This document shows, in pieces, positions 1 through 64,000 of a stretch of 64,000 bases of DNA. The stretch is from Thermodesulfobacteriota bacterium (GTDB taxonomy: Bacteria > Desulfobacterota > Syntrophorhabdia > Syntrophorhabdales > JANXAF01). The stretch lies in contig JANXAF010000003.1 in the NCBI GenBank assembly GCA_025062045.1, positions 41,444 to 105,443 of the forward strand, read 5' to 3'. Numbering within the stretch: position 1 is the stretch's first letter; every line of letters begins with the position of its first letter. The notes below the pieces were generated by a model. That model was given only the letters and a program-made list of their open reading frames with translations. It did not search any database and had not been told where the DNA came from. The position numbers and the translations under genes were made by a program.

Positions 1-599
1 ATCTCTATCTCGTCCGATTCTAGGAACTTCACATTCTTTTTTCCCTGAGTGAAAGCGATGACTTCAGATATAGGAAAACCACATTTATCAGTTTTGAAGT
101 GCATTGGAATAGTAATTTTCGGTTTTATAGACTCCATGACCTGCGTCGCCTCTTTGGCATCTATGGTGTAGTAACCGCCAACTGGAATGAGTAACACATC
201 AACCCTTCCTATCTCTTCAAGCTTTTTATCGTCGAGAGTGTGACCTAAATCTCCGACGTGTAAGATTCTAACATCGTCAGCATCAATTAAAAACATTAAA
301 TTTTTCCCTCTTTCCCGACCTGATGAGGGATCGTGAAAGGTGGGGATTGCCTTTATTCTTACACTTTTTATCTCTCTCTCCCCTTCATCTTTTACCAATT
401 CAAACTTACCTTTTATGTCCTTAACGTAGCCGTGATCATCATGGTCATGGCTTGTAAGAACGATGTCCGCCTCATCCTCTATCCGACCGTACGAAAGAGC
501 GCCTCCGTAAGCTCCTGACTGGTAAGGATCTATTATGATCTTCACCCCTTTTTCAGTGGTGATCTTAAAAGCGGCGTGTCCGTACCATTTCAGTCTCAT
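1..599 (-). CDS. MBL-fold metal-dependent hydrolase (UPF0173-like); C-terminus runs off the window
   Basis: My own minus-strand translation from the ATG at 599-597 reads MRLKWYGHAAFKITTEKGVKIIIDPY...LTSHDHDDHGY...ILHVGDLGH, with an HxHxDH-type metal motif. AGGAGG lies 5 nt upstream. It is absent from the ORF track because it is open at the window edge. Confidence 0.8.
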   Translation of the reverse strand, partial: MRLKWYGHAAFKITTEKGVKIIIDPYQSGAYGGALSYGRIEDEADIVLTSHDHDDHGYVKDIKGKFELVKDEGEREIKSVRIKAIPTFHDPSSGRERGKNLMFLIDADDVRILHVGDLGHTLDDKKLEEIGRVDVLLIPVGGYYTIDAKEATQVMESIKPKITIPMHFKTDKCGFPISEVIAFTQGKKNVKFLESDEIE

Positions 600-707
600 A
601 TCTTCCTCCTTTTTCCCAAATGATACAATTTACGATTCTTCTCTGTCAAGGTTCGGTAAAATCAAAAGGATTGAAAAAATTATTAGAAAACGTAAAATAG
701 AGCGAAA

Positions 708-1454
708 GTGATACACATCGAAAGAGTAGGTAAAGGACCGAAAATCGTTTTCATACACGGATCCGGATGGAATACAAAAGTATGGAAAAACCAAAAAGAG
801 TATCTTAAAGACCTCTTCGAGGTTATTCTCGTTGATCTTCCAGGACACGGAAATTCTAAGGGAGAAGCTCCAAGATCTGTGGAAGAATACTCGGAAGTTT
901 TAGATAAGGTACTTTTGGAAAACTTAATCGATAAATCATATATTTGTGGGCATTCTCTCGGAGGGGCGATAGCTATGTATTTGGCCCTAAAAAGGGATGA
1001 ACTAATCAAGGGATTGATTGTAATTGGAAGCGGGGCGAGGCTTAAAGTCCTTCCAGAAATCTTAAATGGTGTATTACCCGAAAAAGAAAAGACTATTCGT
1101 TTCGTTAACTCATTAGCCTTTTCTTCCAAGGCAGAGAAAGAACTAATAGAAAAAAGCGTCTCCCAGATGATGGAGTGTCCCAGTTACGTACTTTTTAACG
1201 ATTTTTCCGCGTGTCATAACTTTGATGTTATGGACAAGGTTAAATACATTAAAGTTCCCACCCTTATCGTCTGTGGAGTCGACGACATGCTTACGCCCGT
1301 TAAGTATTCTCAGTACCTCCATAAGGAGATAAAAAATTCAAAGCTTGTACTTATAGAAGGCGCGGGCCATATGGTCATGATGGAGAAACCGATGGAACTA
1401 AATGTGGCCATCGAGTCCTTTGTAAAAGATCTGGAAAAAGGTTTTAGGGGCTAG
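708..1454 (+). CDS. alpha/beta-fold serine hydrolase (esterase/lipase-like)
   Basis: 248 aa with a GTG start. Has the nucleophile elbow GHSLGG, an HGSG oxyanion region, and a C-terminal GAGH catalytic His context. Confidence 0.8.
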   Translation: MIHIERVGKGPKIVFIHGSGWNTKVWKNQKEYLKDLFEVILVDLPGHGNSKGEAPRSVEEYSEVLDKVLLENLIDKSYICGHSLGGAIAMYLALKRDELIKGLIVIGSGARLKVLPEILNGVLPEKEKTIRFVNSLAFSSKAEKELIEKSVSQMMECPSYVLFNDFSACHNFDVMDKVKYIKVPTLIVCGVDDMLTPVKYSQYLHKEIKNSKLVLIEGAGHMVMMEKPMELNVAIESFVKDLEKGFRG

Positions 1455-1457
1455 ATT

Positions 1458-2963
1458 ATGGATGTTATAGTTGAGACAAAAAGAGGGAGACTAAAAGGAC
1501 AAAAACTTGGTGATCTTTACGTCTTTAAAGGGGTGCCATACGCAGAACCTCCAATAGGGGATCTTCGCTGGATGCCACCAAAAATGAAAGAACCTTACGG
1601 AGACATATGGGATGCTATAGAATACGGTTCCATATGCCCTCAGCCGGAGTTGGAGCTTAAAGGACTAGCAAGTTTCAAAGAAAGACAAAGTGAAGACTGC
1701 CTATACCTCAACATTTATACACCTGGGCTTGACCCAAAAAAGAGACCGGTTATGTTTTTCATACATGGAGGCGCATTTACCGTCGGTTCTTCCTCTCACC
1801 CTTTATACAGAAAAGGAAAGATGGCATTGAGAAATGACATTGTGCTTGTAACGATAAACTACAGACTTGGTCCATTGGGATTTTTAAGACTTAAGGAGAT
1901 TGGAGATGGAAGAATTAATTCCACCGGTAATGAAGGTCTTATGGATCAGATGTGTGCACTTATGTGGGTAAAAGAGAATATTGAGGCCTTTGGAGGGGAT
2001 CCCGATAACATAACACTTTTTGGGGAGTCGGCGGGAGGAATATCCATTTTTTGTCTAATCTCCATGGCGAAAGACATTAACCTTTTCAGACGGATTATAG
2101 TTCAGAGCGCAAATCCCTGCGCAATCTTTGAGAGGGAAAGGGCAAATAGTTACGCGAGAAGTTTGCTCAAAATATTAAACATAGAAGAGAATAAAATCGA
2201 TTTGCTAAAGGATCTTCCTTTTCACAAACTTGTCAAAGCTTCCGAAATACTTAGGGAAAGGATAGGTGAGTTGACAGTCTTTTCCCCAAATGTGGATGGG
2301 GAGTCGATTAAAGAAAAGCCCCTAAGCGTCATAAAGGAAAAGATAAGAGAAATGCCAATCCTTATCGGAACTAACGCAAACGAGTGGAATTTCTTTTGCC
2401 TTACAGATCCAAGGCTCCTAAATATAGATATGGACGAGCTTTATAGGATTTTAGGGAAGTCTTATCAAAAAAAAGGGGTCAAACTGATAATCGACTATTA
2501 CCGTCAAAAGCTTGAAAGAGAAGGGTTAAAACCAGAACCTTGGCGGATCTATTCGCAGTTTATGACTGACAGTTTCTTTTTAATTCCAACCTTAAAAACG
2601 GTCGACATATGGGTCGAGAAGAAAGAACCGGTGTATCTATATTATTTTACTTGGCAATCGCCATATCTTAATGGGATATTGGGTTCATGCCATACGCTAG
2701 AGCTTGGATTTCTTTTTGGGAACTACGATGAGAGATTTTTTGGATCTGGCAGAGAGGCAAAGAGGCTTTCTCAGGTGATGCAAGACGCATGGACCTCCTT
2801 CTCAAAGGATGGAAAGCCTTTTATCCAAAATCTCGGAGCTTGGAGTGATTATGGGCATGAAAAGAAGGTTATGGTTTTAGGAAAGGAATGCTATCTAACT
2901 CAGGATCCGCACAAAGATACGAGAGATTTTTATACTACACTACTTGAGTACTCGATTAAGTGA
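1458..2963 (+). CDS. type-B carboxylesterase (para-nitrobenzyl-esterase-like)
   Basis: 501 aa. Has FIHGGAFTVGS (oxyanion hole), GESAGG (nucleophile elbow) and an N-terminal G.PYA.PP.G.LRW motif. Starts 3 nt after the previous gene. Confidence 0.85.
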   Translation: MDVIVETKRGRLKGQKLGDLYVFKGVPYAEPPIGDLRWMPPKMKEPYGDIWDAIEYGSICPQPELELKGLASFKERQSEDCLYLNIYTPGLDPKKRPVMFFIHGGAFTVGSSSHPLYRKGKMALRNDIVLVTINYRLGPLGFLRLKEIGDGRINSTGNEGLMDQMCALMWVKENIEAFGGDPDNITLFGESAGGISIFCLISMAKDINLFRRIIVQSANPCAIFERERANSYARSLLKILNIEENKIDLLKDLPFHKLVKASEILRERIGELTVFSPNVDGESIKEKPLSVIKEKIREMPILIGTNANEWNFFCLTDPRLLNIDMDELYRILGKSYQKKGVKLIIDYYRQKLEREGLKPEPWRIYSQFMTDSFFLIPTLKTVDIWVEKKEPVYLYYFTWQSPYLNGILGSCHTLELGFLFGNYDERFFGSGREAKRLSQVMQDAWTSFSKDGKPFIQNLGAWSDYGHEKKVMVLGKECYLTQDPHKDTRDFYTTLLEYSIK

Positions 2964-2984
2964 GACTGAAAAAGGGGTGAAGAT

Positions 2985-4946
2985 ATGGCCCATATACTTT
3001 GGGAACCCACAGAGGAGAGAAAAAAGAATGCCAATATCACTAAATTTATAGAGTACGTTAATAGAAAGTACGGAAAAAACTTTAAAACATACGATGAGCT
3101 TTATGGGTGGTCGATTGAAAGTGTTGCAGATTTTTGGGGATCGGTTTGGGAATTCTGCGGGGTAAAAGCTTCAAAAAAATACTCATCTGTAGTTATAGAT
3201 CCTCAAAGCTTTGATAAAGCCAAATGGTTCGTTGGAGCCGAGCTAAATTTTGCAGAAAATCTTTTGAGATGGAGAGATGATCAGATAGCATTCACGTACG
3301 TTAAAGAGGGCCTAACGGGTAAGCGAACCACAACCTATAAGGATCTTTACAAGGAAGTTGCAAAACTTGCTAACGCGTATAAGGAGGAAGGAATAGAAAG
3401 GAAAGATAGGATAGTAGCTTACATACCCAATGTCATTGAAGCCGCAGTCGGCATGCTCGCAGCCTCAACGGTCGGTGCCATTTGGGCTTCCTGTGGACCA
3501 GAGCTCGGGCCAGATGCGGTGATAGATAGATTCAAAGAGTTAGAGCCTAAAATTCTGATTACTGCTGATGCGTACATCTATAAGGGTCAGGCGTACGATC
3601 TCCTAAAAAATGTGGAAATTATAGCCAAAAACATACCCTCTTTAAAAAAGGTAGTGATTGTACGGTATCTAGAAAGATCTCCCAATATAGGTAGCATCTA
3701 TAACGCAATTTTATACGACGAATTCGTAGAAGGCAAAGCAGAAGAGACAGATTTTGAACAGCTTCCCTCTGATCATCCGCACATAATACTTTTCTCATCG
3801 GGTGTCACTGGAAAGCCAAAGTGCATAGTTCACAGCCTTTCTGGTTCTCTCATTGCCCATCTTAAGACCCACATTCTTCATTTTGACATAAAAAGGGACG
3901 ACAAAGTCCTTTTCCTTTCCAGTCCCACATGGATGGTCTGGAACCTAAAAATAAGCTCTCTTGCTACAGGCTGTAACATCGTTCTTTACGATGGAAATCC
4001 CTTCTACCCTGACTTTGACGTTATCTTTAGGCTCATTATGGAGGAAAAGATCACCTGTCTTGGATGTGGTGCGGCATTTATCCTTTCCCTTATGCGGAGT
4101 GGAGTGAGACCAAAAAGTAGGTACGATCTTTCTAGTTTAAAGACTATATTCCAGACCGCAGCTCCTTTGCCTCAAGAAGGATTCGAGTATGTTTATAGCT
4201 CGATTAAGGAGGATGTTTGTCTATTGTCCGGCCTTGGGGGAACTGATGTTCAATGTGGGATTATAGAAGGGAGTCCAATTCAGCCGGTCTACAAAGGGGA
4301 GATGCCCTCCGGAGCTTTAGGATTCGCTGTGAAAGTTTATGATGAAAAGGGAAGACCTGTTCTTGACGAACCAGGAGAGCTTGTTGTGGAAAAACCATTC
4401 CCGTCAACACCCCTCTATTTTTGGGGAGATGACACGAAAAAGAAATACAAAGAAACTTACTTTTCCCTTTTTCCCAATGTGTGGAGACATGGTGATTTTG
4501 CGGTTCAAAAAAGCGAAACCGGAACTTTTATAGGGCTTGGAAGGTCGGATTTTGTTCTTAAACCGAAGGGGGTTAGGATTGGGCCTGCCGAAATCTACAA
4601 TGTGGTTGAAAGGATAGAAGAAATAGAGGATAGTCTAGTTGTGGGGCAGTCTTTCAAGGGAGACCAAAGGATAATCCTTTTTGTAAAGCTAAAAAGAGGA
4701 TACGAATTGACGGACGAATTGAAAGCAAAAATAAAAAATGAACTTAAATTGCGAGCTTCCGCAAGACATGTGCCTGAAATGATACTTGAGGTTCCTGAGA
4801 TCCCCTACACTGTTAACATGAAAAAAGTAGAAAGCGTTGTCCATAACATAGTGAACGGAAGACCCATTACTAATAGACAGACCCTCATAAATCCGGATTG
4901 CCTAGAGTACTACGAAAAACTCTATTTGGAAAAGCTAAAAGAGTAA
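2985..4946 (+). CDS. acetoacetyl-CoA synthetase (acetoacetate-CoA ligase) family adenylate-forming enzyme
   Basis: 653 aa. The N-terminus ILWEPTEERKKNANITKF...YDELYGWSIESVADFWGSVWEF is typical of AACS. Has the AMP-binding motif SSGVTGKPKCIVHS. Confidence 0.75.
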   Translation: MAHILWEPTEERKKNANITKFIEYVNRKYGKNFKTYDELYGWSIESVADFWGSVWEFCGVKASKKYSSVVIDPQSFDKAKWFVGAELNFAENLLRWRDDQIAFTYVKEGLTGKRTTTYKDLYKEVAKLANAYKEEGIERKDRIVAYIPNVIEAAVGMLAASTVGAIWASCGPELGPDAVIDRFKELEPKILITADAYIYKGQAYDLLKNVEIIAKNIPSLKKVVIVRYLERSPNIGSIYNAILYDEFVEGKAEETDFEQLPSDHPHIILFSSGVTGKPKCIVHSLSGSLIAHLKTHILHFDIKRDDKVLFLSSPTWMVWNLKISSLATGCNIVLYDGNPFYPDFDVIFRLIMEEKITCLGCGAAFILSLMRSGVRPKSRYDLSSLKTIFQTAAPLPQEGFEYVYSSIKEDVCLLSGLGGTDVQCGIIEGSPIQPVYKGEMPSGALGFAVKVYDEKGRPVLDEPGELVVEKPFPSTPLYFWGDDTKKKYKETYFSLFPNVWRHGDFAVQKSETGTFIGLGRSDFVLKPKGVRIGPAEIYNVVERIEEIEDSLVVGQSFKGDQRIILFVKLKRGYELTDELKAKIKNELKLRASARHVPEMILEVPEIPYTVNMKKVESVVHNIVNGRPITNRQTLINPDCLEYYEKLYLEKLKE

Positions 4947-5019
4947 GGTTTTTTAAACAAATGGGCTATTACAGAAAGCTACTTTTTTATTACTCTAGCA
5001 ACTCTAAACCAGAAAAAAC

Positions 5020-6078
5020 TTAAATTTTAACTTTTAACAGCCATTCCCTTGTCCTTCCAGTGATTATGAGTTTTTTTTCTTTTAAATCAGCGCACGTCTT
5101 TGAACCGGTAAGAAACATGGCCACTTTTAGCTCAAGAAAAAAATTTTCTAGAAATTCGATAGTTTGCTCCACACCATTTACGGCAGATAGTAGAAGAGGT
5201 CTTGCCATCCCCACCAAATCGGCCCCAAGTGCTATGGCTTTTGCTGCATCAAGCCCTGTTCTTATGCCTCCACTGCCTATTATTGGAATGCCTAAATCTT
5301 TCACTTCAATTATGGAGATGGGCGTTGGGATTCCCCAGAAGGCGAAAGTTTGGCAGAGTCTTTGATACGTTTTATTGTTTCTAAGTTCGGCCCTCTTTTT
5401 TTCTATTAAAGCCATACTTGTGCCACCCTTACCCCCAACGTCTATCGCCGAAACACCTATACTTTTAAGTTTAGCAGCCGTTTCTTTAGAGATTCCCGAA
5501 CCCGTTTCCTTTACGATTACTGGGACAGGAAGAACACTGATAAGTCTTTCAATAGCAGAAAAGCAGCCTTTAGCGAAGGGCTCTCCTTCTATCATAACTG
5601 CTTCCTGTAGGAAGTTGAGATGGACGACAAGGGCATCCGCCTCCATCTTTTCCACGATCCTTTTTATTCTCGCTGGATTTTCAGTCGTTACCTGAACTGC
5701 ACCGATGTTGAGAAATAAAGGTACGTCAGGTGATATAAGCTTCGGGATTCTGTATGTTTTCTCGTACTCGTCTGACTCGAGAAGCGGTCTTAAACTTCCC
5801 GTTTCGAGTCCTATGGAGAAGTGTTTTGCCACGAGAGCTAAGACTCTGTTTATTTCTTCAGCTCCGCTCCAGCCTCCTGTGAGTGCCGAAATTATAAAAG
5901 GGTATTTAAAGTGCCATTTGAGGAACGATACTGAAGGATCAACCTCTCTCAAATCTAATTCAGGAAGGCATTCATGTAAGATCTCTATATCCTCCCAAAC
6001 AGAATGTCTAAATTCCACATCTTCTTTTAGAGCTATCTCTACGTGTTCTGACTTCCTTTCTGACGTATCTTTTGTCAC
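5020..6078 (-). CDS. fni: type-2 (FMN-dependent) isopentenyl-diphosphate delta-isomerase
   Basis: 352 aa. Has RKSEHVEIAL, ISALTGG, VIVKETGSGIS, IDVGGKGGTS and GSGGIRTGLDAAKAIALGA, the hallmark IDI-2 motifs. There is a 4-nt overlap with ubiX. Confidence 0.9.
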   Translation of the reverse strand: MTKDTSERKSEHVEIALKEDVEFRHSVWEDIEILHECLPELDLREVDPSVSFLKWHFKYPFIISALTGGWSGAEEINRVLALVAKHFSIGLETGSLRPLLESDEYEKTYRIPKLISPDVPLFLNIGAVQVTTENPARIKRIVEKMEADALVVHLNFLQEAVMIEGEPFAKGCFSAIERLISVLPVPVIVKETGSGISKETAAKLKSIGVSAIDVGGKGGTSMALIEKKRAELRNNKTYQRLCQTFAFWGIPTPISIIEVKDLGIPIIGSGGIRTGLDAAKAIALGADLVGMARPLLLSAVNGVEQTIEFLENFFLELKVAMFLTGSKTCADLKEKKLIITGRTREWLLKVKI

Positions 6079-6653
6079 CTTTTATGGTTCCCCCATCTTT
6101 CAAAGAGGCGGGCATCTATGCCGAACATATCTAGAACCTTACCAACGGTCTGGTCGATGATGTCCTCTATTGATTTAGGTTTATGGTAGAATGAGGGGAC
6201 AGGAGGCATAATAATTCCACCCATCCGAGTCACCCTGAGCATAAGTCTCAAGTGTCCTTCATGTAGAGGGGTTTCTCTCACAACAAGAACGAGCCTTCTT
6301 CTCTCTTTGAGGGTGACATCTGCGGCCCTGACTAAGAGATTGTGATTGAAGGAGTTAGCTATTGCCGAAAGTGTCTTAATGGTGCATGGTATCACTATCA
6401 TCCCATCCATTATGCATGAACCACTGGCAATCGGGGCTGTAAGATCATCTATATCGTAAACCCTTTGGGCCATGGCTTTTACGTCCTCAAGCTTGAATGG
6501 CGTCTCTATTTCGATGTTTTTTATTCCTGCATCAGTTATGATTAAGTGAACCTCTTGCCCCTTTTTATGGAGGATTTCTAGTGTCCTTATCCCGTATACA
6601 ACCCCGGTTGCACCGGTTATTCCTAGTATAATCTTCTTTTTTTCATGAGCCAT
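6075..6653 (-). CDS. ubiX: flavin prenyltransferase UbiX (prFMN synthase)
   Basis: 192 aa. Has GITGATGVVYGIRTLEIL, IVIPCTIKTLSAIANS and PPVPSFYHKP. Overlaps the upstream UbiD gene by 11 nt. Confidence 0.9.
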   Translation of the reverse strand: MAHEKKKIILGITGATGVVYGIRTLEILHKKGQEVHLIITDAGIKNIEIETPFKLEDVKAMAQRVYDIDDLTAPIASGSCIMDGMIVIPCTIKTLSAIANSFNHNLLVRAADVTLKERRRLVLVVRETPLHEGHLRLMLRVTRMGGIIMPPVPSFYHKPKSIEDIIDQTVGKVLDMFGIDARLFERWGNHKR

Positions 6654-7995
6654 ATTTTTTCACTATACTTTCTACGAGTTCCTTTTCCCCTTTCTTTACA
6701 ACAGCCCTTCCCTCCATTTCCTTCCCGTAAGTTGTAGCATTTATTCCAATTTTCGTTACGCCTCCCATTATTTTTGCCTCAGGATCTATTGGTTGACCCT
6801 GCATAGAAAAAAGCAGGATGAGATCATCTTTGGCAAAACATCTGGTAACAATTGCCCACTCAATCTCCTGCAAATCGTAAGGATCGACATCGCTATCTAC
6901 AATAACAGCTTTTTTTATCATGGGAAAAGAAAGGACGAAGTGTAAAAGGTTATTTATCCTCTTCCTCTCCGTAGGGCTTGTGGTTATGACTATCGATGAG
7001 CCAAAAGTCCTTTCGAGAAAAACGATCTCATGTACAAAGGGAAATAGTCTTTTTACGTTTCCTTCCATGTGGGCCTTACTCACAAATGTAAGGTACATAT
7101 CAGCTTCCAAGCTTGTGGGAAGTAACGCGTGATATATGGGGTCTTTCCTGTACGAAATCCTATTTATATGGACAGTAGGTGTCCTTTCAATCGTCATATA
7201 GTACCCACTTATCTCTCCTAGAGGGCCGTCTTTTTCTTCCTCCTCCAGGTGTATTACCCCTTCAAGTATAAACTCCGTTCCGTACGGCACATCTATATCA
7301 GAGTCGAAGGACCTAATAACTGCTATGCTTTCCCCTCGAAGGGAGCCTGCAACTTCAATTTTGTCCACGTTGTTAGGGATCTTAAGAGCCATAGCCATAA
7401 AAGTTAGAGGATCCACACCAATAGATACGGAAACGGGCATTTTTTTATTCTCGAGCTTGTATTTTTCCTTGATATCGGCAAGGGGAGGGTTGACAAGGGA
7501 GATACCGAACCTATTTTTTCCTCTATACTCCATCCTGTGGATCCCTCGCCCAACGACCTTCGTTTCAGGATCATAGGAGGATACAATAGCTGTAGTTATG
7601 TAAGGCGCCGAATCACTTTCATAGTGTTTCAGAATCGGTATTGTCGTAAGGACATCGTCATTTTCGGTCACATTGATAGATATGTAATCGCCTCTTTCTT
7701 GAACGAAGGTCTTTTTTAAAATCCCAGAACTTCTTTCTACAAAGGCAGAGTAAGGATCATTTTCTCCTGGAAAGAGAAGATTGAAAACCTTCTGCGAGGG
7801 TACAAGGTTAGCAACAACTCGACAATCGTAACCGTCCAAACTTTCAAAAAGTAGGGCTTTGCCAGTCCTCGATAGTCTTTGTATGATTTCTGGCAAAGCC
7901 TCCTTTTTGACCTTATCTCGGATCGAGATAAGAAGGTTTTCTCTTTTTAGCAGATCGAGATACTCACGAAGCGATCGAATAATTCCTTTTTCCAT
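6643..7995 (-). CDS. UbiD-family (prFMN-dependent) decarboxylase/carboxylase, third paralog in the operon
   Basis: 450 aa. Has the UbiD signature GRGIHRMEY and DGPLGEISGYY (compare E.GPFGE.TGYY). Its start overlaps the stop of the 81-aa gene (TGATG). Confidence 0.85.
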   Translation of the reverse strand: MEKGIIRSLREYLDLLKRENLLISIRDKVKKEALPEIIQRLSRTGKALLFESLDGYDCRVVANLVPSQKVFNLLFPGENDPYSAFVERSSGILKKTFVQERGDYISINVTENDDVLTTIPILKHYESDSAPYITTAIVSSYDPETKVVGRGIHRMEYRGKNRFGISLVNPPLADIKEKYKLENKKMPVSVSIGVDPLTFMAMALKIPNNVDKIEVAGSLRGESIAVIRSFDSDIDVPYGTEFILEGVIHLEEEEKDGPLGEISGYYMTIERTPTVHINRISYRKDPIYHALLPTSLEADMYLTFVSKAHMEGNVKRLFPFVHEIVFLERTFGSSIVITTSPTERKRINNLLHFVLSFPMIKKAVIVDSDVDPYDLQEIEWAIVTRCFAKDDLILLFSMQGQPIDPEAKIMGGVTKIGINATTYGKEMEGRAVVKKGEKELVESIVKKYGS

Positions 7996-8240
7996 CAGAA
8001 GGGTTTCACTTCTTCAAGTATCATTACCGAACACGGTTTGTCCACAAGCTGCCCTCTCCCAAGCCTTACCCACAAAGTGTTAGGGTATTTAGCTGGATCT
8101 TTGGATATCCGAAATTTAGCGTATATGCCTTTGTATTTGGTTTTTCCAGGGCTTAGATCTCTTAAAACGCCCGTTATTTCCTCGTCCTCTTTGAGTTCTT
8201 CAAAGTCCTTTGTTATGAAAGTGTCGTAGACTTTACCCAT
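7995..8240 (-). CDS. small (81 aa) protein; candidate small subunit of the UbiD/HAD carboxylase complex (PpcC-like by size and position only)
   Basis: GGAGGG SD 5-6 nt upstream of the ATG. Translationally coupled to the downstream UbiD gene. I recognise no motif in it. Confidence 0.6.
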   Translation of the reverse strand: MGKVYDTFITKDFEELKEDEEITGVLRDLSPGKTKYKGIYAKFRISKDPAKYPNTLWVRLGRGQLVDKPCSVMILEEVKPF

Positions 8241-8249
8241 ATTTCCCTC

Positions 8250-9695
8250 CTAATCTTTGAATCCATAGTCCTTCCAATTTTTTATAACCTTCTCTTGTAC
8301 ATCTTTGGGATAAACTTCTCTGAAGCTTACCTTTGTCGGAAGGAAAGCTTTTGGCCACTCCAAAGGAAAGGTGCAATCAAGCACAACCTTAGGAGACTTC
8401 TGAGAAAAGCGTTCTTCCGGACTAGCAAAGGGGTTAAGTGGGGTTCCGGCACCAAAAGGCATAAGTATTGTTCCCCTTACCGGATGCCACTTGGTGCATA
8501 TGGAATGGATGACTTCTTCTAAGCTGTATATGTCCGTAGTGTCGTCCACAACGACAACAATGTGAAACCAGGCGGCCGCTTTGCTTCCAAGAACGAGGGA
8601 TGCAACCTGTTGAGCTATTCCAGAATAAACAGGCTTTACGCCCACAACTAGAAGGTGATGGGTCGATTCTGGCCACATATAAACACCAGTTATGGGCAGT
8701 CCCTGGCTTTTGAGAAGAAGTTCCATGTCCATCGCGAGTGTGAAAGATCTAAGTAGCTGTCCTTCGTCTACCGGAACTCCCATGTTTGAAACGGTCATAA
8801 TCGCGTTTTTTCTCATTGTAATACATTTGACTCTGTAAACGCACCTTTTGTCCCTTGGGCTCGTTCTATACCCGGTATATTCGCCGAATGGCGCCTCTTC
8901 AAGTCTAGCGTTTGGTAAAACCTCGCCCTCTATCACTATCTCGGCAGTTGCAGGAACGTAAAGATCGTTAGTTTCACACTTGACGAGCTTTACTGGCTCG
9001 CCCATAAGCTGCCCTGTGAATTCCGCCTCAGGCAAAGGAGTAGGAGCTAAACTCGCCAAAGCAGACAAAGGATCGGGCCCAATAACTGTGGCAAAAGGCA
9101 TAGGCTTTCCTTTGGCTTCGTACTTTGTGTAGAAGATCTTCCCCATGTCGGAAAAAGGAAGGACAGGTCCAACCATCGTCTTTTCATCGAATATCATCTG
9201 CCTATACATACCCCAGTTTACAAATCCCGTCTCTTCATCTTTTGCCACAATAAAATGCCAAGTGCCTATGTATCGTCCCCCATCGCCGTCGTGAACCATA
9301 GGGGCAGGCAAATCAAATAGGCTTATATCATCTCCATCCAATATTATCTCTTTGCAAGGAGCATCCTTTTTGTCTACAATCTCGGGCTTATGACAAGGCC
9401 CGGATGTTCTCCTCCTCCACTCGTCCACAATTCCAGATATGGGTGTCTCGGGTGGAAGACCAAGGACTACAGCCAATCTTCTCCATGTCGCAATTGGAGC
9501 TCCGAAGGCAGAAAACCCAGGATAGTCTTTAATCTTGTGAAAATAAGGAGCCGGGCCCTTTTTTTCACAGGTCCTTCGGACTATCGCACCAAGTTCCAAA
9601 TCCCAGTCTACCTCCTCGTGGATGTCGACGAGATCACCCGACTTTCTAAGTGCCTCTACATATTCTCTGTTATCGATAAAATACTTGTAAGCCAT
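8250..9695 (-). CDS. UbiD-family carboxylase subunit (phenylphosphate carboxylase alpha/beta-like)
   Basis: 481 aa. Has NWGMYRQMIFDE and EAPFGEYTGYRT UbiD motifs. Sits in an operon with HAD phosphatase-like genes. Confidence 0.8.
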   Translation of the reverse strand: MAYKYFIDNREYVEALRKSGDLVDIHEEVDWDLELGAIVRRTCEKKGPAPYFHKIKDYPGFSAFGAPIATWRRLAVVLGLPPETPISGIVDEWRRRTSGPCHKPEIVDKKDAPCKEIILDGDDISLFDLPAPMVHDGDGGRYIGTWHFIVAKDEETGFVNWGMYRQMIFDEKTMVGPVLPFSDMGKIFYTKYEAKGKPMPFATVIGPDPLSALASLAPTPLPEAEFTGQLMGEPVKLVKCETNDLYVPATAEIVIEGEVLPNARLEEAPFGEYTGYRTSPRDKRCVYRVKCITMRKNAIMTVSNMGVPVDEGQLLRSFTLAMDMELLLKSQGLPITGVYMWPESTHHLLVVGVKPVYSGIAQQVASLVLGSKAAAWFHIVVVVDDTTDIYSLEEVIHSICTKWHPVRGTILMPFGAGTPLNPFASPEERFSQKSPKVVLDCTFPLEWPKAFLPTKVSFREVYPKDVQEKVIKNWKDYGFKD

Positions 9696-9716
9696 ACGTT
9701 CCCCCCTCTTCTGAAT

Positions 9717-10271
9717 TTACAAACTCAAACTGTTTAAAACCTCATCCCATTTTCCCTGTGCCCTAAGTATAAATTCCGCAACCTCCCTTACTACACCTTG
9801 GCCGCCCTTTGCCTCTGTAACCAGATCGGCTATCTCTTTTGCTTCCTTTGAAGCGTCTTGAGGAGCAACGGAGAATCCAGCCCTTCTCATCATTCCAAGG
9901 TCTATCATCTCGTCCCCTATATAACACATCTCTTCATCTCTGAAGCCGTATTTATTTTGCATCTCGGTTGTAAGAGCCATCTTCTGTGAACTTCCCCACA
10001 AAAATTCCTCTGGAACTCCGTAGATCTTTGAGACGGCCTGATCTGCACGGGATATCTTACTTGTGAGGAATGCGGTACGGATTCCCGCTTCATGAAGCAG
10101 CTTAAAACCGATTCTATCCCTTAGAGAGAATCGCTCAGATTTTATACCTTCGGGAGTGTAATATAGGGTGTTGTCGGTTAAGACTCCGTGAATGTCGATG
10201 ACCACGAAAGTGACTTTTTTTGCCTTCTCTATCGCTCCTTCTTTTACTTTTGCATTTTCTCTTAACTTCAT
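9717..10271 (-). CDS. HAD-superfamily KdsC-like phosphatase homolog (phenylphosphate carboxylase delta-like), paralog 2
   Basis: 184 aa. Collinear with KdsC: motif I is DIHGVLTD (KdsC has DVDGVLTD), plus FLTSK, GSSQK and GDEMID. Confidence 0.75.
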   Translation of the reverse strand: MKLRENAKVKEGAIEKAKKVTFVVIDIHGVLTDNTLYYTPEGIKSERFSLRDRIGFKLLHEAGIRTAFLTSKISRADQAVSKIYGVPEEFLWGSSQKMALTTEMQNKYGFRDEEMCYIGDEMIDLGMMRRAGFSVAPQDASKEAKEIADLVTEAKGGQGVVREVAEFILRAQGKWDEVLNSLSL

Positions 10272-10280
10272 AGCGACCCC

Positions 10281-10844
10281 CTATTTGTAACCCATCTTTG
10301 TCACTTTATCGACCCATTCATCCCATATCCCTTTTGCTCTTAAAATGAACTCGCATATTTCTCTCATAGCGCCCCTTCCGCCAGGAACAGATGTTACGTA
10401 GACTGCCAGCTCTTTTACCTCATCTGCCGCGTCACTAGTGGCCACAGGAAATCCAACTTTTTTCATAAAGGGTATGTCGAATAGCTCGTATCCCAAATAA
10501 CCTATCTCTTCGTCCAGAACACCGAATTCCTTCTTTAGTTCTTCCAACTTTGCCATTTTCTCCTTTGGGGTTACCTTGTAATAGTATTTTTCAAGTTTCA
10601 ACTCTTTTGCCCTGTGTAAGCCTTCGTTATCGATTGAAGTGCTATCGAGAAAGATAGGAATAATCCCATTTGCCGAAAGGGAAAGATCACCGAATCCGTC
10701 CATGTGCCAGAAATCGTATCTCCTTTGTCCTTCTTGGTCACAATAGACAGAATCGGTGGTTAGCACACCGTGGATATCGTGGACGAAGACTCTTACCCTT
10801 TTTGCCCTCTCTTCGGCTTCTTTTAGGTTTTTTTCGTGTCTCAT
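10281..10844 (-). CDS. HAD-superfamily KdsC-like homolog, paralog 1, with a degenerate metal-binding motif
   Basis: 187 aa. Motif I is HDIHGVLTTD. Motif IV reads GYELFD instead of GDxxxD. The C-terminal GGRGAMREICEFIL is KdsC-like. Confidence 0.7.
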   Translation of the reverse strand: MRHEKNLKEAEERAKRVRVFVHDIHGVLTTDSVYCDQEGQRRYDFWHMDGFGDLSLSANGIIPIFLDSTSIDNEGLHRAKELKLEKYYYKVTPKEKMAKLEELKKEFGVLDEEIGYLGYELFDIPFMKKVGFPVATSDAADEVKELAVYVTSVPGGRGAMREICEFILRAKGIWDEWVDKVTKMGYK

Positions 10845-10855
10845 GATGCCCCCCT

Positions 10856-12283
10856 TTAAATATCACTTAGACCGAGCTCATCCCAACGGGATTTTACATT
10901 CTTTAAAACCTCCTCATTAAGTCTCACTTCCACAGGCTTCTGGGTCCACTCGTAAGGAATCGTTGCATTTATAAGAATACGGGGAGTGATAAACTTGTTA
11001 TCTTCAGGCCCCAATGACGGATCAAGTGGAGTGGACCTCCCCCTCTGTATTATCTGTGTCCCCCGCAGCGGATTATAACGTACCCCCAATGCCCACCACA
11101 CCCTTGGAAGGTCATCGGCCTCAATATCATCATCAACTACTATCACACCCTTCACTCCATACATTCCTGTATTGGAAGCTATGACGGCATGGGCTACCTG
11201 CTCGGCATGACCTGGATACATCTGTCTTACAGAGACGATGACCCAGAATCTGCCCGCCGCCTCGGGAAGAGTGTAGACAGACTGGATCCCGGGTATCTTC
11301 ATGCTTTCAAGCTCAGTCCAAAGGGCGGCATTCCTGGCGAAGGCGTAAAGCATGTGTTGGTCACCAACCGGTCTACCGACTGTAGTTGCAACAAGTATGG
11401 GGTTTGTTCTAAAGTATATCCTCTTAATCTCTATTACAGGTTTGGGAAGGGGCTTGAAGAGTTCTTCAGTGTAATATCCCGTATACTCGCCAAATGGCCC
11501 TTCTTCCTTCATCACACTGGGATCTATCTCCCCTTCTATTGCTATCTCCGCATCTGCAGGAAATGGCAATCCTGTAAGTTCACCTTTAACTAGATTCAGC
11601 GGTTCTCCCCTCAGTGTGCTTACTGCGTCGTACGCGCTTTTGACACCGGGCAAAGTAGCGGCGCTTGCTATCATTAGCAACGGATCCCCCCCCATAACGA
11701 CACATACTGGCATCTTCTTTCTTGCCTTTGCGTATCTTTGAAGTATCCTGTCTGTCGTCTTTCCTTTAAGGATCTGGACGCCTAAGTGTCTTTCGTCATG
11801 GACACCCATCCTAAAGGTACCGAGATTTATTCTGCCAGTTTCTGGATCCTGACTAACCATATAGACGGCAGTTCCAAAATAGCGATGTCCATCCTTTTCG
11901 TAGTATTTGGGGACCGGAAAATCTAGAACACTGGCCTTATCCCCGTCTTTTACATTTTCAAATATCGGCCCCGTTGATACCTCTTTTGACTCAAGTTGTG
12001 CTTTTGGCTGGGTGAGCGTCTTCATCCATTCCCTCGTAAGCTCAACTAAAGAGGCAGTTCCAGGTTTTCCCATTATGTCCGAGAGTCTCCTTACTGTGGC
12101 ATACAATCCAGTTATTACCGGGCTCGAATAGCCCTTTACGTTTTCGAAAAGCAAGGATGGACCGTTTCTTTCTTCAACGAGTTTAGCCACGTGGGAGAGT
12201 TCGAGGTTCCAATCAACAGGAGCCTTTATCCTTCTTAATTGGCCTTCTTTTTCCCATTTCTGGATGAAGTATCTAAGGTCCAT
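10856..12283 (-). CDS. UbiD-family carboxylase subunit (phenylphosphate carboxylase alpha/beta-like), first gene of the operon
   Basis: 475 aa. Has NLGTFRMGVHDE and EGPFGEYTGYYT. A G-rich SD lies upstream. Confidence 0.8.
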   Translation of the reverse strand: MDLRYFIQKWEKEGQLRRIKAPVDWNLELSHVAKLVEERNGPSLLFENVKGYSSPVITGLYATVRRLSDIMGKPGTASLVELTREWMKTLTQPKAQLESKEVSTGPIFENVKDGDKASVLDFPVPKYYEKDGHRYFGTAVYMVSQDPETGRINLGTFRMGVHDERHLGVQILKGKTTDRILQRYAKARKKMPVCVVMGGDPLLMIASAATLPGVKSAYDAVSTLRGEPLNLVKGELTGLPFPADAEIAIEGEIDPSVMKEEGPFGEYTGYYTEELFKPLPKPVIEIKRIYFRTNPILVATTVGRPVGDQHMLYAFARNAALWTELESMKIPGIQSVYTLPEAAGRFWVIVSVRQMYPGHAEQVAHAVIASNTGMYGVKGVIVVDDDIEADDLPRVWWALGVRYNPLRGTQIIQRGRSTPLDPSLGPEDNKFITPRILINATIPYEWTQKPVEVRLNEEVLKNVKSRWDELGLSDI

Positions 12284-12309
12284 AGCTTAACCCCCCCTTT
12301 TTGTTATCA

Positions 12310-12347
12310 ATTATCAGTGGAATAACCGTGATTGTCAATTCAGTTAT
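12310..12347. promoter_or_regulatory. divergent promoter/operator region between the UbiD operon and the LysR gene
   Basis: On the minus strand: TTGACA (12338-12333), a 17-nt spacer, GATAAT (12315-12310), about 27 nt before the ATG at 12283. On the plus strand: TTGTCA (12332-12337) and TATATA near 12356. Dyads are TTAT-N7-ATAA (12311-12325, T-N11-A type) and ATAAC-N16-GTTAT (12322-12347). Confidence 0.4.
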
Positions 12348-12371
12348 CCTTATGATATATAACTAAAGGTT

Positions 12372-13277
12372 ATGCTCTCTTTCTCCCTCAACTCCCTTCT
12401 CGTCTTCTGCGCTGTCGCAAAATTTGGTAGCTTCTCTAAGGCAGCGGAAGCGCTTTTTATGACACAGCCGGGTGTTTCTAATCACGTAAAGCAGTTGGAA
12501 GCTCAGATAGGAAAAAAGCTCATAGTGAGAGGTAAAAACGGTATACATTTGACGGGTGAGGGAAAAACCGTTTTTAAGTATGCGGAAAGGATCGATAGCC
12601 TCGCAGAAGAACTGGAAAGGTACATAAGGAATGTAAAAAAAGAAGAGAGTGTGGTTTTAAGGATCGCCATAACTACTGTATATTCAAAAGTTTTGATACC
12701 CACGCTCCTAGGTAGCTTTATAAGGAACTACCCTAATGTCACCATAAAGTTGGATCTAGCCAATACCCAAGAGATGTTAGGAAAAGTTTTAAAAGGTGAA
12801 GTTGACTGTGCAATCTTGGCCAATGCTAAAAGATCCAAAAGGATAGAAGTGGTACCACTTGTGCGAGAGGAACTGGTTCTCATTACAGACAAGGCACATC
12901 CGCTCAGTGCGTATGAAACGGTCTCTTTAAAAGAGATCGCAAAATTTCCGCTCATTATGAGGGAGGAAGGATCTGCCACAAGAAAGGTCGTTCTTCAGGC
13001 CTTTGAATCTCTGCGGATCAAACCTTCCATAGTATTCGAGGTAAAAAGTACTGAGTTTATAAAGGAATGGGTGATGGAGGGAAGAGGGATTTCAATTCTC
13101 ATAAATAGAGCCATTTCTGAGGAAGAGAAGAAACACATGAACGTCATAAAGATTGAAGAGCCCCTGTACCTTGAGGTTTCAATAGTTTTTTTAAAATCGA
13201 ATAGGACAAACCACGCAATAGAAAGATTTGTAAACCATATAGAGGAGCTCAAATCGAAATCCCTTCTTTGTTCGTGA
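12372..13277 (+). CDS. LysR-type transcriptional regulator
   Basis: 301 aa. Has an N-terminal wHTH (FCAVAKFGSFSKAAEALFMTQPGVSNHVKQLE) and a C-terminal substrate-binding fold. Divergent from the UbiD operon. Confidence 0.9.
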   Translation: MLSFSLNSLLVFCAVAKFGSFSKAAEALFMTQPGVSNHVKQLEAQIGKKLIVRGKNGIHLTGEGKTVFKYAERIDSLAEELERYIRNVKKEESVVLRIAITTVYSKVLIPTLLGSFIRNYPNVTIKLDLANTQEMLGKVLKGEVDCAILANAKRSKRIEVVPLVREELVLITDKAHPLSAYETVSLKEIAKFPLIMREEGSATRKVVLQAFESLRIKPSIVFEVKSTEFIKEWVMEGRGISILINRAISEEEKKHMNVIKIEEPLYLEVSIVFLKSNRTNHAIERFVNHIEELKSKSLLCS

Positions 13278-13392
13278 AGGACGATAAGTTTTCATTATAA
13301 TCAATAAGATAATGTGATTTGACCTTTTTTCTCTTTTTTCACAAAGATAACAATAGCTACACTGTAGAGTAAGCCATAAGGGGGGGTAAATT

Positions 13393-13977
13393 ATGGGACA
13401 GAAAGATTGGGCTAATCCTGCGCCATGGGCTATCCAGTCCGTGGCTGTTCTTACGGCCTGTGCAGGTTTTGTTTTTGCTGGACTTGTGCCTGAATCTAGC
13501 GTACCACTTATAATTGGGATTCTACTTTCCTGCGTAATTCCACAGCTAATAGGAGGCATAATCCTATTCAGAAGAAATGAAATCCTTCTAGGTACCATCT
13601 GTGCTCTTTTCGGCACAGTGATAACGATGGGGGCTGCCTTTACCCTTTACGAGATCGTGTTTATGGCTCCGAAAGCGGGTGCTTTTACCCCGGAACTCTT
13701 GGGAGTGTTTTGGTTCGTGCTTTTTATAATAACTGAGGTTTTTGCCATCGGTTTCGGAAGGGCAAGCTGGTTTTTACTTCTTGGAATAGCTGAAGTGGGA
13801 GTGGCATTCCTCTTTTTGAGCATCAACGCATGGACGGGTTCCCAGATTGCTGGAATTATCGGAGGCTGGCTCCTTATTTTATTTTCTGCTTTTTGCATCT
13901 ATGCTTCTTCGGCTCTTCTTCTTGCCGAGCATTTTGAAAAACCTATCTTACCGATAGGAAGGCCTATATTCAAATAA
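13393..13977 (+). CDS. AceTr / GPR1-FUN34-YaaH (SatP-like) family carboxylate channel
   Basis: 194 aa with about 6 hydrophobic helices. Has the N-terminal family signature ANPAPW (E. coli SatP has ANPAPLG) and the C-terminal LPIG as in SatP. Strong GGGGGG SD. Confidence 0.7.
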   Translation: MGQKDWANPAPWAIQSVAVLTACAGFVFAGLVPESSVPLIIGILLSCVIPQLIGGIILFRRNEILLGTICALFGTVITMGAAFTLYEIVFMAPKAGAFTPELLGVFWFVLFIITEVFAIGFGRASWFLLLGIAEVGVAFLFLSINAWTGSQIAGIIGGWLLILFSAFCIYASSALLLAEHFEKPILPIGRPIFK

Positions 13978-13988
13978 AGGGGGGAACT

Positions 13989-15842
13989 ATGAGACATACC
14001 ACGAAATTTCCTGACCCACACGAATATTTAAAAGAGATACCAGAAGAACTCTCCGGCTGGGAGGAGATGTACCCGCCCCACTTCCTCTTCGGAAAAGAAA
14101 GAGAGGAGTGGGAAAAAAGACAATTCTGGTATTTGGACAAGATACATGCTCCGAACCCGATGCCACCACTCGATCACATATTCCAGCAAGCTTGGCAGAT
14201 CTCACTCTCCCAGCACACTACAAGAGTTTTCTGTATTCCTCCTGCCCAAGGCGTAGCCCACAGAATAGTTGGGTGCTACCAGTACATCTGTGCAGTTGAG
14301 CCGCCACCTGAGGAAATAGTTGCCGAAAAGGCGGTCTTTTTCAAAGAGAGGGCCCATTACCCTGTTGAGCACTATGATGAACTATGGGATGAGTGGCTGA
14401 AAAGGTTCAGAGCCCTGGGAGAAGAATTACGAAACATTAAGGTACCGGAGCTATTACCGAAGTATCTTTCCCGGGAAGAGGTTTATCCCAACGACTACAG
14501 AGGTTACACTCAGGCGTACGAACTTATAGAAGCCTTCGACAGAATGGTTGACCTTTTGTACAAGGGGTGGCAGTACCACTTCAATCTTTTAAACCTTTGT
14601 TACCTTTACTATCTTATGTTTTATGACCTCGCAAGGAAGCTATTTCCGGGAATAAGCGAAAGTGCGATAGGGAAAATGATAGCAGGAGTTGAGGCTTACA
14701 TGTTTAAACCAGAAGAAGAACTCTGCAGACTCGCAAGGAGAGCCCATGCCGAACCGAAAGTTGCGGAGATACTCAAAAAGGATAAGCCCGCAAAAGAGAA
14801 GATGGAGGAACTCAAGACATTTGAGGTTGGAAGAAGATGGCTCGACGAACTTGAGGACTCAAAGGATCCATGGTTCTATGTGAGCTGCGGAAGTGGGTGG
14901 TACCATTACGAGGGAAGCTGGATAAATAATCTTGATATACCTTTCGGATACTTAAAGAGTTATCTCGAAAGGTTGGATAGGGGAGAAAAGATTGAAAGGT
15001 CACTTAGCGAGATTGCGGAAGCGAGAGAAAAGATTGTGAGCGAGTATAAAAGGCTCATAAAGACTGATGAAGACAGAGAAAGCTTTGAGAGTGCCTACCG
15101 CGATTGTCTAACCTTGTACAGATTCGCCGAAGGCCACATATTCTGGGTTGAGAACTGGCTCCACACAATATGGTTCGAAAAGGCAAGAGAAGTCGGAAGG
15201 GTTCTCGTTAAAGCCGGTGCTCTCAAGCACGAAGATGACATATTCATGTTCAACAGGCTCGAAATCCCGACTCTCATAGAAGACGTATGCACCGCCTGGG
15301 CACTTGGAGAGGGGGTACCCACGCTTAAATGGGCTGAGAAGGCAGAGAAGAGAAGAAAGATACTGGAGGCTGCCGCAAAATGGACACCTTCTCCCGCTTT
15401 AGGAGTACCTCCGAAAGAAGTTGCGGAGCCCTTTACTGTTATGCTCTGGGGTATAACGACTGAAAAGGTCGAAGAGTGGTTAAAAGGTGTGTCAATAAAA
15501 CCGGAAGAGGTGGTGGAGATAAAAGGTTTCGCTTCCTCCAAAGGCCAGGTAGAAGGTCCGGCAAGGGTCGTAAAGACCATAGAGGAGATAGTCACGCTCC
15601 AGGAGGGAGAGATACTAGTTTGTCCGTCAACCAATCCATCTTGGGCTCCTGTCTTTACGAAGATAAAAGCGGCTGTTACGGACATTGGAGGGGTTACATG
15701 CCACGCGGCAATCGTGGCAAGAGAATACGGGCTTCCTTCAGTCACTGGGACTGGAATTGCAACCCAGGTGATAAAGACGGGAGACATAATAAGGGTGGAT
15801 GGAGATACAGGTGTTGTGACAATTATAAAAAGGGCCGCATAA
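13989..15842 (+). CDS. PEP-utilising-enzyme family protein with a C-terminal phospho-histidine swivel domain (phenylphosphate synthase alpha-like)
   Basis: 617 aa. The C-terminus VTDIGGVTCHAAIVAREYGLPSVTG is the mobile-domain His motif. The N-terminus PEELSGWEEMYPPHFLF is typical of PpsA-like proteins. Confidence 0.75.
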   Translation: MRHTTKFPDPHEYLKEIPEELSGWEEMYPPHFLFGKEREEWEKRQFWYLDKIHAPNPMPPLDHIFQQAWQISLSQHTTRVFCIPPAQGVAHRIVGCYQYICAVEPPPEEIVAEKAVFFKERAHYPVEHYDELWDEWLKRFRALGEELRNIKVPELLPKYLSREEVYPNDYRGYTQAYELIEAFDRMVDLLYKGWQYHFNLLNLCYLYYLMFYDLARKLFPGISESAIGKMIAGVEAYMFKPEEELCRLARRAHAEPKVAEILKKDKPAKEKMEELKTFEVGRRWLDELEDSKDPWFYVSCGSGWYHYEGSWINNLDIPFGYLKSYLERLDRGEKIERSLSEIAEAREKIVSEYKRLIKTDEDRESFESAYRDCLTLYRFAEGHIFWVENWLHTIWFEKAREVGRVLVKAGALKHEDDIFMFNRLEIPTLIEDVCTAWALGEGVPTLKWAEKAEKRRKILEAAAKWTPSPALGVPPKEVAEPFTVMLWGITTEKVEEWLKGVSIKPEEVVEIKGFASSKGQVEGPARVVKTIEEIVTLQEGEILVCPSTNPSWAPVFTKIKAAVTDIGGVTCHAAIVAREYGLPSVTGTGIATQVIKTGDIIRVDGDTGVVTIIKRAA

Positions 15843-15845
15843 ATT

Positions 15846-15866
15846 CGGGGGCCTTTTCGGCCCCTG
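15846..15866 (+). promoter_or_regulatory. GC-rich intercistronic stem-loop with no T-tract
   Basis: The sequence is cgggggcc-ttttc-ggcccctg: an 8-bp stem (one G-U) and a 5-nt loop between the two synthase-like genes. No U-run follows, so it is not a classic intrinsic terminator. Confidence 0.5.
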
Positions 15867-15888
15867 TCGTCGATTGGGGGGATCTATT

Positions 15889-16950
15889 ATGGGAAAATTC
15901 ACCAAAGGATTCCATGAGATAAGAAAGGACATGTTCCAAATTTGCGGTGGAAAGGCTTCGCATCTAGGGGAGCTAACAAGTATAGGACTTAATGTTCCGT
16001 ATGGTTTTTGCGTCACCGCGGACGCTTTTTTCCATCATCTTAGAAAAAACAACCTCGAAAAGAGAGTATTTGAGATCGCAAAAACGATAAACTACGACGA
16101 CATATCAGATCTTGATAGAAAAACGGAAGAGATCCGTTCGCTAATTGAAAACGCGGATATGCCAGATGAAATTGCGGATGAAATAGTGGAAGGGTACGAA
16201 AGTTTAGGAAAGGACGAACCTTATGTGGCTGTGCGTTCGTCGGTTGCCATAAAGGATAGTGACATATCCTCATTTCCGGGACTCATGGACACGTACCACT
16301 ACGTAAAAGGAACTCAAGCAATTATGGACTACGTAAAGAAATGTTGGGCTTCGGTTTTTACGTCCAGGGCAACGGCAGCGCGGTATAGAAAAGGGATAGA
16401 ACACGAAAGGGCAATAATCGCGCCTATTATCCAGAGGATGGTAAATGCAAAGTGCGCCGGTGTTATGTTTACATTGAACCCCGTAGATGGAGACGTATCC
16501 AAAATCGTGATAGAAGGTGCTTGGGGAATAGGGGAAGGGGTCGTATCCGGAAATGTGACACCCGACAGATTCGTGATAGACAAAATATTGCTCGAAATTA
16601 ACGAGCGGAAAGTCTCCTTAAAAACGGTGAAGTACGTTTACGACCCGGAACTAAAACGACCATCATACAAGGAAGTACCAGAGGAAGATAAAAGTAGATG
16701 CTGTTTAGAGGAAAAGGAGATAATGGAACTTGTAAGACTCGCAAAACTTATAGAAAACCACTACAAGACTCCCATGGATATAGAGTGGGCTGTGGATAAA
16801 GACTTTGAATTTCCGAAGAACGTTTTTATACTCCAGGCCCGGGCCGAGTCTGTCTGGAGTAAGAAAAAAGCAGAGCCTGTAATAGGTAAAAAGAGTAGTT
16901 ATGAACTCTTGATGGAAAGGGCCATGAAAACTATAAAGGTTGGACAATAA
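15889..16950 (+). CDS. PPDK_N / ATP-grasp nucleotide-binding protein (phenylphosphate synthase beta-like)
   Basis: Has GGKASHLGEL...GLNVPYGFCVT and AVRSSVAIKDSDISSFPGLMDTY (PEP synthase N-domain pattern). I prefer the ATG at 15889 (GGGGGGA SD 6 nt upstream) over the track's TTG at 15874. Confidence 0.75.
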   Translation: MGKFTKGFHEIRKDMFQICGGKASHLGELTSIGLNVPYGFCVTADAFFHHLRKNNLEKRVFEIAKTINYDDISDLDRKTEEIRSLIENADMPDEIADEIVEGYESLGKDEPYVAVRSSVAIKDSDISSFPGLMDTYHYVKGTQAIMDYVKKCWASVFTSRATAARYRKGIEHERAIIAPIIQRMVNAKCAGVMFTLNPVDGDVSKIVIEGAWGIGEGVVSGNVTPDRFVIDKILLEINERKVSLKTVKYVYDPELKRPSYKEVPEEDKSRCCLEEKEIMELVRLAKLIENHYKTPMDIEWAVDKDFEFPKNVFILQARAESVWSKKKAEPVIGKKSSYELLMERAMKTIKVGQ

Positions 16951-17039
16951 CGAAGATAAGTCAAGACTTTAACCTAGAATTTTCTTGACATTCGCGATCT
17001 TTTTCGGTCTAGTTCAATAACGAATGTAAAACGGAGGGT

Positions 17040-18374
17040 ATGGTCATGGCAGAAAGAGATAGTATCTATTGGAATCCGATTCTAGAGACTATGCCTAAAG
17101 AGAAACTAAGGGAATTGCAAATAAAGAAGTTCAAAAGGATCTTTGAGTGGGCTTACAACAATTCTCCTTTTTACAGAAGGCTCTACAAAGAGGCAGGCAT
17201 TGAACCAGAAGACATAAAGTCATACGAAGACATAAAAAAAGTCCCAAAGATAGACAAAGGGATGTTGAGGGATGTTCAAACGAGAGAGCCATTCCCATAT
17301 GGAGATATACTTGCCGTTCCTTTAAGAGAAGTTGTTGTTTTCAGGCAGACGAGCGGAACGACAGGAACCCCTGTTTACCAAGCCGACACTTGGCAGGACT
17401 GGGAATGGTGGTCGGAATGCTGGGCATACATACTTTACGCACAGGGCTACAGAGAAGAAGATCGAGTCTTTCTTCCCTTTGGTTACAACGTGTTCGTTGC
17501 TTTCTGGGCGGCCCATTATGCTGCAGAAAAGATAGGATGTGAAGTTGTCCCGGGTGGGGTACTCGACACGGAAGCAAGGATCTTAAAAATGCAGGAGCTT
17601 AAATGTACGGCCTTTGCCGCAACCCCCACATACGTACTGGGTATGGCAGATACAGCGAGGAAAATGGGTATAGATCCAAGATCTTTGGGAATAAAGAGAA
17701 TTACATGTGCGGGTGAGCCGGGTGCGAGCATTCCGGCAACTAAAAAGAGAATTGAAGAGGCTTGGGGAGCAAAAGTTTATGATCATGCGGGTGCAACAGA
17801 GATCGGTGCGTGGGGATACATGTGCACTGAGCAGACGGGATTACACGTAAATGAAGCCTTCTTCCTTGTGGAGATTGAGGATGTGGAGACGGGTGAGATA
17901 GTAGAGGAGCCGATGAAGAACGGAAAGATGATCGTGACGGCTTTCGACAGATACGCAAAGCCCTGTATCCGTTTTGATTCGAAGGATATCATAAGGTGGG
18001 CAAACTACGATTGTCCCTGTGGCAGAACTTTTAGACTAATAGATGGCGGAGTAATAGGAAGGGCAGACGACATAACAAAGGTAAAAGGTGTACTACTTGC
18101 CCCAACTGCCATCGAAGAGGTAGTCCGGAGTTTTAAGGAGCTGAGTAACGAGTATGAGGTTATAGTCTCTAAAAAGGGCGACATAGATGACATACTCTTA
18201 AAAATTGAAATATTGCCCGAATACGAAAGTAAAAGAGAGGATATTCTTTCAAGACTTAAAGACCAGCTAAGGCTAAAGACGAATCTCGGTTACAGAATTG
18301 AAGTACACCCATTCGGTTCCCTTCCTAGGTACGATGTAAAGGCAAAGAGATTCAAAGACTTAAGGAAGCAGTAA
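17040..18374 (+). CDS. PaaK / coenzyme-F390-synthetase family aryl-acid CoA ligase
   Basis: 444 aa. Has RQTSGTTGTP and ITCAGEPG, and the PaaK-type short architecture. The true start may be the ATG at 17046. Confidence 0.75.
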   Translation: MVMAERDSIYWNPILETMPKEKLRELQIKKFKRIFEWAYNNSPFYRRLYKEAGIEPEDIKSYEDIKKVPKIDKGMLRDVQTREPFPYGDILAVPLREVVVFRQTSGTTGTPVYQADTWQDWEWWSECWAYILYAQGYREEDRVFLPFGYNVFVAFWAAHYAAEKIGCEVVPGGVLDTEARILKMQELKCTAFAATPTYVLGMADTARKMGIDPRSLGIKRITCAGEPGASIPATKKRIEEAWGAKVYDHAGATEIGAWGYMCTEQTGLHVNEAFFLVEIEDVETGEIVEEPMKNGKMIVTAFDRYAKPCIRFDSKDIIRWANYDCPCGRTFRLIDGGVIGRADDITKVKGVLLAPTAIEEVVRSFKELSNEYEVIVSKKGDIDDILLKIEILPEYESKREDILSRLKDQLRLKTNLGYRIEVHPFGSLPRYDVKAKRFKDLRKQ

Positions 18375-18386
18375 GGGAGGACTGTT

Positions 18387-18569
18387 ATGGAGCATTACGA
18401 CATTTTCGCAATGGATAAAAAGATACAGGAGATAAAGGAAGCGGTCAAAGAACTCGAGAGGCTTGGGGAAGGAATAGAGGCTGTAAAAAGGAACTTAGTG
18501 CGACTTAAAGCGACTCTAAAGATGCTTGAACTAAATATCTCTGATGTAAAGCTTGTCTATCCTTCTTGA
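18387..18569 (+). CDS. 60-aa predicted helical/coiled-coil protein, unknown function
   Basis: Strong GGGAGG SD 7 nt upstream. Heptad-like K/E/L composition. 12 nt downstream of the ligase. Its 3' end overlaps the convergent Mo-enzyme gene by 13 nt. Confidence 0.5.
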   Translation: MEHYDIFAMDKKIQEIKEAVKELERLGEGIEAVKRNLVRLKATLKMLELNISDVKLVYPS

Positions 18570-20647
18570 GGATCAAGCCGTACTATCCTACAAGGTATCG
18601 CCCTAAGGTTGGGTGTCCCGAACTCCCTTCCAAACGGGGGGCTATCGTCTGTTAGGATATTTATATTGGACCTATCCCATCCGAATAAAGTCTCTTCCTT
18701 TTCCTCAGGAAAGTACCATCCGTAATCGCATAAAACTGTATTTTCGTGAATGTCCGGATTTATCTTTACCTTTTGGAGTATCCTTCCTTGCCGGGTTTCG
18801 ATGTATACGTAAGAACCCTCTTTTAAACCGAAAGATTCTGCAACGTCTGGATGGATCTCCACGCAGGGCTCAGGATACTTTTTTCTCAAAGCTTCTATAT
18901 TTTTTCCTCCAGAGTGTCTAAAATATGTGCGCTTAAGACTCGTAAGGATTAGAGGATATTGAGGATCTTTATCTTCACAAAGAACCTTTTCCAAATCGAC
19001 GGAAGGTAAAGGGGGAAAACCCCATTCTTCCAATCTTTTTGAATATATCTCCACCTTGCCAGAAGGCGTTGGGAAACCGTTTTGTATGTGATGGTTAGGT
19101 TTTGGCTCACCCTTTACGTATCCGATCTCGCATAAATCGTCAAACCTTATCCCTAAAGGAGAAAGGATGTAGTCGAGACACTCTTTTTCGGTTTTCCAGA
19201 AAAGATCTCCGAATCCGCAGGGAATGGAGAGTGCTCTTAAAATCTCATAATCCGATTTTGCTAGACCCACGTTTACCACTTTTTTCTGAGCCGAAAGGAC
19301 AGGGAGCGAATACGGTGGAAGGGAGAGGCTATCGAATTCAAAGAAAGTGGCCGAGGGAAGGAAATAGTGCGCTAAAGAGGCAGTTGGGGTCATAAAATGA
19401 TCAGAAACGACAAGAAGTTCAACCTTTCTTAGAGCTTCGTACACTTTTTTGGCATTCGGATAAGTAAGGAGAAAGTTTCCACCTTGAATGAATAAACCCT
19501 TTATTGGATAGGGGTCCTCTTTAAGGATGGCTTCAATTACAAGCTGAGGCAGCGCATAATAAAGATTGGGTAGCATGTAGCCTTTTCCACCGATCCTCCT
19601 TTTCCTCTCCTCCAAAGAGAGAAGGTTATGTAAGGTTAGTTCGGAAGAACCCCTTTCGATTATCGATGGAGCCTTGTAGTATATGTCCCCACCTGGAATA
19701 TTGAGATTTCCGGAAATAGCCCTCAAGATACATATCGCTCTTGCCGTCTGGAAGTTCTGAGTTGTGTGATCTATTCCGTTTCCCCATTGAATAACTGAAG
19801 GTTTAAGTCCTGCGTAGGCTTTTGCGATCTTTAAGATGAGATCCTTCGGTACGTCAGTTAATTTCTCCACCACTTCGGGTTTGAATGGATCCAACGTGTT
19901 TTTCAATTCTCCGAAGCCTATAGTATACTTCTCAACGAAATCTCTATCGTAAATTTCCTCTTTGACAATGACATAGATGAGGCCTAAGGCCAAAAGAAGA
20001 TCACTCCCAGGCCTTATCTTCACCCATAGATCCGCAATTTTTGCAATCTCAGTCTTTATGGGATCGATAACTATGAGAAAGGCTCCGCTTTTTTTTGCAT
20101 CTTTTATTCTCTCGTAAACATGATGAAGCGTCTCAGAGACGTTATTGGCCCATACTACAATGCACTTGGGTGGGTACTCGAGATCACATATCGCGTAAAA
20201 ACCGTAAGTCAATGTGGATGCCATCCTGCGCGGAATAAAGCAAACGTGTGCCATCGATGTGATATTTGGGCTTCCGAAAGCGTTGGCAAAACGGGAAAGG
20301 TAATCGTCGTGGAGACCCTTTGCAGACCCTCTCATGAAAACTATAGATTCCGGCCCGTATTGAGCCTTTATCTCCAATAACTTTTCAGCAATTTCTCCTA
20401 TTGCCTCATCCCAGGATATTTTTTTCCAAAGCTTCCCTTCTTTACGTAAGGGTATAGTGATCCTTTCTGGATGGTAAAGATAATCTATGGAGGTTAGCCC
20501 CTTTATGCAGAGCTTTCCTCGATTAAGAGGGTGATCAGGATCCCCCCTTACTTCGACGACCTTTGAATCCGAAACTTTAACGATGATTCCGCACCCTATC
20601 TGGCAAAGACCACAGGTGCTTTTAATCTCTCTTTGAGCGTATCTCAT
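18557..20647 (-). CDS. cytoplasmic molybdopterin (Mo/W-bisPGD, DMSO-reductase superfamily) enzyme with an N-terminal [4Fe-4S] site
   Basis: 696 aa. Has the N-terminal C-x2-C-x3-C...C motif (CGLCQIGCG...KLCIKG). No twin-arginine signal. A candidate metal-ligand Cys lies in SMAHVCFIP. FMTPTASLAHYFLP, TPSGKVEIYS and PNLRA are collinear with acetylene-hydratase-type members as I recall them. Confidence 0.8.
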   Translation of the reverse strand: MRYAQREIKSTCGLCQIGCGIIVKVSDSKVVEVRGDPDHPLNRGKLCIKGLTSIDYLYHPERITIPLRKEGKLWKKISWDEAIGEIAEKLLEIKAQYGPESIVFMRGSAKGLHDDYLSRFANAFGSPNITSMAHVCFIPRRMASTLTYGFYAICDLEYPPKCIVVWANNVSETLHHVYERIKDAKKSGAFLIVIDPIKTEIAKIADLWVKIRPGSDLLLALGLIYVIVKEEIYDRDFVEKYTIGFGELKNTLDPFKPEVVEKLTDVPKDLILKIAKAYAGLKPSVIQWGNGIDHTTQNFQTARAICILRAISGNLNIPGGDIYYKAPSIIERGSSELTLHNLLSLEERKRRIGGKGYMLPNLYYALPQLVIEAILKEDPYPIKGLFIQGGNFLLTYPNAKKVYEALRKVELLVVSDHFMTPTASLAHYFLPSATFFEFDSLSLPPYSLPVLSAQKKVVNVGLAKSDYEILRALSIPCGFGDLFWKTEKECLDYILSPLGIRFDDLCEIGYVKGEPKPNHHIQNGFPTPSGKVEIYSKRLEEWGFPPLPSVDLEKVLCEDKDPQYPLILTSLKRTYFRHSGGKNIEALRKKYPEPCVEIHPDVAESFGLKEGSYVYIETRQGRILQKVKINPDIHENTVLCDYGWYFPEEKEETLFGWDRSNINILTDDSPPFGREFGTPNLRAIPCRIVRLDPQEG

Positions 20648-21633
20648 AGTTTAAAAAGAGTTTTTGCATTTTCGGAGAAGATCTTTTGGCCTTCCTCAGT
20701 AGAGAGATTTAGAGATTTGAGACTCTCTATTGCCCTTTCCACACCTCCTATTGGATGAGGATAATCGGTCCCAAAGAGCACATGGTCGATCCCCATGTAT
20801 TCTATCGCACACCTCATCGCGGGCAAGTGGAAGGAGACGGTGTCGATGTAAACGTTCGTTTTGTAATATATAGAAGGTTTTTTCATTGCTGAAAATTTAA
20901 AATCCTTTCCGTAGGTTTCATATGCGTCATCCACTCTTCTCACCAGATAAGGAAATACCCCTCCAAGGTGAGGATGGATGACCTTTAGGTTTTGAAACCT
21001 GTCGAAAACACCGAATAGTATGAGTCCTGCAACTGCAATAGTCGTATCCATGATGAATCCAAAAAGGGGGATTGGCATCATGACCTTTTTTAGAACTGTT
21101 GTAGTAATAGGAGGTCCTGGATGAACAAGGATTGGAAGATCAAAATTCGATGCGGCCTCGTATATCGGATAAAATTCCTGGAAGTATATCGGTTTACCAG
21201 CGACATTTGAGAACATAATAACTCCTTTTGCGTCAAGATCCCTCTTTGCCCGTTCTAGTTCCTTTACTGATGCTAAAACGTCTTGAATGGGAAGAGTCGC
21301 CAAAAAATGAAGTCTCCCTTTGCTCTTTTGACATATGGAAGCAAAATAGTCATTGAGCTTTTTTGCCCAAAAAACACCATCCCTTTTAGGCAGTAACTCT
21401 ACACTCGGTGTCGTAAGACTCATCAGATTGACATCTATTCCTTTTTCATCCATATCCTTGATCCTTTCTTCCACATCCAAATGTCCCTTTTTTTCGATTG
21501 TTGCAAGCCTCGTTCCCTTAAAGTAGATGAGAATCTTCTCTTCCTTTTTTCTGATCGTTATCGTTTTAGAGTGGCTTTCCAGATAGTCAAGCCATTCTTT
21601 CGGGTATAAATGGTTATGGACATCTATTAACAA
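20644..21633 (-). CDS. amidohydrolase_2 (ACMSD/gamma-resorcylate-decarboxylase family) protein with the canonical HxH motif
   Basis: 329 aa. Has IDVHNHLYP, ILVHPG, IHPHLGG and LFGTDYPH. There is a 4-nt ATGA overlap with the Mo-enzyme gene. Confidence 0.8.
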   Translation of the reverse strand: MLIDVHNHLYPKEWLDYLESHSKTITIRKKEEKILIYFKGTRLATIEKKGHLDVEERIKDMDEKGIDVNLMSLTTPSVELLPKRDGVFWAKKLNDYFASICQKSKGRLHFLATLPIQDVLASVKELERAKRDLDAKGVIMFSNVAGKPIYFQEFYPIYEAASNFDLPILVHPGPPITTTVLKKVMMPIPLFGFIMDTTIAVAGLILFGVFDRFQNLKVIHPHLGGVFPYLVRRVDDAYETYGKDFKFSAMKKPSIYYKTNVYIDTVSFHLPAMRCAIEYMGIDHVLFGTDYPHPIGGVERAIESLKSLNLSTEEGQKIFSENAKTLFKL

Positions 21634-21642
21634 ATCACCCTC

Positions 21643-21846
21643 CTAGTAAAGCATCTCCACAGGGAAGAAAATCTTTATGGCACCCATCGGACACTCAAGT
21701 CTACAGGACCCACAGTGCCAGCATTCATCGGCATACTTGACAATTGGCATATTTTTTTCGGAATCGAAATGTATAACATCCAAAGGACATATCTTATCGC
21801 ACATCCCACATCCAGAACATCTATCCATATCTATATTCGGGGGCAT
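21643..21846 (-). CDS. 2x[4Fe-4S] mini-ferredoxin, AprB-N-terminal-domain-like (copy A)
   Basis: 67 aa. Has CSGCGMCDKICP and CWHCGSCRLECP. Overall pattern is MPP.I....C.GC...C....K......CW.C..C...CP.GAI. Confidence 0.85.
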   Translation of the reverse strand: MPPNIDMDRCSGCGMCDKICPLDVIHFDSEKNMPIVKYADECWHCGSCRLECPMGAIKIFFPVEMLY

Positions 21847-21861
21847 GTTGTCACCTAATCC

Positions 21862-23547
21862 TTAAGGAATTTTGTCATAGCTTAACTTTTTAAACTCTTT
21901 TACAACTTTCCCATCTTTCTGAAAGATCACTATTTCCCCCTCAAACTCTTCCTTTGTCTCCGGATAGTCAGAACGGAAATGGAAGATTCCGAACCTAGTT
22001 TCTTTCCTTTCCAACGAAGCATGGCACATGATCGTACCGATATCTATCAGTTGGTTTGTTTCATGAACTCTCATAAGCTCGTGAAAATCTTTTGCCTTGA
22101 GAGCTTGCGCCTCCTCTTTTAAGCTTTGAAGCTTATCTATTGCCAGATTTAAACTTTTTTCATTTCTTACGGGTCCTGCGTATTCCCACATCACTCTCCT
22201 TATTACATTTTCCACTGTTTTATGATCTAGATTTCCAGTGACCCATAGCGGTCTATAGATTGCTTCTTTTAGTCTCTGAATCTCTTTTTTATCGACTCTT
22301 ATTGGGTGAGAGTAGTTTTTGGCATATTCAGCCGCCACTTTGCCGGAAAGATATCCTCCGGTTGTGCACAAATGCACGCATCGCATCTGGTCAGTACAGT
22401 CACCACAGGCAAAGAGGCCTTCTATCGAACTTGATGTCCTCTCGTCTATCATTATTCCGCTTCCACAAACTTCAGAAGGACCTGCCTGCATACCTTCCGA
22501 ATACATAACCTCCAAAGGTTCTTTAGAGAGATCCACCCCCTTTTGTTCCAAAAAATCAGGAAGGGTATCTTTGTCGTAACCGAGTGTCCGTTTTAGATGG
22601 TTTAGATCAGCTTCCGAGAGGTGGGTACAGTCGATGTAAATCGGTCCGTTTCCCATTTGGATCTCTTTCATGACCGCATAAACAAGCATACTTCTTGGAG
22701 CTTTGTTCCCCATAGGATGGTATTTTGCCATAAATTCCTCGCCGTAAGCGTTGATCAACCTTCCACCCATTCCCATAAGAGCGTTCAATCCGGCCGCACT
22801 GAACCCTTTCGGCACGACCGTAATCCTCATGTACTCCATGTTTGCGAGCTTGGCACCGACTTTATAAGCCATAACTTGTGCTGCTCCAGTATTTTGTGGA
22901 CACTGCCAAGTATTAAAAGGGAGCCCTGTTGGGTTATGGAAGAGCCTTGTTGTGCATCCTGTGGCTAAAATAGTCGCCTTCGCTTTAACTATATAAAAAT
23001 CCCCCGTTCTTATATTAAAGCCAACTGCGCCTATAACTCGTTCCCCATCATAGAGGAGATCGGTCATCATACATCTCTCTAAGGCAAAGACCCCAAGTCT
23101 TCTTGCTTCTTTTGCTAAAGCCGGTTTGAGATTCTTACCGTTAAAGTTTATGAAATAGGGTCCTGGCTGTCCTAAGGACTGGGTCCTAAGATACTTACCG
23201 TCACTCTGTTTAAGGGTGCATCCTATCTTTTCCATCCTTTCTAGTGCCGCCTCAAGTTCCTTGCAGAAGACTGCATCCTGTACCTTCAAATCTACTGCTC
23301 CTCGGGCGATCTTCGCCACATAACTTAGGTACGCTTCTCTCGTATCCCACGGTCCTGTATTGAGATAGGCCATGAAATGGTCAACCCCTCCGGCGGTTGC
23401 CCCGCATCTTTCGAGTGTCCCTTTATCTGCCACTATAACTTTTACGTTTTTCTCTAGTGCGCCAAGCGCCGCATTATTACCGGCAAGCCCACCGCCTACT
23501 ATGAGAACGTCCGTTTCGAATTCGTATTCTCTTATGTTTCCGATCAT
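21862..23547 (-). CDS. AprA-like FAD flavoprotein of the succinate dehydrogenase/fumarate reductase/APS reductase superfamily (copy A)
   Basis: 561 aa. Has an N-terminal DVLIVGGGLAGNNAA dinucleotide fold. FYIVKAKATILATG, NAYGEEF, GPIYID and DFHELMRVHE...RKETRFGIFHFRSDYPE are collinear with A. fulgidus AprA as I recall it. Confidence 0.75.
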   Translation of the reverse strand: MIGNIREYEFETDVLIVGGGLAGNNAALGALEKNVKVIVADKGTLERCGATAGGVDHFMAYLNTGPWDTREAYLSYVAKIARGAVDLKVQDAVFCKELEAALERMEKIGCTLKQSDGKYLRTQSLGQPGPYFINFNGKNLKPALAKEARRLGVFALERCMMTDLLYDGERVIGAVGFNIRTGDFYIVKAKATILATGCTTRLFHNPTGLPFNTWQCPQNTGAAQVMAYKVGAKLANMEYMRITVVPKGFSAAGLNALMGMGGRLINAYGEEFMAKYHPMGNKAPRSMLVYAVMKEIQMGNGPIYIDCTHLSEADLNHLKRTLGYDKDTLPDFLEQKGVDLSKEPLEVMYSEGMQAGPSEVCGSGIMIDERTSSSIEGLFACGDCTDQMRCVHLCTTGGYLSGKVAAEYAKNYSHPIRVDKKEIQRLKEAIYRPLWVTGNLDHKTVENVIRRVMWEYAGPVRNEKSLNLAIDKLQSLKEEAQALKAKDFHELMRVHETNQLIDIGTIMCHASLERKETRFGIFHFRSDYPETKEEFEGEIVIFQKDGKVVKEFKKLSYDKIP

Positions 23548-23549
23548 GG

Positions 23550-24575
23550 CTAATTTAGTCTCAGTAATCTTTTTGCATTTCCCTCAAATATAGCAGTCTT
23601 GTCTTCCTCCGTAAGAATGTCGAGAGTCTCGATTATATGGATAGTTTCTCTTATGTAAGGAGAGTCCTCCTCGTGTATGTTTGGACGTGAGTCGAAGGGC
23701 ATGTCGGTTCCAAATAGTACATGATCGACCCCAAAAAAGAGGATTCCACACCTTGTGGATTCTTTTGCGCCGAAAAGAGCTGTGTCCGCATAGAACATTT
23801 TAAAGTAATCGATCGGTCTTTTCTTCATAGATTTTATGAGGGATTCGTAGTCTTCACCGGAAGTCCTAGAACCGAGCATGTCCCATGCTGGTCCAACCCT
23901 TCCAGCCTGGTAAGGTGCTATCCCGCCCAGGTGATGGGTTATTATCTTTATGGAGGGGTACTTCTCGAAGATTCTGGAGAAGACTAAGTGTGCCATGCAC
24001 ACACTCGTCTCATACGGCCATCCGAATATGAACCATATCTCGTAATGGCTTTTCGTTTCCGCCTTATAATCGGGAAAGTCAGAACCCCTCGTGGGGTGTA
24101 TCCATATGGGTCTTTCGATTTCTGCCATGTATTTGAATAGGGGTTCAAATTCTGGCCTATCCAATGGTTTCCCAAGGACATTGGTAAAGAGCTGAATCCC
24201 GAAAGCTCCAAGCTCATCTATTGCACGTTGAGCCTCTTTTAGTGAAGCGTCTATGTCATTCAATGGAAGGGAGGCGACAAACCCCAAAAACCTATCGGGG
24301 TATCTATCTACGATCTCTTTCATTGAGTCATTTGCGATCCTTGCAAGCTCGTATGTGACATTCGGTGGGCCGAATGTTTCGATTGGTGGAGCCGCAAGGG
24401 TCAAAACCTGAACGTAATTTTCAAACTTATCCATGATTCTAAATCTGTCTTCGAGCTCGTAGAGGGCATAAATATTTCGCACCCTTTTGTTCATATCTTT
24501 CGCATGGGGCGCGAGCTTTTGGACCTTATCCAGGTATTTTTTTGGCAAGATGTGGCAGAACATATCGATCTTCAT
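23550..24575 (-). CDS. amidohydrolase_2 (ACMSD-family) protein, atypical F-x-H N-terminal motif (copy A)
   Basis: 341 aa. Has KIDMFCHILP (ACMSD has KIDIHSHILP), PIWIHP, ITHHLGG and LFGTDMPFD. Confidence 0.8.
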   Translation of the reverse strand: MKIDMFCHILPKKYLDKVQKLAPHAKDMNKRVRNIYALYELEDRFRIMDKFENYVQVLTLAAPPIETFGPPNVTYELARIANDSMKEIVDRYPDRFLGFVASLPLNDIDASLKEAQRAIDELGAFGIQLFTNVLGKPLDRPEFEPLFKYMAEIERPIWIHPTRGSDFPDYKAETKSHYEIWFIFGWPYETSVCMAHLVFSRIFEKYPSIKIITHHLGGIAPYQAGRVGPAWDMLGSRTSGEDYESLIKSMKKRPIDYFKMFYADTALFGAKESTRCGILFFGVDHVLFGTDMPFDSRPNIHEEDSPYIRETIHIIETLDILTEEDKTAIFEGNAKRLLRLN

Positions 24576-26452
24576 CTCTTACTCCTCTTTATCCATTCGT
24601 AGATTATAAAGGGGGCCGATATTGAAAGGCCTACTATATCGTAAATTACTCCCGGCACCATAACTGTGAGACCACTTAGGAATAGAATCGCCCTGACCCA
24701 TAATTTTAGTTCGCTAAAAAGATAGCCCTCAACTCCGATAGCGAGAAGTACCACACCTATGACTCCAAAAATTATGGACTCGACTATTTCGATAGGTGAC
24801 CCGATGAGGATTAGACTCGGTTTAAATATGAATATGAAGGGCACAATGTAAGCAACGATACCTAGCTTCATCGCCTGGTATGCGGTTTTGAGCATATCAT
24901 CCTCTGCTATAGCCGCTGCCGCGTACGCTGCAAGGCAAACAGGTGGGGTGAGAAAAGAAAGAACTGCGAAATAAAAGACGAAAAAATGGGCAAGAATCGG
25001 TTGTATTCCAAGCTCAATAAGGGCGGGGGCAGCAAGCGTTACCATAAGGAGATAAGAACCGGTTGCGGGCATTCCCATACCGAGAATCACTGCTCCAAAT
25101 GCCGTAAGGAGAAGTAGAGGTACGATCTTCTTCCCGGCAAGTTCAACTAGAAGAGCTGAGAACGAAAATGCAAGTCCCGTAATGGAAAGAATCCCTATAA
25201 GAATTCCAGCTCCTGCACATGTTATACAGATCTCCAGGAAAAATCTTCCACATTCCGAGAATATGGGGAAGATACTTTTTGCTCTCACTCTTTTTAGCAC
25301 GAGCCACCCTAGAAGAAATGCGAATGCTGTAGTATAGATACCCGCGTATTCAGCCTCCATCTGCTTAAAAAAGAGAAGATATATGAGAAGTAGAAATGGG
25401 ATGGATATAAGCCAATTCTTTTTCAAAGTTTGGTATAGGGATGGGATTTTACTTTTCTCCATCCCTTTAAGTCCCAACTTTGCGGCCTCCAGATCTACTT
25501 GAACGAAAACGGCAAAATAGTAAAGTAAAGCGGGTATTATGGCGGCGATAGCGACCTTTGCGTATGGAATTCCTAGAAAGGTGGCCATGATAAATGCCGA
25601 CGCTCCCATAATGGGAGGCATAATCTGGCCGCCTGTTGAAGAGACGGCCTCTACAGCCCCTGCGTAGTAAGGCTTGTAGCCGGCTTTCTTCATAAGAGGT
25701 ATGGTGAATGTGCCTGTTGTTACAACGTTGGCAACCGCGCTTCCAGAAATCATGCCGAAAAGGGAAGATGCGAAAACAGCTACCTTCGCCTGACCTCCTC
25801 TAAATCTTCCTAAAATCGATGTTGCCACATCGTTAAAAAACTCACCCAAGCCGACCTTTGATATGGTCTGTCCGAATAGAATGAATACGAGAACGACTGT
25901 GGATGATACGATAACAGGAACCCCAATTATCCCTTGAGGATCAACGTAGAGGTAGTTGGCCAAATTCTTCCAAGAGACACTCTTTAGGCCTAGTGGAAGG
26001 TGGGAAAGAAAAAGGGCGACCAGTATGAAAAAGACGATAATTACTAAAAAAGGGTATCCCGTAACCCTTCTTATTGCCTCAAGGGTAAGTAGGATGGCAA
26101 GTATGCCTAAAAAGATCCTGTGGGGTTTTAAGAGCCCGACTTCTATCATTATTTCGTCGTAGAAGATGCCCAGATAAAAGAAGCAGAAAAGAGAAACAGA
26201 TGCAAAGACGAAATCGTAAAAAGGGACTTTATCTGAGGTTATCCTTCTTGAGGGACGGATGAATATAAAAGTTGAAAAGAGTGTAAGTCCGTAGATCAAA
26301 GCTACCCATTGGTGGATGTGGAATGACTTAGAGAAGTATGCAGGGAGGTTTAGAATAGCTGTTATCGCAAGGAGGGGGATAAGGAATAGGCCTAAGTTTC
26401 CGACTATCTTCGCTATCCCCCCCGGATCCCTAAAACGGGATACCCTTTCCAT
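24572..26452 (-). CDS. TRAP transporter fused permease (TAXI-associated DctQM-type)
   Basis: 626 aa and polytopic. Has GGQAKVAVFASSLFGMISGSAVANVVTTGTFTIPLMKKAGY. It is a clear paralog of 42451..44301. Confidence 0.85.
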   Translation of the reverse strand: MERVSRFRDPGGIAKIVGNLGLFLIPLLAITAILNLPAYFSKSFHIHQWVALIYGLTLFSTFIFIRPSRRITSDKVPFYDFVFASVSLFCFFYLGIFYDEIMIEVGLLKPHRIFLGILAILLTLEAIRRVTGYPFLVIIVFFILVALFLSHLPLGLKSVSWKNLANYLYVDPQGIIGVPVIVSSTVVLVFILFGQTISKVGLGEFFNDVATSILGRFRGGQAKVAVFASSLFGMISGSAVANVVTTGTFTIPLMKKAGYKPYYAGAVEAVSSTGGQIMPPIMGASAFIMATFLGIPYAKVAIAAIIPALLYYFAVFVQVDLEAAKLGLKGMEKSKIPSLYQTLKKNWLISIPFLLLIYLLFFKQMEAEYAGIYTTAFAFLLGWLVLKRVRAKSIFPIFSECGRFFLEICITCAGAGILIGILSITGLAFSFSALLVELAGKKIVPLLLLTAFGAVILGMGMPATGSYLLMVTLAAPALIELGIQPILAHFFVFYFAVLSFLTPPVCLAAYAAAAIAEDDMLKTAYQAMKLGIVAYIVPFIFIFKPSLILIGSPIEIVESIIFGVIGVVLLAIGVEGYLFSELKLWVRAILFLSGLTVMVPGVIYDIVGLSISAPFIIYEWIKRSKR

Positions 26453-26455
26453 CCT

Positions 26456-27469
26456 TTACCTTTTTAGCTGAGCGATAAGCCTGGACTGGATCTCTTCCAT
26501 CTCTTTTGTCCAGAGTCCTTTTTCTTTGAAGTATTTGACTACGCCAGGATGGTAAGGGATTACTATATCCTTAGAGACGAAAACGTCTTGATCCCAATCT
26601 TTTAAGAGTTTATGGACAAGCTCAAACTCTTTATAGTTCTCATAAAGAGCCTTGACTATTGTATAAGCGACACTGTCAGGGAGCTCAGCCGTTGTTGCGA
26701 GATAGATGTCATAGACCCATAGGTACTGTTCCCCGCTTATGCCGACCGTACCAGGTCCTTCCTTAACCTTTGCCATGTAACCTGGAAAATACTTTTTCAT
26801 CCTCTCAACGAGATGGGGTGAGGGATCGAGTGGCAAGTATCTGGCACCCTTTTTAGCGTTGAGTTCCTCGATCACGGGAGAACCGAGCGTTATTGTGCCT
26901 GAAGCATCGGCCCTACCCTCGATTACCGCTTTTACCCCATCGGGTGGGGAATGGACAGGGACCATTATCACGTCTTTTTCCTCGAGCCCTCCGTTGGCTA
27001 AAAGGGCTAGGGTCTGGAGTGTTATGGAAGTCCTAGGGTATTTCCCTGCCACCTTCTTCCCTTTAAGATCGGCTATCTTTCTTACAGGAGAGTCCTTAGG
27101 CACAACGATTCCGATCTTATTCGGGACAGTGGGCGTGAGGATTCTCAAATTCGGAAAGCCCTTTCCCTGAGAAAGTTTCTCCCATTCGTACTTGCCTAAA
27201 ACTGCCATCTCCGCGTCCCACATGTTCATGACTCCTAGTTGTATCTCACCCCTTGCCATATAAGGCATCCACGCCTCCGGCCCCGACATCGGTTTAACTA
27301 TCGCCTTAAGGTTAGTCTTTTCATTTATGACTTTTGCTGCGGCAACACCGATTGTGTGGAAGAACGCACCTATTGGATTCGTTCCAATGTTTATCTGATC
27401 GGTCGAAAAGGAAAGATTGGCGAAAAATAGTATGAAAGAGGCTAAAAAAAGAAGAGTTGTCACTTTCAT
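26456..27469 (-). CDS. TAXI-family TRAP solute-binding protein with signal peptide
   Basis: Has the N-terminal signal MKVTTLLFLASFILFFANLSFS and a periplasmic-binding fold. I prefer the ATG at 27469 (GGGGG SD) over the track's GTG at 27484. Confidence 0.75.
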   Translation of the reverse strand: MKVTTLLFLASFILFFANLSFSTDQINIGTNPIGAFFHTIGVAAAKVINEKTNLKAIVKPMSGPEAWMPYMARGEIQLGVMNMWDAEMAVLGKYEWEKLSQGKGFPNLRILTPTVPNKIGIVVPKDSPVRKIADLKGKKVAGKYPRTSITLQTLALLANGGLEEKDVIMVPVHSPPDGVKAVIEGRADASGTITLGSPVIEELNAKKGARYLPLDPSPHLVERMKKYFPGYMAKVKEGPGTVGISGEQYLWVYDIYLATTAELPDSVAYTIVKALYENYKEFELVHKLLKDWDQDVFVSKDIVIPYHPGVVKYFKEKGLWTKEMEEIQSRLIAQLKR

Positions 27470-27480
27470 GTTTACCCCCT

Positions 27481-28230
27481 TCACGTTCTTTTTTGTGAAA
27501 AATAGTCGCTTTTTGCAAGCGCTTTCTCCATAACATCACCCACGTATCTTAGGTGATCTTCCAGTAACCTTTTCACCTCCTCTTTTTTTCCGTTTTTTAA
27601 GGCAAGAACTATCTTTTCGTGATCTGCAACGTTCTTTTTAGGAAAAGAAAAGGGAAGTTTCACCTGACTTCTAAAATCCGAAACGACCGTCATTATGAGT
27701 TCTATTACTAGGATGAAGACCGAATTCTTGGAGATCCTTGCCAGGTGTCTGTGAAACTCGATATTTTCGTGGAAAGGCTGAATTTTGTTCTTTATCTTTT
27801 CCTTCGACACTCGAACGTTCTCTTCAAGCGTTCGAATGTCTTCGGCGGTAACATTTTCTAAAACATGCTTTATCATAATCTTTTCGATCTCAATCCGTGC
27901 AACCGTGAGATCGTGGATATCTATCTTTCTCATAAGAAATGCTTCAAGAAAGAGGTTAGAAAATGTGTTCATTATTGTGTCGGCAACAAATGCTCCCTTA
28001 CCTAAACCTTTCTCAACTTTTATATAGCCTGAAAGCTCAAGTAGTCTCATGGCCTCTCTTATCGTCTGTCTTCCAACGTTAAATTTCCTTGCAAGCTCAG
28101 ATTCTGACGGAAGCCTATCGCCAGGTTTAAGCTCACCGGCTAAAATGAGCCTCTTAATCTCGTCTGAGACGACTTCAAACGTTCTCTTTCTAATGATGGG
28201 GGTAACGTTGAGAAGATGTGATACAGTCAT
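27481..28230 (-). CDS. GntR-family (FadR/FCD-type) transcriptional regulator
   Basis: 249 aa. Has the wHTH LPSESELARKFNVGRQTIREAMRLLELSGYI and an all-helical C-terminal domain. It is the first gene of the operon. Confidence 0.85.
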   Translation of the reverse strand: MTVSHLLNVTPIIRKRTFEVVSDEIKRLILAGELKPGDRLPSESELARKFNVGRQTIREAMRLLELSGYIKVEKGLGKGAFVADTIMNTFSNLFLEAFLMRKIDIHDLTVARIEIEKIMIKHVLENVTAEDIRTLEENVRVSKEKIKNKIQPFHENIEFHRHLARISKNSVFILVIELIMTVVSDFRSQVKLPFSFPKKNVADHEKIVLALKNGKKEEVKRLLEDHLRYVGDVMEKALAKSDYFSQKRT

Positions 28231-28240
28231 AATGTCATAC

Positions 28241-28269
28241 TTTTTACACCTTTATTTGGGGGATGTCAA
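28241..28269 (-). promoter_or_regulatory. putative sigma70-type promoter of the GntR-led operon, possibly giving a near-leaderless mRNA
   Basis: On the minus strand: TTGACA (28269-28264), a 17-nt spacer, TAAAAA (28246-28241), then 10 nt with no SD before the ATG at 28230. Confidence 0.35.
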
Positions 28270-28377
28270 GAAAAGCGGATAACAAGTAAAAAATCCTTAG
28301 GATTGCGTATAGAACAAATTTTGTTAGACCAATAGGTGTGGACAAGGAAAAAAAAATCGATTAAACTTATACCAAAT

Positions 28378-28453
28378 CGGGGCGTGGCGCAGCCTGGTCT
28401 AGCGCACTTGCTTGGGGTGCAAGAGGTCGCAGGTTCAAATCCCGTCGCCCCGA
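28378..28453 (+). tRNA. tRNA-Pro (anticodon GGG)
   Basis: Hand-folded cloverleaf. Acceptor CGGGGCG/CGCCCCG plus discriminator A. D-arm GCGC-AGCCTGGTCTA-GCGC. Anticodon arm CTTGC-TTGGGGT-GCAAG. T-loop TTCAAAT, with the T-stem carrying one G-U and one A-C mismatch. No encoded CCA. Confidence 0.85.
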
Positions 28454-28483
28454 TTGTTCATTTTACGGGCTTGAGGGGAAATC

Positions 28484-29233
28484 TTGCTAATCCTCCTTAC
28501 AAACGACGACGGTATAAATTCAGAAGGTATAAAGTACCTCAAAGAAAATCTATCGACAAAACACGAAGTTTTCGTAGTAGCACCGGACAGAGAGAGAACC
28601 TGTTCTGCCCATTCGATTACTCTCCATAAACCTTTAAGGATCACCAAGCATGAGGATCGCGTTTTTTCGACGAACGGTACACCTGCTGATTGCGTCCTTT
28701 TAGGGGTAAAGTGTGTTATTAAAAGACTACCTGATCTTGTCATCTCAGGAATAAATGGAGGTCCTAACCTTGGTCAGGACATATTCTATTCTGGCACGGT
28801 CGCAGCAGCAAGAGAAGGTGCCTTTTTAGGGATTCAGTCCATCGCAGTCTCAATAAACACTTACTTTGGTTTCAGATTCGAAGATGCCACGAAAATTGTG
28901 GAAGACATTATCCGAAGGTTAATGAAAAATCCGCTTCCAAAGGGTATCTTTCTCAACATCAACATTCCCAATCTTCCCTACGGGGAGATTAAAGGGTTTA
29001 TGGTCACATCACCCGGTGTGAGAATATACGACGACAAAGTTATAGAAAGGGAGGACCCGAGGGGAAAAAAGTACTACTGGATAGGTGGTAGTATAAATAA
29101 CGTAAAACCTAAGCGAGGAACAGACTTCTATGCTGTCAAAGAAGGATACGTGTCCGTCACACCACTTGACGCCTATTATCCAGCAAGCAGATCGAAAGAT
29201 TTGGTCAAAAAAATTTTCCGGAGGTGTCTATGA
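28484..29233 (+). CDS. surE: 5'/3'-nucleotidase SurE
   Basis: 249 aa with a TTG start. Has the hallmark ILLTNDDGINSEGI. Confidence 0.9.
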   Translation: MLILLTNDDGINSEGIKYLKENLSTKHEVFVVAPDRERTCSAHSITLHKPLRITKHEDRVFSTNGTPADCVLLGVKCVIKRLPDLVISGINGGPNLGQDIFYSGTVAAAREGAFLGIQSIAVSINTYFGFRFEDATKIVEDIIRRLMKNPLPKGIFLNINIPNLPYGEIKGFMVTSPGVRIYDDKVIEREDPRGKKYYWIGGSINNVKPKRGTDFYAVKEGYVSVTPLDAYYPASRSKDLVKKIFRRCL

Positions 29234-30333
29234 AGGTCACTCTTTCGGTGATTAAGGCGGATATTGGAAGCATTGGAGGTCACCTAAGGCCGAGCAGTCA
29301 GGTTTTGACAAGGGTAAGGGAATATGTGGCGGAAAACGGTAAGGATCTCATATACGATTTTTTCGTATCGTATACGGGAGATGACATAGCGATTCTTTTC
29401 TCACACGGTTTGGGCGTGGGAAATGAAAAGATCCATAAACTCGCATGGGATGCGTTTGTTGCTGGAACAGAGGTCGCAAAAAGTCAAGGTTTGTACGGGG
29501 CGGGACAGGATCTTTTAAAAGATTCTTTTTCTGGAAATGTCAGGGGAATGGGTCCTGCCGTGTGCGAAATGGAGTTTGAAGAAAGACCGAACGAACCCTT
29601 CGTTCTTTTTGCCGCGGATAAAACGGATCCCGGTGCGTACAATCTTCCCCTTTATTTAGCATTTGCGGACCCAATGTACAACTCGGGTCTCATCCTTTCT
29701 CCGAATATGGAGAAGGGGTTTAAATTCACCATAATGGATGTGAGCTATACGGAAGGGGACAGAATTATAGAACTTTATGCTCCCGAGGATCTCTACGACA
29801 TAGCAGCTCTTTTGAGGGACAACGAGCGGTTTGTTATCGAATCTATCCATTCCAGAGAGACTGGTGAAATAGGGGCGTGCGTGAGTACGACAAGACTCCA
29901 CAATATAGCGGGAAAGTACATAGGAAAGGACGACCCAGTTATGCTTGTTAGAGTTCAGGGGCCTTTTCCGGCAACGGGTGAGCTTTTGGCACCTTTTAGC
30001 ATCGGACACTACGTTGCCGGATTCATGAGGGGAAGTCATACGGGCCCTCTCATGCCGGTAAAGATGAACTCCAGCGTTTCATATTTCGACGGACCCCCTT
30101 GTGTCTGTGCCATAGGATTTTGCGTTCACAACGGAAAATTGACGGAGCCGGCAGATTGTTTCGACCATCCTTACTGGGACTGGGTTAGACAAAACGTATC
30201 TAGAAAGGCAACGGAGATGAGAATGCAAGGGTTCTCGGGTTGTGCTATGCTGCCATACTCTGAGCTTGAATATGGAGGAATTGTCAAAAAGATGGAAAAA
30301 CTGGAACGGAAATTCAAAGTCAGGGGGCGGTAA
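29230..30333 (+). CDS. fbp: fructose-1,6-bisphosphate aldolase/phosphatase (class V FBPase)
   Basis: Has MKVTLSVIKADIGSIGGH, and its length of about 367 aa is typical. The ATG at 29230 is preceded by GGAGG and overlaps the surE stop (ATGA). Confidence 0.9.
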   Translation: MKVTLSVIKADIGSIGGHLRPSSQVLTRVREYVAENGKDLIYDFFVSYTGDDIAILFSHGLGVGNEKIHKLAWDAFVAGTEVAKSQGLYGAGQDLLKDSFSGNVRGMGPAVCEMEFEERPNEPFVLFAADKTDPGAYNLPLYLAFADPMYNSGLILSPNMEKGFKFTIMDVSYTEGDRIIELYAPEDLYDIAALLRDNERFVIESIHSRETGEIGACVSTTRLHNIAGKYIGKDDPVMLVRVQGPFPATGELLAPFSIGHYVAGFMRGSHTGPLMPVKMNSSVSYFDGPPCVCAIGFCVHNGKLTEPADCFDHPYWDWVRQNVSRKATEMRMQGFSGCAMLPYSELEYGGIVKKMEKLERKFKVRGR

Positions 30334-30335
30334 GT

Positions 30336-31646
30336 TTGAAGTTCTTCATCGAAACTATGGGATGCCAAATGAATGAGCACGATTCTGAAAAGATGGCATC
30401 CCTCCTAAAGGGAAGAGGATTTGAAGAAGTGAGTGATCCTCTGCATGCAGATGTCGTAATTGTAAATAGTTGCTGTGTGAGAAAGAAGGCGGAAGAGAAG
30501 TTTTTAAGCTACCTCGGCAGGCTAAGAAGGTTAAAAGGGAAAAAAAACCTGATTATAGGAGCAACCGGTTGTATTGTTCAACTAGAAAAGGAAGCATTAG
30601 TCGAAAGAATGGGATATGTGGATTTCTTCCTCGGCCCTTCTTCTATCCACAAAATAGTAGATGCCGTAGAGACGGCAAAGAGAGGCATAAGATATTGGGA
30701 CTTCACTGAGGACGGAACCGAAACGCTCTGTCTGAAACCTGCAACGGAGCAAAAAAAGATAAAAGCTTACGTTACGATCATGAAGGGCTGCAATAACTTC
30801 TGTAGCTACTGTATTGTCCCATACACCAGGGGAAGGGAAGAGAGTAGAAGAAGCGAAGAAATACTTGACGAAATAAGAATGCTCGCCGAAAGTGGTGTAA
30901 AAGAGATAACCTTACTCGGTCAAAATGTAAATTCCTACAACAGAGGCTCAAACGACATCCCATTTCCGGAATTACTGAAGAGAATTAATGAAATACAGGG
31001 AATTGAACGAATAAGATTCGTGACTTCTCATCCCAAAGATCTCTCCGACGATCTTATAAACTGTTTTGGAACGTTAAGTAAGCTCTGTGAACATATTCAC
31101 CTTCCCTTCCAGTCTGGTTCAAATAAGATACTTGCCCTCATGAATAGGAATTACACGAAGGAAGAGTACCTTGAGAAAGTCGAAAAACTGAGGAAGGTTT
31201 GTCCGGGAATTGCTATAACTGCTGATTGCATCGTTGGATTTCCTGGAGAAGAGGATGAAGATTTTGAAGAGACCATGGATCTTGTAAGGAGGGTTAGATT
31301 TCACAATATCTTCTCGTTCGCCTACTCCCCAAGAAAGTATACTTCGGCACTTCTTCTACCCAATCCTGTGCCGAGAGAAAAAGCATTGGAAAGACTCTAC
31401 ATACTCCAAAAAGAACAAAAAAGGATAACACTCGAACGGAACATGGAGCTCGAGGGAAAAAAGGTGGAGGTACTGATAGAAGGGGTGAGCAAAAAGTCAA
31501 GCTCAGAACTTACGGGGCGCACAAGGACAAATGTAATTGTAAATTTCGAGGGACCTATGGGGCTTATAGGAAGGACGGTTGAAGTTCTTGTGACAAAAGG
31601 TTATGCTAATTCGGTAAAGGGGGTTCTTATAGGGCACCAAAAGTAA
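30336..31646 (+). CDS. miaB: tRNA-i6A37 methylthiotransferase MiaB
   Basis: 436 aa with a TTG start. Has an N-terminal UPF0004 domain (ETMGCQMNEHDSE), the radical-SAM motif CNNFCSYCIVP, and a C-terminal TRAM domain. Confidence 0.9.
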   Translation: MKFFIETMGCQMNEHDSEKMASLLKGRGFEEVSDPLHADVVIVNSCCVRKKAEEKFLSYLGRLRRLKGKKNLIIGATGCIVQLEKEALVERMGYVDFFLGPSSIHKIVDAVETAKRGIRYWDFTEDGTETLCLKPATEQKKIKAYVTIMKGCNNFCSYCIVPYTRGREESRRSEEILDEIRMLAESGVKEITLLGQNVNSYNRGSNDIPFPELLKRINEIQGIERIRFVTSHPKDLSDDLINCFGTLSKLCEHIHLPFQSGSNKILALMNRNYTKEEYLEKVEKLRKVCPGIAITADCIVGFPGEEDEDFEETMDLVRRVRFHNIFSFAYSPRKYTSALLLPNPVPREKALERLYILQKEQKRITLERNMELEGKKVEVLIEGVSKKSSSELTGRTRTNVIVNFEGPMGLIGRTVEVLVTKGYANSVKGVLIGHQK

Positions 31647-31662
31647 AAAATAGGAGGAAAAC

Positions 31663-32160
31663 ATGTTACGAGAAATGAGGGTTGCCGGCATAACGGTTGA
31701 TCCATTCACCAACACGCCCATTGTCATTCTAAAGGACATGGAAGATAGGGATGTTCTTCCGATCTGGATAGGATTGTTGGAGGCAAGCAGTATAGCCACG
31801 GCCTTGGAACATTTGCCAACACCAAGGCCTATGACTCATGATCTCATGAAAAACATTCTTGAGAGTTTAGGGGTAAGGGTGGTGAAGATAGAGATTAACG
31901 ATCTTAGGGACAACACTTACTACGCTTTAATCCACTTGGACATAAATGGCAGAAGGCTTGTTATAGATTCCAGACCTTCTGATGCGATAGCCCTTGCCCT
32001 TCGGGTTGAAGCACCGATTTATGTTGATGAGGAAGTACTTAGAAAATCCCAAAGGGCAGATGTCGAAAAGAAGGGAGACAAGGTCGTTACCGATTCAAAA
32101 GAATGGGAGGACATCTTAGAAAGCCTTTCTCCAGATGATTTCGGCAAATACAAAATGTAA
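31663..32160 (+). CDS. bifunctional nuclease (BFN/DUF151) family protein
   Basis: 165 aa. Has PIVILKD...LPIWIG..EA..I, RPMTHDL and IDSRPSDAIALAL. Confidence 0.8.
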   Translation: MLREMRVAGITVDPFTNTPIVILKDMEDRDVLPIWIGLLEASSIATALEHLPTPRPMTHDLMKNILESLGVRVVKIEINDLRDNTYYALIHLDINGRRLVIDSRPSDAIALALRVEAPIYVDEEVLRKSQRADVEKKGDKVVTDSKEWEDILESLSPDDFGKYKM

Positions 32161-32162
32161 CC

Positions 32163-32819
32163 ATGATAGACCTTCACACCCACTCTTTGCTGAGCGACGG
32201 GGAACTTGTGCCGTCCGAGCTTGCGCGAAGGGCATACGTAAAAGGGTACAAAGTAATTGGGATATCCGATCACGCTGACTTAACGAATTTCGAAAGAATA
32301 ACTCAGTCCATCCTAAAGATAACGGAAGGCCAATACTGGGGAATTAAGATAGTTCCGGGAATAGAGCTCACCCACGTTCCTGCATCCATGTTGAAAAACG
32401 TAATAGAAAGGGTGAGAAAAGAAGGGATATGTTATGTAACTGTGCACGGAGAAACGATCACCGAACCGGTTGAGGAAGGTACAAATAGAGCCGCTATAGA
32501 GGCAGGATGTGACATTCTAGCCCATCCAGGCCTAATAAATGAAGAGGATGTGAAACTTGCTGCAAAAATGGGAGTTTTTTTGGAGATAAGCGCAAGGAAA
32601 GGACATTCTTTGGGAAACGGGAGAGTGGCAATGCTTTCAAAAAAGTACGGGGCCAAGCTCATATTTGGAAGTGATGCCCATAGCCCGAGTGACCTTGTGG
32701 ACGAAACTTTAGCGAAAAAGATCGTCGTTGGTGCGGGGTTGGATGAGGACGACTTTTACGAAATGCAAAAAGTTGCATGGGAGTTTGTAAAAGAAATTGA
32801 AAGAAGGAAAGGAAGATGA
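32163..32819 (+). CDS. PHP-domain phosphoesterase (possible histidinol-phosphatase)
   Basis: 218 aa. Has the N-terminal IDLHTHSLLSDG and later SDHAD, VHGE and GSDAHS metal-ligand motifs. There is a 4-nt overlap with hisC. Confidence 0.7.
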   Translation: MIDLHTHSLLSDGELVPSELARRAYVKGYKVIGISDHADLTNFERITQSILKITEGQYWGIKIVPGIELTHVPASMLKNVIERVRKEGICYVTVHGETITEPVEEGTNRAAIEAGCDILAHPGLINEEDVKLAAKMGVFLEISARKGHSLGNGRVAMLSKKYGAKLIFGSDAHSPSDLVDETLAKKIVVGAGLDEDDFYEMQKVAWEFVKEIERRKGR

Positions 32820-33883
32820 AATTCAGCGTTGATGAAAGGCTAAAAAACCTTCCTTCTTACCCTAAGGCTTCCGCATACGGGTATAATGGTTCCTTCGTCC
32901 AACTTTCCGCAAACGAAAGTCCCTATCCACCTTCTCCGCACGTAATCTCCGCCCTCATAGACTCTCTTATGTATCTTAACAGGTATCCACCCAGCGAAAA
33001 CGAGTTAAAAGAGGCGATAGCGAAAAGATTCAACGTGGCTTCTGAGAATGTGATAATCGGGTGTGGATCGAATGAGATCATAGAGCTTGTATTGAAGGTG
33101 TCAAAAAAAGAGAGTAAAAACAAAGTCATCATACCCCATCCAACTTTCGCTTTTTACGCAATAGCGGCAAATATATACGGCTACGAGGTAATTAGGGTCC
33201 CCCTTAGAGATTTTCGCATTTCCCTCGATGAAATAAAAAAAAACTTGGATGAGAAAGTAAGGGTCATATTCCTTTCGAATCCCAATAATCCTACAGGGAC
33301 CATAATGAAAAGGGATGAGTTTGAGTCGTTCATAGCGGAGATACCCCCGGAGATTCTTCTAGTGATAGACGAAGCATACTACGAGTTCGTAGAATCGAAG
33401 GAGTATCCGACTTCGTCCAAATACATCGAACGGGTGCCGGTTATAACTCTGCGAACTTTTTCCAAAGCGTATGGACTTGCAGGATTAAGAGTTGGCTATG
33501 GTATTGGCGATGCGGAGTTTATAGAGATTCTCCATAAGGCAAGGCAGCCATTCAGCATAAGTAGTTTAGCACTTGTAGCGGCTAAAGCTGCTTTGGAGGA
33601 TGCCTCATATACTAAGAAGATCGTAAAATCTATTTTAAAACAAAAGGAGATACTTTACGATGGTCTTCGCGAGATTGGAATCGAGTTTGTTCCCAGTGAG
33701 GCGAATTTTGTTCTAGTAAAATTCGGGAAGGGGGCGGAGAATATTTGCAGAATGCTTTTAGAGCAAGGTATTATAGTCCGATGGATGGGGCCTATGGGGC
33801 TTCCGGAATACGTCCGAGTTACAGTAGGAAAGAAAGAAGAGACCGAGTTGTTCTTAGGTACACTCAGGAGGCTTGTAAGCTGA
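32816..33883 (+). CDS. hisC: histidinol-phosphate aminotransferase
   Basis: 355 aa. Has LSANESPYPPSP, NPNNPTG, and the PLP-lysine context TFSKAYGLAGLRVGY. Confidence 0.9.
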   Translation: MKFSVDERLKNLPSYPKASAYGYNGSFVQLSANESPYPPSPHVISALIDSLMYLNRYPPSENELKEAIAKRFNVASENVIIGCGSNEIIELVLKVSKKESKNKVIIPHPTFAFYAIAANIYGYEVIRVPLRDFRISLDEIKKNLDEKVRVIFLSNPNNPTGTIMKRDEFESFIAEIPPEILLVIDEAYYEFVESKEYPTSSKYIERVPVITLRTFSKAYGLAGLRVGYGIGDAEFIEILHKARQPFSISSLALVAAKAALEDASYTKKIVKSILKQKEILYDGLREIGIEFVPSEANFVLVKFGKGAENICRMLLEQGIIVRWMGPMGLPEYVRVTVGKKEETELFLGTLRRLVS

Positions 33884-33884
33884 G

Positions 33885-34547
33885 ATGAAAAAACTGATAA
33901 TCACCATAGATGGCCCGTCGGGAGCTGGGAAAAGCACTGTGGCTAAAATCCTAGCGGAAAAACTGAACTACAAATACATCGACACAGGTGCGATGTTCAG
34001 AGGGGTTGCATATGCGTATAAGCAGAAAGGGAAAGTGGCTAAAATAGAGGATATTTTGAGGGATCTAGGGCTCAATTTCGAGTTCGAAAAAGAAACGAAA
34101 GTTTTTTTTGAAGGGGTGGAACTCAGAGATGAACTTCGGGAACCCGAAATTTCGATGCTCGCATCTAAGCTTTCAAAGAATCCTGCTGTTAGAGAGTACC
34201 TAAAAGAATTGCAAAGAGAGGCTGGGAAAAACGGAGGAATAGTAATAGAAGGGAGAGATACGGGAAGTGTGGTCTTTCCAGATGCGGATCTTAAATTTTT
34301 TCTCGACGCTAATTTGGAGGAGAGGGCTAGACGGAGGTTCTTGGAATTAAAGAGAAAAAAAGATGATGTAGACTTTGAAACTGTAAAGCTAGAGATAGAA
34401 ATAAGGGATAAAGAGGATAGCCAGAGGAAAATAGCTCCCCTTGTTATTCCGCCAGGTGCCTTCTATTTGGATACTACGTATATGACGGTAGAGCAAGTAG
34501 TTGACGAACTTTTAAGAAGGATCCGGATTGATTATGGAGATAGTTAG
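33885..34547 (+). CDS. cmk: cytidylate kinase
   Basis: 220 aa. Has the P-loop IDGPSGAGKST and YIDTGAMFR. Confidence 0.9.
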   Translation: MKKLIITIDGPSGAGKSTVAKILAEKLNYKYIDTGAMFRGVAYAYKQKGKVAKIEDILRDLGLNFEFEKETKVFFEGVELRDELREPEISMLASKLSKNPAVREYLKELQREAGKNGGIVIEGRDTGSVVFPDADLKFFLDANLEERARRRFLELKRKKDDVDFETVKLEIEIRDKEDSQRKIAPLVIPPGAFYLDTTYMTVEQVVDELLRRIRIDYGDS

Positions 34548-35373
34548 GGCAAACAATTCGGGTTTCTGTTTCGGAGTGCGAAGAGCAGTTGACATGGTAT
34601 CCCGATTACTGGAAAAAAAAGAAGGCCCAATCTACACAATCGGTCCCATAATTCACAATCCTGATATGGTTCGGCTTTTAGAGGAGAAAGGGGTTATTCC
34701 TGTAGAAGACGTAAAAGAAGTGGTTCGAGGGACCGTGGTCTTTAGAACTCACGGGATACTTAAAGAGGAGGAAGATTACATAAGGAGCAAAAGAATAAAA
34801 GCTATAGATGCTACCTGCCCTTTTGTGAAGAGAGTAAGAAAGGAAGCTTGCAAGTTGAAAAAGAGCGGATACAAGGTTGTAATAGTCGGAGACAGAGAGC
34901 ACCAAGAAGTCAAAAGTATATTGAGTTACGTAGGGAATGATGGTATTGTAATTGAGCATCCGCAAGAGATAAAGGGCAAAAAGATAGGAATTGTAAGCCA
35001 GACTACACAGAGCCGCGAAGTCCTAAAGAAAGTCGTAGATAGGCTTCTTGAGACTGCGGAAGAGATAAAGGTGGTAAATACAATATGCGAAGCCGTGGAA
35101 AGAAGGCTGAAAGAGGCAATAAGTATAGCCGAAATAGCCGATGTTATGATAGTCGTAGGGGGGAAGGAGAGTTCTAACACAAAAAAACTATTCAAAGCTG
35201 TAAAAAACGTAAGGCCTCGTTCGTACCATGTGGAGAACGAGGAAGATTTAGACCCCCTGTGGTTTAAAGGTGTCCGGGTTGTGGGCCTTACTGGCGGAAC
35301 ATCAACGCCCGATTTTATTATGGACAGGGTCTATTACCGCATAAAAAACGTGTGTGGGGGAAAGGATGGCTGA
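34534..35373 (+). CDS. ispH: 4-hydroxy-3-methylbut-2-enyl diphosphate reductase
   Basis: Has MEIVRANNSGFCFGVRRAV, ATCPFV and NTICEAV, which carry the three cluster cysteines. The ATG at 34534 is preferred over the track's TTG at 34528. Confidence 0.9.
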   Translation: MEIVRANNSGFCFGVRRAVDMVSRLLEKKEGPIYTIGPIIHNPDMVRLLEEKGVIPVEDVKEVVRGTVVFRTHGILKEEEDYIRSKRIKAIDATCPFVKRVRKEACKLKKSGYKVVIVGDREHQEVKSILSYVGNDGIVIEHPQEIKGKKIGIVSQTTQSREVLKKVVDRLLETAEEIKVVNTICEAVERRLKEAISIAEIADVMIVVGGKESSNTKKLFKAVKNVRPRSYHVENEEDLDPLWFKGVRVVGLTGGTSTPDFIMDRVYYRIKNVCGGKDG

Positions 35374-36982
35374 GATAGTAGAAATCGGAAGAGAAGAAAA
35401 GGTAGACACGGAGATCAACGCACTTTATGAATCTTCAATGAAAAACCTTCAGGAAGGGAATATCCTTAAGGGAAAAGTCATAGCCATAAGTGAAGACTCG
35501 GTGATAGTCGATGTGGGACTGAAATCTGAGGGAAAGGTCCCCCTTAGTGAGTTTCTGGATCGGGAAGGGAAACCCAAAGTCTCTATAGGTGACACTTTTG
35601 AGGTAATGATTGTGGGGAAAGAGAAAGAGTTTGGACTTCTGCTTTTATCTAAACAGAAGGCCGACAACGTGAGGCTATGGGAAAGGATAAGACGATCTTT
35701 GGAAGGGGGAGAGTTCGTAGACGGAGAGATTATCTCCCAGGTAAAAGGCGGTTTTCTCGTTGATATAGGGATTAAAGCCTTCCTCCCTCTTAACCATGCG
35801 GATAAAAGGCCTGTGAAAAACCCGGAGTCATTTGTTGGAAGGAGATCTAAGTTCAAGGTACTAAAAGTTAATAACAAAAAAGGTGGTGTTGTTGTCTCGA
35901 GGAAGTTATACCTAATAGAGGAAGCGGAGAGGAAAAGAAGAGAGTTCTGGAAAAACGCTAAAGTGGGAGAAGCCATGTATGGGCTTGTAAGGAAAATAAG
36001 TGATGAGGGAGCGCTCGTTGATTTAGATGGGGTATCCGGTTTCCTCCCCGCTGAGGAGATAAGCTGGGGAAGAGTTTTACATCCCAGGGACTATCTCCGC
36101 CCCGGTGACGAAATTCGGGTGAAAATCATAGAGCTCGATAGGGAAAACGAAAATGTAAAGCTAAGTATGAGGAGGCTAAAACCAGATCCCTGGGAGAAGA
36201 TAGATGAAAAGTACAAAAAAGGTTCCAAGGTCCAGGGAAAAGTGGTCGGCTTAACGGATTACGGTGCCTTCGTGGAGCTTGAAAAAGGTGTTGAAGGTCT
36301 TTTACATGTAAGTGAGATAAGCTGGGACAAAAATTTAAAAAATCCAAAAGAGGTCCTTTCGAAGGGTAAGATTGTAGATGTTATGGTGCTTGATGTTGAC
36401 AAGGAGAAAAGAAGGATATCTCTGAGTATGAAGCAACTTTACGATCCGTGGGAGGTGGTACAGACTCTATACCCGCCCGGAACAGTGGTCACGGGAAAAA
36501 TAAAAAACTATACGGACTTTGGCATATTTGTTGGACTTGAGGAAGGAATAGATGGGTTAGTACACATATCTGAGGTATCATGGTCAAGAAGAAAATTACC
36601 GCTATCCGAGATGTTTAAAAAGGGTGAAACCGTTAAGGCCCTCGTTCTTAACGTTGATAAAGAGCAGAAGAAGTTTTCGTTGAGCATAAAAAGGCTAAAA
36701 ACCACCGATCCGTGGATGGGCATTTCCGAAAGATTGAAATCTGGAGATGTGGTGGAGGGATATGTTACGAGCATCGTCGATTTTGGAATCTTTGTAGAAA
36801 TTGAGGAGGGTGTTGAAGGACTTGTGCATGTATCACAGATGGACGGAGTCAAAGGCAAAAAGCCAGCGGACATTTTTAAAATCGACGAAAAGCTGAAGGT
36901 GAGAATTCTAAACGTGGATGAGAAAGCGAAAAAGATAGCTTTGAGCTTAAAAGGTGTTGAAATTGAAAAAGGGGAGGAGTAA
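35366..36982 (+). CDS. rpsA: 30S ribosomal protein S1
   Basis: About 538 aa. Has six recognisable S1 repeats (G..V.G.V......GAFV.l..g..GLlH.SE). The cmk-ispH-rpsA order is conserved. The ATG at 35366 follows a GGGGGA SD. Confidence 0.9.
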   Translation: MAEIVEIGREEKVDTEINALYESSMKNLQEGNILKGKVIAISEDSVIVDVGLKSEGKVPLSEFLDREGKPKVSIGDTFEVMIVGKEKEFGLLLLSKQKADNVRLWERIRRSLEGGEFVDGEIISQVKGGFLVDIGIKAFLPLNHADKRPVKNPESFVGRRSKFKVLKVNNKKGGVVVSRKLYLIEEAERKRREFWKNAKVGEAMYGLVRKISDEGALVDLDGVSGFLPAEEISWGRVLHPRDYLRPGDEIRVKIIELDRENENVKLSMRRLKPDPWEKIDEKYKKGSKVQGKVVGLTDYGAFVELEKGVEGLLHVSEISWDKNLKNPKEVLSKGKIVDVMVLDVDKEKRRISLSMKQLYDPWEVVQTLYPPGTVVTGKIKNYTDFGIFVGLEEGIDGLVHISEVSWSRRKLPLSEMFKKGETVKALVLNVDKEQKKFSLSIKRLKTTDPWMGISERLKSGDVVEGYVTSIVDFGIFVEIEEGVEGLVHVSQMDGVKGKKPADIFKIDEKLKVRILNVDEKAKKIALSLKGVEIEKGEE

Positions 36983-37155
36983 TGCCAATAAGCAAGGATC
37001 TACTCGAAATCCTTTGCTGTCCCAAGTGTAAAGGAGATGTGGTTCTTACAGAAAAGGAAGATGGTCTTGTTTGCCAAAGTTGTAAGCTCATTTATCCAAT
37101 AATCGATGATATTCCAATAATGCTTATCGATGAAGCGAAAAAGTTTGATACCTAA
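36982..37155 (+). CDS. Trm112/UPF0434-family small zinc-ribbon protein
   Basis: 57 aa, below the ORF-track cutoff and translated by hand: MPISKDLLEILCCPKCKGDVVLTEKEDGLVCQSCKLIYPIIDDIPIMLIDEAKKFDT. Its start overlaps the rpsA stop (TAATG). Confidence 0.8.
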   Translation: MPISKDLLEILCCPKCKGDVVLTEKEDGLVCQSCKLIYPIIDDIPIMLIDEAKKFDT

Positions 37156-37185
37156 GTTTTTTATGAAACCTGCCAGGACCTAGTT

Positions 37186-37989
37186 TCATTTCCTATTTCG
37201 GTAAACTAAGGATTCCACAAAAGACCCGAGATCCTGTAAGATCTCCTCCTTCTTGAGGTTTTTTTTGAGATAGGGGAAAAGATCGAAACCGATCATGCGA
37301 CCACATGCCCTGAGAAGTAAGACTTTCTCCTTTTTTTCGAGGTACAACTCTCCTTTTTTTTCAAAAGCCCTAACGTGTCTGTGGAGCCTGAGTATCATTT
37401 TAACTAAATCGTTTGGTCTTCTACTCATTCTTAGTTTTGCTCTGTCAAAGTCGAGAACGCAAAGTTTTTTCGAATCTATAGCAAGTATATTCAGTAGATG
37501 AAAATCAGGGTGGAACAGGCGTAGATTATAAAGCTCGGCAAGAAGCCGCGCAAGGGAATAAATGTACCTTGCCCTTCTTAGACCTCTCGTCTCTTTCAAA
37601 ACTTCCAAAAAGGGTTTGGAATTCTCAATCCGTTCCGTAATAAGGTAAAGCTTTTTAAAGAGAAGTCCCCTTTTGACAATTGCGCAGTAAGGAGTGGGGC
37701 AGATAAAACCCCTCTCTTTAAGGTAAAAGAGGACTGACAGCTCTCGGATTGCCCTTTTTTCCGAAAAGTAATTGTCTCTGGTTATGAGCCTTAGTAAGCC
37801 TCCGTGGACATATTTCCGTAACGCAAGAACCTTCCCGTCGCATTTTATAAATAGCACTTTTCCCCTTTTAAAAAGAGAAGCCTTTGAATAATTCTCCACC
37901 AGTCTTACAAGTTCGTATTGCGAAAGTACACTCCCTTTGAAGACTATCTTATAGCTCCCAATTGATATAGACTTTAATTCGCCGTTCAC
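37186..37989 (-). CDS. lipopolysaccharide-kinase (Kdo/WaaP/InaA) family protein kinase-like protein
   Basis: 267 aa. Has the catalytic-loop-like FHPDFHLLNIL and the metal-binding LDFDRA. Confidence 0.65.
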   Translation of the reverse strand: MNGELKSISIGSYKIVFKGSVLSQYELVRLVENYSKASLFKRGKVLFIKCDGKVLALRKYVHGGLLRLITRDNYFSEKRAIRELSVLFYLKERGFICPTPYCAIVKRGLLFKKLYLITERIENSKPFLEVLKETRGLRRARYIYSLARLLAELYNLRLFHPDFHLLNILAIDSKKLCVLDFDRAKLRMSRRPNDLVKMILRLHRHVRAFEKKGELYLEKKEKVLLLRACGRMIGFDLFPYLKKNLKKEEILQDLGSFVESLVYRNRK

Positions 37990-38702
37990 AGGAGGTACTG
38001 AGTTCTTACGCGTTTTAAACTCCTAAATATGTTCTTCTTAACGTCCGGGTTTATCGCTTCGAGTTCTTTTATGATCTCTTTCACCTTTCTTCTTTTGGAT
38101 GTGTCTTTTTGCGGACATAAAGATTCGATAACTGGCAGGCCTAAAGCCTCGGACAATTTTTTTAAGTACTTTTCCTCCACATAAGCAAGCGGCCTAATGA
38201 TGGCTAAAGTACCGCCGAACATCTCTTGGTACGGTCGCATCGTCGATATCTCCCCATTAAAAAAGAGGTTTAAAAGCATGGTTTCGGCTATATCGTCCAT
38301 ATGGTGTCCGAGGGCTATCTTTGTGCACTTTTCTTTTTTGGCCGTATCGAAAAGGGCCTTTCTTCTATTCCAGCTACACCAAAAACAGTCGAAATTTTTA
38401 TTTGTTTTCCACCAAGCTTCTGGGGGTGAAGCTATAACATAATCGATCGATTCCTTCTTAAAATATTTTACGAGACAATCCTTGTCTATCCACTCAAAGC
38501 CCATATCCACAAAACAAGCCAAGATCTCATACTTTTTAGGAACGAACCTTATCCTTTCCTTGAGTATCTTTAACATGCAGAGACTGTCCTTCCCGCCTGA
38601 GACCGCAACTAACACTCTATCTTTTTCGTCTATCATTTTATAATCCCAAATCGCCTTCCCTACCTTTTTGGATGTAAAGAAAAAGAGCCCGTCCACGTTC
38701 AT
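37986..38702 (-). CDS. PP-loop ATPase, TtcA-like tRNA thiolation enzyme
   Basis: 238 aa. Has the PP-loop VAVSGGKDS, GHHMDD, and Cys pairs (CFWCSW, LCPQKD). Confidence 0.75.
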   Translation of the reverse strand: MNVDGLFFFTSKKVGKAIWDYKMIDEKDRVLVAVSGGKDSLCMLKILKERIRFVPKKYEILACFVDMGFEWIDKDCLVKYFKKESIDYVIASPPEAWWKTNKNFDCFWCSWNRRKALFDTAKKEKCTKIALGHHMDDIAETMLLNLFFNGEISTMRPYQEMFGGTLAIIRPLAYVEEKYLKKLSEALGLPVIESLCPQKDTSKRRKVKEIIKELEAINPDVKKNIFRSLKRVRTQYLL

Positions 38703-39238
38703 ATGGCTTTAAGTAGATGATCGACGTCACTTTTAGCAAGCATTATGGCATCCTTTTTTTCGTCGCAACCTTTTGCTTCTATGTGACCTATGTGGTCAAT
38801 TCCCAAAAGATTAAAGGTCTTCCTAAACATGATGAGGGCCGAATCCATCATATCCTTATCATCTCCGCCACTGGTCATTAGAGTTATCGCTTTTTTACCT
38901 TTTATCCTGGAATTATAATTCCTGTCCATAAACGCCATCATTCTATCGATTACGAGTTTTAACTGGGCAGAAACCGAAAACCAGTAAACCGGTGAAGCAA
39001 AGACTATAATGTCAGAATCGTATACATACTTTCTAACATCCTTCATATCGTCTTTAATTTTGCAGTTGCCTTCATCTAGACACATAAGACAACCCTGACA
39101 TGGCCTTATGTTTAAATCGTTAAGGTAAAGAATCCTTACGGAGTGTCCTTTCTTTTCTAAACCCTCTATGAGGTGATTTAGAAGCCTTTTGGTATTTCCG
39201 TCCCTTCTTGGACTTCCGAAGAGAACTGTCACGTTCAT
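38699..39238 (-). CDS. iron-sulfur flavoprotein (Isf) / NADPH-dependent FMN reductase family
   Basis: Has MNVTVLFGSPRRDGNT (flavodoxin-like) and a compact C-x2-C-x2-C-x5-C motif (CQGCLMCLDEGNC). GGGAGG SD sits before the ATG at 39238. The track's 58-aa N-terminal extension is rejected. Confidence 0.8.
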   Translation of the reverse strand: MNVTVLFGSPRRDGNTKRLLNHLIEGLEKKGHSVRILYLNDLNIRPCQGCLMCLDEGNCKIKDDMKDVRKYVYDSDIIVFASPVYWFSVSAQLKLVIDRMMAFMDRNYNSRIKGKKAITLMTSGGDDKDMMDSALIMFRKTFNLLGIDHIGHIEAKGCDEKKDAIMLAKSDVDHLLKAI

Positions 39239-39338
39239 AAAGAACCTCCCTTTATCATTTTGGCTAAAAATAATAAACGAAAGAATGCGCCATGTAAAAT
39301 GGGTTTGAACCGTAAAACTTACACAGCTAAAATGGAAA

Positions 39339-39800
39339 GTGGTGCAAAATAGGTCTCTAGATCTATTAAAACTTACAGCGATCGTATTTTTTCTCTTTTT
39401 GGAGACAGAGATCATTCTTGTTAGAGTTTCGCCGGGAAAGACAATATACTACACTTCCGTGAAAGACGGAGACACTTTAGAACTTTCACACGTAAATTCT
39501 ATCTACGAAAGAGAGGTTAAAGAGGTGCTTAGAGTTGAAAGAGGTTATATAGAACTTTCAGAGGTTATTACAGACTCTTACGGAGTAAAAGAATACTACC
39601 TGCTTGACAACTTTGAAACTAAAAGGGGATGGAAAGTCATCCGCTTAAGGAACACAGAAGAGAGAAATTTTAGCTTGAAAATCAAAGATAGGTCTGTCGG
39701 AATTGAAAAATACGCGGACATGTCTATTGAGATAGAGATACGCGGAGCATTTTTTGCATACGGACTTTTTCTCATTCTGTGTTATATTTGGGTACATTAA
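39339..39800 (+). CDS. membrane-anchored hypothetical protein, DUF1850-like (TAXI-TRAP accessory?)
   Basis: 153 aa with a GTG start. Has an N-terminal TM helix. The central LELSHVNSIYEREVKEVLRVERGYIEL resembles the HSV...E.F.V core of DUF1850 as I remember it. The start is uncertain. Confidence 0.4.
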   Translation: MVQNRSLDLLKLTAIVFFLFLETEIILVRVSPGKTIYYTSVKDGDTLELSHVNSIYEREVKEVLRVERGYIELSEVITDSYGVKEYYLLDNFETKRGWKVIRLRNTEERNFSLKIKDRSVGIEKYADMSIEIEIRGAFFAYGLFLILCYIWVH

Positions 39801-39852
39801 CTTGTGTCTTACTTGTCACATAATATTAAAAACTTCCTAATGGGGGTGCCAT

Positions 39853-41406
39853 ATGCATCTTGGCCAGCTATTAGAAAGGTCCGCAACACTTTATCCTTCA
39901 AAAAAGGCTATGATTTGCCACTCGGGAAGATTCACCTACAGAGAGGTTAGAGAAAGGGTATTAAGACTCTGCAACCTTTTAAGAAAAAATGGAATAGGGC
40001 CAAAAAGAAGCGTTGCCATCATCTCGTACAACTGCCACAGATTCTTTGAAGCGTACTTTTCGTGCGCCATCGTCGGCGCATTTCTCGTTCCCATAAACTT
40101 TAGACTAAGTCCTCAAGAGGTGCACTTCATCCTAAAAGATGCTGAAGTCTCTCTACTCATTAGCCATTTCGATTTTGAACATTTACTTTCCGACTGGATA
40201 CGTAATGAGGGGAAAAACGTACCGGTTTTTTGGATAGATCCGCCAAGCGATGACTATCAATCGTACGAACGGGCCATTTCAGGTGAATCTTCAATTTATG
40301 ACGAAAAATGGGGACCGGGAGACGATCTTACTGCTCAAATATATTACACCAGCGGCACAACCGGGAGGCCAAAAGGGGTGATGCTCTCCCATAAAAACTG
40401 TTACATTCACGCCCTTTCTGCTATTGCTGAACTTAAGCTTACGGATGAAGATGTGTGGTTACATGTCGCTCCCATGTTCCACCTGGCCGATGCATGGGCC
40501 ACATGGGCAGTAACCTGGGTTGGAGGAACCCATGTGATGGTAAAGAGGTTCGATCCGAAAGAAGTGTTAGAGACGATCGAAAAAGAAAAGGTCACGATAA
40601 CTAACATGATTCCAACGATGTTGAACCTTCTCGTAAAGCATCCGGATTTTCGAAAGTTTGACTACTCGAGCTTAAGAGTCATGTTAAGCGGAGGAGCTCC
40701 GATAGCACCTGAGCTTGTGCGAATGATAATGGAAGGTTTCGGATGTGACTACATTCAGACTTACGGTATGACCGAGACAAGTCCCTACCTTACTGTATCG
40801 ATACTTAAAGACCATCTCAAAAAACTTCCTCCGGAAGAACAGTTCACATTCAAAGCAAAGACGGGAAGACCGTTTTTGTGTATCGATCTTAAAGTTGTAA
40901 GAGATGATGGAAAAGAGGTGGAGCCAGACGGAAAGGAAGTCGGAGAAATAATAGTAAAAGGTGACAGCGTTATGAGTGGATACTGGAAATTACCAGAGGA
41001 GACACAGAAAACACTAAAAGACGGATGGCTTTATACAGGGGATCTGGCCACAATAGACAAAGAAGGTTACGTAAACATAGTCGATAGAAAAAAGGATATG
41101 ATAATAACTGGAGGTGAAAATGTCTATTCCACCGAGGTGGAGGCGGTTCTTTACGAAAATCCAAAAGTGTTAGAGGCCGCTGTCTTCGGTTTGCCAGACG
41201 AGGTGTGGGGAGAGATAGTCTGCGCTGCAGTTGTACTTAAGCCAGAAACTTACGCGAATGAACAGGAATTGATAGATTTTTGTAAGGAGCGGCTTGCAAG
41301 ATACAAAGCGCCTAAAAAGATTTTCTTTTTGGATGAGTTGCCCAAAACTGGGTCGGGAAAAATTGCCAAAAGGATTTTGAGGGAGCAGTTCAAGAGTGAA
41401 AAGTAG
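39853..41406 (+). CDS. AMP-dependent acyl-/aryl-CoA ligase (FadD/MenE-like clade)
   Basis: 517 aa. Has YTSGTTGRPKGVMLSH, YGMTET, TGDLATIDKEGY and PKTGSGKI. Confidence 0.85.
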   Translation: MHLGQLLERSATLYPSKKAMICHSGRFTYREVRERVLRLCNLLRKNGIGPKRSVAIISYNCHRFFEAYFSCAIVGAFLVPINFRLSPQEVHFILKDAEVSLLISHFDFEHLLSDWIRNEGKNVPVFWIDPPSDDYQSYERAISGESSIYDEKWGPGDDLTAQIYYTSGTTGRPKGVMLSHKNCYIHALSAIAELKLTDEDVWLHVAPMFHLADAWATWAVTWVGGTHVMVKRFDPKEVLETIEKEKVTITNMIPTMLNLLVKHPDFRKFDYSSLRVMLSGGAPIAPELVRMIMEGFGCDYIQTYGMTETSPYLTVSILKDHLKKLPPEEQFTFKAKTGRPFLCIDLKVVRDDGKEVEPDGKEVGEIIVKGDSVMSGYWKLPEETQKTLKDGWLYTGDLATIDKEGYVNIVDRKKDMIITGGENVYSTEVEAVLYENPKVLEAAVFGLPDEVWGEIVCAAVVLKPETYANEQELIDFCKERLARYKAPKKIFFLDELPKTGSGKIAKRILREQFKSEK

Positions 41407-41425
41407 AATCAAGTTCAAAAATTCC

Positions 41426-41454
41426 TTGACAAAGGGGCTATGCACATATATTGT
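41426..41454 (+). promoter_or_regulatory. putative sigma70-type promoter for the second TAXI-TRAP transporter genes
   Basis: TTGACA (41426-41431), a 17-nt spacer, TATTGT (41449-41454). GGAGGGG SD sits before the ATG at 41485. Confidence 0.4.
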
Positions 41455-41484
41455 ATACAGAAACAAAAATGAAGGAGGGGTCCC

Positions 41485-42432
41485 ATGAAAAAAATTGTGT
41501 TTGTGGCCACAATTTTAACTTTTATGCTTTCGGCGTCTCTTGGTTTAGCACAGACGAAGATCACAATCGCGACTGGCGGGACAGGAGGCGTATACTATCC
41601 TTACGGGGGCACAATGGCTGAGATTATATCGAAGTACGTTCCGGGCGTTACGGCGACTGCGGAGGTAACGGGCGCTTCAGTTGAGAATGTGAGGCTTGTC
41701 GGTTTAAAAAAGGCGGAGCTTGGCCTTGCAATGAACGACACAGTATACCAGGCGTATAAGGGAGAGGGAAAGTTTGCGGATGGAAAGATAGACTCTTTAA
41801 GAACTGTCTTTCAGATGTATCCTAATCTCTATCACATTGTGACACTAAAGAAATATCCAATTTACAGAATTTCGGATTTGAAAGGCAAAAAAGTCTCTGT
41901 TGGCGCACCCGGAAGTGGAACAGAACTCAAGACGAGCCAGGTTCTTCCCGCCTTAGGGGTTCATTACAAAGACATGAAGGTTTTTAGGCTCTCTTTTGCT
42001 GAGAACACAACACAGCTTAGGGACGGAACGATTGAAGTTGGTATATGGTCTGTTGCTCCACCGACTTCTTCTATCATAGATCTTGCAACAACCCACGAGA
42101 TCAGATTCATTCCGTTCTCGAAAGAAGAGATAGAGATAATAGAAAAATCCTACCCCTATTATGTTGCTACAGTCATTCCAAAAAATACTTACAAAGGTCA
42201 AACAGAAGACGTGCCCACGATTGCGGTTTGGAATTCAGTTGTCTGCCACAAAGATCTGCCAGAGGATCTTGTTTACAGGATCACGAAGGCAATCTTTGAA
42301 AATAAAAAGATGTTGGTGGACACCCACAAAATTGCTGAATTTACTAGTCCGGAAATTTCGGCTACAAAGAGCCCGATCCCCATACACCCTGGGGCCTTAA
42401 GATACTACAAGGAGATTAAGGTTATAAAGTAA
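41485..42432 (+). CDS. TAXI-family TRAP solute-binding protein
   Basis: 315 aa with a signal peptide. Has the hallmark TIATGGTGGVYYPYGG. Confidence 0.9.
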   Translation: MKKIVFVATILTFMLSASLGLAQTKITIATGGTGGVYYPYGGTMAEIISKYVPGVTATAEVTGASVENVRLVGLKKAELGLAMNDTVYQAYKGEGKFADGKIDSLRTVFQMYPNLYHIVTLKKYPIYRISDLKGKKVSVGAPGSGTELKTSQVLPALGVHYKDMKVFRLSFAENTTQLRDGTIEVGIWSVAPPTSSIIDLATTHEIRFIPFSKEEIEIIEKSYPYYVATVIPKNTYKGQTEDVPTIAVWNSVVCHKDLPEDLVYRITKAIFENKKMLVDTHKIAEFTSPEISATKSPIPIHPGALRYYKEIKVIK

Positions 42433-42450
42433 CCTAAAAAGAGAGGGGCC

Positions 42451-44301
42451 ATGACAAAACTCGCAAAAATAGTGGGGGTTCTTTTTGCCGTTGCAATGTC
42501 ACTTTTTCACCTTTACACCGGAGGATTTGGAAGTTTAGATCCGTGGACACAAAGGGTCGTGCATTTAAGTTTGGGTCTTGTTGTGGCCTTCCTCACCTAT
42601 CCTGCCCTGAAAGGAAAAGAGATAGGGTTACTCGATGTTGTTCTTTCGGGCCTCAGTATTCTTTCGGGACTCTACATACTCGTCAACATGGACGCTATCA
42701 TCGATCGGGCAGGAATGCCAAGCAAATGGGATGTCTTCTTTGGGTTACTAACAATCGGTCTTGTTCTTGAAATGACAAGAAGGGTCATAGGGCTTCCCCT
42801 CGTGATTGTAGCCCTCGTTTTTCTCTTCTATGCCTATTTTGGTCCATACCTTCCGTCAACAATAGCCCACAAGGGATACGACTTAGAGAGGATAGCGGCC
42901 CATATGTATACCACCTTAGAGGGGATATACGGCATACCGATTGGTGTTTCAGCAACGTTCGTAATACTTTTCGTTATTTTTGGCGCATTTCTAGAGGCTA
43001 CAAAGACGGGAGATTTTTTTATTAATCTCGCCAATAGTATAGCAGGCAAGGCCGTAGGTGGACCGGCAAAGGTTGCGGTGATATCTAGTGGTTTTTTTGG
43101 CACAATTTCTGGAAGTGCTGTGGCAAATGTCGTAGGAACTGGAACGTACACGATTCCTCTTATGAAAAAAACAGGCTATCGTCCCCATTTTGCTGGAGCC
43201 GTTGAAGCTGTTGCATCAAGCGGCGGACAACTGATGCCTCCCGTTATGGGAGCTGCGGCATTCGTTATATCAGAGATGACAGGAATAAGCTATCTCAACA
43301 TATGTATCGCCGCACTAATTCCGGCAATACTTTACTACACAGGACTTTTTACAGCGGTTCATCTTGAGGCGAAAAGATCGGGTCTTAGGGGACTTACAGA
43401 CGAAGAAGTTCCAAAACTTGGCCACACCTTGAAGAGTCAGGGATACCTTGCAATATCTGCGTTTGTTCTCGTTTATTTTCTCGCCGTAAGACTTACATCT
43501 CCTTCTTATGCTGCCTTTTGGGCAATTATATCGGCAATTATACTGAGTTTTGTAAAAAAAGAGACAAGACTCGGGGTTCGGGGATTTGTTAGAGCATTAG
43601 AGGCCGGGGCCAAAGGGGCGTTAAGTGTTGTTGCAGCGTGTGCCGCCGCAGGGATTGTCGTTGGAGTTGTCACGCTTACGGGATTGGGTCTTAAATTTTC
43701 AGGGATGGTTCTTTCTTTGGCTCATGGAAACATTTATTTAACTCTCATCTTCACAATGATCGCCTCTTTGATACTCGGTATGGGTCTTCCAACAACAGCG
43801 GCGTACATAATATGTGCTATCCTTGCCGTACCGGCCCTCAAAAATCTTGGAGTGAACGTGCTTGCAGCCCACCTTTTTGTCTTTTACTTTGCCATCATAT
43901 CAGCGATAACTCCACCCGTCGCACTTGCAGCCTATGCGGGAGCAGGGATTGCAAAAAGTGACCCCATGAAGACAGGCTGGACTGCATGTAGGATCGGGCT
44001 TGCCGCATTCATAATTCCTTACATATTCGTCTTTAATCCGGCTCTTCTAATGCAGGGTAAGTTTTTAGAAATACTGTGGATCAGCCTTACCGCATTTGTT
44101 GGGACGTCTTTACTTGCATCGTCAACCATAGGCTGGCTTTTGACGAATCTCTCTATCTGGGAAAGAGCATTAGTATTTTTTAGCTCAATATGCCTAATTG
44201 AGCCTAGGCTCACGACTGACCTCCTATCCCTTCTCTTTTTCTTGCCGGTACTCCTAAACCAGCTGAGACTTTCAAGAAGAAAAAAATTTACCGCTAATTA
44301 G
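42451..44301 (+). CDS. TRAP transporter fused permease (TAXI-associated)
   Basis: 616 aa and polytopic. Has GGPAKVAVISSGFFGTISGSAVANVVGTGTYTIPLMKKTGY. Confidence 0.9.
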   Translation: MTKLAKIVGVLFAVAMSLFHLYTGGFGSLDPWTQRVVHLSLGLVVAFLTYPALKGKEIGLLDVVLSGLSILSGLYILVNMDAIIDRAGMPSKWDVFFGLLTIGLVLEMTRRVIGLPLVIVALVFLFYAYFGPYLPSTIAHKGYDLERIAAHMYTTLEGIYGIPIGVSATFVILFVIFGAFLEATKTGDFFINLANSIAGKAVGGPAKVAVISSGFFGTISGSAVANVVGTGTYTIPLMKKTGYRPHFAGAVEAVASSGGQLMPPVMGAAAFVISEMTGISYLNICIAALIPAILYYTGLFTAVHLEAKRSGLRGLTDEEVPKLGHTLKSQGYLAISAFVLVYFLAVRLTSPSYAAFWAIISAIILSFVKKETRLGVRGFVRALEAGAKGALSVVAACAAAGIVVGVVTLTGLGLKFSGMVLSLAHGNIYLTLIFTMIASLILGMGLPTTAAYIICAILAVPALKNLGVNVLAAHLFVFYFAIISAITPPVALAAYAGAGIAKSDPMKTGWTACRIGLAAFIIPYIFVFNPALLMQGKFLEILWISLTAFVGTSLLASSTIGWLLTNLSIWERALVFFSSICLIEPRLTTDLLSLLFFLPVLLNQLRLSRRKKFTAN

Positions 44302-45556
44302 TTCTGTGAGCCTTAAGGTAGTATCTATGGTCTTGGAGTTTTTTTCCGAAAACAGCATTCCGAAAAGCTCAGAGAGTTTAAATTTTCCCGATAGATAAGC
44401 TTTTATGCCTTCCCATATCAGACACGGGCTAAAATAGGAAATTTTGTAAAGGTTACAGAATTCCTTATAGAAATCTTCGAGATCGAGTTTAGTTGGCAAA
44501 ACAGAGTGGGCTATGTCGAAAAGATCAAAATCGAAGGAAGTTATTTCACTTTTGAGATCTTCGTAAAGCTTTGTTCCGTGAAGGAGGGTGAAGACAGAAA
44601 AAGTAGGTGTCTTTATGCCCCTAGAGACAAGATAGGTAGAGATCTTTCTAAAATCTTCCTTGCCGTATGCCGGATCTATTATGAAAGAAGCCCAGACCTG
44701 AATCTTTAGATCTCTTAAACGCTCAATGACCATGTCGTTAAAACGTACCTTCGTCTTTTTATTACGGGCGTATAATTCTTCGTCGTCTCTTTTTTCGAAC
44801 CCAATAAATACGCCCCTAAGCCATATTTTTTTCCAAAGCTTCACAAGATCAGCGTAAGTTGCGATGGTGTCGCTTCTAGCTTGGAACGTGTAACGTTTTT
44901 TTATCCCAAATTCTCTTAATTAAAAGAGCTATTCTTTCTGCCCTTTTTGGACTCCGAAGAAAATTTTTGTCCACAAGTAGGACGCAGGGTTCATCGAGTC
45001 GATTGAGTTCTTCAACGACCCTCTCGGCAGTCTTCATCCTCACTTGTCTTTCGTAAAACTGCCATACATAAAAAAAGAGCACCGATGAAAACAACCCCTC
45101 GATGTTTTAAAAAGAGCCAAAGATTTTTGAAACCCAAGATGATAATTTTGTCTCTTCACAAATCCCTTCTCGGGATTGGAAGGGAGTCCAGGTCGTCTTT
45201 TTTAGCCTTCCCCTCTGAAAAAGAATCTTTCGTTTTCCCTTATTGCAAGTCCCTTAACCTCCTTGAGATCAGCCCCTTCCGAATACCATCAATTTAGAAA
45301 ATGTCCTCTCACCCTCCCCAATCACAACTACGTCGCATGTACTGTCCGAAAGAGTGGTAAGATTAAGCGAAGCGTGCTCTCCCCCTACGGCTATCATTGT
45401 TTTGGGTAATATCTCTTTTATCCTTTTTTTAAGCTTTACGAGAGGATTGTGATCTACGGTGTAAGAAAGGTTTATATCCCGCGTACGTCCGGACGGAAGT
45501 ATGAAAGAAAGGAGTGGAGTCTTTTTTCGAACCTCAAATCCAATATCTGTATTTCA
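44272..45556 (-). pseudogene. decayed B12-binding radical-SAM gene (multiple frameshifts and stops)
   Basis: Hand translation in shifting frames gives these fragments: B12-domain IKEILPKTMIAVGGEHAS...DVVVIGEGERTF, then ADLKEVKGLAIRENERFFF, then LFKTSRGCFHRCSFF (a broken CxxxCxxC), then RMKTAERVVEELNRL...LLVDKNF, then RGVFIGFEKRDDE...IQVWASFIIDP. There are at least four frame breaks, mostly at A/T homopolymer runs, for example 45070-45076 and about 44886-44892. Confidence 0.75.
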
Positions 45557-45767
45557 TCCTCTTTATTGTCGCCAGCTATACATTCTAAACCCTAAGGCTC
45601 CGCAACAACCATCCGGGTAAAGCCGAGGGCGCCACTTTTTGGGTGAAGAAGAATCTTCACGTGTGAGTCGATTATACAACGTTGAAGGTTAAATGCACGA
45701 TACAGAATTTGACATTTTTCAATTTTTTCTCAAGCCGTTTTCAAAGTAAAAAGTTTTTTTAGTTCTT

Positions 45768-46766
45768 TTAGTTTAACTTAAGGATCCTTTGGGCGTTTTT
45801 GTAAAAGACCTTTTCCTTTACAGAGTGTGAGTCTATCATACTCTCCAAAGCCTCAATGGTGGAACGGATTGATATATCGCCATTTTCCACATCGTACGGC
45901 ATGTCAGTTCCAAAAAGGAGATGATCTTCGCCAAAGAACTCAAGGGCGCATCTTAAAGCCAGAGGATTTCCATTCAGTGCAGTATCCGCATAGAACATCC
46001 TATAGTATTCGATCGGATGTTTTTTTAAACCAGGAAAAAACTTGAGTCCGAGCCGTTCCAGTCCATTGTCGTAATGGACAACTATGCGATTCGAAAGATA
46101 AGGTATCATACCACCGGCATGATGAGTTATAAATTTGATGTTTGGTAGACGCTCAAATATGCCAGAAAATACAAGCCTCGTCATGGCTTTTGCAGTTTCA
46201 AAAGGCCATCCAAATATCGAAAATATCTGGTGGTAAGAGAATTGCTCTACGGCGTAATCGGGCTCACTAGAGCTTCTCATGGGATGTATCCAGATGGGAA
46301 GATCATAATCTGCCATAAGTTTGTAAAGCGGAAAGAGCTCTTCAGAACTTAGTGGTTTTCCAAGAACCCTAGTGTAGATCTGAATACCTTTAAATTTAAG
46401 CTTTTCTATAGCCCTCTTTGTCTCCTCAATAGCGATACTTATGTTGTTAAGTGGGATATTTGCGATGGCTCCCACAAATCTGTCAGGATAATTCTCTACT
46501 AGTTCTGCCATTTCATCGTTACATATACGTGCGAGACGCAAAGCCTCATCGGGGTCGCTAACTACCTCTTCGATGGGAGGCATCGTCGTCGAGATAACCT
46601 GTTTGTATCCTTCGTACTTTTCCATTTTTTTTATCCTTCCATAAAAGTCGGTAAGGATAGGACGTTTATCTTGCACCGCCTTTTCGGTAGGAAACCTATC
46701 GGCGTATTTGTAAAGAGCTTCCTTGTACTTAGGAAGCATGACGTGATTAAAGATATCTATCTTCAT
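45768..46766 (-). CDS. amidohydrolase_2 (ACMSD-family) protein, atypical F-x-H motif (copy B)
   Basis: 332 aa. Has KIDIFNHVMLP, PIWIHP, ITHHAGG and LFGTDMPYD. Roughly half the residues are identical to 23550..24575 over a hand-aligned core of about 130 aa. Confidence 0.8.
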   Translation of the reverse strand: MKIDIFNHVMLPKYKEALYKYADRFPTEKAVQDKRPILTDFYGRIKKMEKYEGYKQVISTTMPPIEEVVSDPDEALRLARICNDEMAELVENYPDRFVGAIANIPLNNISIAIEETKRAIEKLKFKGIQIYTRVLGKPLSSEELFPLYKLMADYDLPIWIHPMRSSSEPDYAVEQFSYHQIFSIFGWPFETAKAMTRLVFSGIFERLPNIKFITHHAGGMIPYLSNRIVVHYDNGLERLGLKFFPGLKKHPIEYYRMFYADTALNGNPLALRCALEFFGEDHLLFGTDMPYDVENGDISIRSTIEALESMIDSHSVKEKVFYKNAQRILKLN

Positions 46767-46783
46767 ACTTCCCTCCTAAAACC

Positions 46784-48274
46784 TTATTTTCGCTTCTTCT
46801 TGAAAGCGGAGATCACAAGGATCAAAACGACAAGAATTATGGTGAGAGAAATTGGTCGCCTAAAAAGGGTCAGGTAATCGCCCTGAAACGCAATCAGCAT
46901 CTGGCGCATGTTGAGGTCCAATAATTTCGAGAGAACCATCGACAAGACCAATGGAGCAGGTTCAAACTCAAGCTTCCTCAAAAAATAGCCGATGAGCCCA
47001 AAGACGCAAACGACGTAAACGTCGAACACACTGTTATTTATACTATACGCCCCTATAACACACAAAAGAAGAATGAGCGGGTAAAGAATCCTGGGTGATA
47101 TCTTAAGTATTTGAACCCAAAGCGGGATAAGGGGAAGGTTGAGTATGAGTAACATCACATTTCCGATGTACATGCTACTTATTACTCCCCAGAAGATGTC
47201 CGGTTTCTCTTTAAGTAAAAGCGGACCGGGAACTATTCCGTGTACGAGGAAAGCTCCAAAAAGGACCGCAAGCATAACGTTGGGAGGAATACCTAGCACT
47301 AGAAGAGGGACAAAAGAAGTTGAAGCAGCTGCGTTGTTTGCAGATTCAGGCGCAGCAACCCCTTCTACTGCTCCAGACCCAAACTTCTCAGGACTTTTTG
47401 AGAACCTCTTCTCGACGCCATATGCCAGAAATGAAGCCACAACTGGTCCGCCACCAGGTAGTAAACCGAGCATAAAACCGACCAATGAGCCCCTAAGAAT
47501 AGCCCATTTGGCCTCCAACCAGTCCCGGTAAGTGAGGAAGAGGTTTCTGATCTTTGTTCTTACGAGCTCGGGTTCTACAATTCTTTCCATGTTTACGAGA
47601 ACTTCTCCTATTCCGAAAAGACCCATTGCCACCTGTGCTATGCCTAAGCCCTCGAAAAGATAAGGAATGCCAAAGGTGAAACGCTGTGCGGATGTGATAG
47701 GATCGAGTCCCACACACCCAAGAATGAGTCCAAAAACACACATTATGAAAGCTTTTATCCTAGAGCCGTGGGAGACGTAAACGACGAAAGTGAGTCCAAG
47801 CAAAACCAAAGCAAAATACTCACAAGGACCGAATCTTAAGGCTAAACCCACAAGGGGTTTTGCGATAAGCGTAAGCCCTATTATTCCAAAAGTTCCGGCT
47901 ATGAATGAACCGATTGCGGCTATGGCTAAAGCAGATGCAGCGCGGCCAGCCCTTGCCATTTGGTAGCCATCGAGACAGGTGATTACACTTGCCGCCTCGC
48001 CAGGGACGTTAAGAAGAATTGATGTTGTGGATCCGCCGTACATGGCCCCGTAGTATATCCCGGCAAGCATAATTATCGATCCGGCAGGCGGTAACTTGAA
48101 TGTCAAAGGAAGGAGTATGGAAATGGCTGCAACAGGCCCAAGACCAGGCAAAACCCCAATTAGGGTTCCTAGTGTAGCTCCCGCCAAACACAAAATCAGA
48201 TTTTCGGGGGTCAGTGCGATTGAAAAACCATAAATCAAACTAGAAAGTGTATCGCTTACCACTTCAACCCCCAA
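46784..48274 (-). CDS. tctA: tripartite tricarboxylate transporter large permease TctA
   Basis: Polytopic. Has GTLIGVLPGLGP and GLLPGGGP, which are TctA signatures. The track ORF extends to 48391 but that part overlaps tctB. A TTG at 48274 or a GTG at 48262 is a more plausible start. Confidence 0.8.
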   Translation of the reverse strand: MGVEVVSDTLSSLIYGFSIALTPENLILCLAGATLGTLIGVLPGLGPVAAISILLPLTFKLPPAGSIIMLAGIYYGAMYGGSTTSILLNVPGEAASVITCLDGYQMARAGRAASALAIAAIGSFIAGTFGIIGLTLIAKPLVGLALRFGPCEYFALVLLGLTFVVYVSHGSRIKAFIMCVFGLILGCVGLDPITSAQRFTFGIPYLFEGLGIAQVAMGLFGIGEVLVNMERIVEPELVRTKIRNLFLTYRDWLEAKWAILRGSLVGFMLGLLPGGGPVVASFLAYGVEKRFSKSPEKFGSGAVEGVAAPESANNAAASTSFVPLLVLGIPPNVMLAVLFGAFLVHGIVPGPLLLKEKPDIFWGVISSMYIGNVMLLILNLPLIPLWVQILKISPRILYPLILLLCVIGAYSINNSVFDVYVVCVFGLIGYFLRKLEFEPAPLVLSMVLSKLLDLNMRQMLIAFQGDYLTLFRRPISLTIILVVLILVISAFKKKRK

Positions 48275-48686
48275 AAAGGCTTCCTCGGGGTAGTGGCACC
48301 TGAAGAAGGATCTTAAAAACGATATATGATAGAAATGATGCCGAAAGAGAATAGATGACCGATCTTGGTAATTTAAAACCGCAGAGTGCAAAGATAAAGA
48401 TCATAAAAAGTATAGTCGCTACGAGAAACCCTAAAAGTTCAAGGACCAAGGCATACGTAAAGAGGAGAGTGAAGACTAATACAGGCCTTTTCCAGTAAAT
48501 TGGGACCTCATCCGCTTTACTCTTCATGTACAAGACTACCGAAAGAATAATGAGTATCGACGATGAAAAAAAGGGCAGAAAGCCAGGTCCGGGCGAAGAA
48601 AAACCGATCTTCAGCTTGAACGAAACATAAAGCACGTAGATACCGACCAGTAGGAAAAGAAGCGAAGCTATCTGCCCTTTCTTCAT
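48264..48686 (-). CDS. tctB: tripartite tricarboxylate transporter small permease TctB
   Basis: 140 aa with four hydrophobic helices. Lies between tctC and tctA. Confidence 0.7.
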   Translation of the reverse strand: MKKGQIASLLFLLVGIYVLYVSFKLKIGFSSPGPGFLPFFSSSILIILSVVLYMKSKADEVPIYWKRPVLVFTLLFTYALVLELLGFLVATILFMIFIFALCGFKLPRSVIYSLSASFLSYIVFKILLQVPLPRGSLFGG

Positions 48687-48690
48687 CCCC

Positions 48691-49662
48691 TTAGTACGGT
48701 CTGGTTGCCGATTCCTTAATAAGCCCGGTTTCTTTCAGAGTCTTTTCCAGTTTGAACCACATGGTCCTTAAATATTCCGTGTACTCCTTCGATCCCATAA
48801 ATATCGGTATCATGTCCAAACTATCGAGAACGCGCTTGAACTCAGGTGAATCTTTTGCCTTGCTAAAGGCATCCTCCAATTTTCTGACCACCTCATCAGG
48901 CATCTTTGCAGGGCCCAGAATAGAAAATACCGTTTCGTTAACAAAGTCGTATCCCAGTTCCTTTAAAGTAGGGACTTCAGGATGCTTAGGATTTCTTGTT
49001 GCCTGATGGTAAGCAAGTACTCTGATCTCACCCGATCTCACATATGGAGCATGCTCCGGTCCGGAAGAGCAGATATCCACGTGACCTCCAAGGAGAGCAA
49101 CAAGAGCATCTTTTGACCCGGGATAGGGGACATGGATTATGTCGAGTTTATCTTTGAATTTCACGTATTCCATCGCATGGTGCATGGCAGTGCCAACTCC
49201 GGCTGAGCTGTACTTTAGCTTGCCCGGATTCTTTTTTGCGTACTCCACGAGCTCTGCATGAGTCTTCCAGGGAGCGTCTTTTCTCACACATGTTGCATTC
49301 TGTGGAGACGCAAACGCAACAATTGGAGTAAAGCTCGCTAAAGGTTTGAAACTCACTTGCTGAAAGTGTGGTGCCCTTATTATGCCTGTACTAGTTGCAG
49401 CACAAAGGAGGTATCCGTCAGGTTTTGCGGTCGAAATCAGGGTAGGTGCTACTGTTCCGCCACCTCCAGGCTTATACTCGATAATGAAACTGGTCCCCAA
49501 AAATTTTTCAGCAGCCGAGCACAGGGCCCTCGTTGTAAGATCCATCGATCCACCAGCTGTGAATGCCACATATACAGTTATAGGTCTTTCCGGATATCCG
49601 GCGGCAAAAACCTTTCCACAAATAAAGGCTAAGAGCAAAATAAAGAGAATTTTTTTAAACAT
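48691..49662 (-). CDS. tctC: tripartite tricarboxylate transporter substrate-binding protein TctC (Bug family)
   Basis: 323 aa with a signal peptide. Has YPERPITVYVAFTAGGSMDLTTR and KPGGGGTV. Confidence 0.85.
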   Translation of the reverse strand: MFKKILFILLLAFICGKVFAAGYPERPITVYVAFTAGGSMDLTTRALCSAAEKFLGTSFIIEYKPGGGGTVAPTLISTAKPDGYLLCAATSTGIIRAPHFQQVSFKPLASFTPIVAFASPQNATCVRKDAPWKTHAELVEYAKKNPGKLKYSSAGVGTAMHHAMEYVKFKDKLDIIHVPYPGSKDALVALLGGHVDICSSGPEHAPYVRSGEIRVLAYHQATRNPKHPEVPTLKELGYDFVNETVFSILGPAKMPDEVVRKLEDAFSKAKDSPEFKRVLDSLDMIPIFMGSKEYTEYLRTMWFKLEKTLKETGLIKESATRPY

Positions 49663-49885
49663 GGTTCCCTCCCCTTTTATAGGATAACATCAAAGGCAGT
49701 GGTATCCTAAGCTTTATAGCCCCGTTCGGACATTCCTCTACACACAATCGACAGTGAAAGCAGAATTCCGGGTAGGCAACATGAGGGACACTGTCTTTTT
49801 CGCTGCCAAAATACACATCTTCCGAGCACACATCAACACATTTTCCGCAGGCCGAACAGAGCTCAGGTTCTATCACTGGAGGCAT
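49655..49885 (-). CDS. 2x[4Fe-4S] mini-ferredoxin, AprB-N-terminal-domain-like (copy B)
   Basis: 76 aa. Has CSACGKCVDVCS and CFHCRLCVEECP. It is a clear homolog of 21643..21846 (MPP.I....CS.CG.C...C...V....SEK......Y.E.C.HC..C..ECP.GAIK). Confidence 0.85.
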   Translation of the reverse strand: MPPVIEPELCSACGKCVDVCSEDVYFGSEKDSVPHVAYPEFCFHCRLCVEECPNGAIKLRIPLPLMLSYKRGGNHV

Positions 49886-49888
49886 AAA

Positions 49889-51550
49889 TCAGATTCTTTT
49901 CCAAGTGTATACTAATTTTCCATCCTCTTTGCGGAAGAAAAGCCCTTTCTCGTTTAAGCTAGGATCTAGGAAAGGATAATCCATCCTCTTATGAAAGCCT
50001 CTACTTTCCTTTCTCTCGATCGCACCTAAAAATACAATTTCCGCAAGATCAAGAAGGTTAAATACCTCTAGTACTCTTGCAACTTCCCATTGATTTCTGG
50101 CAGTGGCGGTCTTGTAAAATTTTTCTTTTAGCCTTTTCAAATTCTCGTATCCAGCACAGAGAAGGTTTTCATACCTCAAAGTTCCCGCATAGTCCCACAT
50201 TATCTGTTGAAGACATATATTGGCCTCAAACCAAGTAGCCCCAACTTTTCTGTTTCTAATTTCTGCCAAAAATTCCTGAAGACGCGCTGTAAGCTCCTTG
50301 AGTATCATAGATTCCTTTTTTTCCACCTTATTTACCAGGCTTGCCGCATTTTGTCCGGCAATCCAGCCAAGTGTTGCCGCAGGCCCCACTCCGACCATTA
50401 CCTCATCACCGGCTGCAAAGACTTGTGGCTTTGAAGTCCTACATTCTGTATCTATCCATATTTTCCCTTCAGGAATTAGATGATACGTCATGAATTCTAC
50501 CTTGTCCTTTTTGAGGTCAATCCCTTCTTCTTTTACGTGATCGAGAAGAGAAGCCATCCCTTCGTGTAAGAAAAATTCAATCATGTATTCGTAGTCTTCA
50601 TCGGTTATGCCCTCCATATCCATATAGACAGGGCCTCTTCCTTTTCGAACTAATATTTCAGGCAAATCTGGCCTTGCCTCGAGTACCATATCACCGTACA
50701 ACCTTTCTGGCCTCTTAACGTATGGGCCGCAGGGTTTACCGTTCCCGTCCTTTAGCACTCCAACCCAAGTTGCCTGCCCAAACCTGGCAAAGTACTTAGG
50801 TCCCATGTGCCTTTTTGGCAATTCGGGACTCACTATATCTATGCCCGCCCTGAGCGCCATTGCCCTGCCATCCCCTGTCAATGTTAGGCAATTAGGGGTG
50901 CTGGAGAGCCAACCAGGTACTGGAGGAGGGTATAGCCTATCTGTCGTTCCCGTTGCAAGAACAACAGCCCTGGAAACATACACATGAATCTTTTCTTCCC
51001 TCGTATGAATCGCCAAAACCGCACACGGAGAGTCTTCTTCTATGATCAAATCCTTTGCCATCACTCTGTTATGAATCTTCACTCCCCTTTCCTGAGCCTT
51101 TCTGTAAAGAACCTTTTTTTGATTTTTGCCCCTGTATTTTAGATGGGTAAAAACCTCCCCGGGAAAAGAATGGCCCGCAAATTCCCATTTCTTTCCATTC
51201 CTCATCGGTATTCCCCAGTCGTCCCACACCTTTACGATTTCAAATGAATGTTCAAGAAATTTTTTTATCACCGCAGGAGGTGTACCAGATTGCATGATCG
51301 CAAGCTTCGGGCCTTTAAGACACTCTTTTAAAAAGGAGTCAAGATCCGCTCCGTGTACTTCAGGGATGTAACACCAGAAATGATCGTTTCCAGATCTTCC
51401 ACGACCGCTGAATTCGGCATTGCCTTTTTCAATTACAATCACATCCGCGCCTTTGTCTTTTGCTGAAATGGCAGCCATAAGTCCAGCTATTCCACCACCA
51501 ACACACAATACATCAGTAGTATACATTTCTATGGGGTAGGAAAAAACCAT
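49889..51550 (-). CDS. AprA/SdhA-superfamily FAD flavoprotein (copy B)
   Basis: 553 aa. Has DVLCVGGGIAGLMAA, VVLATGTT, FAAGDE and a C-terminal ERKESRGFHKRMDYP (SDH/FRD/NadB/AprA signature). The start may be M1 (leaderless) or M9. Confidence 0.75.
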   Translation of the reverse strand: MVFSYPIEMYTTDVLCVGGGIAGLMAAISAKDKGADVIVIEKGNAEFSGRGRSGNDHFWCYIPEVHGADLDSFLKECLKGPKLAIMQSGTPPAVIKKFLEHSFEIVKVWDDWGIPMRNGKKWEFAGHSFPGEVFTHLKYRGKNQKKVLYRKAQERGVKIHNRVMAKDLIIEEDSPCAVLAIHTREEKIHVYVSRAVVLATGTTDRLYPPPVPGWLSSTPNCLTLTGDGRAMALRAGIDIVSPELPKRHMGPKYFARFGQATWVGVLKDGNGKPCGPYVKRPERLYGDMVLEARPDLPEILVRKGRGPVYMDMEGITDEDYEYMIEFFLHEGMASLLDHVKEEGIDLKKDKVEFMTYHLIPEGKIWIDTECRTSKPQVFAAGDEVMVGVGPAATLGWIAGQNAASLVNKVEKKESMILKELTARLQEFLAEIRNRKVGATWFEANICLQQIMWDYAGTLRYENLLCAGYENLKRLKEKFYKTATARNQWEVARVLEVFNLLDLAEIVFLGAIERKESRGFHKRMDYPFLDPSLNEKGLFFRKEDGKLVYTWKRI

Positions 51551-51558
51551 AACAATAG

Positions 51559-51588
51559 ACTATAAATGGTTAAGAGTCAGGATGTCAA
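51559..51588 (-). promoter_or_regulatory. putative sigma70-type promoter of the flavoprotein-led operon, possibly leaderless
   Basis: On the minus strand: TTGACA (51588-51583), an 18-nt spacer, TATAGT (51564-51559), then only 8 nt with no SD before the ATG at 51550. Confidence 0.4.
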
Positions 51589-51615
51589 GGATAATCGAGT
51601 AGAATAGTTGAAATG

Positions 51616-51688
<73 letters not shown>

Positions 51689-51834
51689 ACAGTCTTTATT
51701 TTAATAGAAGCTTTTTGCTCGTGTCAAGGGTCATCCAATTATGCTTTCCTTGTTTTTCCTCACTGGAAATCGATATTGAAGAGGGACCAGGGAAAGTTTT
51801 ATACTGATGGAAAAACAAAAGGGGGTTTCGATAC

Positions 51835-53487
51835 ATGAAATATCTTCGAGGTTTTACTCCGTATCCAAAAGAAGAAAGACTAAGGTATAAAAAACTGGGT
51901 ATATGGAGGGGGATCACATTTGGAGATTTGATTGACAGGGCGGCAGATATTTATCCGAGAAGAGAAGCCCTTGTCGATAAAGACATGAGGTTTACCTATT
52001 CTGAGGTTAGAGAGCGAGTGAATCGGCTCGCAGTTGGATTTATCGAGTTAGGCATAAAAAAGGCTGAAAGGGTTTTGCTTCAGTTACCGAACTGGGCCGA
52101 GTTCGTTTTCGCGTATTTCGCTCTTCAAAAGATAGGAGCAATCCCTGTGCTCCTCATAGACAGGTACAGGCAGTACGAAATTTCCCACCTCTTTAAACTT
52201 ACGGGGGCTAAGACATGGATAGTACCTGAGGCTTATGGAAAGACCGATTACATACCCATAATAAGGGATGTTCTTGCCACAACGAAGGGCATAAAAAACG
52301 TTATACTCGTAAGAAGCAAGAATCAGAATGGGTTTACGAGCCTAGAAAGACTTTTAGATACGAAAATAGACGAATCTTCACTTAGGTTACTGGAGAAGAG
52401 AAGACCTGATCCTATGCAGGTAGCCCATATGGGTCCAACAGGAGGGACAACAGGTCTACCAAAGGTCGTCCCGAGAACGCACAATGACTACTTGTGCAGG
52501 GTTGAGTACTCTGCTTACGCCCTTGAGATGACATTAAATGATATAACTCTAATCTGCGCTCCCATTGGCCACGATATGGCCTTCAGCATGGGTCTTTGCA
52601 CGACTCTTTTTTCGTTCGGAAAGGTTGTGATGTTGGACTCAACAAGAGCCCAAGACATACTCCCTACGATTGAAAAAGAAAAAGTAACATACACTTGCTG
52701 GACACCTACATTTGTCGCCAGAATCCTAGAGTTCGAAGGCCTAAAGGATTACGATCTGAGCTCGCTTAAAAAAATGTACTGCGGCGGTGGAGCAAGCTCG
52801 CCTAAGCTTGTGAGAGAGGCGATAGAGAAATTGAGATGTATTTACGTTAACGCATATGGCGGTACGGAAGGGATGAAAGCTCAGACGAGATTAGATGATC
52901 CACTGGATATTGTAGAGAGAACGGTGGGAAAGAAGGTCTGCCCATACGACATCTATAAAATTGTGGATGAGAAAGGAAACGAGCTTCCTTTTGGCAAACA
53001 GGGCGAGCTTGTCATAAAAGGTCCATGCGTCTTTACAGGTTATTACAACGCTCCTGAGGAAAATGAGAAAGTATTTACTAAAGATGGGTTTTTCAGAACC
53101 GGAGATTTGGCAATGATGGACGAGGAAGGAAACATAACAATAACAGGAAGGATAAAGGAGATGATAAATAGGGGTGGAGAGAGTATAAGTGCTACGGAGA
53201 TAGAAAATCTCATATTAAGCCATCCGAAGGTTGCCCTTGTGGCGGTCATAGGAATGCCTGATGTGACGATGGGAGAGAGGGTCTGTGCCTACATAAAACC
53301 AAAGGAGGGGGAGACGATAACCTTTGATGAAATAATAGCCCATCTTAAAGAGAAGAAAGCTTCAGTTCTTCAGTTTCCCGAGCGAATAGAATTTGTGGAT
53401 TCCATGCCCCTTACAGCGGCTAATAAGATAGATAAGAGGGCTTTGAGGGAAGACATAAAGAGAAAGATTGGCTGGAAGGACGAATGA
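51835..53487 (+). CDS. EntE/DhbE-clade aryl-acid adenylating enzyme (aryl-CoA/AMP ligase)
   Basis: 550 aa. Collinear with E. coli EntE as I recall it: RYKKLGIWRG.TFGDLI, TGGTTGLPKVVPRTHNDY, TRLDD, INRGGESISATEIENLILSHP and FPERIEFVDSMPLTAANKIDKRAL. Confidence 0.8.
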   Translation: MKYLRGFTPYPKEERLRYKKLGIWRGITFGDLIDRAADIYPRREALVDKDMRFTYSEVRERVNRLAVGFIELGIKKAERVLLQLPNWAEFVFAYFALQKIGAIPVLLIDRYRQYEISHLFKLTGAKTWIVPEAYGKTDYIPIIRDVLATTKGIKNVILVRSKNQNGFTSLERLLDTKIDESSLRLLEKRRPDPMQVAHMGPTGGTTGLPKVVPRTHNDYLCRVEYSAYALEMTLNDITLICAPIGHDMAFSMGLCTTLFSFGKVVMLDSTRAQDILPTIEKEKVTYTCWTPTFVARILEFEGLKDYDLSSLKKMYCGGGASSPKLVREAIEKLRCIYVNAYGGTEGMKAQTRLDDPLDIVERTVGKKVCPYDIYKIVDEKGNELPFGKQGELVIKGPCVFTGYYNAPEENEKVFTKDGFFRTGDLAMMDEEGNITITGRIKEMINRGGESISATEIENLILSHPKVALVAVIGMPDVTMGERVCAYIKPKEGETITFDEIIAHLKEKKASVLQFPERIEFVDSMPLTAANKIDKRALREDIKRKIGWKDE

Positions 53488-53518
53488 TCCTTATTTTGAT
53501 TGAAATTGGCCAGATATT

Positions 53519-54034
53519 ATGTTAAAAGAATCAGGTGTCAAAGTGGGTTTAACCCACTTTTTTAGTATGGGAGAAATGGAAAATCCTATCGTTGAGAGGA
53601 TTAAAGATCTGGTAAAACCTATCCTTGAAGAGGAAGGGATCGATCTCGTAGAGATAGAATTCAGGCCCAAAGGAAAGAGGTGGCTTCTAAGACTTTACAT
53701 AGACAAAGAAGGCGGAATCAATATCGGTGACTGTGAAAAAGTAAGTAGAGAGCTTAGTACCCTTTTGGATGTGGAGGACTTAATAGACCATCCGTATACT
53801 CTGGAAGTCTCTTCTCCAGGTCTTACAAGGCAGCTAAAAAGGGCGGAAGAATTTAAAAAGTACAAGGGAAGGCTCTGTAGAATAATCACAAAAAGAGCCC
53901 TTGATGGAAGGACCGATTTTTTGGGCGAGATTGGTGAAGTACAAAAAGAGGGTGTGGAGTTGAAAGGGAAGGACAGATCCGTAATCATACCGTTTGAGGC
54001 AATAAAAAAGGCCAATTTAGAATTTCAGATTTAG
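53519..54034 (+). CDS. rimP: ribosome maturation factor RimP
   Basis: Has LVEIEFRPKGKRWLLRLYIDKEGGI and LEVSSPGL.R.L. Sits before nusA. The true start is probably an internal ATG near 53567-53576. Confidence 0.85.
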   Translation: MLKESGVKVGLTHFFSMGEMENPIVERIKDLVKPILEEEGIDLVEIEFRPKGKRWLLRLYIDKEGGINIGDCEKVSRELSTLLDVEDLIDHPYTLEVSSPGLTRQLKRAEEFKKYKGRLCRIITKRALDGRTDFLGEIGEVQKEGVELKGKDRSVIIPFEAIKKANLEFQI

Positions 54035-54040
54035 AGAATC

Positions 54041-55303
54041 ATGGCTGGCTATTTTGGACTGAATTACGTGATAGAGCAGGTAGGGAAAGAGAAGGGCATC
54101 CCAAAGGAAACGATCATAAAAGTGTTGGAAGAAGCTCTGCTCCAGACTTGTAAAAAGAAGTTTGGGCAACATCTGGACCTTGAAGCGAGATATAACGAGG
54201 AGTTAGACGAAATTGAAATATTCCAATTCAAGACCGTTGTGGAAAATCCAAAAAATACCGACACTGAGATTTCTATCGAAGAGGCAAAGAAACATGATCC
54301 CGAATGTATGGTGGGGGATAGCATAGGGATAAAGCTTGATACTTCCGCCCTAGGTAGAATAGCGGCTCAGACGGCAAAGCAGATCTTGCTTCAAAAGATA
54401 AGGAATGTGGAGAGCGAGGTTGCCTATAACGAATACATAAATAGGAAAGGGACAATTGTATCTGGAATAGTACAAAGAGTCGAAAAGAACCACTACGTTG
54501 TCAACTTGGGAAAGGCAGAAGCGATTCTTCCTTTTAGAGAGACTATCCCAGGAGAAGTTTTCAAACAGAGAGACAGAATAAAGGGGTACATACTCGATGT
54601 GGAAAAGGGACAGAGGGGCTGTACGATACTTCTTTCTAGAACGCATCCCGGTTTCCTTATAAAGTTATTTGAGATGGAAGTCCCTGAAATTCAGGAAGGG
54701 ATAGTAAAGATAAAAGGTGCAGCAAGAGAACCTGGTGAGAGAGCGAAAATTGCTGTGCACAGTGAGGATCCTGATGTGGACCCCATAGGAGCCTGTGTGG
54801 GTATGAAGGGATCTAGAGTCCAGGCAGTCGTTCAGGAGCTAAAAGGCGAAAAGATCGATATAGTTCCATGGAGTCCCGATCCGGCAAAGTACGTGTACAA
54901 CGCACTGGCCCCGGCGAAGGTTTCTAAAGTTTACATAAATGAGGACGAAAAGTCGATGGAGATCGTGGTAAGCGATGATCAGCTATCGTTGGCGATAGGA
55001 AAGAAGGGGCAGAATGTTAGACTTGCATCGAAACTTACCGGATGGAGGATTGATATAGTTAGCGAATCTGAGGTGGAGAGGTCATCGAAGGTTGTGATAA
55101 CTGAGCTTATGGAAAAACTGAACATAAACGAGATACTCGCACGGATACTTTACGACGAATATTTAAGAGAGCCAGAAGATATTGCCAAGCTGACCCCTGA
55201 AGAGATGAATAAAATCACGAGCATAGCTATAGATGATTGTAAAAACATAATTGAGAAAGCCAAGAACTACGTCTCTAAAACTTCCCATGACAGGGTGGAG
55301 TAA
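54041..55303 (+). CDS. nusA: transcription termination/antitermination factor NusA
   Basis: 420 aa. Has S1 and two KH domains (GACVGMKGSRVQAVVQEL, AIGKKGQNVRLASKLTGWRIDI). Confidence 0.95.
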   Translation: MAGYFGLNYVIEQVGKEKGIPKETIIKVLEEALLQTCKKKFGQHLDLEARYNEELDEIEIFQFKTVVENPKNTDTEISIEEAKKHDPECMVGDSIGIKLDTSALGRIAAQTAKQILLQKIRNVESEVAYNEYINRKGTIVSGIVQRVEKNHYVVNLGKAEAILPFRETIPGEVFKQRDRIKGYILDVEKGQRGCTILLSRTHPGFLIKLFEMEVPEIQEGIVKIKGAAREPGERAKIAVHSEDPDVDPIGACVGMKGSRVQAVVQELKGEKIDIVPWSPDPAKYVYNALAPAKVSKVYINEDEKSMEIVVSDDQLSLAIGKKGQNVRLASKLTGWRIDIVSESEVERSSKVVITELMEKLNINEILARILYDEYLREPEDIAKLTPEEMNKITSIAIDDCKNIIEKAKNYVSKTSHDRVE

Positions 55304-57988
55304 ATGACGAAGATAAAGCTCACAACGCTCAAGGATAAATCCTCCGACGACGAACTTCTGCTCAGACTTAAAACGATGGGTGTTAAGATAAAGGATAAGG
55401 CTGAAGAAGAGCAGAAGGATGAGCAAAGAACGGAGGAAAGAAAGGAAGAACCGGCCTTTATCGAAAAAAGACTAACATCAACGATAATAAGGAGACGAAT
55501 AGCTACACCACAGAGGGAGGAAGAAAAACCTCTCCAAGCTGAAAAGGAAACTGTTCCGCCGAAAGAGGAAACTCAGACGAAAATCGCAGAAAGAGTGAGA
55601 CTAATAGAGGAACAGAGAACTGAAATCGAAGAAGTAAAAAGACCGGAGCCTTCCGCGGCAGAAGAGATTCCGAAAAAGGAAGAAGAAAAAATTCCTGAAA
55701 CGAGACAGAAGGTAAGGATAGAGCCTATCTCTGAACCAAAACCGGAAATAAAGGTAAAAGAGAAGGAAGAGGAACTGAGGTTAGAAATTGTAAAGCCGGA
55801 GGCACCTCCACAAAGAGTTCCAACTGTGGAAGTCCAGATCGAGGGAAAATCCATAGCTGAGTTTTCCTTTGATAGACCAAAGGGAGACTTTGAACTTATA
55901 GGAGAGGAGAAAGAGAAAGAAATCACAAGGGTTTTGGAAGAAGCTTATGGGAAAGACTTGGACGTTGACTTCACTTACGTGGAGGAAGAGGAGGACGAGA
56001 GAAAGAGGAGAAAAGTTGAAAAGCTTCTTCGGAGATTTGAGGAACTGGAGATAGAAGAAGAAAGGCTAAAAAAGAAAATTTTGCCCAAAAGGAAAGTGCT
56101 TGTTCAAGAGGAGATCCAGCCGAGAAAGAAACAGAAAGTCTTTGAATTTCCTGTGCAGAAGGGCAAAAAGGAAAAGAGAGTTGAGAAGGAGGAAGAAAAA
56201 AAACCAGAACCCGTAAAGCAGGTAAAAAAGACGGTAAAAATCGGAGACGAGATACAGGTCGGAGAACTTGCGAAGAGGATGGGGATAAAAGTCCAGGAAC
56301 TTATAGGTAAGCTTCTATCTTTAGGGGTTATTGCCACTATCAACCAAAAGATCGATTTTGACACCGCTTATCTCGTGGCGCAGGAATTTGGGTGTGAGCT
56401 CGAAAAGGAGCTCTCGATAGAAGAAGAGTTTTTCGCAAAAGAAGAGGAGATGCAGGATAGACCTGAGGACCTAAAGCCTAGACCTCCTGTTGTCACGATC
56501 ATGGGTCACGTTGATCACGGAAAAACTCTTTTGTTAGACACCATAAGGCACACAAATGTGGCTGAGAAGGAGGCGGGAGGAATAACTCAGCATATAGGCG
56601 CGTACATGGTGAATGTGGACGGTAAAGACATAATCTTCCTGGACACTCCTGGACACGAGGCTTTCACGGCAATGAGGGCTAGAGGGGCACAGGTGACAGA
56701 CATAGTCGTGCTTGTGGTTGCGGCAGATGATGGTGTTATGCCGCAGACGATTGAAGCCATAAACCACGCAAAAGCCGCATCTTGCCCTATAGTCGTGGCC
56801 ATAAACAAAATAGATAAACCTAATGCAAACCCAGAAAAGGTCATGAAAGACTTGGCTGAGCTTGGGCTTGTACCTGAGGAATGGGGAGGAAACACTCTCT
56901 ACGCAAAAATATCGGCAAAGAAAAAGATAGGGATAAAAGAGCTCCTAGAATTGATAATCCTTCAAGCTGAGATGCTTGAACTCAAGGCTAATCCGAATAA
57001 GCCGGCAAGAGGCGTGATCATAGAATCTAAAATGGATAAAGGGCATGGACCCGTAGGTACAGTCATAATCCAGGAAGGGACTTTAAAGGTCCATGATCCT
57101 TTCATAGCAGGAACAGTTTTTGGAAGGGTCCGAGCCATGTTTGACGATAAGGGGCAGAGACTGGACGTAGCCACCCCTTCAATGCCGGTACTTGTTACTG
57201 GGTTTTCGGAAGTTCCACAGGCCGGCGACAAGTTCATCGTGACAAGTGAGGAAAAGTACGCAAAGGAGTTGTCTAAGTTTAGATTGGAAAAATTAAAAGA
57301 AAAAGAGTTTTCCTCAGTAAAGAGAGCTAGCCTTGAGGACCTCTACGTAAAAGCCTCTGAGTCGGAAAAGGTAACACTAAATGTGATAATAAAGAGCGAC
57401 ACAAGAGGCACGGCAGATGCAATATGTGAGGCCCTGAAAAGAGTTGGGAATGAGAAGGTCGAAGTTAACATACTCCATAGCGGGGTGGGAGCAATCACGG
57501 AAACCGATGTTAATTTGGCCATGGCATCGGGTGCAATAATACTTGGGTTTAACACAAAGCCTGTACATAAAGCAAAGGAGCTTGCCGAAAGGGAAAACAT
57601 AGAGGTCAGAACTTATTCGGTTATATATGACCTAATAGATGACGTCAAAAAGGCTTTGGAAGGGAGACTCAAGCCAAAGATCGTGGATGTGTATATTGGA
57701 AAAGCGGAAGTGAGGAAGATCTTCCATATCTCAAAAGTCGGTACGGTCGCAGGCTGTTTTGTTTCAGAAGGGAAGGTTTTGAGGAGTGCAAATGTGAAAC
57801 TCATAAGGAATGGGGAGGAGATTTTTAGCGGAAAAGTGAAGTCTTTAAAAAGGTTTAAAGACGACGTAAAAGAAGTGGCTCAGGGATACGAATGCGGTAT
57901 AGCGCTTGATGGAACAGACGATATCCAAGAGGGGGACATCCTTCAGTTTTACGTACAAGAAAAAGAAGCACAGAGAATTGAGGGGTAA
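55304..57988 (+). CDS. infB: translation initiation factor IF-2
   Basis: 894 aa. Has an E/K-rich N-terminal region and the G-domain motifs [13 protein letters not shown] and NKID. Starts directly after the nusA stop. Confidence 0.95.
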
Positions 57989-57993
57989 AAGAG

Positions 57994-58293
57994 ATGTTCG
58001 TCGGAATATCCAGCGTAGAGATATTCCTTCCGGATAACCATTCCTTGAAAGACAAGAGGCAGGCGATAAAAAAGATAGTCGAAAAGGCCCGCTCCAGATT
58101 TAACATTTCCATAATTGAGGTAAACAAATCGAACTTATGGCAAAAGGCTTGCGTTGGCTTCTCAGTTGTGGGAGAGAACGTAGATCAGATAAACAGGATC
58201 ATCGAGGATGTACACAGTTTCATAGAGAGTCTGTATATAGGAAAAGTAATAGATACGAGAACCGAGATAATTAAGATGGGAAATGAAATATAG
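57994..58293 (+). CDS. DUF503 (YlxP-like) protein
   Basis: 99 aa. Has SLKDKRQ...I..K....FN.S..E motifs and the conserved position between infB and rbfA. Confidence 0.8.
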   Translation: MFVGISSVEIFLPDNHSLKDKRQAIKKIVEKARSRFNISIIEVNKSNLWQKACVGFSVVGENVDQINRIIEDVHSFIESLYIGKVIDTRTEIIKMGNEI

Positions 58294-58633
58294 AAAGTTC
58301 AGGATCCAAGATCTTTTGCGCGAAGAGATTTCGGTCATAATCCAAAGGGAACTTCGAGATCCTGGTTTGGGGTTGGTGACTATAATCGATGTGGAAATGT
58401 CTGAAGATTTGAGACAGGCTAAGGTCTACTACAGTGTTTACGGGTCCGAAAGTGACTGGCAGAAGACGAAAGAGGCCCTGGACAGATCGAAGGGATACAT
58501 AAAGTTTTTGCTTGGAAAAAGGATAAGGATAAAGTATATGCCTGATCTGGCCTTCTTACCTGACAGATCCTACGAGAGAGTGTTAAGGATCGGTGCCATA
58601 TTGAGTAAAAATAAAGATGCCGCAAAAGATTAA
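58283..58633 (+). CDS. rbfA: ribosome-binding factor A
   Basis: 116 aa. Has LREEISVIIQRELRDP....VTI..VE.S.DL..AKVY. Confidence 0.9.
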   Translation: MKYRKFRIQDLLREEISVIIQRELRDPGLGLVTIIDVEMSEDLRQAKVYYSVYGSESDWQKTKEALDRSKGYIKFLLGKRIRIKYMPDLAFLPDRSYERVLRIGAILSKNKDAAKD

Positions 58634-59567
58634 AAAGATTTTAAAAAAAAACGAGAGTTTTCTCCTTTGCACTCACGTTGATCCAGACGGTGACGCTTTA
58701 GGTTCACTCTTTGCCACGTATTTTTGGTTAAGGCAGATGGGAAAATCGGTGCGGGTCTACCTTGAAGATCGGATACCTTACAGATATGCCTTCCTTCCTC
58801 GCCCAGAGAGTTTGGAAGTTCAAATAAGGGACTTAAATTTTGATGCTGTGTTTGTGTTAGACTGCGGGGATATAAGTAGACTGGGAAAAAGCTATGAATT
58901 AATATCCAGACACACTCTTATAATCAACATTGATCACCACGAAACGAACCGCCGTTTCGGAAAGATAAACTATGTCCGCCCTAATGCATCTTCAACAGCC
59001 GAGATAATTTTCAATATATTCAGCTCATTAGGTACAAAAATAACTTGGGAGATAGCCATAAACATCTACACGGCCATCTTCACAGATACGGGTTCTTTCA
59101 GATTTCCAAACACTAACGCCAAAGCGTTTCAGATATGTGGAAAACTGGTGAGATATGGCATCTCTCCAGCATATGTTGCCGAGATGGTTTACGAAAATCA
59201 CCCCAAAGAACGGTTTCTGCTTCTTTCAGAAGTACTAAGAACCCTGGAAGTGTCAGAGGGCGGAAAAGTGGGTATAGCTCTTATAACTTCTGACATGTAC
59301 CGTAGGGCCAATGCCTCCTATGAACATTCGGATGGGTTCGTGGAGTACATAAAGGAGTTGAGAGATGTCAAGCTTGCCATAGTCATAAGAGAACTTGAGA
59401 ACGGGAAATGTAAGGTGAGTATGAGATCAAAAGACGACTTAGACGTTGCCCGTATATGCCAAACGTTTGGGGGAGGCGGACATAAAAATGCGGCAGGATG
59501 TGTTTTGGAGGGTAGACCTGATAAGGTAAAAGAGATTATAAAGGAGACTGTGCTTAAAAAAGTATGA
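58617..59567 (+). CDS. nrnA: DHH/DHHA1 phosphoesterase (NrnA-like oligoribonuclease/pAp phosphatase)
   Basis: 316 aa. Has HVDPDGDALGS, DHH (NIDHHETN) and GGGGHKNAAG. Confidence 0.85.
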   Translation: MPQKIKKILKKNESFLLCTHVDPDGDALGSLFATYFWLRQMGKSVRVYLEDRIPYRYAFLPRPESLEVQIRDLNFDAVFVLDCGDISRLGKSYELISRHTLIINIDHHETNRRFGKINYVRPNASSTAEIIFNIFSSLGTKITWEIAINIYTAIFTDTGSFRFPNTNAKAFQICGKLVRYGISPAYVAEMVYENHPKERFLLLSEVLRTLEVSEGGKVGIALITSDMYRRANASYEHSDGFVEYIKELRDVKLAIVIRELENGKCKVSMRSKDDLDVARICQTFGGGGHKNAAGCVLEGRPDKVKEIIKETVLKKV

Positions 59568-60457
59568 ACGGGTTTTTGATAATCGACAAGTCTAGTGGGA
59601 TGACATCCTTTGATGTTATAAGGAGGCTTAAAAGGATCGCCAAGTTTAAAAAAATAGGGTACGTGGGCACCCTTGACAAGAACGCAACCGGGATTCTTCC
59701 TGTTGCTATAAACGAGGGTGTGAAACTTATTCCTTACATCGAAGACATGGAGAAACGTTATATAGCCCGAATCCTTTTGGGGGTTGTAACAAATACTTAC
59801 GATGTCCAGGGGAAGGTGCTAAGTAGAACCGAGCCTCCCAAATTCGATCAAAAGTTTATAGAAGAGACTCTTCAAAAATTTCGGGGAAGGATAAGACAGA
59901 GGATCCCTCCATTTTCGTCAAAAAAAGTTGGTAGAAAACCGCTTTACAAACTGGCTAGAAAGGGTATCCAGGTAGAACCGATGTTTAAAGATGTTGAGAT
60001 ATATGATATAAAATTAACAAGTTACGAACACCCTTATATTGACATCGAACTTTCCTGTTCAAAGGGGACCTATGTGAGAAGCTTGGCAAACGATTTAGGA
60101 GAGATGTTAGGTTGTGGTGCTACTTTATATTCCCTTAAAAGGACAAGACACGGCGAATTTGGGGAGGAACTGGCGGTAAAGGTGGAAGACATAAAAACGG
60201 TAGAGGACATAGAAAAGAACCTAATACCGTGTGAAAAGGCTTTAAGTGCCAGTAAAGAAGTGATCATAGAGAAGCCGCTTGAAAGGTTTTTAAGACATGG
60301 CATGCCCATTCCTATTTTTGGCAACGCTAAAGATTTTAAGGAGGGCGAACTGACTAAAATACTAAACAAGGAAGGAAAAATGATGGCCATCGGAATTGCC
60401 GATCCTTCCTCGAAGATTATAAAGGTAAAAAGGCTCATGAACGTGTGGGAGGTATGA
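59564..60457 (+). CDS. truB: tRNA pseudouridine-55 synthase
   Basis: 297 aa. Has [16 protein letters not shown] and [12 protein letters not shown] (catalytic Asp), plus a C-terminal PUA-like region. Confidence 0.92.
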
Positions 60458-60458
60458 T

Positions 60459-60728
60459 ATGCCCTTAGACAAAGAGAGAAAGAGAGAGATTATCGAAAGT
60501 TTCAGGCTCCATGAGACCGACACTGGTTCTCCCGAAGTACAGATTGCTCTATTGACTGAAAGGATAAGATTACTTACTGAACATTTCAAAAGGTTCCCGA
60601 AAGATCACAATTCTAGAAGGGGGCTCCTCATGCTTATCGGTCAAAGGAGGAGCTTGCTAAATTATCTGAAAAACAAAAATTTGGAAAGGTACAGAAAGTT
60701 AATTGAAAAATTAGGTTTGAGGAAATAG
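60459..60728 (+). CDS. rpsO: 30S ribosomal protein S15
   Basis: 89 aa. Has [19 protein letters not shown]...H.KDHHSRRGLL. Confidence 0.95.
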
Positions 60729-60739
60729 GGTTAGGTTTT

Positions 60740-62818
60740 ATGCAAAAGCGCACCATTACTATTGAATTTGCTAACCGGCCACTGAGTATAACTGTCGGAG
60801 AGATGGCAAAGCAGGCCGACGGCAGTGTGCTTGTTCAATACGCCGACACGGCCGTTTTGGTTACGGCGGTTGCTGAAAGAAAGGAGACGGACCTAGATTT
60901 TCTTCCCCTTACAGTCAATTACCAAGAGATGTCATACGCGGCTGGACGTTTTCCCGGGGGTTTTTTTAAAAGAGAGGGAAGACCATCGGACAGAGAAATC
61001 CTCATATCAAGACTCATCGATAGACCCTTAAGACCCCTTTTTCCCAAAGGCTTTAACAGAGAAGTCCAGATTATTGCAACGGTCCTTAGTGCCGACCAGG
61101 AGAATGACCCGGCCATCCTTGGGATAATTGGAGCTTCTTGTGCGCTTACTTTATCCGAAATACCCTTCGAAGGCCCAATTGCTGGTGTAAAGATAGGAAG
61201 GAAAAACGGATCATTCATCATTAATCCCACAACCTCCGAGATGGAAGAGAGCGACATGGAAATAGTTGTAGCGGGTACGAAGGATGCGATCATAATGGTT
61301 GAGGGAGGGGCTAAATTTGTAAAAGGCGAAGACCTGATTGACGCGGTCCATTTTGGACACAAAAGCATGCTCCCATTGATAGAATGTCAGGAAAGGCTAA
61401 AAGAAGAACTAGGAATAAAAAAGTGGATCTTTGTCGAACCAGAGATAAGAAAAGAACTAAAAGAAGAGGTTAAAGAAAAAATCAAAGATGACATAAACGA
61501 GGCATTAGCTATACCCGAAAAGAAAAAAAGGAGGGAGAGACTAAAGGAGATAAAGGAGAGTCTTTCAAAACTCTATCCGGATGTGAGTGTTAAAGATCTC
61601 GGAAAGATATTTGACGACGTACTAAGGGAACTTATGCGAGAAAAGCTGCTCACTACCGGTTTGCGGATTGATGGACGGAAGCCCAATGAGATAAGGGCAG
61701 TGGAAGCAAAGGTTGGAATCTTTCCGAGGACTCATGGTTCAGCTCTCTTCACAAGAGGAGAAACCCAGGCATTAGCTATAACAACCTTCGGTACTTCCGA
61801 AGACGAGCAAAAAGTTGAATCTCTACTCGAAGGCGAAGTCTTCAAAGCATTCATGGTCCATTACAATTTTCCGCCATTTTCCGTTGGAGAGGTAGCTCCC
61901 CTTAGGGCACCCACAAGGAGGGAAATTGGACATGGCTATCTAGCGGAGAGAGCTCTCTCCCCTATACTTCCGCCAAAGGACGAATTTCCCTACACCATAA
62001 GAATAGTTTCAGAGATTCTGGAATCTAATGGATCTTCCTCCATGGCTACGGTCTGTAGTGGGTGTCTTTCTTTGATGGATGCAGGCGTTCCGATAAAGGA
62101 ACCCGTTGCAGGTATAGCGATGGGTCTCGTAAAAGAGGGAGACAGAGAGATCATTCTCTGGGACATACTGGGGGATGAAGACCATTTGGGCGATATGGAC
62201 TTTAAAATTGCGGGATCCAAAAGGGGTGTAACAGCTATCCAGATGGATCTCAAGATAAAGGGCATAACAAAAGACACAATGCTCAGGGTCGTAAAAGAGG
62301 CTCAGGAAGGCATAGAAAAAATACTATCCATCATGACTCAGGTCATGCCAAAACCCAGAGAGAAACTGTCTCCTTACGCTCCAAGGATTCTCACGGTCAA
62401 GATAAACCCTGAAAAGATAAGGGACATAATTGGCCCCGGTGGAAAAGTGATAAAGAGCATAATAGACCAAACAGGTGTAAAGATTGACATAGAAGATTCA
62501 GGGATGATAAAAGTGGCCTCCCACAATGAGGCTTCAGCACTTAGGGCAATTGAGTTGATAAAAGAAGCAGCAAGGGAGGTTGAGCTCGGAGCTATCTACC
62601 AGGGCAAGGTTAAAAGGATAGTTGATTCTGGGGTAATCGTTGAGATATGGCCGGGCTCGGACGGTTTCGTCCACATAAGCCAGCTTGCAGACGGATACAT
62701 AAGGAGGATTCAGGACATAGTGAAAGAAGGGGACACGATCCCTGTGAAGGTCATAGAGATAGATCAGTTTGGAAGGATCAAACTTTCGAGGAAAGCTGCC
62801 CTCAGGGAAAGAAAATGA
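60740..62818 (+). CDS. pnp: polyribonucleotide nucleotidyltransferase (PNPase)
   Basis: 692 aa. Has two RNase PH domains, KH (IRDIIGPGGKVIKSI) and S1 (GKVKRIVDSGVIVEI). Confidence 0.95.
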   Translation: MQKRTITIEFANRPLSITVGEMAKQADGSVLVQYADTAVLVTAVAERKETDLDFLPLTVNYQEMSYAAGRFPGGFFKREGRPSDREILISRLIDRPLRPLFPKGFNREVQIIATVLSADQENDPAILGIIGASCALTLSEIPFEGPIAGVKIGRKNGSFIINPTTSEMEESDMEIVVAGTKDAIIMVEGGAKFVKGEDLIDAVHFGHKSMLPLIECQERLKEELGIKKWIFVEPEIRKELKEEVKEKIKDDINEALAIPEKKKRRERLKEIKESLSKLYPDVSVKDLGKIFDDVLRELMREKLLTTGLRIDGRKPNEIRAVEAKVGIFPRTHGSALFTRGETQALAITTFGTSEDEQKVESLLEGEVFKAFMVHYNFPPFSVGEVAPLRAPTRREIGHGYLAERALSPILPPKDEFPYTIRIVSEILESNGSSSMATVCSGCLSLMDAGVPIKEPVAGIAMGLVKEGDREIILWDILGDEDHLGDMDFKIAGSKRGVTAIQMDLKIKGITKDTMLRVVKEAQEGIEKILSIMTQVMPKPREKLSPYAPRILTVKINPEKIRDIIGPGGKVIKSIIDQTGVKIDIEDSGMIKVASHNEASALRAIELIKEAAREVELGAIYQGKVKRIVDSGVIVEIWPGSDGFVHISQLADGYIRRIQDIVKEGDTIPVKVIEIDQFGRIKLSRKAALRERK

Positions 62819-62824
62819 AAAGAG

Positions 62825-64000
62825 ATGTTCAGAAAGACAGTTCTCAATAATGGTCTTACTGTAATAACCGAGTCAGTTCCACATTTTTCAACCGTTTCAA
62901 TTGGAATGTGGTGGAAGACAGGGGGAAGATATGAGAATCCCCAAAATAATGGGATCTCTCACTTTATCGAACATATGCTTTTCAAAGGAACAGAAAAGAG
63001 GTCTGCTTACGAGATAGCTAGAGAAATTGATGCGGTTGGTGGGACGATCAATGCTTTTACGGGGAAAGAGTATTCATGTCTTTATGCCAAAGTTTTAAGA
63101 AAGGACGTGGATCTTTGCCTCGATATTCTATCCGATATGTACAGGCACTCTCTTTTTTCGGATGAGGACATAGAGAAAGAGAAGTATGTCGTCACACAGG
63201 AGATAAGAATGATCGAGGATAACCCGGAAGAGTACATATTCGACTTTTTCTACGCAAATTATTTTAAGAATCACGGTCTAGGTCTTCCAATCTTGGGAAA
63301 TAAAGAAAATGTGGAATCCTTTAGGCGTGATATTTTGATGGAGCATTTCAAAATGAATTATTCTCCCGAAAAAATGGTCATTACTGCCTCGGGAAGGATA
63401 GAACACGAGGAATTTTTAAAAAAAATTGAGACCCTGTTTGGATCAATAGAAAATGAAGAGGCTTCCATTCAAATTGATGACCCTGTACCTAAGTCTCAAA
63501 CAACGATTGACGTCTTTCGCAAGGACTTAGAGAGCCTATACATCCTTGTAGGAACAGAAGGTGTAAGTCAGATAGATGAAAAGAGGTACATATTATATTT
63601 GCTTAATGCCATATTCGGAGGAAGCATGAGTTCTCGCCTGTTCCAAGAGATCAGGGAGAAAAGAGGCCTTGTTTACTCCATATACTCATACGTTAACTGT
63701 TACTTCGACACCGGAACTTTTGGCGTGTCAACATCGACTTCACCCGGTGATGCGCATGAGGTAATAAAGCTCATAAAGAAAGAGATTTTGACCCTAAAGG
63801 AGAAAGGGATCTCCGAAAGCGAGCTCAGATTCGCCAAAGAGCATATAAAGGGAAACCTACACATAAGTCTGGAGAACACCGAGGCTAGGATGGGTAGAAT
63901 CGCAAAAAACGAGATTTACTTCGGTAGATACATACCTGTTAGAGAGACTCTAAGGGCTATAGATAAAGTCACCGTCCGGGACGTTAACGAGCTGGCAAGA
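62825..64000 (+). CDS. M16-family (pitrilysin-like) zinc peptidase, 3' end off the window
   Basis: Hand-translated: MFRKTVLNNGLTVITE...GISHFIEHMLFKGT, with the inverted zinc motif HxxEH. In frame to the window end (392 codons). Confidence 0.85.
   Translation, partial: MFRKTVLNNGLTVITESVPHFSTVSIGMWWKTGGRYENPQNNGISHFIEHMLFKGTEKRSAYEIAREIDAVGGTINAFTGKEYSCLYAKVLRKDVDLCLDILSDMYRHSLFSDEDIEKEKYVVTQEIRMIEDNPEEYIFDFFYANYFKNHGLGLPILGNKENVESFRRDILMEHFKMNYSPEKMVITASGRIEHEEFLKKIETLFGSIENEEASIQIDDPVPKSQTTIDVFRKDLESLYILVGTEGVSQIDEKRYILYLLNAIFGGSMSSRLFQEIREKRGLVYSIYSYVNCYFDTGTFGVSTSTSPGDAHEVIKLIKKEILTLKEKGISESELRFAKEHIKGNLHISLENTEARMGRIAKNEIYFGRYIPVRETLRAIDKVTVRDVNELAR

Follow-up and report, generated by a model that had tools for sequence, protein, structure and literature searches.

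The window, a stretch of 64,000 nucleotides from a Thermodesulfobacteriota MAG, encodes a soluble, Cys-ligated and FS0-containing Mo/W-bisPGD enzyme, which belongs to a large uncharacterised family within the acetylene-hydratase/catechol-dehydroxylase branch of the DMSO-reductase superfamily. Its gene and that of the amidohydrolase AH2_2 are the last two in an operon of eight genes headed by a GntR/FCD regulator. By analogy with the gene clusters of gut catechol dehydroxylases, we tentatively propose that the operon may serve the catabolism of hydroxylated aromatic acids, through decarboxylation and Mo-dependent reductive dehydroxylation.

Organisation of the operon and its surroundings

The eight genes (Table 1) are separated by spacers of ≤15 nt and follow the order GntR/FCD regulator, TAXI-TRAP binding protein, permease, AH2_1, AprA-like flavoprotein, 2x[4Fe-4S] ferredoxin, AH2_2 and Mo/W enzyme, and a TTGACA-N17-TAAAAA sequence is located upstream of the first gene (about 28240-28268). 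The preliminary description had reported a 696-aa Mo/W ORF whose start overlaps the stop of an adjoining HxH amidohydrolase gene. Both ORFs were found in place, and the ATGA overlap was confirmed at 20647..20644; the TRAP permease gene likewise overlaps the AH2_1 gene by an ATGA. The pair does not form a unit by itself, being the last two of eight genes. The statement that no FeS electron-transfer subunit is encoded nearby had to be withdrawn, as a 67-aa ferredoxin gene lies 9 nt upstream of AH2_2 and is itself preceded by the gene of the AprA-like FAD protein. Neither a four-cluster beta subunit nor a membrane subunit was found in the 17-29 kb region of the window.

Table 1. Coordinates of the Mo/W operon and of related genes in the window.
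Feature	Position	Strand	Remarks
Phenylphosphate carboxylase cluster	6075..13277	.	UbiX, UbiD-family, carboxylase alpha + beta, two PpcD-like phosphatases, LysR regulator
Convergent phenylphosphate synthase module + ligase	13393..18374	+	194-aa protein (PpsC?), PpsA-like 617 aa, PpsB-like 358 aa, PaaK-type aryl-CoA ligase 444 aa
Mo/W-bisPGD enzyme, cytoplasmic, 696 aa	18557..20647	-	FS0 C12/C15/C19/C47, Lys49, Cys136, Gln16, Arg577
AH2_2, Amidohydro_2 enzyme, 329 aa	20644..21633	-	PF04909, 127 bits
Ferredoxin, 2x[4Fe-4S], 67 aa	21643..21846	-	AprB-like core without AprB tail
AprA-like FAD flavoprotein, 561 aa	21862..23547	-	PF00890+PF02910
AH2_1, Amidohydro_2 enzyme, 341 aa	23550..24575	-	F-x-H for H-x-H
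TRAP fused permease	24572..26452	-	TIGR02123, 618 bits
TAXI-family TRAP solute-binding protein	26456..27469	-	likely start ATG 27469 after AGGGGG Shine-Dalgarno
GntR/FCD transcriptional regulator, first of run	27481..28230	-	
Second, paralogous cassette	45768..51550	-	flavoprotein-2 553 aa, ferredoxin-2 76 aa, TctC, TctB, TctA, Amidohydro_2 enzyme

A predicted complete phenylphosphate pathway adjoins the Mo/W gene within the window, convergent to the operon and with a LysR regulator of its own, which strengthens the aromatic context suggested earlier for the Mo/W enzyme. Its carboxylase subunits PpcA and PpcB passed the NCBIfam equivalog cut-offs (alpha, TIGR02723, 646.6 vs. 564.6; beta, TIGR02724, 621.6 vs. 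468.95). The PpsAB-like/ligase module is syntenic in three further loci (L001, L081, and L082), and it is in this one lineage only, together with the window, that the phenol cluster is adjacent to the Mo/W gene. The Amidohydro_2 enzyme of the second cassette is 45% identical to AH2_1.

Placement of the Mo/W enzyme

The Mo/W protein, with the Pfam content PF04879+PF00384+PF01568, is encoded by a frame that is open throughout, free of in-frame TGA, and the N-terminal [4Fe-4S] motif reads C12-x2-C15-x3-C19...C47. A Tat signal is not possible, because just 11 residues precede Cys12. The preliminary description had been right on the FeS motif, the open frame, and the lack of a Tat signal, and also in naming the Cys of HVCFIP as the likely metal ligand: this residue, Cys136, the first of a C-F-I-P-R motif, corresponds in the alignment to Cys141, the W ligand of the acetylene hydratase of Pelobacter (Syntrophotalea) acetylenicus (PDB 2e7z) and is invariant in the family (34/34 members).

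The acetylene-hydratase-type layout proposed earlier is borne out by acetylene hydratase being the top match in both sequence (31% identity, 315-325 bits, E 7.6e-96) and fold (Foldseek E 2e-59, TM 0.88). Both proteins consist of one catalytic subunit of ~700 aa without Tat signal and share the N-terminal Cx2Cx3C...C motif, the bridging Lys, the metal-ligand Cys and the equivalent of Trp293; Cys9/12/16/46 and the bridging Lys48 of acetylene hydratase match the conserved C12/15/19/47 and K49. However, Asp13 of acetylene hydratase aligns with Gln16, a substitution already pointed out, and the equivalent position across the family (n=34) is occupied by Q (21), H (5), P (4), or A (2). The hydrophobic ring around the substrate in acetylene hydratase, formed by Ile14, Ile113, Ile142, Trp179, Trp293, and Trp472 with Phe611 nearby, is retained in two of six residues (Ile17 and Trp288), whereas I113, I142, W472, and F611 are replaced by A109, F137, P445, and R577, respectively, and the W179 region reads T-L-H-H in an alignment that is uncertain by 2 residues. 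Arg577 is nearly invariant in the family. The proteins further differ in the ligand motif (C-I-G-N-T in acetylene hydratase) and in the setting of the Mo/W gene, whose operon also encodes a transporter, enzymes of the decarboxylase type, a flavoprotein, and a ferredoxin. Since neither the pocket for acetylene nor the essential Asp13 is conserved, the Mo/W protein is most probably not an acetylene hydratase. The replaced pocket points to a substrate that is larger and polar or anionic.

A non-redox hydratase or lyase acting on something other than acetylene is a doubtful alternative, in which the Mo/W centre would activate water and add it to, or remove it from, an unsaturated or partly reduced intermediate; this could be the flavoprotein product, or an enol/keto compound later trapped by PpsAB-like kinases. 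Acetylene hydratase is the nearest solved relative, and FS0 and Lys49 are retained as in that enzyme, whose cluster has no net redox use, but its essential Asp13 has given way to Gln, His, Pro, or Ala, and most of its hydrophobic ring is lost. Many family members are solitary or without a dedicated electron-transfer partner, which would suit a non-redox hydratase and speaks against dehydroxylation. PpsAB-like kinases, which phosphorylate hydroxyl or enol groups, are encoded beside 11 of 80 metagenomic family members and also in L084, a linkage that recurs in a sub-clade and agrees with the aromatic context as well. Set against this are the flavoproteins and ferredoxins that recur next to the family, and a C-x-x-P-R motif held in common with dehydroxylase-like proteins, not with acetylene hydratase.

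This motif follows the Cys ligand in every family member (34/34), in the nearest relatives (6/6), and in the Coriobacteriia proteins (4/4), the last being dehydroxylase-like by architecture only; it is found in neither acetylene hydratase nor FdhF, and one of 52 other proteins carries it. The family was monophyletic in 200/200 NJ bootstraps, and it formed one clade with acetylene hydratase and the same architecture-defined Coriobacteriia proteins in 158/200, and with the latter to the exclusion of acetylene hydratase in 110/200. The identity of the Mo/W protein to such a Coriobacteriia protein is 28%, vs. 31% to acetylene hydratase.

It is extremely improbable that the gene encodes an ordinary formate or inorganic-substrate enzyme of the FdhF or PsrA/PhsA type that is merely located in this operon. 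Fdh-alpha and PhsA gave the top NCBIfam scores (359 and 317 bits), but these are far under the cut-offs of 666 and 694, and none of the equivalogs (Fdh, Phs, Nas, Dms, others) reached its cut-off. Cys136 is followed by Phe where formate dehydrogenases have His after the ligand, and both a Tat signal and a PsrB/PsrC-type partner are missing. In the tree, the protein is placed elsewhere, without clustering with FdhF or Tat-bearing Psr/Phs-like proteins, which had been named as the outcome that would speak against the earlier assignment, and its recurrent neighbours are organic-acid transporters and catabolic genes.

The precedents invoked in the preliminary description, pyrogallol-phloroglucinol transhydroxylase and resorcinol hydroxylase, are likewise DMSO-reductase-family, phenolic-ring enzymes of anaerobes, but turned out to be remote: pyrogallol transhydroxylase scored 28 bits (E 3.8e-6) and ranked 21st in Foldseek at 19% identity. 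Unlike the Mo/W protein, transhydroxylase lacks FS0; its alpha subunit is larger and has a Ser ligand, and its beta subunit carries three clusters.

By analogy, the reductive catechol dehydroxylases would be the better precedent. They branch as sister to acetylene hydratase (PMC7028382), and the Gordonibacter-type enzyme is a soluble, Tat-less protein accompanied by a small 4Fe-4S protein (PMC7028382; PMC11574389). The ellagic-acid (eam) cluster combines a metal-dependent decarboxylase (IPR032465) with two Gordonibacter-type dehydroxylases, 4Fe-4S proteins, transporters, and a regulator (bioRxiv 10.1101/2025.01.17.632430). The gut Coriobacteriia types compared were those of Gordonibacter (Dodh, Cldh, and Eadh1/2) and Eggerthella (Dadh, Hcdh, and Cadh). 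Besides the branch shared with acetylene hydratase and probably with the Mo/W family, and the ligand motif that the Mo/W family has in common with the Coriobacteriia dehydroxylase-like proteins, the Tat-less soluble form with a small FeS protein of the Gordonibacter type resembles the Mo/W operon, and the eam cluster is built on the same plan, a decarboxylase and a dehydroxylase together with an FeS protein, a transporter, and a regulator. However, the Gordonibacter type is without the FS0 cysteines that the Mo/W protein retains, the Eggerthella type has a Tat signal and a membrane anchor that the Mo/W protein has not, and the ferredoxin of the Mo/W operon resembles AprB and goes with an AprA-like flavoprotein. 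The co-encoded FeS protein, transporter, and regulator (ferredoxin, TAXI-TRAP, and GntR/FCD) are of families unlike those of the gut clusters, which have MFS and LuxR proteins. Moreover, the host of the Mo/W gene is an environmental Thermodesulfobacteriota MAG.

Amidohydrolases, flavoprotein, and ferredoxin

AH2_2, whose TTG start codon follows a GGAGGG Shine-Dalgarno sequence at a distance of 6 nt, is of the ACMSD type, in line with its earlier description as a decarboxylase-type amidohydrolase: H6, H8, H171, H222, R233, and D290 are retained, each being shared by 59-60 of 60 family members. The decarboxylase of the eam cluster presumably belongs to this ACMSD family as well. Like ACMSD, LigW, gamma-resorcylate decarboxylase, and isoorotate decarboxylase, AH2_2 adopts the Amidohydro_2 fold with an HxH/His/Asp metal site, and it has both the catalytic His and the inter-subunit Arg, but it is about equally far from every characterised member (111-131 bits), and the position of Arg47 in human ACMSD (131 bits) is Thr or His in the AH2_2 family. 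Several hydroxybenzoate decarboxylases have E-x-H rather than H-x-H; ACMSD and isoorotate decarboxylase have an H-x-H site as in AH2_2. No NCBIfam model matched AH2_2, which forms a subfamily of its own, tied to the AprA-like flavoprotein. Its orthologues (56-59% identity) accompany the flavoprotein and ferredoxin, and this linkage is the primary one, seen also in loci without the Mo enzyme. For AH2_1, the nearest structure is the uncharacterised 3ij6.

The flavoprotein has the AprA fold and, with its tail-less AprB-like ferredoxin, resembles AprAB and the dissimilatory-type PAPS reductase of Methanothermococcus thermolithotrophicus (228 bits to 8a8o, 166 bits to 1jnr), but the catalytic residues of both APS reductase and fumarate reductase are lacking. 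Asn74, Arg265, and His398 of AprA (A. fulgidus numbering) are replaced by Met59, Val245, and Gln354, which are kept in 52-58 of 59 relatives, and the RGEGG Arg and HPT His of fumarate reductase are not present. An assignment as APS/PAPS reductase alpha subunit was rejected on account of the AprA replacements and of NCBIfam aprA scores below cut-off. The family has motifs of its own (GVDHFMAY, RITVVPKG, and SEGMQAGPSE), and its neighbours are carboxylate transporters and amidohydrolases, with no sulfur genes, which distinguishes it from AprAB. The ferredoxin is conserved beside the flavoprotein in L088-L092, L104, and L118. In L088 and L089, the genes of the flavoprotein, ferredoxin, and AH2_2 are present while that of the Mo enzyme is not, so the ferredoxin is first of all the partner of the flavoprotein.

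Linkage of the Mo/W gene with AH2_2, flavoprotein, ferredoxin, TAXI-TRAP, and GntR genes recurs in six loci (L091, L092, L093, L104, L118, and L170; 47-55% Mo identity), in differing gene orders, with a UbiD gene in L091. Such side-by-side arrangement of the flavoprotein, ferredoxin, and Mo genes in several orders (the window, L091, L092, L118, and L170) would also suit a single FAD-[4Fe-4S]2-FS0-Mo wire coupling an oxidation at one site to a reduction at the other, on a non-aromatic or heterocyclic carboxylate, with the amidohydrolases as decarboxylase, hydratase, or C-C hydrolase. The AH2_2 metal site, like that of ACMSD and isoorotate decarboxylase, and Amidohydro_2 PDB matches that include the hydratase LigJ and the C-C hydrolase LigY agree with this wire, which we nevertheless consider quite improbable, as each module is also found without the other and the flavoprotein paralogue varies between arrangements (28-30% identity).

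A possible route for hydroxylated aromatic acids

In the proposed dehydroxylation route, the operon would import a hydroxylated aromatic carboxylate, AH2_2 would take off a carboxyl group without redox chemistry, and the Mo/W enzyme, in the manner of the catechol dehydroxylases, would remove a hydroxyl from the ring by reduction. Electrons may pass from the small ferredoxin through FS0 to the Mo/W enzyme, the AprA-like flavoprotein may catalyse a further flavin-dependent redox step, and the monophenol product could enter the adjoining phenylphosphate synthase/carboxylase and CoA-ligase pathway.

The preliminary description had instead proposed a decarboxylation of a hydroxybenzoate by the amidohydrolase, after which the Mo/W enzyme would act on the phenolic ring, either by water-dependent hydroxylation on the model of resorcinol hydroxylase or by moving a hydroxyl on that of transhydroxylase. 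The intact decarboxylase-type active site of AH2_2, the translational coupling of the two genes, and the aromatic neighbourhood are in keeping with this unlikely alternative, and the ferredoxin and flavoprotein could take electrons away. However, transhydroxylase is both remote and different in architecture, and the closest characterised aromatic-ring enzymes of the branch are reductive dehydroxylases. According to Philipp and Schink, ring hydroxylation with water reportedly depends on acceptors of high potential and has been described in nitrate reducers; the present host belongs to the Thermodesulfobacteriota, and its neighbouring pathway consumes phenol. Hydroxylation is accordingly less likely than reductive dehydroxylation.

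Further observations run counter to dehydroxylation, namely the 110/200 bootstraps for a group without acetylene hydratase, the slightly greater raw similarity to that enzyme, the primary tie of the ferredoxin to the flavoprotein, the H-x-H site of AH2_2, and the convergent orientation, separate LysR regulator, and lineage-limited adjacency of the phenol cluster. AH2_1 and the flavoprotein have no explained role in the scheme.

The Mo/W enzyme is a good, though unproven, candidate for the oxygen-free trimming of plant-derived aromatic acids.

Operon layout and genomic setting

Both open reading frames of the preliminary description were recovered, encoding the Mo/W-bisPGD protein (Mo enzyme) and AH2_2, an Amidohydro_2 enzyme, and the TGA of AH2_2 overlaps the ATG of the Mo gene (ATGA) as described. 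The AH2_2 frame starts with TTG, six bases after GGAGGG, and the Mo frame contains no internal stop. The claim that no FeS subunit is encoded nearby did not hold, as a gene for an AprB-like ferredoxin lies nine bases upstream of AH2_2 and is itself preceded by a gene for an AprA-like FAD protein (the flavoprotein). Four more genes lie farther upstream, encoding a second Amidohydro_2 enzyme (AH2_1), a fused TRAP permease, a TAXI binding protein, and a regulator of the GntR/FCD type. No spacer exceeds 15 nt, and the permease and AH2_1 genes share another ATGA overlap. This contiguous run with short spacers therefore places the AH2_2-Mo pair at the distal end of an eight-gene operon, bounded upstream by a TTGACA-N17-TAAAAA element and a tRNA-Pro gene. 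Promoter and terminator scans gave counts equal to the shuffle background, with no internal signal.

Coordinates of the operon and of other features in the window
Feature	Position	Strand	Content
Mo enzyme	18557..20647	-	696 aa; Pfam Molybdop_Fe4S4, Molybdopterin, Molydop_binding
AH2_2	20644..21633	-	329 aa; Pfam Amidohydro_2
Ferredoxin	21643..21846	-	67 aa; 2x[4Fe-4S]
Flavoprotein	21862..23547	-	561 aa; FAD
AH2_1	23550..24575	-	Amidohydro_2
Bounding genes	28377..30333		tRNA-Pro(GGG), surE, class V fructose-1,6-bisphosphatase (FBPase_3, 539 bits)
Phenol pathway	6075..18374		next to the Mo gene, 194-aa PpsC candidate (no family match), then PpsA-like (617 aa), PpsB-like (358 aa), and PaaK-type ligase; LysR regulator farther on; phenylphosphate carboxylase subunits above their NCBIfam equivalog cut-offs (beta, 622 bits against 469; alpha, 647 bits against 565); two PpcD-like phosphatases; third UbiD protein; UbiX
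Small ORF	18387..18569	+	60 aa; after the PaaK-type ligase
Island edge	708..4946	+	alpha/beta hydrolase, type-B carboxylesterase (366 bits), acetyl-CoA-synthetase-like ligase
Island edge	5020..6078	-	FMN_dh-like protein
Second cassette	45768..51550	-	flavoprotein-2 (553 aa), ferredoxin-2 (76 aa), TctC/TctB/TctA, Amidohydro_2
Uptake and activation genes	39853..44301 and 51835..53487	+	third TAXI binding protein (320 bits to NMT1_3), fused TRAP permease, two more AMP-dependent CoA ligases

A complete anaerobic phenol pathway is convergent with the Mo gene, and this block is syntenic in close relatives. The small ORF at its end has no Pfam match, is 67-73% identical in L001, L081, and L082 (loci compared in other genomes and metagenomes), and its 3' end shares 13 nt with that of the convergent Mo gene. 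The genes at the edge of the island could encode ester-cleaving front-end enzymes. The two stretches around the second cassette are rich in organic-acid uptake and activation genes.

Family placement and active site of the Mo enzyme

The Mo enzyme (NCBI records MCS7280608.1 and MDW8001881.1, from a Thermodesulfobacteriota MAG) begins MRYAQREIKSTC12GLC15QIGC19, leaving only eleven residues before the first cluster cysteine, which excludes a Tat signal, as the preliminary description stated. The layout likened earlier to acetylene hydratase was borne out, since this enzyme is the top match among all PDB sequences (325 bits, E 7.6e-96), with FdhF of the CO2 reductase at 251 bits and PsrA/PhsA at 241 bits next; BLASTP gives 31% identity to acetylene hydratase across 715 residues. 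The AlphaFold2 model, with 34 family members as input (pLDDT 89, pTM 0.90), also retrieved acetylene hydratase first in Foldseek (TM 0.88), ahead of PsrA (0.84) and FdhH (0.80). Pyrogallol transhydroxylase, previously suggested as a precedent, fared poorly, scoring 28 bits in the PDB sequence search and ranking 21st in Foldseek.

A neighbour-joining tree covered 103 relatives, and a subset of 56 sequences was bootstrapped 200 times. The Mo family, to which the window protein belongs, was monophyletic in all 200 replicates; in 158 of 200 it shared a clade with acetylene hydratase, Coriobacteriia proteins, and a small number of intermediate lineages. The version of this clade without acetylene hydratase, which would make the Coriobacteriia group the nearer relative, was recovered in just 110 of 200. 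The Coriobacteriia proteins lack the cysteines of FS0, the N-terminal [4Fe-4S] cluster of the Mo enzyme, and a gene for a 113-aa 4Fe-4S protein follows theirs, an architecture described for Gordonibacter-type catechol dehydroxylases (PMC7028382, PMC11574389). Clustering with formate dehydrogenase or polysulfide reductase, the outcome that the preliminary description had set against its own proposal, was not found, as the tree places the protein elsewhere. An FDH or Psr/Phs identity was rejected on the tree, the active-site residues, and the NCBIfam scores, with no equivalog cut-off reached (Fdh-alpha 359 against 666; PhsA 317 against 694); an ordinary enzyme of the FDH/Psr type is highly improbable. 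Within the acetylene-hydratase/catechol-dehydroxylase branch, the Mo enzyme is a single-subunit member that contains FS0 and carries no Tat signal.

For residue comparison, the sequence of acetylene hydratase (2e7z) was rebuilt from its phmmer alignment with the Mo enzyme, and the numbering matches the published residues. In this alignment the cysteine of HVCFIP, proposed earlier as the metal ligand, pairs with the tungsten ligand Cys141, and Gln16 pairs with Asp13, in line with the substitution already noticed. Across the alignment of 34 family members, the Cys ligand, the bridging Lys, and the four cysteines of the cluster vary little or not at all, and the Asp13 position holds Gln in 21, His in five, Pro in four, and Ala in two. 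In contrast to acetylene hydratase, the window protein has equivalents in the hydrophobic ring for Ile14 and Trp293 only; Ile113 is replaced by Ala, Ile142 by Phe, Trp472 by Pro, and Phe611 by Arg577, with Arg kept in 33/34 members. Around Trp179 the sequence is T-L-H-H, with the phmmer and MAFFT alignments differing by two residues. By homology, the pocket would be larger than that of acetylene hydratase and cationic, and its predicted lining of Gln16, Phe137, Arg140, and Arg577 is distinct.

The cofactor frame is kept but the pocket is replaced; therefore the protein has the acetylene hydratase framework and yet fails as a member of the acetylene hydratases proper. A non-redox hydratase, which that framework would suit, is an unlikely reading; the replaced pocket counts against it. 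A C-x-x-P-R motif running from the ligand Cys occurs in 34/34 family members, 6/6 intermediate relatives, and 4/4 Coriobacteriia dehydroxylase-like proteins; it is missing from acetylene hydratase (CIGNT) and FdhF (CHAPT) and present in one of 52 other relatives. As a sequence signature, it points away from acetylene hydratase and toward the Coriobacteriia dehydroxylase-like proteins.

A 54%-identical orthologue in a GTDB MAG (L009, position 11678) is broken by an in-frame stop and is probably a pseudogene or an assembly error. A selenocysteine variant was rejected here, as the stop is TAA at residue 564, away from the ligand position.

Recurrent partners and the flavoprotein-ferredoxin cassette

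More than 120 clusters (47-70% identity) make up the Mo family; in JGI metagenome contigs, relatives of the query are encoded by at least 577 stretches, and hosts include Syntrophorhabdaceae, other Desulfobacterota, and Chloroflexi. The complete operon is kept only in close relatives (66-70% identity; L001, L081, L082, L106), where it always adjoins the same convergent genes. Between L001 and the window, the Mo enzyme is the least conserved protein of the shared synteny (68% identity), with AH2_2, ferredoxin, and flavoprotein at 73-77% and AH2_1, TAXI, and phenol-pathway proteins at 86-91%. Neighbours vary at 47-55% identity; they can be TRAP or MFS transporters, FAD oxidoreductases, CoA ligases, ADP-forming acyl-CoA synthetases, or PrpD/MmgE proteins, and some loci show no obvious partner. 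Several loci nevertheless retain the operon's partners in other orders: GntR-TAXI-TRAP-AH2_2-Mo-flavoprotein-ferredoxin in L091 and L092 (with a flavoprotein paralogue), TAXI-TRAP-AH2_2-Mo in L093, GntR-TAXI-TRAP-AH2_2-flavoprotein-ferredoxin-Mo in L118, a Mo gene convergent with ferredoxin-flavoprotein-AH2_2-TRAP-TAXI-GntR in L104, and ferredoxin-Mo in L170. Retention of the same partners despite rearrangement argues for a functional link with the Mo enzyme.

A second partner set accompanies a sub-clade (42-47% identity): L084 and 11 of 80 metagenomic loci have PPDK_N/PEP-utilizer genes on the flanks of the Mo gene, and these resemble the two phenylphosphate synthase subunits (PpsAB-like). 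Metagenomic loci of this kind include L121, L125, L152-L157, L160, and L163, and acyl-CoA dehydrogenase, C_GCAxxG, Pyr_redox_2, CoA ligase, enoyl-CoA hydratase, and aldehyde:ferredoxin oxidoreductase (AOR) genes are often nearby. Separately, L086 (10158..13702) carries a family member (51% identity) followed by GlcD-like FAD_binding_4, Fer4_8/CCG, and ETF genes. In composition this set is similar to the GlcDEF-like proteins put forward in 2026 for the activation of benzene under anaerobic conditions (PMC13101534), which may be coincidence; in the two benzene-activation papers of 2026, acetylene hydratase appears only in the reference lists.

The flavoprotein forms a well-conserved family of its own (62-67% identity) and recurs in a cassette where it is joined by a ferredoxin of 68 aa, TAXI-TRAP, and an amidohydrolase of the AH2_2 type (57-59% identity). 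The cassettes of L088 and L089 contain no Mo gene, and that of L089 adds a GntR/FCD gene. A conserved two-gene AH2_2-Mo unit was thus rejected, since AH2_2 orthologues accompany the flavoprotein and ferredoxin even without the Mo gene. AH2_2 is therefore primarily a companion of the flavoprotein and the Mo enzyme an optional module, the link between the two being real but secondary. A single FAD-FeS-Mo redox wire acting on another substrate class, which the contiguity of the three genes would allow, is improbable beside the persistence of the cassette without its Mo gene. In L088 (1..8794) and L089 (3103..8446), NrfD/PsrC-like, four-cluster FeS, NarI-like, CCG/HdrD-like, and multihaem cytochrome genes precede the flavoprotein gene, which suggests that the flavoprotein is tied to membrane quinone-interacting complexes.

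The nearest match of the flavoprotein is the PAPS reductase alpha subunit of M. thermolithotrophicus (228 bits), with AprA at 166 bits. AprA residues Asn74, Arg265, and His398 are replaced by Met, Val, and Gln, the catalytic Arg and HPT His of fumarate reductase are both absent, and the family carries conserved motifs of its own. With these catalytic residues missing, the flavoprotein is neither an APS/PAPS reductase nor a fumarate reductase. Unlike the AprAB-like complexes noted by the DiSCo authors, which sit among sulfur genes, the flavoproteins of this cassette do not. JGI labels the family (the window protein, entries P0125 and P0129, and many others) 'adenylylsulfate reductase subunit A', which could inflate sulfur-cycle (aprA) gene counts in metagenomes. 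In the paralogous second cassette, flavoprotein-2 is 28% identical to the first, and the Amidohydro_2 protein is 45% identical to AH2_1; the L091/L092 flavoproteins are of this second type (45-47% identity).

The decarboxylase-type assignment of AH2_2 stood, with an ACMSD-type metal site and catalytic residues (H6, H8, H171, H222, R233, D290) conserved in 59-60 of 60 relatives; the Arg47 of ACMSD is absent. AH2_2 scores 111-131 bits against ACMSD, LigW, isoorotate decarboxylase, and gamma-resorcylate decarboxylase, which makes it about equidistant from them. In AH2_1, F-x-H replaces H-x-H, and the closest structure is the uncharacterised 3ij6. The TAXI binding protein, examined for a substrate clue, has only distant PDB relatives (71 bits or less). 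The entry IPR032465 denotes the ACMSD family.

Possible function and significance

A tentative model can be proposed, which is possible rather than probable as a whole. The operon would import a hydroxylated aromatic carboxylate, AH2_2 would decarboxylate it, and the Mo enzyme would strip a ring hydroxyl reductively via FS0 with electrons from the ferredoxin; the flavoprotein would carry out another redox step, and the product would pass into the neighbouring phenol pathway. A published gut cluster that turns ellagic acid into urolithins brings together two catechol dehydroxylases and a metal-dependent decarboxylase (IPR032465) with 4Fe-4S proteins, transporters, and a regulator (bioRxiv 10.1101/2025.01.17.632430). 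It is the strongest external support for the model. Against the model, a redox partner is absent from many Mo family members, the lost Asp13 has no established catalytic replacement, and the ferredoxin is first of all the partner of the flavoprotein. In addition, the H-x-H site of AH2_2 is closer to ACMSD/isoorotate decarboxylase than to hydroxybenzoate decarboxylases, and the phenol cluster adjoins in one lineage only.

The preliminary description had instead proposed that the phenolic ring left by decarboxylation is hydroxylated or hydrated by the Mo enzyme. This shares the decarboxylase-type AH2_2 with the model above, but reductive dehydroxylation suits a low-potential anaerobe better than water-dependent hydroxylation, and hydroxylation is considered quite unlikely. 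Known examples of water-dependent ring hydroxylation reportedly come from nitrate reducers, according to the reviews of Philipp and Schink.

More speculatively, and with little expectation that it is right in full, the cassette of tail-less AprB-like ferredoxin, AprA-like flavoprotein without APS-reductase residues, ACMSD-type amidohydrolase, and tripartite carboxylate transporter would give strict anaerobes an undescribed route for hydroxylated aromatic acids that needs neither CoA nor ATP. Ferredoxin-dependent reduction of the ring or a substituent would fall to the flavoprotein, resorcinol reductase being one candidate role, and the Mo enzyme would be the environmental counterpart of the gut catechol dehydroxylases, feeding that route or the phenol pathway. 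The subunit of resorcinol reductase is reported to be about 50 kDa, a mismatch with the 62-kDa flavoprotein. Ferredoxin-dependent resorcinol reductase is genetically orphan; the one paper found on it (PMC10470551) names no gene.

The literature search found no paper on the Mo family or on the cassette, and to our knowledge no environmental dehydroxylase homologue has been studied. Such homologues were anticipated in general terms in the dehydroxylase paper of 2020 (PMC7028382). The characterised enzymes of this branch of the DMSO reductase superfamily are of two kinds only, acetylene hydratase and the gut catechol dehydroxylases. To these the window adds a concrete, abundant family with a signature of FS0, C-x-x-P-R, and Arg577 and two recurrent partner sets. 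What is new is the distinct predicted pocket and the partner set around an enzyme of a known branch, and nothing in current understanding is overturned. The hypotheses are directly testable, and a specialist would want the family characterised. If its members do remove hydroxyls from polyphenolic acids in sediments, peat, and digesters, this would bear on the mineralisation of phenolics without oxygen and would provide new catalysts for aryl C-O bond cleavage.

Follow-up and report, generated by a model that had tools for sequence, protein, structure and literature searches.

A gene pair in the 64,000-nt stretch of DNA analysed here (the window) encodes a 561-aa flavoprotein, FP1 (21862..23547, minus strand, ATG start), followed after 15 nt by a 67-aa 2x[4Fe-4S] ferredoxin subunit, FD1 (21643..21846, minus strand, ATG start). 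Both open reading frames were found, in the order A then B, where a sequence-only reading had placed an AprA-like flavoprotein and its ferredoxin. The pair was interpreted as the alpha and beta core subunits of a widespread but uncharacterised branch within the APS-reductase-like lineage, itself part of the fumarate-reductase flavoprotein superfamily; in this branch, sulfur chemistry would have given way to organic-acid catabolism. In function, it was interpreted as a ferredoxin-coupled C=C reductase of the fumarate reductase (FRD) type, acting in the reductive direction in carboxylate or aromatic-acid catabolism. Taken together, this reading is given a probability of about 0.5. Because the operons concerned import and decarboxylate organic acids, FP1–FD1 is probably a ferredoxin-linked enzyme of anaerobic (aromatic) acid breakdown.

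FP1 was assigned to the non-covalent-FAD, APS-reductase-like branch of the superfamily, as an 'AprA-like' subunit. Its Pfam domains, FAD_binding_2 (5.6e-36, 125 bits) and Succ_DH_flav_C (1.9e-15, 57 bits), both above cut-offs, are those of FrdA, SdhA and NadB. In phmmer comparisons with the PDB, the alpha subunit of the Methanothermococcus thermolithotrophicus PAPS reductase MtPAPSR (8a8o_A; E=2.7e-66, 228 bits, about 32% identity) was closer to FP1 than A. fulgidus AprA (1jnr_A; E=1.2e-47, residues 10-536), a match which is itself far beyond chance. The collinearity with AprA that had been claimed from a set of motifs was confirmed, since KAKAtILATG, NAYGEE, PIY, HELMR and RKETR...DYPE were all present in the FP1–PDB alignment. 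The AF2 model of FP1 (pLDDT 81.6, pTM 0.86; low confidence in the active-site loops 49-55, 208-218, 353-358, 384-388 and 519-529) was compared with solved structures using Foldseek. TM values were 0.84 for 8a8o_A, 0.80 for 1jnr_A and 0.73-0.79 for SdhA and FrdA, the latter two with a probability of 1.00, so that FP1 shares the three-domain fold of the superfamily. In fold and subunit architecture, the nearest solved structures to FP1–FD1 are PAPSR alpha-beta and AprAB. The features shared with A. fulgidus AprBA (1JNR/2FJA) are the fold (TM 0.80), the non-covalent FAD, Trp234 at the flavin re-face (W214 in FP1, retained in 192/199 family members) and a 2x[4Fe-4S] route with Trp-B48. The position of the covalent-FAD His of SdhA/FrdA is occupied by Gly49 in FP1, as in AprA.

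FD1 contains two CxxCxxCxxxCP motifs, with only 14 residues after the second one; in most family ferredoxins about 15 residues lie beyond this motif. It was aligned only to residues 1-64 of the 150 aa of AprB (1jnr_B, E=4.6e-8) and to residues 7-63 of the 104 aa of PAPSR beta (8a8o_C, E=1.2e-9). The aprB model TIGR02060 gave 44.4 bits over positions 1-64 of 132, for a cut-off of 135.65. FD1 is, as had been proposed, the N-terminal ferredoxin domain of AprB/PAPSR beta only, and its alignment lacks the C-terminal tail of about 80 aa by which AprB wraps AprA. Generic polyferredoxins outscored AprB as FD1 matches; the label 'AprB-like' was used because of synteny, the MPP N-terminus and the conserved Trp (CWxC), and not because of score alone. 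This Trp43, placed after the first Cys of motif 2, corresponds to AprB Trp-B48 and PAPSR Trp42 and was found in 65/66 family ferredoxins; its role in electron transfer has been described (PMC2211403, PMC10322725). The FP1 family is not alone in having an AprB partner without the tail. Such a partner has already been described for the 'AprAB-like' sulfur-assimilation group (DiSCo; PMC8477390), since shown to be PAPS reductase (PMC10322725; MtPAPSR, PDB 8A8O).

No NCBIfam cut-off was reached by FP1. The best-scoring model was PRK08275 (314 bits, cut-off 587), PRK06854 (NF005331) gave 285 bits (cut-off 557) and aprA TIGR02061 gave 180 bits (cut-off 641.75); aprA, SdhA/FrdA, NadB and TfrA all remained far below their thresholds. 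TcuA was not among the 25 best NCBIfam matches of FP1. The paralogue FP2, encoded 26 kb away in the window, scored 63 bits with the TcuA model NF006130 (cut-off 369) over its N-terminal part only. FP1 thus stayed outside the characterised non-Apr families, so that this outcome, named beforehand as one that would refute the reading, was not observed. The phylogeny that had been suggested as a check was made by neighbour joining (NJ) with 200 bootstraps and one bona fide AprA. In this tree, the FP1 clade (100% support) lay outside the group formed by AfAprA and MtPAPSR (100%), and FP1 and Apr were exclusive sisters in only 25% of the bootstraps. FP2 was placed in a separate clade, also with 100% support. 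The family is labelled 'adenylylsulfate reductase subunit A' by JGI, and databases probably name it AprA wrongly.

The AMP- and sulfite-binding residues were then compared with structurally characterised AprA, using the definition of Asn-A74, Arg-A265, His-A398 and Arg-A317 given in PMC2211403. For this, 199 family sequences were aligned to 1jnr and 8a8o with MAFFT, and L-INS-i gave the same result. None of the four residues was retained in any of the 199 sequences. Asn74 is replaced by M59 in FP1 (M/L/A/F across the family), Arg265 by V245 (V/L/G/I/M) and His398 by S358 (S/T/A/N), and the adenine clamp Arg317 is L, V, M or I in all members. Of the further AMP contacts of AprA, Gln145 is replaced by F/W/M and His446 by M/N/T; the column of Leu278, which forms the adenine clamp with Arg317, is uncertain, being L/F in the first alignment and T/V/M in the second. 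FP1 also lacks about 80 residues of the capping/helical-domain insertions of AprA. The assignment of FP1 as an APS/PAPS reductase was rejected on the basis of the replaced APS residues, the unmet cut-offs and the separate clade. A substrate other than APS/sulfite, as proposed from the sequence, is in agreement with the loss of these residues (retained in 0/199) and with the bootstrap value of 100% for the clade.

MtPAPSR is the solved structure closest to the pair. In both, the alpha subunit is compact (about 560-570 aa, AprA insertions absent) and the beta subunit is a short ferredoxin with a conserved Trp and no AprB tail. They differ in that MtPAPSR retains the catalytic Asn, Arg and His of AprA (N57, R237 and H346, aligned with M59, V245 and S358 of FP1), whereas the FP1 family has M, V and S/T. 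The beta subunit of MtPAPSR is 104 aa long and FD1 67 aa. In MtPAPSR, Lys120, Arg121 and Ser122 of the loop 104-123 serve the 3'-phosphate of PAPS (PMC10322725); Ser122 corresponds to F132 of FP1, and this position is F/W/M across the family. The 'AprAB-like' neighbourhood is one of sulfate assimilation, with sat, cysC, asr and TusA (PMC8477390), in contrast to the carboxylate-catabolic context of the FP1 family.

It is hardly credible that FP1 is still a sulfur enzyme, whether as a divergent reductase of APS/PAPS, as an enzyme that handles sulfite or as one for reductive organosulfonate desulfonation. Its nearest solved relatives are indeed PAPS and APS reductases, the JGI label points the same way, and locus L045 has a TauE/SafE-family gene directly upstream of the flavoprotein gene. 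Against this, no member has kept any of the four sulfate/sulfite and adenine residues, Phe, Trp or Met stands in place of the PAPS-specific Ser122, and TauE was met once among 83 loci. The statement that no sat, qmo or dsr gene is nearby also held: none of the 48 window ORFs scanned (64 kb) had a sat, apr, qmo or dsr domain, nor were cysC or sulfite reductase found there. The 143 co-directional neighbours in 65 related loci were also surveyed, and their 25 commonest Pfam families included no sulfur genes.

A residue of another type is found in FP1. Arg285, within an '(A/G)PR' motif, was aligned without gaps to SdhA R286, FrdA R287 and NadB R290. It is invariant (194/194 members), AprA and PAPSR have Thr at this position, so that the FRD-type Arg is absent from MtPAPSR, and FP2 has Leu290. 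The alignment suggests that Arg285 is equivalent to the catalytic Arg of FRD, SDH and NadB, and this likeness would suggest a reaction in which a hydride and a proton are exchanged at a C=C/C-C (or C-N) bond. The SDH/FRD-like chemistry next to a carboxylate that had been put forward gains support, at the level of sequence, from Arg285 and from the carboxylate-uptake/decarboxylase operons. FP1 nevertheless differs from FrdA, SdhA and NadB, with which it shares 23-26% identity, by the absence of the covalent-FAD His, the HPT His, an equivalent of His354 and probably Arg399. In SdhA numbering, the substrate-binding His242, His354 and Arg399 of SdhA/FrdA were aligned with T243, G352 and Q387 of FP1; the two His, and probably the Arg, are not conserved. 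The Arg399 position is ambiguous, as Arg389 (153/194) lies 1-2 positions off the column and could substitute. Thr254/Glu255 of SdhA correspond to a gap and N255. FrdA and SdhA have an SdhB-type three-cluster subunit and a membrane anchor in place of the 67-aa FD1. The Asp56-His57-Phe58 motif beside the flavin is invariant and particular to the FP1 family, with DHF common to FP2. About 27 family-specific invariant residues are clustered in segments of the substrate site, and the capping domain of the flavoprotein is complete.

The same Arg (R290 of NadB) would also suit a NadB-like oxidase or dehydrogenase acting on a C-N or C-O bond, by which a 2-amino or 2-hydroxy (di)carboxylic acid would be converted to the imino or oxo acid for the decarboxylase. 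In 9-10 loci the pair clusters with genes for an aminotransferase of class I/II and a D-2-hydroxyacid dehydrogenase, in some cases also for a LarA-type racemase; a subclade with this linkage hints at 2-oxo, 2-hydroxy or 2-amino acid chemistry. Such genes are, however, absent from both window modules and from the clade nearest FP1. The substrate-binding His244, His351 and Arg386 of NadB are not conserved in the FP1 alignment, and the pocket substitutions of the family are mostly hydrophobic. This activity is considered improbable for FP1.

The pair belongs to an operon of eight co-directional genes on the minus strand, separated by gaps of 15 nt at most or overlapping by 4 nt. The first gene encodes a GntR/FCD regulator (27481..28230; Pfam GntR and FCD) and has a 4-nt overlap with the gene for a TAXI-family TRAP solute-binding protein (26456..27484; TIGR02122, 147 bits for a cut-off of 84; Pfam NMT1_3). 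A fused TRAP permease follows (24572..26452; TIGR02123, 618 bits for a cut-off of 320; Pfam DctM), and its gene overlaps by 4 nt that of AH_b (23550..24575), an Amidohydro_2 homologue of ACMSD/LigW-type metal-dependent decarboxylases (Pfam PF04909). The best PDB matches of AH_b were 3ij6, then LigW, ACMSD and gamma-resorcylate decarboxylase. Downstream of FP1 and FD1, AH_a (20644..21633; PF04909) is a homologue of ACMSD-type decarboxylases with human ACMSD as best PDB match (E=3.5e-37). Its metal ligands were compared residue by residue: the HxH...H...H...D set (HxH/His/Asp ligands and catalytic His) is conserved, and the substrate-binding Arg is missing from the alignment, with Thr at ACMSD position 47, where the matched entry has Ala. 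The operon encodes no membrane or quinone-linked partner. Genes resembling phenylphosphate synthase/carboxylase adjoin it in the window.

The last operon gene (18557..20647) encodes a Mo/W-bis-PGD enzyme, cytoplasmic and carrying a [4Fe-4S] motif at its N-terminus (Pfam Molybdopterin, Molybdop_Fe4S4 and Molydop_binding), closest in the PDB to acetylene hydratase (2e7z_A, 325 bits); no NCBIfam cut-off was reached. FP1–FD1 might have no substrate of its own and serve as an electron-transfer or redox-activation module for this enzyme or for the decarboxylases, a possibility consistent with the place of the Mo/W gene in the operon and with an acetylene-hydratase-like homologue within 8 kb of the flavoprotein gene in 15/81 related loci. 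This role is regarded as very improbable: the Mo/W enzyme is missing from about 80% of the loci, in which flavoprotein and ferredoxin are constant, and a complete capping domain, the putative catalytic Arg and the family-specific invariant residues of the substrate site point to catalysis by the flavoprotein itself. Decarboxylases of the ACMSD type do not require a redox partner.

A second module of the same type is found in the window, also on the minus strand. The 76-aa ferredoxin FD2 (49655..49885) had been recognised as a paralogue of FD1, and the two are 46% identical. Its gene is preceded by its own flavoprotein gene, which had been overlooked, encoding FP2 (553 aa, 49889..51550; 28% identity to FP1, E=4e-51). 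The module includes a tripartite tricarboxylate transporter made of the solute-binding protein TctC (48691..49662; Pfam TctC 5.4e-65), the small membrane subunit TctB (48264..48686; Pfam TctB 3.9e-19) and the large membrane subunit TctA (46784..48391; Pfam TctA 6.7e-163). The PDB relatives of TctC are Bug proteins and the terephthalate-binding TphC. A third Amidohydro_2 protein, AH_c (45768..46766; PF04909 6.8e-39), matched 3ij6, LigW and ACMSD. PF04909 scores of AH_a, AH_b and AH_c were 115-135 bits, and all three are nearest in the PDB to ACMSD, LigW, IDCase and gamma-resorcylate decarboxylases.

The composition of related loci was examined for the same functions. A ferredoxin gene was found within 400 bp of the flavoprotein gene in 71/81 loci (88%). 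An Amidohydro_2 or UbiD decarboxylase gene lay within 8 kb in 42/81 loci and a TAXI, TRAP or TTT transporter gene in 43/81; in the 39 loci that extend 5 kb or more to each side, these numbers were 20 and 24. Since decarboxylase and transporter accompany only about half of the loci, the core is limited to flavoprotein and ferredoxin, and substrates probably differ among clades. Besides carboxylate transporters and decarboxylases, the neighbours include aminotransferases, 2-hydroxyacid dehydrogenases and regulators of the GntR/IclR type. Next to the flavoprotein gene of L083 and L015, the place of the Amidohydro_2 gene is taken by one for a UbiD decarboxylase. In the close relatives L004, L005 and L007, a single flavoprotein–ferredoxin pair is flanked by two transporter and decarboxylase sets, a layout that fits two acids converging on one decarboxylated substrate. 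All the homologues found come from MAGs or metagenomes. Hosts include Syntrophorhabdaceae, Desulfatiglandales, Desulfobacteraceae, Geoglobus and Azoarcus, lineages known for the anaerobic degradation of aromatics. The family is also present in Rhodospirillaceae and other Alphaproteobacteria and so may not be confined to strict anaerobes.

These neighbourhoods also bear on the direction of the reaction. The enzyme could work in the opposite sense, as an SDH/TcuA/KstD-like desaturase which would oxidise a saturated C-C bond adjacent to a carboxylate or carbonyl, making the sp2 alpha-carbon for the ACMSD-type or UbiD decarboxylases, with electrons leaving through the ferredoxin. The catalytic Arg of FRD/SDH/NadB type would serve such a reaction equally, Amidohydro_2 and UbiD decarboxylases act on carboxyl groups at sp2 carbons, and the Alphaproteobacteria with the family are presumably aerobic or facultative. 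AprAB itself works oxidatively in sulfur oxidisers (PMC2211403), which also speaks for this direction. Yet in related loci the pair has no conserved partner of the quinone-reducing, membrane-anchor, ETF or cytochrome kind beside it, most hosts are strict anaerobes, and a free 2x[4Fe-4S] subunit would be a poor sink for electrons released near 0 mV. On balance, a desaturase is held to be doubtful. The reductive direction was favoured because the operon has no membrane or quinone-linked partner and because a ferredoxin-dependent dearomatising enzyme, resorcinol reductase, is known biochemically.

For the ferredoxin-coupled C=C reductase, the following sequence of events may be envisaged; its direction, the catalysis by hydride and Arg, the type of substrate and whether decarboxylation comes before reduction are all inferred. 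A carboxylated acid, probably (hydroxy)aromatic or unsaturated, would be imported by TAXI-TRAP (by TctABC in the paralogous module), and its carboxyl group(s) would be stripped by the ACMSD-type Amidohydro_2 enzymes. FP1 would then act in a two-electron step, on an activated C=C bond. Electrons would enter through the two [4Fe-4S] clusters of FD1, docked in the manner of AprB's ferredoxin domain, and reach the non-covalently bound FAD by way of Trp43. From the reduced flavin N5 a hydride would go to the beta-carbon of an enone or enoate, candidate substrates being the keto tautomer of a meta-dihydroxy-aromatic ring or an alpha,beta-unsaturated acid, and Arg285, as an acid/base of the fumarate reductase type, would protonate the neighbouring carbon. 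The sulfate/adenine pocket of AprA would be lined in FP1 by Met59, Val245, Phe132 and Leu288, and by the family-specific Asp56-His57-Phe58, Arg241, Asn255, Gln354 and Glu359.

Resorcinol reductase is a flavin enzyme. It offers a functional analogy only, since it is known as an activity and no gene was named in the papers found. The purified enzyme reportedly had subunits of about 50 kDa and no Fe-S partner in the older literature, which would not match the 62 + 7.5 kDa of FP1–FD1. In a fermenting Clostridium, this ferredoxin-dependent reductase acts on the enone tautomer of the phenol formed by decarboxylation of resorcylic acid (PMC10470551); gamma-resorcylate decarboxylase and the operon decarboxylases fall within one Amidohydro_2 group. 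A more speculative proposal, judged unlikely, is that the pair is the core of an unrecognised family of ferredoxin-driven, ATP-independent dearomatising/enone reductases that evolved from an APS-reductase scaffold. Imported hydroxy-aromatic acids would be decarboxylated by ACMSD-type enzymes and the phenolic ring would then be reduced at the flavin, and the gene-orphan resorcinol reductase could be a member. If true, acids derived from polyphenols and lignin would have a new way into metabolism in anoxic sediments, one that does not depend on O2.

A comparable arrangement occurs in rhizobial and Burkholderiales clusters of a flavoprotein, a ferredoxin and a HEAT-repeat protein (PRK08275/PRK13800-type). 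These differ from the FP1 operon by the HEAT-repeat partner, by the absence of Amidohydro_2 and TRAP genes and by an identity of about 28%. They share with it an uncharacterised Apr-like alpha subunit followed, in the order A then B, by a ferredoxin of 77-81 aa.

The flavoprotein FP1 (561 aa, 21862-23547) and its partner ferredoxin FD1 (67 aa, 21643-21846) are separated by 15 nt and are genes 5 and 6 of an eight-gene run on the minus strand. The run starts with a regulator of the GntR/FCD type (27481-28230); next come the TAXI solute-binding protein (26456-27484) and the fused permease (24572-26452) of a TRAP transporter, and an Amidohydro_2 protein (AH_b, 23550-24575). After FD1, it continues with a second Amidohydro_2 protein (AH_a, 20644-21633) and a cytoplasmic molybdopterin enzyme (18557-20647). 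FP1 contains FAD_binding_2 and Succ_DH_flav_C domains and FD1 contains two 4Fe-4S motifs; ORFs and Pfam domains confirmed the flavoprotein-ferredoxin pair, A before B, that the sequence-only reading had placed here. The eight genes are co-directional, with gaps of at most 15 nt or 4-nt overlaps, and from gene spacing alone we infer that they form an operon. A promoter and terminator consensus scan of positions 18300-28600 gave counts equal to the shuffled expectation, with no excess.

FP1 was aligned over nearly its full length with A. fulgidus AprA (1jnr_A, E=1.2e-47) and gave a better score with the PAPS reductase of M. thermolithotrophicus (MtPAPSR; alpha subunit 8a8o_A, E=2.7e-66). SdhA, FrdA and NadB matched at E=1e-24 or weaker. 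The collinearity with AprA claimed earlier was upheld, as every motif quoted for it was seen in the 1jnr/8a8o alignment. An AlphaFold2 model of FP1 was built with 19 family sequences (pLDDT 81.6, pTM 0.86, low confidence in the active-site loops) and its top Foldseek matches were 8a8o_A (TM 0.84) and 1jnr_A (TM 0.80). All curated models scored below their cut-offs: 180 bits against 641.75 for aprA TIGR02061, 285 against 557 for PRK06854 and 314 against 587 for PRK08275, the best-scoring one. A neighbour-joining tree (546 columns, 200 bootstraps) including one bona fide AprA and one PAPS reductase contained three clades, each at 100%: the FP1-type sequences, the FP2-type sequences (after FP2, the second flavoprotein of the window) and A. 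fulgidus AprA with MtPAPSR. The three clades, with no well-supported order among them, were grouped against E. coli FrdA, SdhA and NadB at 84%.

For AprA, the active-site residues have been listed, with Arg-A317 and Leu-A278 clamping the adenine (PMC2211403). The PAPS reductase retains the catalytic residues and has an adapted loop 104-123, including Lys120, Arg121 and Ser122 (PMC10322725). The 1jnr and 8a8o sequences were rebuilt from printed alignments, their numbering was confirmed at 17 of 18 literature positions, and both were aligned with 199 distinct family members. In A. fulgidus AprA numbering, Asn74 is replaced by Met, Leu, Ala or Phe, Arg265 by Val, Leu, Gly, Ile or Met, His398 by Ser, Thr, Ala or Asn, and Arg317 by Leu, Val, Met or Ile; none of these four residues is retained in any of the 199 sequences. 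Gln145, equivalent to Ser122 of MtPAPSR, is replaced by Phe, Trp or Met. Only the flavin-stacking Trp234 (192/199) and Gly274 are kept from the AprA set in this alignment. The 48 window ORFs scanned showed no domain of sat, apr, qmo, dsr or sulfite reductase, which bears out the earlier remark that sat, qmo and dsr are missing nearby. Judged by its predicted active site, FP1 is not an APS or PAPS reductase. The loss of the AprA residues and the separate clade support the idea of a repurposed enzyme that does not act on APS or sulfite; a residual sulfur function is the least probable of the readings weighed here.

The catalytic residues of E. coli FrdA, SdhA and NadB (NC_000913.3) were checked by position, and equivalences were taken from sequence alignment. 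Arg285 of FP1, in an (A/G)PR motif, aligns without gap with SdhA R286, FrdA R287 and NadB R290, the arginines that shuttle protons in these enzymes, and is present in 194/194 FP1-type sequences. AprA and MtPAPSR, in contrast, have a Thr at this position and their own Arg (R317) three residues later. The substrate binders of FRD/SDH are absent from FP1 (His242 is Thr243 and His354 is Gly352). The column of their Arg399 holds Gln387, and Arg389 (153/194), one or two positions away, might substitute for it. The covalent-FAD His of FRD/SDH is Gly49 in FP1, as in AprA. At about 27 positions, an invariant family residue is shared with none of the five references. Among these positions are Asp56-His57-Phe58, immediately before the Asn74 position and common to the FP2 clade, as well as Arg241, Asn255, Gln354, Glu359 and Asp386. 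FP1 would combine an Apr-type scaffold and electron-entry route with an FRD-type acid/base residue in an otherwise new, more hydrophobic pocket. That the pair serves purely as an electron-transfer helper is very improbable beside an arginine so strictly kept.

FD1 aligns with residues 1-64 of the 150-aa AprB, so that the match to its N-terminal half only, proposed earlier, was verified. It also aligns with residues 7-63 of the 104-aa PAPS reductase beta subunit and matches the aprB model at positions 1-64 out of 132. Polyferredoxins outscore AprB as matches; FD1 is called AprB-like for its place beside an AprA-like gene, its N-terminal MPP and the tryptophan of its CWxC motif. Of 83 ferredoxin ORFs adjoining family flavoproteins, 66 have both CxxCxxCxxxC(P) motifs in canonical form, and 65 of these 66 carry a Trp after the first Cys of motif 2. 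At the same position, Trp-B48 of AprB and Trp42 of the PAPS reductase are proposed to relay electrons to the FAD (PMC2211403, PMC10322725). Most family ferredoxins end about 15 residues past the second motif. An AprA-like alpha subunit with a tail-less ferredoxin beta subunit is an architecture already known in the PAPS reductase group. An AprB-like partner without the tail was described in the 'AprAB-like' complex that Clostridia and other organisms encode among sulfur-assimilation genes (PMC8477390), and this group corresponds to the later-characterised PAPS reductase.

The window holds two copies of one kind of module. The second (45768-51550, minus strand) consists of FP2 (553 aa, 49889-51550, 28% identical to FP1), its ferredoxin FD2 (76 aa, 49655-49885) and, downstream, TctC (48691-49662), TctB, TctA and a third Amidohydro_2 gene (AH_c, 45768-46766). 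FD2, already noticed as a paralogue, is real and 46% identical to FD1. FP2 has Leu290 in place of Arg285 and retains the DHF motif; FD2 has a Phe where the family ferredoxins have the conserved Trp. Many genomes carry several paralogues. As an example of local expansion, one related locus (L021, 116-11650) has three flavoprotein paralogues, two FP1-type and one FP2-type, within 12 kb, together with two or three Amidohydro_2 genes and a TTT transporter.

The three window Amidohydro_2 proteins are nearest to ACMSD, LigW and the iso-orotate, gamma-resorcylate, 2,3-dihydroxybenzoate and salicylate decarboxylases; LigY, LigJ and LigI types gave much weaker scores. In the alignment, AH_a conserves the metal ligands and catalytic His of ACMSD and has a Thr at ACMSD position 47 (Ala in the matched entry), so it lacks the substrate-binding Arg. 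The molybdopterin enzyme, a single-subunit Mo/W-bis-PGD protein with an N-terminal [4Fe-4S] motif, has acetylene hydratase 2e7z as best match (325 bits) and scored below every curated cut-off; it may be a hydratase, a hydroxylase or a dehydroxylase. Against the window TTT and TAXI binding proteins, the solved Bug, TphC, AdpC and glutamate-type TAXI proteins all gave similar, weak scores, which single out no substrate. An anaerobic phenol-type gene set lies at 6075-18374: a UbiX-like flavoprotein (6075-6653), three UbiD paralogues (6643-7995, 8250-9695, 10856-12283), a HAD-like protein (9717-10271), a PEP-utiliser and PPDK_N pair resembling phenylphosphate synthase (13989-16950), a PaaK-like CoA ligase (17040-18374) and a LysR regulator. 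At the same position in L003, the most closely related locus, there are a PaaK-like ligase and size-matched ORFs (377 and 617 aa). A third carboxylate-uptake set (39853-44301, plus strand: AMP-binding CoA ligase, TAXI binding protein, TRAP fused permease) has no adjoining flavoprotein. Taken together, the UbiX, UbiD, HAD, PEP-utiliser/PPDK_N and aryl-CoA-ligase-like genes and the ligase, TAXI and TRAP set are consistent with aromatic catabolism. Genes at 708-4946 (plus strand), ahead of the UbiD region, encode an alpha/beta hydrolase, a 501-aa carboxylesterase and a 653-aa ligase resembling acetyl-CoA synthetase; these may serve the de-esterification of aromatic esters.

A single search returned more than 1000 proteins at E<=1e-20. 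Members of the family occur in Desulfobacterota, Syntrophorhabdia, Chloroflexota, Bacillota, Archaeoglobi, SAR324 and Alphaproteobacteria. Scanning one genome per species and looking up single proteins yielded 83 loci, every one in a MAG or metagenome; the hosts are Desulfobacterota, Syntrophorhabdaceae, Desulfatiglandales, Chloroflexota, Bacillota/Clostridia, a Geoglobus MAG, Azoarcus, SAR324, Rhodospirillaceae and other Proteobacteria. No isolate was found to carry the family; a second homologue search seeded with the Geoglobus MAG protein gave MAG and metagenome proteins only. No characterised member was found in the literature searched. The family is large, uncharacterised and mis-annotated; it is of AprAB/PAPSR type, its active site has been exchanged, and its role is probably in carboxylate catabolism. 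Its homologues are named 'FAD-binding protein' at NCBI and 'adenylylsulfate reductase subunit A' at JGI/IMG, and the latter name is contradicted by the predicted loss of all APS-binding residues. Annotation-based aprA counts in metagenomes may therefore be inflated and sulfate reduction or sulfur oxidation over-called. The scaffold of APS reductase, in which a flavoprotein is paired with a small ferredoxin of two clusters, appears to have been re-used outside sulfur metabolism with a wholesale exchange of sulfur-binding residues, the FRD-type catalytic arginine being either kept or regained.

Gene neighbourhoods were scored at 81 loci by tblastn with the window proteins. At 71/81 loci, and at 37 of the 39 with at least 5 kb on both sides, no more than 400 bp separate the flavoprotein from a ferredoxin. 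Within 8 kb, an Amidohydro_2 gene was found at 40/81 loci, an Amidohydro_2 or UbiD decarboxylase at 42/81, a TAXI, TRAP or TTT transporter at 43/81 and a homologue of the window Mo enzyme at 15/81. Since a decarboxylase or a transporter accompanies the pair only about half the time, the substrate probably varies from clade to clade. Transporter and decarboxylase genes are mostly retained in the clade of at least 60% identity. The entire window gene order is repeated in L003, one flavoprotein-ferredoxin pair is flanked by two transporter and decarboxylase sets in L004, L005 and L007, and a UbiD decarboxylase takes the usual Amidohydro_2 place in L083 and L015. Candidates for further members are a 'succinate dehydrogenase flavoprotein' and an Fe-S protein (N47_K27400/K27410, NPH_5880/5879) that stand beside UbiD genes in the naphthalene-carboxylase clusters of N47, NaphS2 and Desulfatiglans TRIP_1 and are expressed during growth on phenanthrene (PMC6849830). 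A helper role in prFMN maturation for UbiD was considered and dropped, since the pair is usually found with a metal-dependent Amidohydro_2 protein and not with UbiD. In a more distant subclade (47-51% identity) the genes run TctBAC-(LarA)-FP-Fd-Amidohydro_2-aminotransferase-D-2-hydroxyacid dehydrogenase; the LarA-superfamily literature gave no context link. This subclade favours oxidation of an amino or hydroxy acid in the manner of NadB, which we nevertheless consider unlikely. Among 143 otherwise unlabelled co-directional neighbours, the top Pfam families were aminotransferases, MFS transporters, 2-hydroxyacid dehydrogenases and IclR regulators, and no sulfur-metabolism family was among the 25 most frequent.

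The reading we prefer, with a probability of roughly one half, is that FP1-FD1 is a ferredoxin-coupled flavoenzyme carrying out FRD-type hydride and proton chemistry on an activated C=C bond in the reductive direction. It would act on a carboxylic acid taken up by the cell, or on the product left after that acid is decarboxylated. Electrons would enter via the two clusters and Trp43, and ACMSD-type, occasionally UbiD-type, decarboxylases would supply or consume a neighbouring intermediate. The opposite direction, a desaturase reaction, is a possible but doubtful second reading: the pair has no conserved partner of the quinone, ETF or membrane kind, most hosts are strict anaerobes, and the loci with two transporters and two decarboxylases to one flavoprotein suggest convergence on a decarboxylated (e.g. 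phenolic) substrate, all of which favour reduction. The ferredoxin-dependent resorcinol reductase of fermenting clostridia provides a biochemical precedent for such a reduction (PMC10470551); no gene assignment for it was found in the literature searched, and it serves here as a functional analogy only. Repeated within-genome duplication, the ties to carboxylate uptake and non-oxidative decarboxylases, and host lineages that we take to include anaerobic aromatic degraders make the family a candidate for missing reductive or desaturating steps in the anoxic breakdown of phenolic and other organic acids.

Some loci have other surroundings. In an alphaproteobacterial MAG (L045, 4201-9732), a TauE/SafE-family exporter, a PP2C phosphatase and sulfhydrogenase-like genes (NiFe hydrogenase large-subunit domain; NAD_binding_1 with DHODB Fe-S) precede the pair. 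This is a single case, and TauE/SafE was rejected as a recurrent neighbour since it lies upstream of the flavoprotein in this locus only. On a 0.93-Mb contig (L082, 5439-9901), a xanthine-dehydrogenase-type Mo hydroxylase (Fer2 and MoCoBD subunits), a CitF-like CoA-transferase and a branched-chain-type ABC transporter precede the pair, in place of Amidohydro_2 and TRAP genes. In a tblastn search of a plasmid collection, the FP1 family was not found in any cultured organism; the matches were relatives about 28% identical, accompanied by a ferredoxin and a HEAT protein. On Mesorhizobium and Cupriavidus plasmids (L087, 6974-9913; L088, 7001-13212), such a flavoprotein, about 28% identical to FP1, occurs with a 77-81-aa ferredoxin and a HEAT-repeat protein; this set is another uncharacterised Apr-like alpha-beta group. 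The Cupriavidus cluster adjoins an ABC transporter and an NtaA/DmoA monooxygenase.

Follow-up and report, generated by a model that had tools for sequence, protein, structure and literature searches.

A widespread PF04909 amidohydrolase clade with a mostly aromatic, non-His residue at the first metal-ligand position and a paired second histidine on beta6

The window, a stretch of 64,000 nucleotides from a contig of a Thermodesulfobacteriota bacterium, encodes three amidohydrolase paralogues of family PF04909 (Amidohydro_2). Two of these, AH_F1 and AH_F2, belong to separate cassettes that each combine transporter genes with an AprA-like flavoprotein and a ferredoxin, and the third, AH_H3, provides a contrast within the same DNA. 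The genes are as follows.

18557-20647, minus strand: cytoplasmic molybdopterin (Mo/W-bisPGD) oxidoreductase, with a 4-bp overlap with AH_H3
20644-21633, minus strand: AH_H3, canonical H-x-H paralogue (DVHNH; H-P-H at beta6)
21643-21846, minus strand: ferredoxin, 67 aa, 2x[4Fe-4S]
21862-23547, minus strand: AprA/PAPS-reductase-alpha-like flavoprotein (8A8O, E 2.7e-66; 1JNR, 1.2e-47)
23550-24575, minus strand: AH_F1, 341 aa, PF04909 amidohydrolase of the F/Y-x-H + HH clade (ORF, Pfam, PDB match, AF2, and Foldseek)
24572-26452, minus strand: fused TRAP permease (Pfam DctM), translationally coupled to AH_F1
26456-27484, minus strand: TAXI solute-binding protein (Pfam NMT1_3)
27481-28230, minus strand: GntR/FCD regulator heading cassette 1
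45768-46766, minus strand: AH_F2, 332 aa, second member of the F/Y-x-H + HH clade
46784-48391, minus strand: TctA of cassette 2, upstream of AH_F2
48264-48686, minus strand: TctB of cassette 2, upstream of AH_F2
48691-49662, minus strand: TctC of cassette 2, upstream of AH_F2
49655-49885, minus strand: ferredoxin of cassette 2, 76 aa, upstream of AH_F2
49889-51550, minus strand: AprA-like flavoprotein of cassette 2, upstream of AH_F2

All three paralogues scored well above the PF04909 gathering score of 26.4 bits (AH_F1 115.3, AH_F2 134.8, and AH_H3 126.6 bits; E-values of 6e-33 to 7e-39), and NCBIfam had no model for any of them or for the clade to which AH_F1 and AH_F2 belong. The protein sequences of AH_F1 and AH_F2 are MKIDMFCHILPKK and MKIDIFNHVMLPK, respectively, with the N-termini MKIDMFCH and MKIDIFNH; that of AH_H3 is MLIDVHNH. 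Phe6 of AH_F1 is encoded by TTC at 24558-24560 and His8 by CAC at 24552-24554, and Phe6 of AH_F2 by TTT at 46749-46751. ORFs and codons thus confirmed the F-x-H N-termini (KIDMFCHILP in AH_F1) that a preliminary description of this DNA had pointed out. Both starts are preceded by a good ribosome-binding site (GAGGAG for AH_F1 and AGGAGG for AH_F2), and the AH_F1 start codon shares an ATGA with the stop codon of the TRAP permease gene upstream of it. Because homologues begin at the same position, the N-termini of AH_F1 and AH_F2 are not start-codon artefacts. AH_F1 is 45% identical to AH_F2 and 31% identical to the H-x-H paralogue AH_H3. In a neighbor-joining tree AH_F1 and AH_F2 lie on separate branches, both nested inside the clade, with AH_H3 and ACMSD outside it; given this identity and placement, AH_F1 and AH_F2 did not arise by a recent duplication.

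Zn in ACMSD is held by His6, His8, His174, and Asp291 (PMC11650718, PMC9021598). HMMER aligned residues 1-12 of AH_F1 with residues 1-12 of human ACMSD without a gap (MKIDmFcHILPK and MKIDiHsHILPK), placing F6 on His6, and so the Phe does stand at the first-ligand position, as had been proposed. H8 matches His8, H160 matches His174, H215 matches His224, and D291 matches Asp291. In the AF2 model, the DSSP strand of beta1 comprises AH_F1 residues 2-9. The beta7 Asp is D264. The active-site positions of AH_F1 are listed here by the coordinates of their codons.

24552-24566, minus strand: beta1 motif D4-M-F6-C-H8, with Phe substituted for the first metal-ligand His and the second His retained
24096-24098, minus strand: His160 (beta5, IWIHP), counterpart of the ACMSD metal ligand His174 and invariant in the 72-sequence clade alignment
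23931-23936, minus strand: His214-His215 (end of beta6, THHLGG), H215 being the counterpart of ACMSD His224 and H214 a clade-specific extra His
23898-23900, minus strand: Arg226, counterpart of ACMSD Arg235*
23703-23705, minus strand: Asp291 (beta8, FGTDMP), counterpart of the ACMSD ligand Asp291

ACMSD Arg235* is a carboxylate-binding Arg supplied by the partner subunit (PMC9021598, PMC11650718). The corresponding active-site residues of AH_F2 are F6, H8, H161, H215-H216, R227, and D288. The later motifs IWIHP, THHxGG, and FGTDMP are present in both proteins, and AH_H3 differs in keeping the H-x-H of DVHNH, both as originally described. Aligned with H214, human ACMSD has Ala, AH_H3 has Pro, and LigW has Gly. 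The paired gain of this His, which opens the HH of "THH", had been overlooked in the preliminary description.

The AF2 model of AH_F1 (pLDDT 84, pTM 0.87) retrieved 3IJ6 first in Foldseek, followed by ACMSD, gamma-resorcylate decarboxylase (gamma-RSD), IDCase, and LigW, all with probability 1.00. TM-scores to the ACMSD-type structures (the ACMSD, gamma-RSD, LigW, and IDCase group) were 0.72-0.80, and 3IJ6, which was also the best PDB sequence match (E 1.2e-47), gave 0.79 by query and 0.89 by target. By its fold, beta5 His, beta6 His, and beta8 Asp, AH_F1 falls within the (beta/alpha)8-barrel ACMSD-type (COG2159-like) group.

The F/Y-x-H trait is that of a large, old PF04909 clade (COG2159-like, TIM-barrel) and not an oddity of one genome. 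The first His was substituted in all 120 closest database proteins, and every one of the 79 genome loci that could be read, which represent more than 10 phyla, had F or Y at position 6, a recurrence that chance could not produce; overall, the clade comprises thousands of sequences from many bacterial phyla and one haloarchaeal member. Across 108 N-terminally complete representatives of 50%-identity clusters, reaching down to 33% identity, position 6 was F in 69, Y in 25, W in 3, and A, S, C, or Q in about 9-10 (A 4, S 4, C 1, Q 1), with neither His nor Glu found there in any of the 108. The suggestion that the variant marks a subfamily was therefore well founded, with all 108 representatives being non-His at this position. 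F and Y were intermixed across the neighbor-joining tree, which argues that the Tyr hydroxyl is dispensable and that the residue at position 6 is not a ligand.

Two paired changes define the clade, namely the replacement of the beta1 ligand His by a non-ligand, mostly aromatic residue (F > Y > W) and the "HH" on beta6. The residue before the beta6 His is Ala, Gly, Pro, or Ser in ACMSD, LigW, and the H-x-H paralogues, whereas it is His in the clade (98% conserved, followed by H215 at 90% or more). Among the 113 PF04909 ORFs present in the complete set of fetched loci, every one of the 93 with a non-His residue at position 6 had His at 214, and all six with His at position 6 had P, A, or S at 214; as these sequences are related, the covariation of F6 and H214 may reflect one ancestral event rather than functional coupling. 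H215 was lost but H214 retained in three clade members. The remaining residues of the ACMSD-type decarboxylases are kept in the clade (H8, H160, H215, D291, D264, and the trans-subunit Arg R226; 93-100% conserved), and D4, H8, N82, H160, R226, D264, and D291 were invariant in 72 diverse members. The same signature is seen in AH_F1 (F6 and H214-H215), AH_F2 (F6 and H215-H216), and 3IJ6 (Y9 and H205-H206), the last being the sole solved member of the clade. As for whether the subfamily had already been characterized, a possibility the preliminary description allowed for, this structure with its Y-x-H does exist, but we found no function, substrate, or publication for 3IJ6 (no paper mentions it) and no paper on the F/Y-x-H + HH clade. 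Source names in the clade clusters were generic throughout.

The distribution and neighbor survey that had been proposed yielded, besides the phyla given above, a recurrent core of TAXI, DctM, and amidohydrolase genes in this order, found again in loci L085, L088, and L089-L092; the GntR/FCD regulator has a like arrangement in L001 and L088. A clade gene is typically coupled translationally to a TAXI-TRAP carboxylate transporter, and in the window also to a TTT transporter. Beyond the transporter, clade neighborhoods were heterogeneous. Over 80 genome loci, counting own-ORF clusters confirmed by Pfam only (uncurated calls gave spurious antisense ORFs in high-GC loci), the neighbors included TPP enzymes (18), AMP-ligases (14-16), UbiD (10), and CoA-transferases (7), together with a pcaB-like lyase, an intradiol dioxygenase, and an enol-lactonase-like hydrolase (5-6 each). 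The window also encodes a phenylphosphate synthase/carboxylase-like cluster and PaaK-type ligases. A flavoprotein and a ferredoxin gene stand as a pair beside the amidohydrolase in each of the two window cassettes, and likewise at L084 and L086; in L084, from a related genome, an H-x-H paralogue fills the slot between TRAP and flavoprotein. An AprA-like flavoprotein was a neighbor in only 1 of the 80 genome loci and in a few Desulfobacterota contigs, and we rejected the cassette as an explanation of the F-x-H variant on this ground. The claim that the variant is specific to the duplicated cassette likewise fell, since most of the clade lacks the flavoprotein cassette.

From these residues we tentatively predict that AH_F1 and AH_F2 are metal-dependent carboxylate lyases, probably decarboxylases, with a rebuilt first shell. 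One divalent metal would be bound through H8, H160, and D291, and H214 would either take over as the fourth ligand or sit in the second shell; it is the obvious candidate for compensating the lost first His. The aromatic side chain at position 6 would line the substrate pocket without contacting the metal. With one rigid ligand fewer, there would be space for direct chelation of the metal by the substrate, as happens in LigW, gamma-RSD, and IDCase. The reaction may be a redox-neutral C-C lyase step on an imported organic or aromatic carboxylate, most likely a decarboxylation but possibly a hydration or tautomerization, and its product could enter CoA-ligase and aromatic-acid pathways. As neighborhoods outside the transporter are heterogeneous, the word decarboxylase is taken solely from the retained catalytic residues. 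Altered metal coordination or chemistry in the clade is likewise something we infer from sequence. A bolder proposal, to which we give little credence, is that the metal center has been rebuilt altogether, either with H214 standing in for the lost beta1 His and the metal thereby shifted toward beta5/beta6, or as a bare 2-His-1-Asp triad with three open coordination sites. The reaction would then be new to PF04909 and, in Desulfobacterota with the AprAB-like flavoprotein and ferredoxin, would constitute a new anaerobic module for imported carboxylates.

Loss of the ligand could instead have left an enzyme without metal, a hydrolase or lactonase in which the remaining His, Asp, and Arg polarize a lactone or ester as in LigI, but this appears unlikely to us. 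Four of the 72 clade members weakly matched the NCBIfam L-fucono-1,5-lactonase model (best E 1.5e-6), although these matches lie far under the cut-off and are confined to those four. The invariance of H8, H160, and D291 in the clade speaks for a retained metal, but by itself does not prove metal binding; in LigI the "ligand" residues are present, yet the enzyme works metal-free. Cofactor-free enzymes do exist in PF04909 (PMC10811679), and the first His is also replaced in EAL, reported as an ellagic acid lactonase (10.64898/2025.12.05.692447); EAL, however, belongs to another clade, and the nearest solved relatives, in sequence as well as in fold, are metal-dependent decarboxylases throughout. 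A metal-dependent hydratase or tautomerase, comparable to LigJ or to the oxaloacetate tautomerase activity of ACMSD, could have as its substrate an unsaturated di- or tricarboxylate whose double bond the AprA-like flavoprotein would make or consume. The paired flavoprotein and ferredoxin genes would fit, LigJ (a PF04909 hydratase) was among the PDB matches, and the substrates of TTT and TAXI transporters are di- and tricarboxylates. ACMSD itself tautomerizes oxaloacetate (PMC11650718). We nevertheless regard this reading as improbable: the flavoprotein is missing from 79 of the 80 genome loci, its nearest relatives are APS/PAPS reductases and not fumarate reductases, and the paralogues nearest LigJ/LigY have a beta8 Glu where the clade has Asp.

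That AH_F1 and AH_F2 are true ACMSD (EC 4.1.1.45) is almost certainly wrong, even though JGI labels several close homologues aminocarboxymuconate-semialdehyde decarboxylase and ACMSD is the second-best PDB family. The clade profile scored 312 bits against 3IJ6 and 213 bits against ACMSD, the next hit, and no kynurenine or nitrobenzoate pathway genes were found in the window. The trans-subunit Arg235*/239* of ACMSD has its counterpart in R226, invariant in the clade; the Zn ligand set, by contrast, lacks its first His, and the substrate-binding Arg47/Arg51 and Trp188/191 (Trp194 in P. fluorescens) have no conserved counterparts. Of 97 clade members, 95 have a gap where ACMSD has the insertion with Arg47, and the Trp188 and Trp191 columns are variable, so the substrate of the clade differs from ACMS. 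It is also very improbable that the proteins are amidohydrolase-related dinuclear oxygenases (AROs) or inactive relics. AROs also belong to PF04909 and have Asp instead of the first beta1 His (PMC13154177), and a ferredoxin is encoded nearby; but beta1 reads F-x-H and not D-x-H, the motif D-x-P-H-x-[DE] (PMC13154177) occurred in 0 of 97 members, and we rejected ARO membership. The C-terminal motif is D-M-P-F-D-S in AH_F1 and DMPYDV in AH_F2, and the gene set of the window looks anaerobic. The ARO-like paralogues in the fetched loci carry D-x-H at positions 6-8 (V-I-D-A-D-G-H). Catalytic residues that are invariant across phyla and translational coupling to a transporter argue against an inactive relic.

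PF04909 has more than 100,000 proteins, of which a handful are characterized (PMC10811679). The first beta1 residue tracks cofactor and chemistry across the family: His in Zn enzymes (ACMSD and IDCase), Glu in the Mn hydroxybenzoate decarboxylases, and Asp in the dinuclear oxygenases. The clade, very large and spread over many phyla, is therefore clearly delimited and simple to search for by its non-coordinating aromatic residue and paired extra His, and it is a place to look for a new metal-site variant and, probably, for a new class of substrate. Its tight coupling to TAXI-TRAP makes ligand screens on the binding protein a practical way of finding that substrate, and recognition of the clade would correct widespread "ACMSD" and "metal-dependent hydrolase" annotations. 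The variant is no surprise in principle, as ligand variation in the family is known and the PDB released a crystal structure of one member as early as 2009, but the clade is a useful lead for enzyme discovery.

The known system closest to AH_F1 is 3IJ6 of Lactobacillus acidophilus, an "uncharacterized metal-dependent hydrolase" from structural genomics (2009) in the same clade. Its N-terminus is KIDAYAHILP (Y-x-H), it carries the beta6 HH as LVHHAG, and it retains H161, R217, and D263; it differs in having Tyr for Phe, in an identity of about 36%, and in being shorter, as loops 164-176 and 236-253 are missing from it. ACMSD (human 2WM1/4OFC; P. fluorescens 2HBV) has the same fold, MKID-x-x-x-H-ILPK, beta5 His, beta6 His, beta8 Asp, and Arg235*/239*, but His6 in place of Phe6 and Ala in place of the His ahead of the beta6 His. 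LigI and other cofactor-free lactonases are likewise PF04909 proteins, metal-free or with a weak metal need, but they belong to other clades with other beta5/beta8 motifs and are hydrolytic rather than lyases. EAL lacks the first His too, having N-x-H in its primer-derived MADNKVIDINMH12FLP (preprint 10.64898/2025.12.05.692447); we rejected it as a clade member because its primer-derived sequence has GSSFPV, unlike the G-T-D-x-P of the clade, and IHHTPG at beta5. The AROs (PtmU3, AibH2, SfbO, and DitZ) resemble the clade in family and in the replaced first beta1 His and show this position to be an evolutionary switch point for cofactor type, but they carry D-x-H and D-x-P-H-x-[DE] and two metals, whereas the clade has neither motif (PMC13154177). 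In gamma-resorcylate decarboxylase, LigW, 2,3-DHBD, and salicylate decarboxylase (Mn-dependent o-hydroxybenzoate decarboxylases), which share the family and fold of the clade, the first-ligand position is again non-His. There, however, Glu is a real ligand, whereas the clade has the non-coordinating F/Y/W/A/S/C/Q, and LigW has Gly ahead of the beta6 His where the clade has His. IDCase is a precedent in the family for chelation of the metal by the substrate (PMC6305744), and the gamma-RSD/LigW mechanism, in which the substrate chelates the metal with its carboxylate and ortho-hydroxyl and the beta8 Asp is the proton donor, may serve as a working model for the clade.

Three paralogues of the Amidohydro_2 family (Pfam PF04909) were found in the window, and the N-terminal motifs reported in the preliminary description, F-x-H in AH_F1 and AH_F2 and canonical H-x-H in AH_H3, were confirmed:

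20644-21633, AH_H3, the H-x-H paralogue, N-terminus MLIDVHNH
23550-24575, minus strand, AH_F1, 341 aa, N-terminus MKIDMFCHILPKK, Phe codon TTC at 24558-24560
45768-46766, minus strand, AH_F2, 332 aa, N-terminus MKIDIFNHVMLPK, Phe codon TTT at 46749-46751

Both F-x-H ORFs are real; a strong Shine-Dalgarno sequence precedes each start, and the AH_F1 start codon shares an ATGA with the stop codon of the TRAP permease gene upstream. AH_F1 is 45% identical to AH_F2 and 31% identical to AH_H3.

HMMER aligned residues 1-12 of AH_F1 to residues 1-12 of human ACMSD without gaps (MKIDmFcHILPK / MKIDiHsHILPK), placing F6 on His6 and H8 on His8 (AH_F1 numbering throughout), and MAFFT (99 sequences) agreed, in line with the earlier proposal that Phe replaces the first metal-binding His. 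The later ligand motifs, previously described as intact, were likewise recovered by MAFFT, with H160, H215 and D291 opposite ACMSD His174, His224 and Asp291, and R226 opposite Arg235. In ACMSD, zinc is bound by His6/His8/His174/Asp291 (human) or His9/His11/His177/Asp294 (Pseudomonas), the beta6 His activates water on the metal, and Arg235*/239* from the partner subunit holds a substrate carboxylate (PMC9021598, PMC11650718). The AlphaFold2 model of AH_F1 (pLDDT 84, pTM 0.87) has residues 2-9 as its first strand, and Foldseek searches with it returned PDB 3IJ6 first (E 6e-23; TM 0.79 by query, 0.89 by target), followed by ACMSD, gamma-resorcylate decarboxylase, IDCase, and LigW. Judged from sequence and predicted fold, the ligand position of AH_F1 is occupied by Phe.

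The variant had been thought specific to the duplicated cassette, a view that did not survive wider sampling; its suggested role as a subfamily marker did. The 120 nearest database proteins (60-87% identity) have Phe at position 6, except for one with Val. A scan of GTDB species genomes yielded 80 loci with 274 confirmed matches, and [FY]-x-H at every readable N-terminus, across Desulfobacterota/'Deltaproteobacteria', Acidobacteriota, Chloroflexota, Rokubacteria/Methylomirabilota, Binatia, Gemmatimonadota, Verrucomicrobiota, Actinomycetota, Alphaproteobacteria, and Burkholderiales. When 1.84 billion cluster representatives were searched exhaustively with HMMER, 517 clusters passed E<=1e-30, one representative coming from a haloarchaeon. 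Among the best 150 of these (identity down to 33%), the 108 representatives with complete N-termini carried F (69), Y (25), W (3), A (4), S (4), C (1), or Q (1) at position 6, and none carried His. A non-His position 6 is therefore a trait of the clade, the 3IJ6-like branch of PF04909, and not of the cassette. Members with F and members with Y were intermixed in a neighbour-joining tree; the Tyr hydroxyl is therefore dispensable, and residue 6 does not serve as a ligand. AH_F1 and AH_F2 fell on separate branches, and so are old paralogues and not the product of recent duplication.

D4, H8, N82, H160, R226, D264, and D291 are invariant in the clade, and conservation is 90% or higher at R44, Q56, E114, W186, P187, H214, and H215. 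The 'THH' motif opens with H214, a clade-specific residue whose place is taken by Ala in human ACMSD, Pro in AH_H3, and Gly in LigW. When an HMM was built and run on every ORF of 93 sequences, it recovered 113 PF04909 ORFs, in which non-His at position 6 always accompanied His214 (93/93) and His at position 6 always accompanied P, A, or S (6/6). Because these sequences are related, the pairing may reflect a single ancestral event and does not by itself prove functional coupling. Three cluster representatives (P0122, P0162, and P0166) keep H214 with H215 replaced by Gln or Leu (AHQMGG, AHLAGG, THQ-GG), which hints that H214 carries at least as much weight as H215. No loss of H214 was seen inside the clade among the representatives compared. 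Another representative, P0227 (Q-x-H, Ala at 214), groups with AH_H3 outside the clade.

The F-x-H genes lie in two minus-strand operons, ordered as follows:

Cassette 1: GntR regulator, TAXI binding protein, fused TRAP permease, AH_F1, AprA/PAPS-reductase-alpha-like flavoprotein (best PDB 8A8O, E 2.7e-66), 67-aa 2x[4Fe-4S] ferredoxin, AH_H3, Mo-bisPGD oxidoreductase
Cassette 2: AprA-like flavoprotein, 76-aa ferredoxin, TctC, TctB, TctA, AH_F2

The two flavoproteins are 28% identical, and the cassettes represent a functionally duplicated module whose copies have deeply diverged. Each flavoprotein is followed by its two-[4Fe-4S] ferredoxin (21643-23547 and 49655-51550), with PAPS/APS reductase alpha subunits (8A8O, 1JNR) as closest solved relatives; the operons that house these AprAB-like pairs serve carboxylate uptake and have no adjoining sulfate-activation genes, and such pairs likewise flank the clade gene at locus L086. 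AH_H3 overlaps by 4 bp a cytoplasmic Mo/W-bisPGD oxidoreductase that resembles formate dehydrogenase alpha and PhsA, under every NCBIfam cut-off; the two genes span 18557-21633, and the pair is also kept in L001. A 190-aa ORF without Pfam match and short ORFs (44876-45094, 45269-45397) within 44272-45400 (minus strand) look like pieces of one disrupted gene; AH_F2 lies on one side of them and a third TAXI-TRAP system (41485-44301, plus strand) on the other. Directly upstream of cassette 1 is an anaerobic phenol-type cluster (6643-18374):

6643-7995, 8250-9695, and 10856-12283, three UbiD paralogues
9717-10271, HAD phosphatase
12372-13277, LysR regulator
13393-13977 (194-aa ORF), 13989-15842 (PEP-utilizers), and 15874-16950 (PPDK_N), split PEP-synthase-like enzyme, resembling phenylphosphate synthase and carboxylase
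17040-18374, PaaK-type CoA ligase

Surveying neighbours in other genomes, we found TAXI-DctM immediately upstream as the constant neighbour of close homologues (L085, L088, L089-L092); the pairing of flavoprotein and ferredoxin was met again in some Desulfobacterota only (L001, L084, L086). In L084 (Deltaproteobacteria bacterium RBG_16_49_23), an AH_H3-like H-x-H amidohydrolase (1903-2922) fills the TRAP-amidohydrolase-flavoprotein slot and an F-x-H gene is 5 kb off in the next TAXI-TRAP operon, so the two types appear interchangeable in gene order. In other phyla, neighbours across the 80 loci included TPP enzymes (18), AMP-ligases (14-16), UbiD decarboxylases (10), CoA-transferases (7), pcaB-like lyases, intradiol dioxygenases, and alpha/beta hydrolases (5-6 each), and xanthine-dehydrogenase-type Mo enzymes (4). 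What unites these settings is the import and breakdown of organic carboxylates, often aromatic ones. In L054 (8512-9570), L079 (3256-4293), L062 (10724-11761), L050 (11497-12627), and some 6 further Rokubacteria/Methylomirabilota loci, the F-x-H gene is followed 2-3 kb downstream by another PF04909 paralogue. This paralogue has V-I-D-A-D-G-H, with D-x-H in place of H-x-H, as well as D-F-P-H-W-D, both published signatures of amidohydrolase-related dinuclear oxygenases (PMC13154177).

The clade combines a non-coordinating residue in place of the first ligand with an otherwise complete set of ACMSD-type catalytic residues, an extra beta6 His of its own, and coupling to carboxylate transporters. 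Our best reading, held tentatively, is a metal-binding C-C lyase, most likely a decarboxylase. One divalent metal would still be held by H8, H160, and D291, with H214 as a replacement ligand or second-shell residue and aromatic residue 6 lining the pocket; in the freed coordination space the metal would be chelated by the substrate, as happens in IDCase, LigW, and gamma-RSD (PMC6305744), for a redox-neutral C-C lyase step, probably decarboxylation.

A metal-free lactonase or hydrolase is unlikely; NCBIfam gave weak lactonase matches for 4 of 72 clade members and no model match for the other 68 or any window paralogue. A hydratase or tautomerase partnered with the flavoprotein, a gene confined to some Desulfobacterota, is somewhat less probable again. 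An inactive relic or an amidohydrolase-related dinuclear oxygenase is very improbable: such oxygenases carry beta1 D-x-H and D-x-P-H-x-[DE] close to the C-terminus (PMC13154177), and neither motif occurs in the clade (0/97). Least probable is a true ACMSD. Source annotations are generic or read 'ACMSD' through transfer, and that label is wrong because the first ligand is absent, the Arg47-bearing insertion is deleted in 95/97, and the active-site tryptophans are not conserved.

The clade is a genuine variant branch within a known enzyme family, very large and uncharacterised; it is in principle no surprise, but its clear limits make it well suited to enzyme discovery. Its only solved member, 3IJ6 from Lactobacillus acidophilus, is a 2009 structural-genomics deposition named 'uncharacterized metal-dependent hydrolase', and our literature search found no paper mentioning it; it carries KIDAYAHILP (Y-x-H) and LVHHAG and scores 312 bits against the clade profile, versus 213 for ACMSD. 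Ellagic acid lactonase (2025 preprint 10.64898/2025.12.05.692447) also lacks the first His, with an N-x-H N-terminus as translated from mutagenesis primers, but its other, primer-derived motifs differ and it therefore belongs to another clade.
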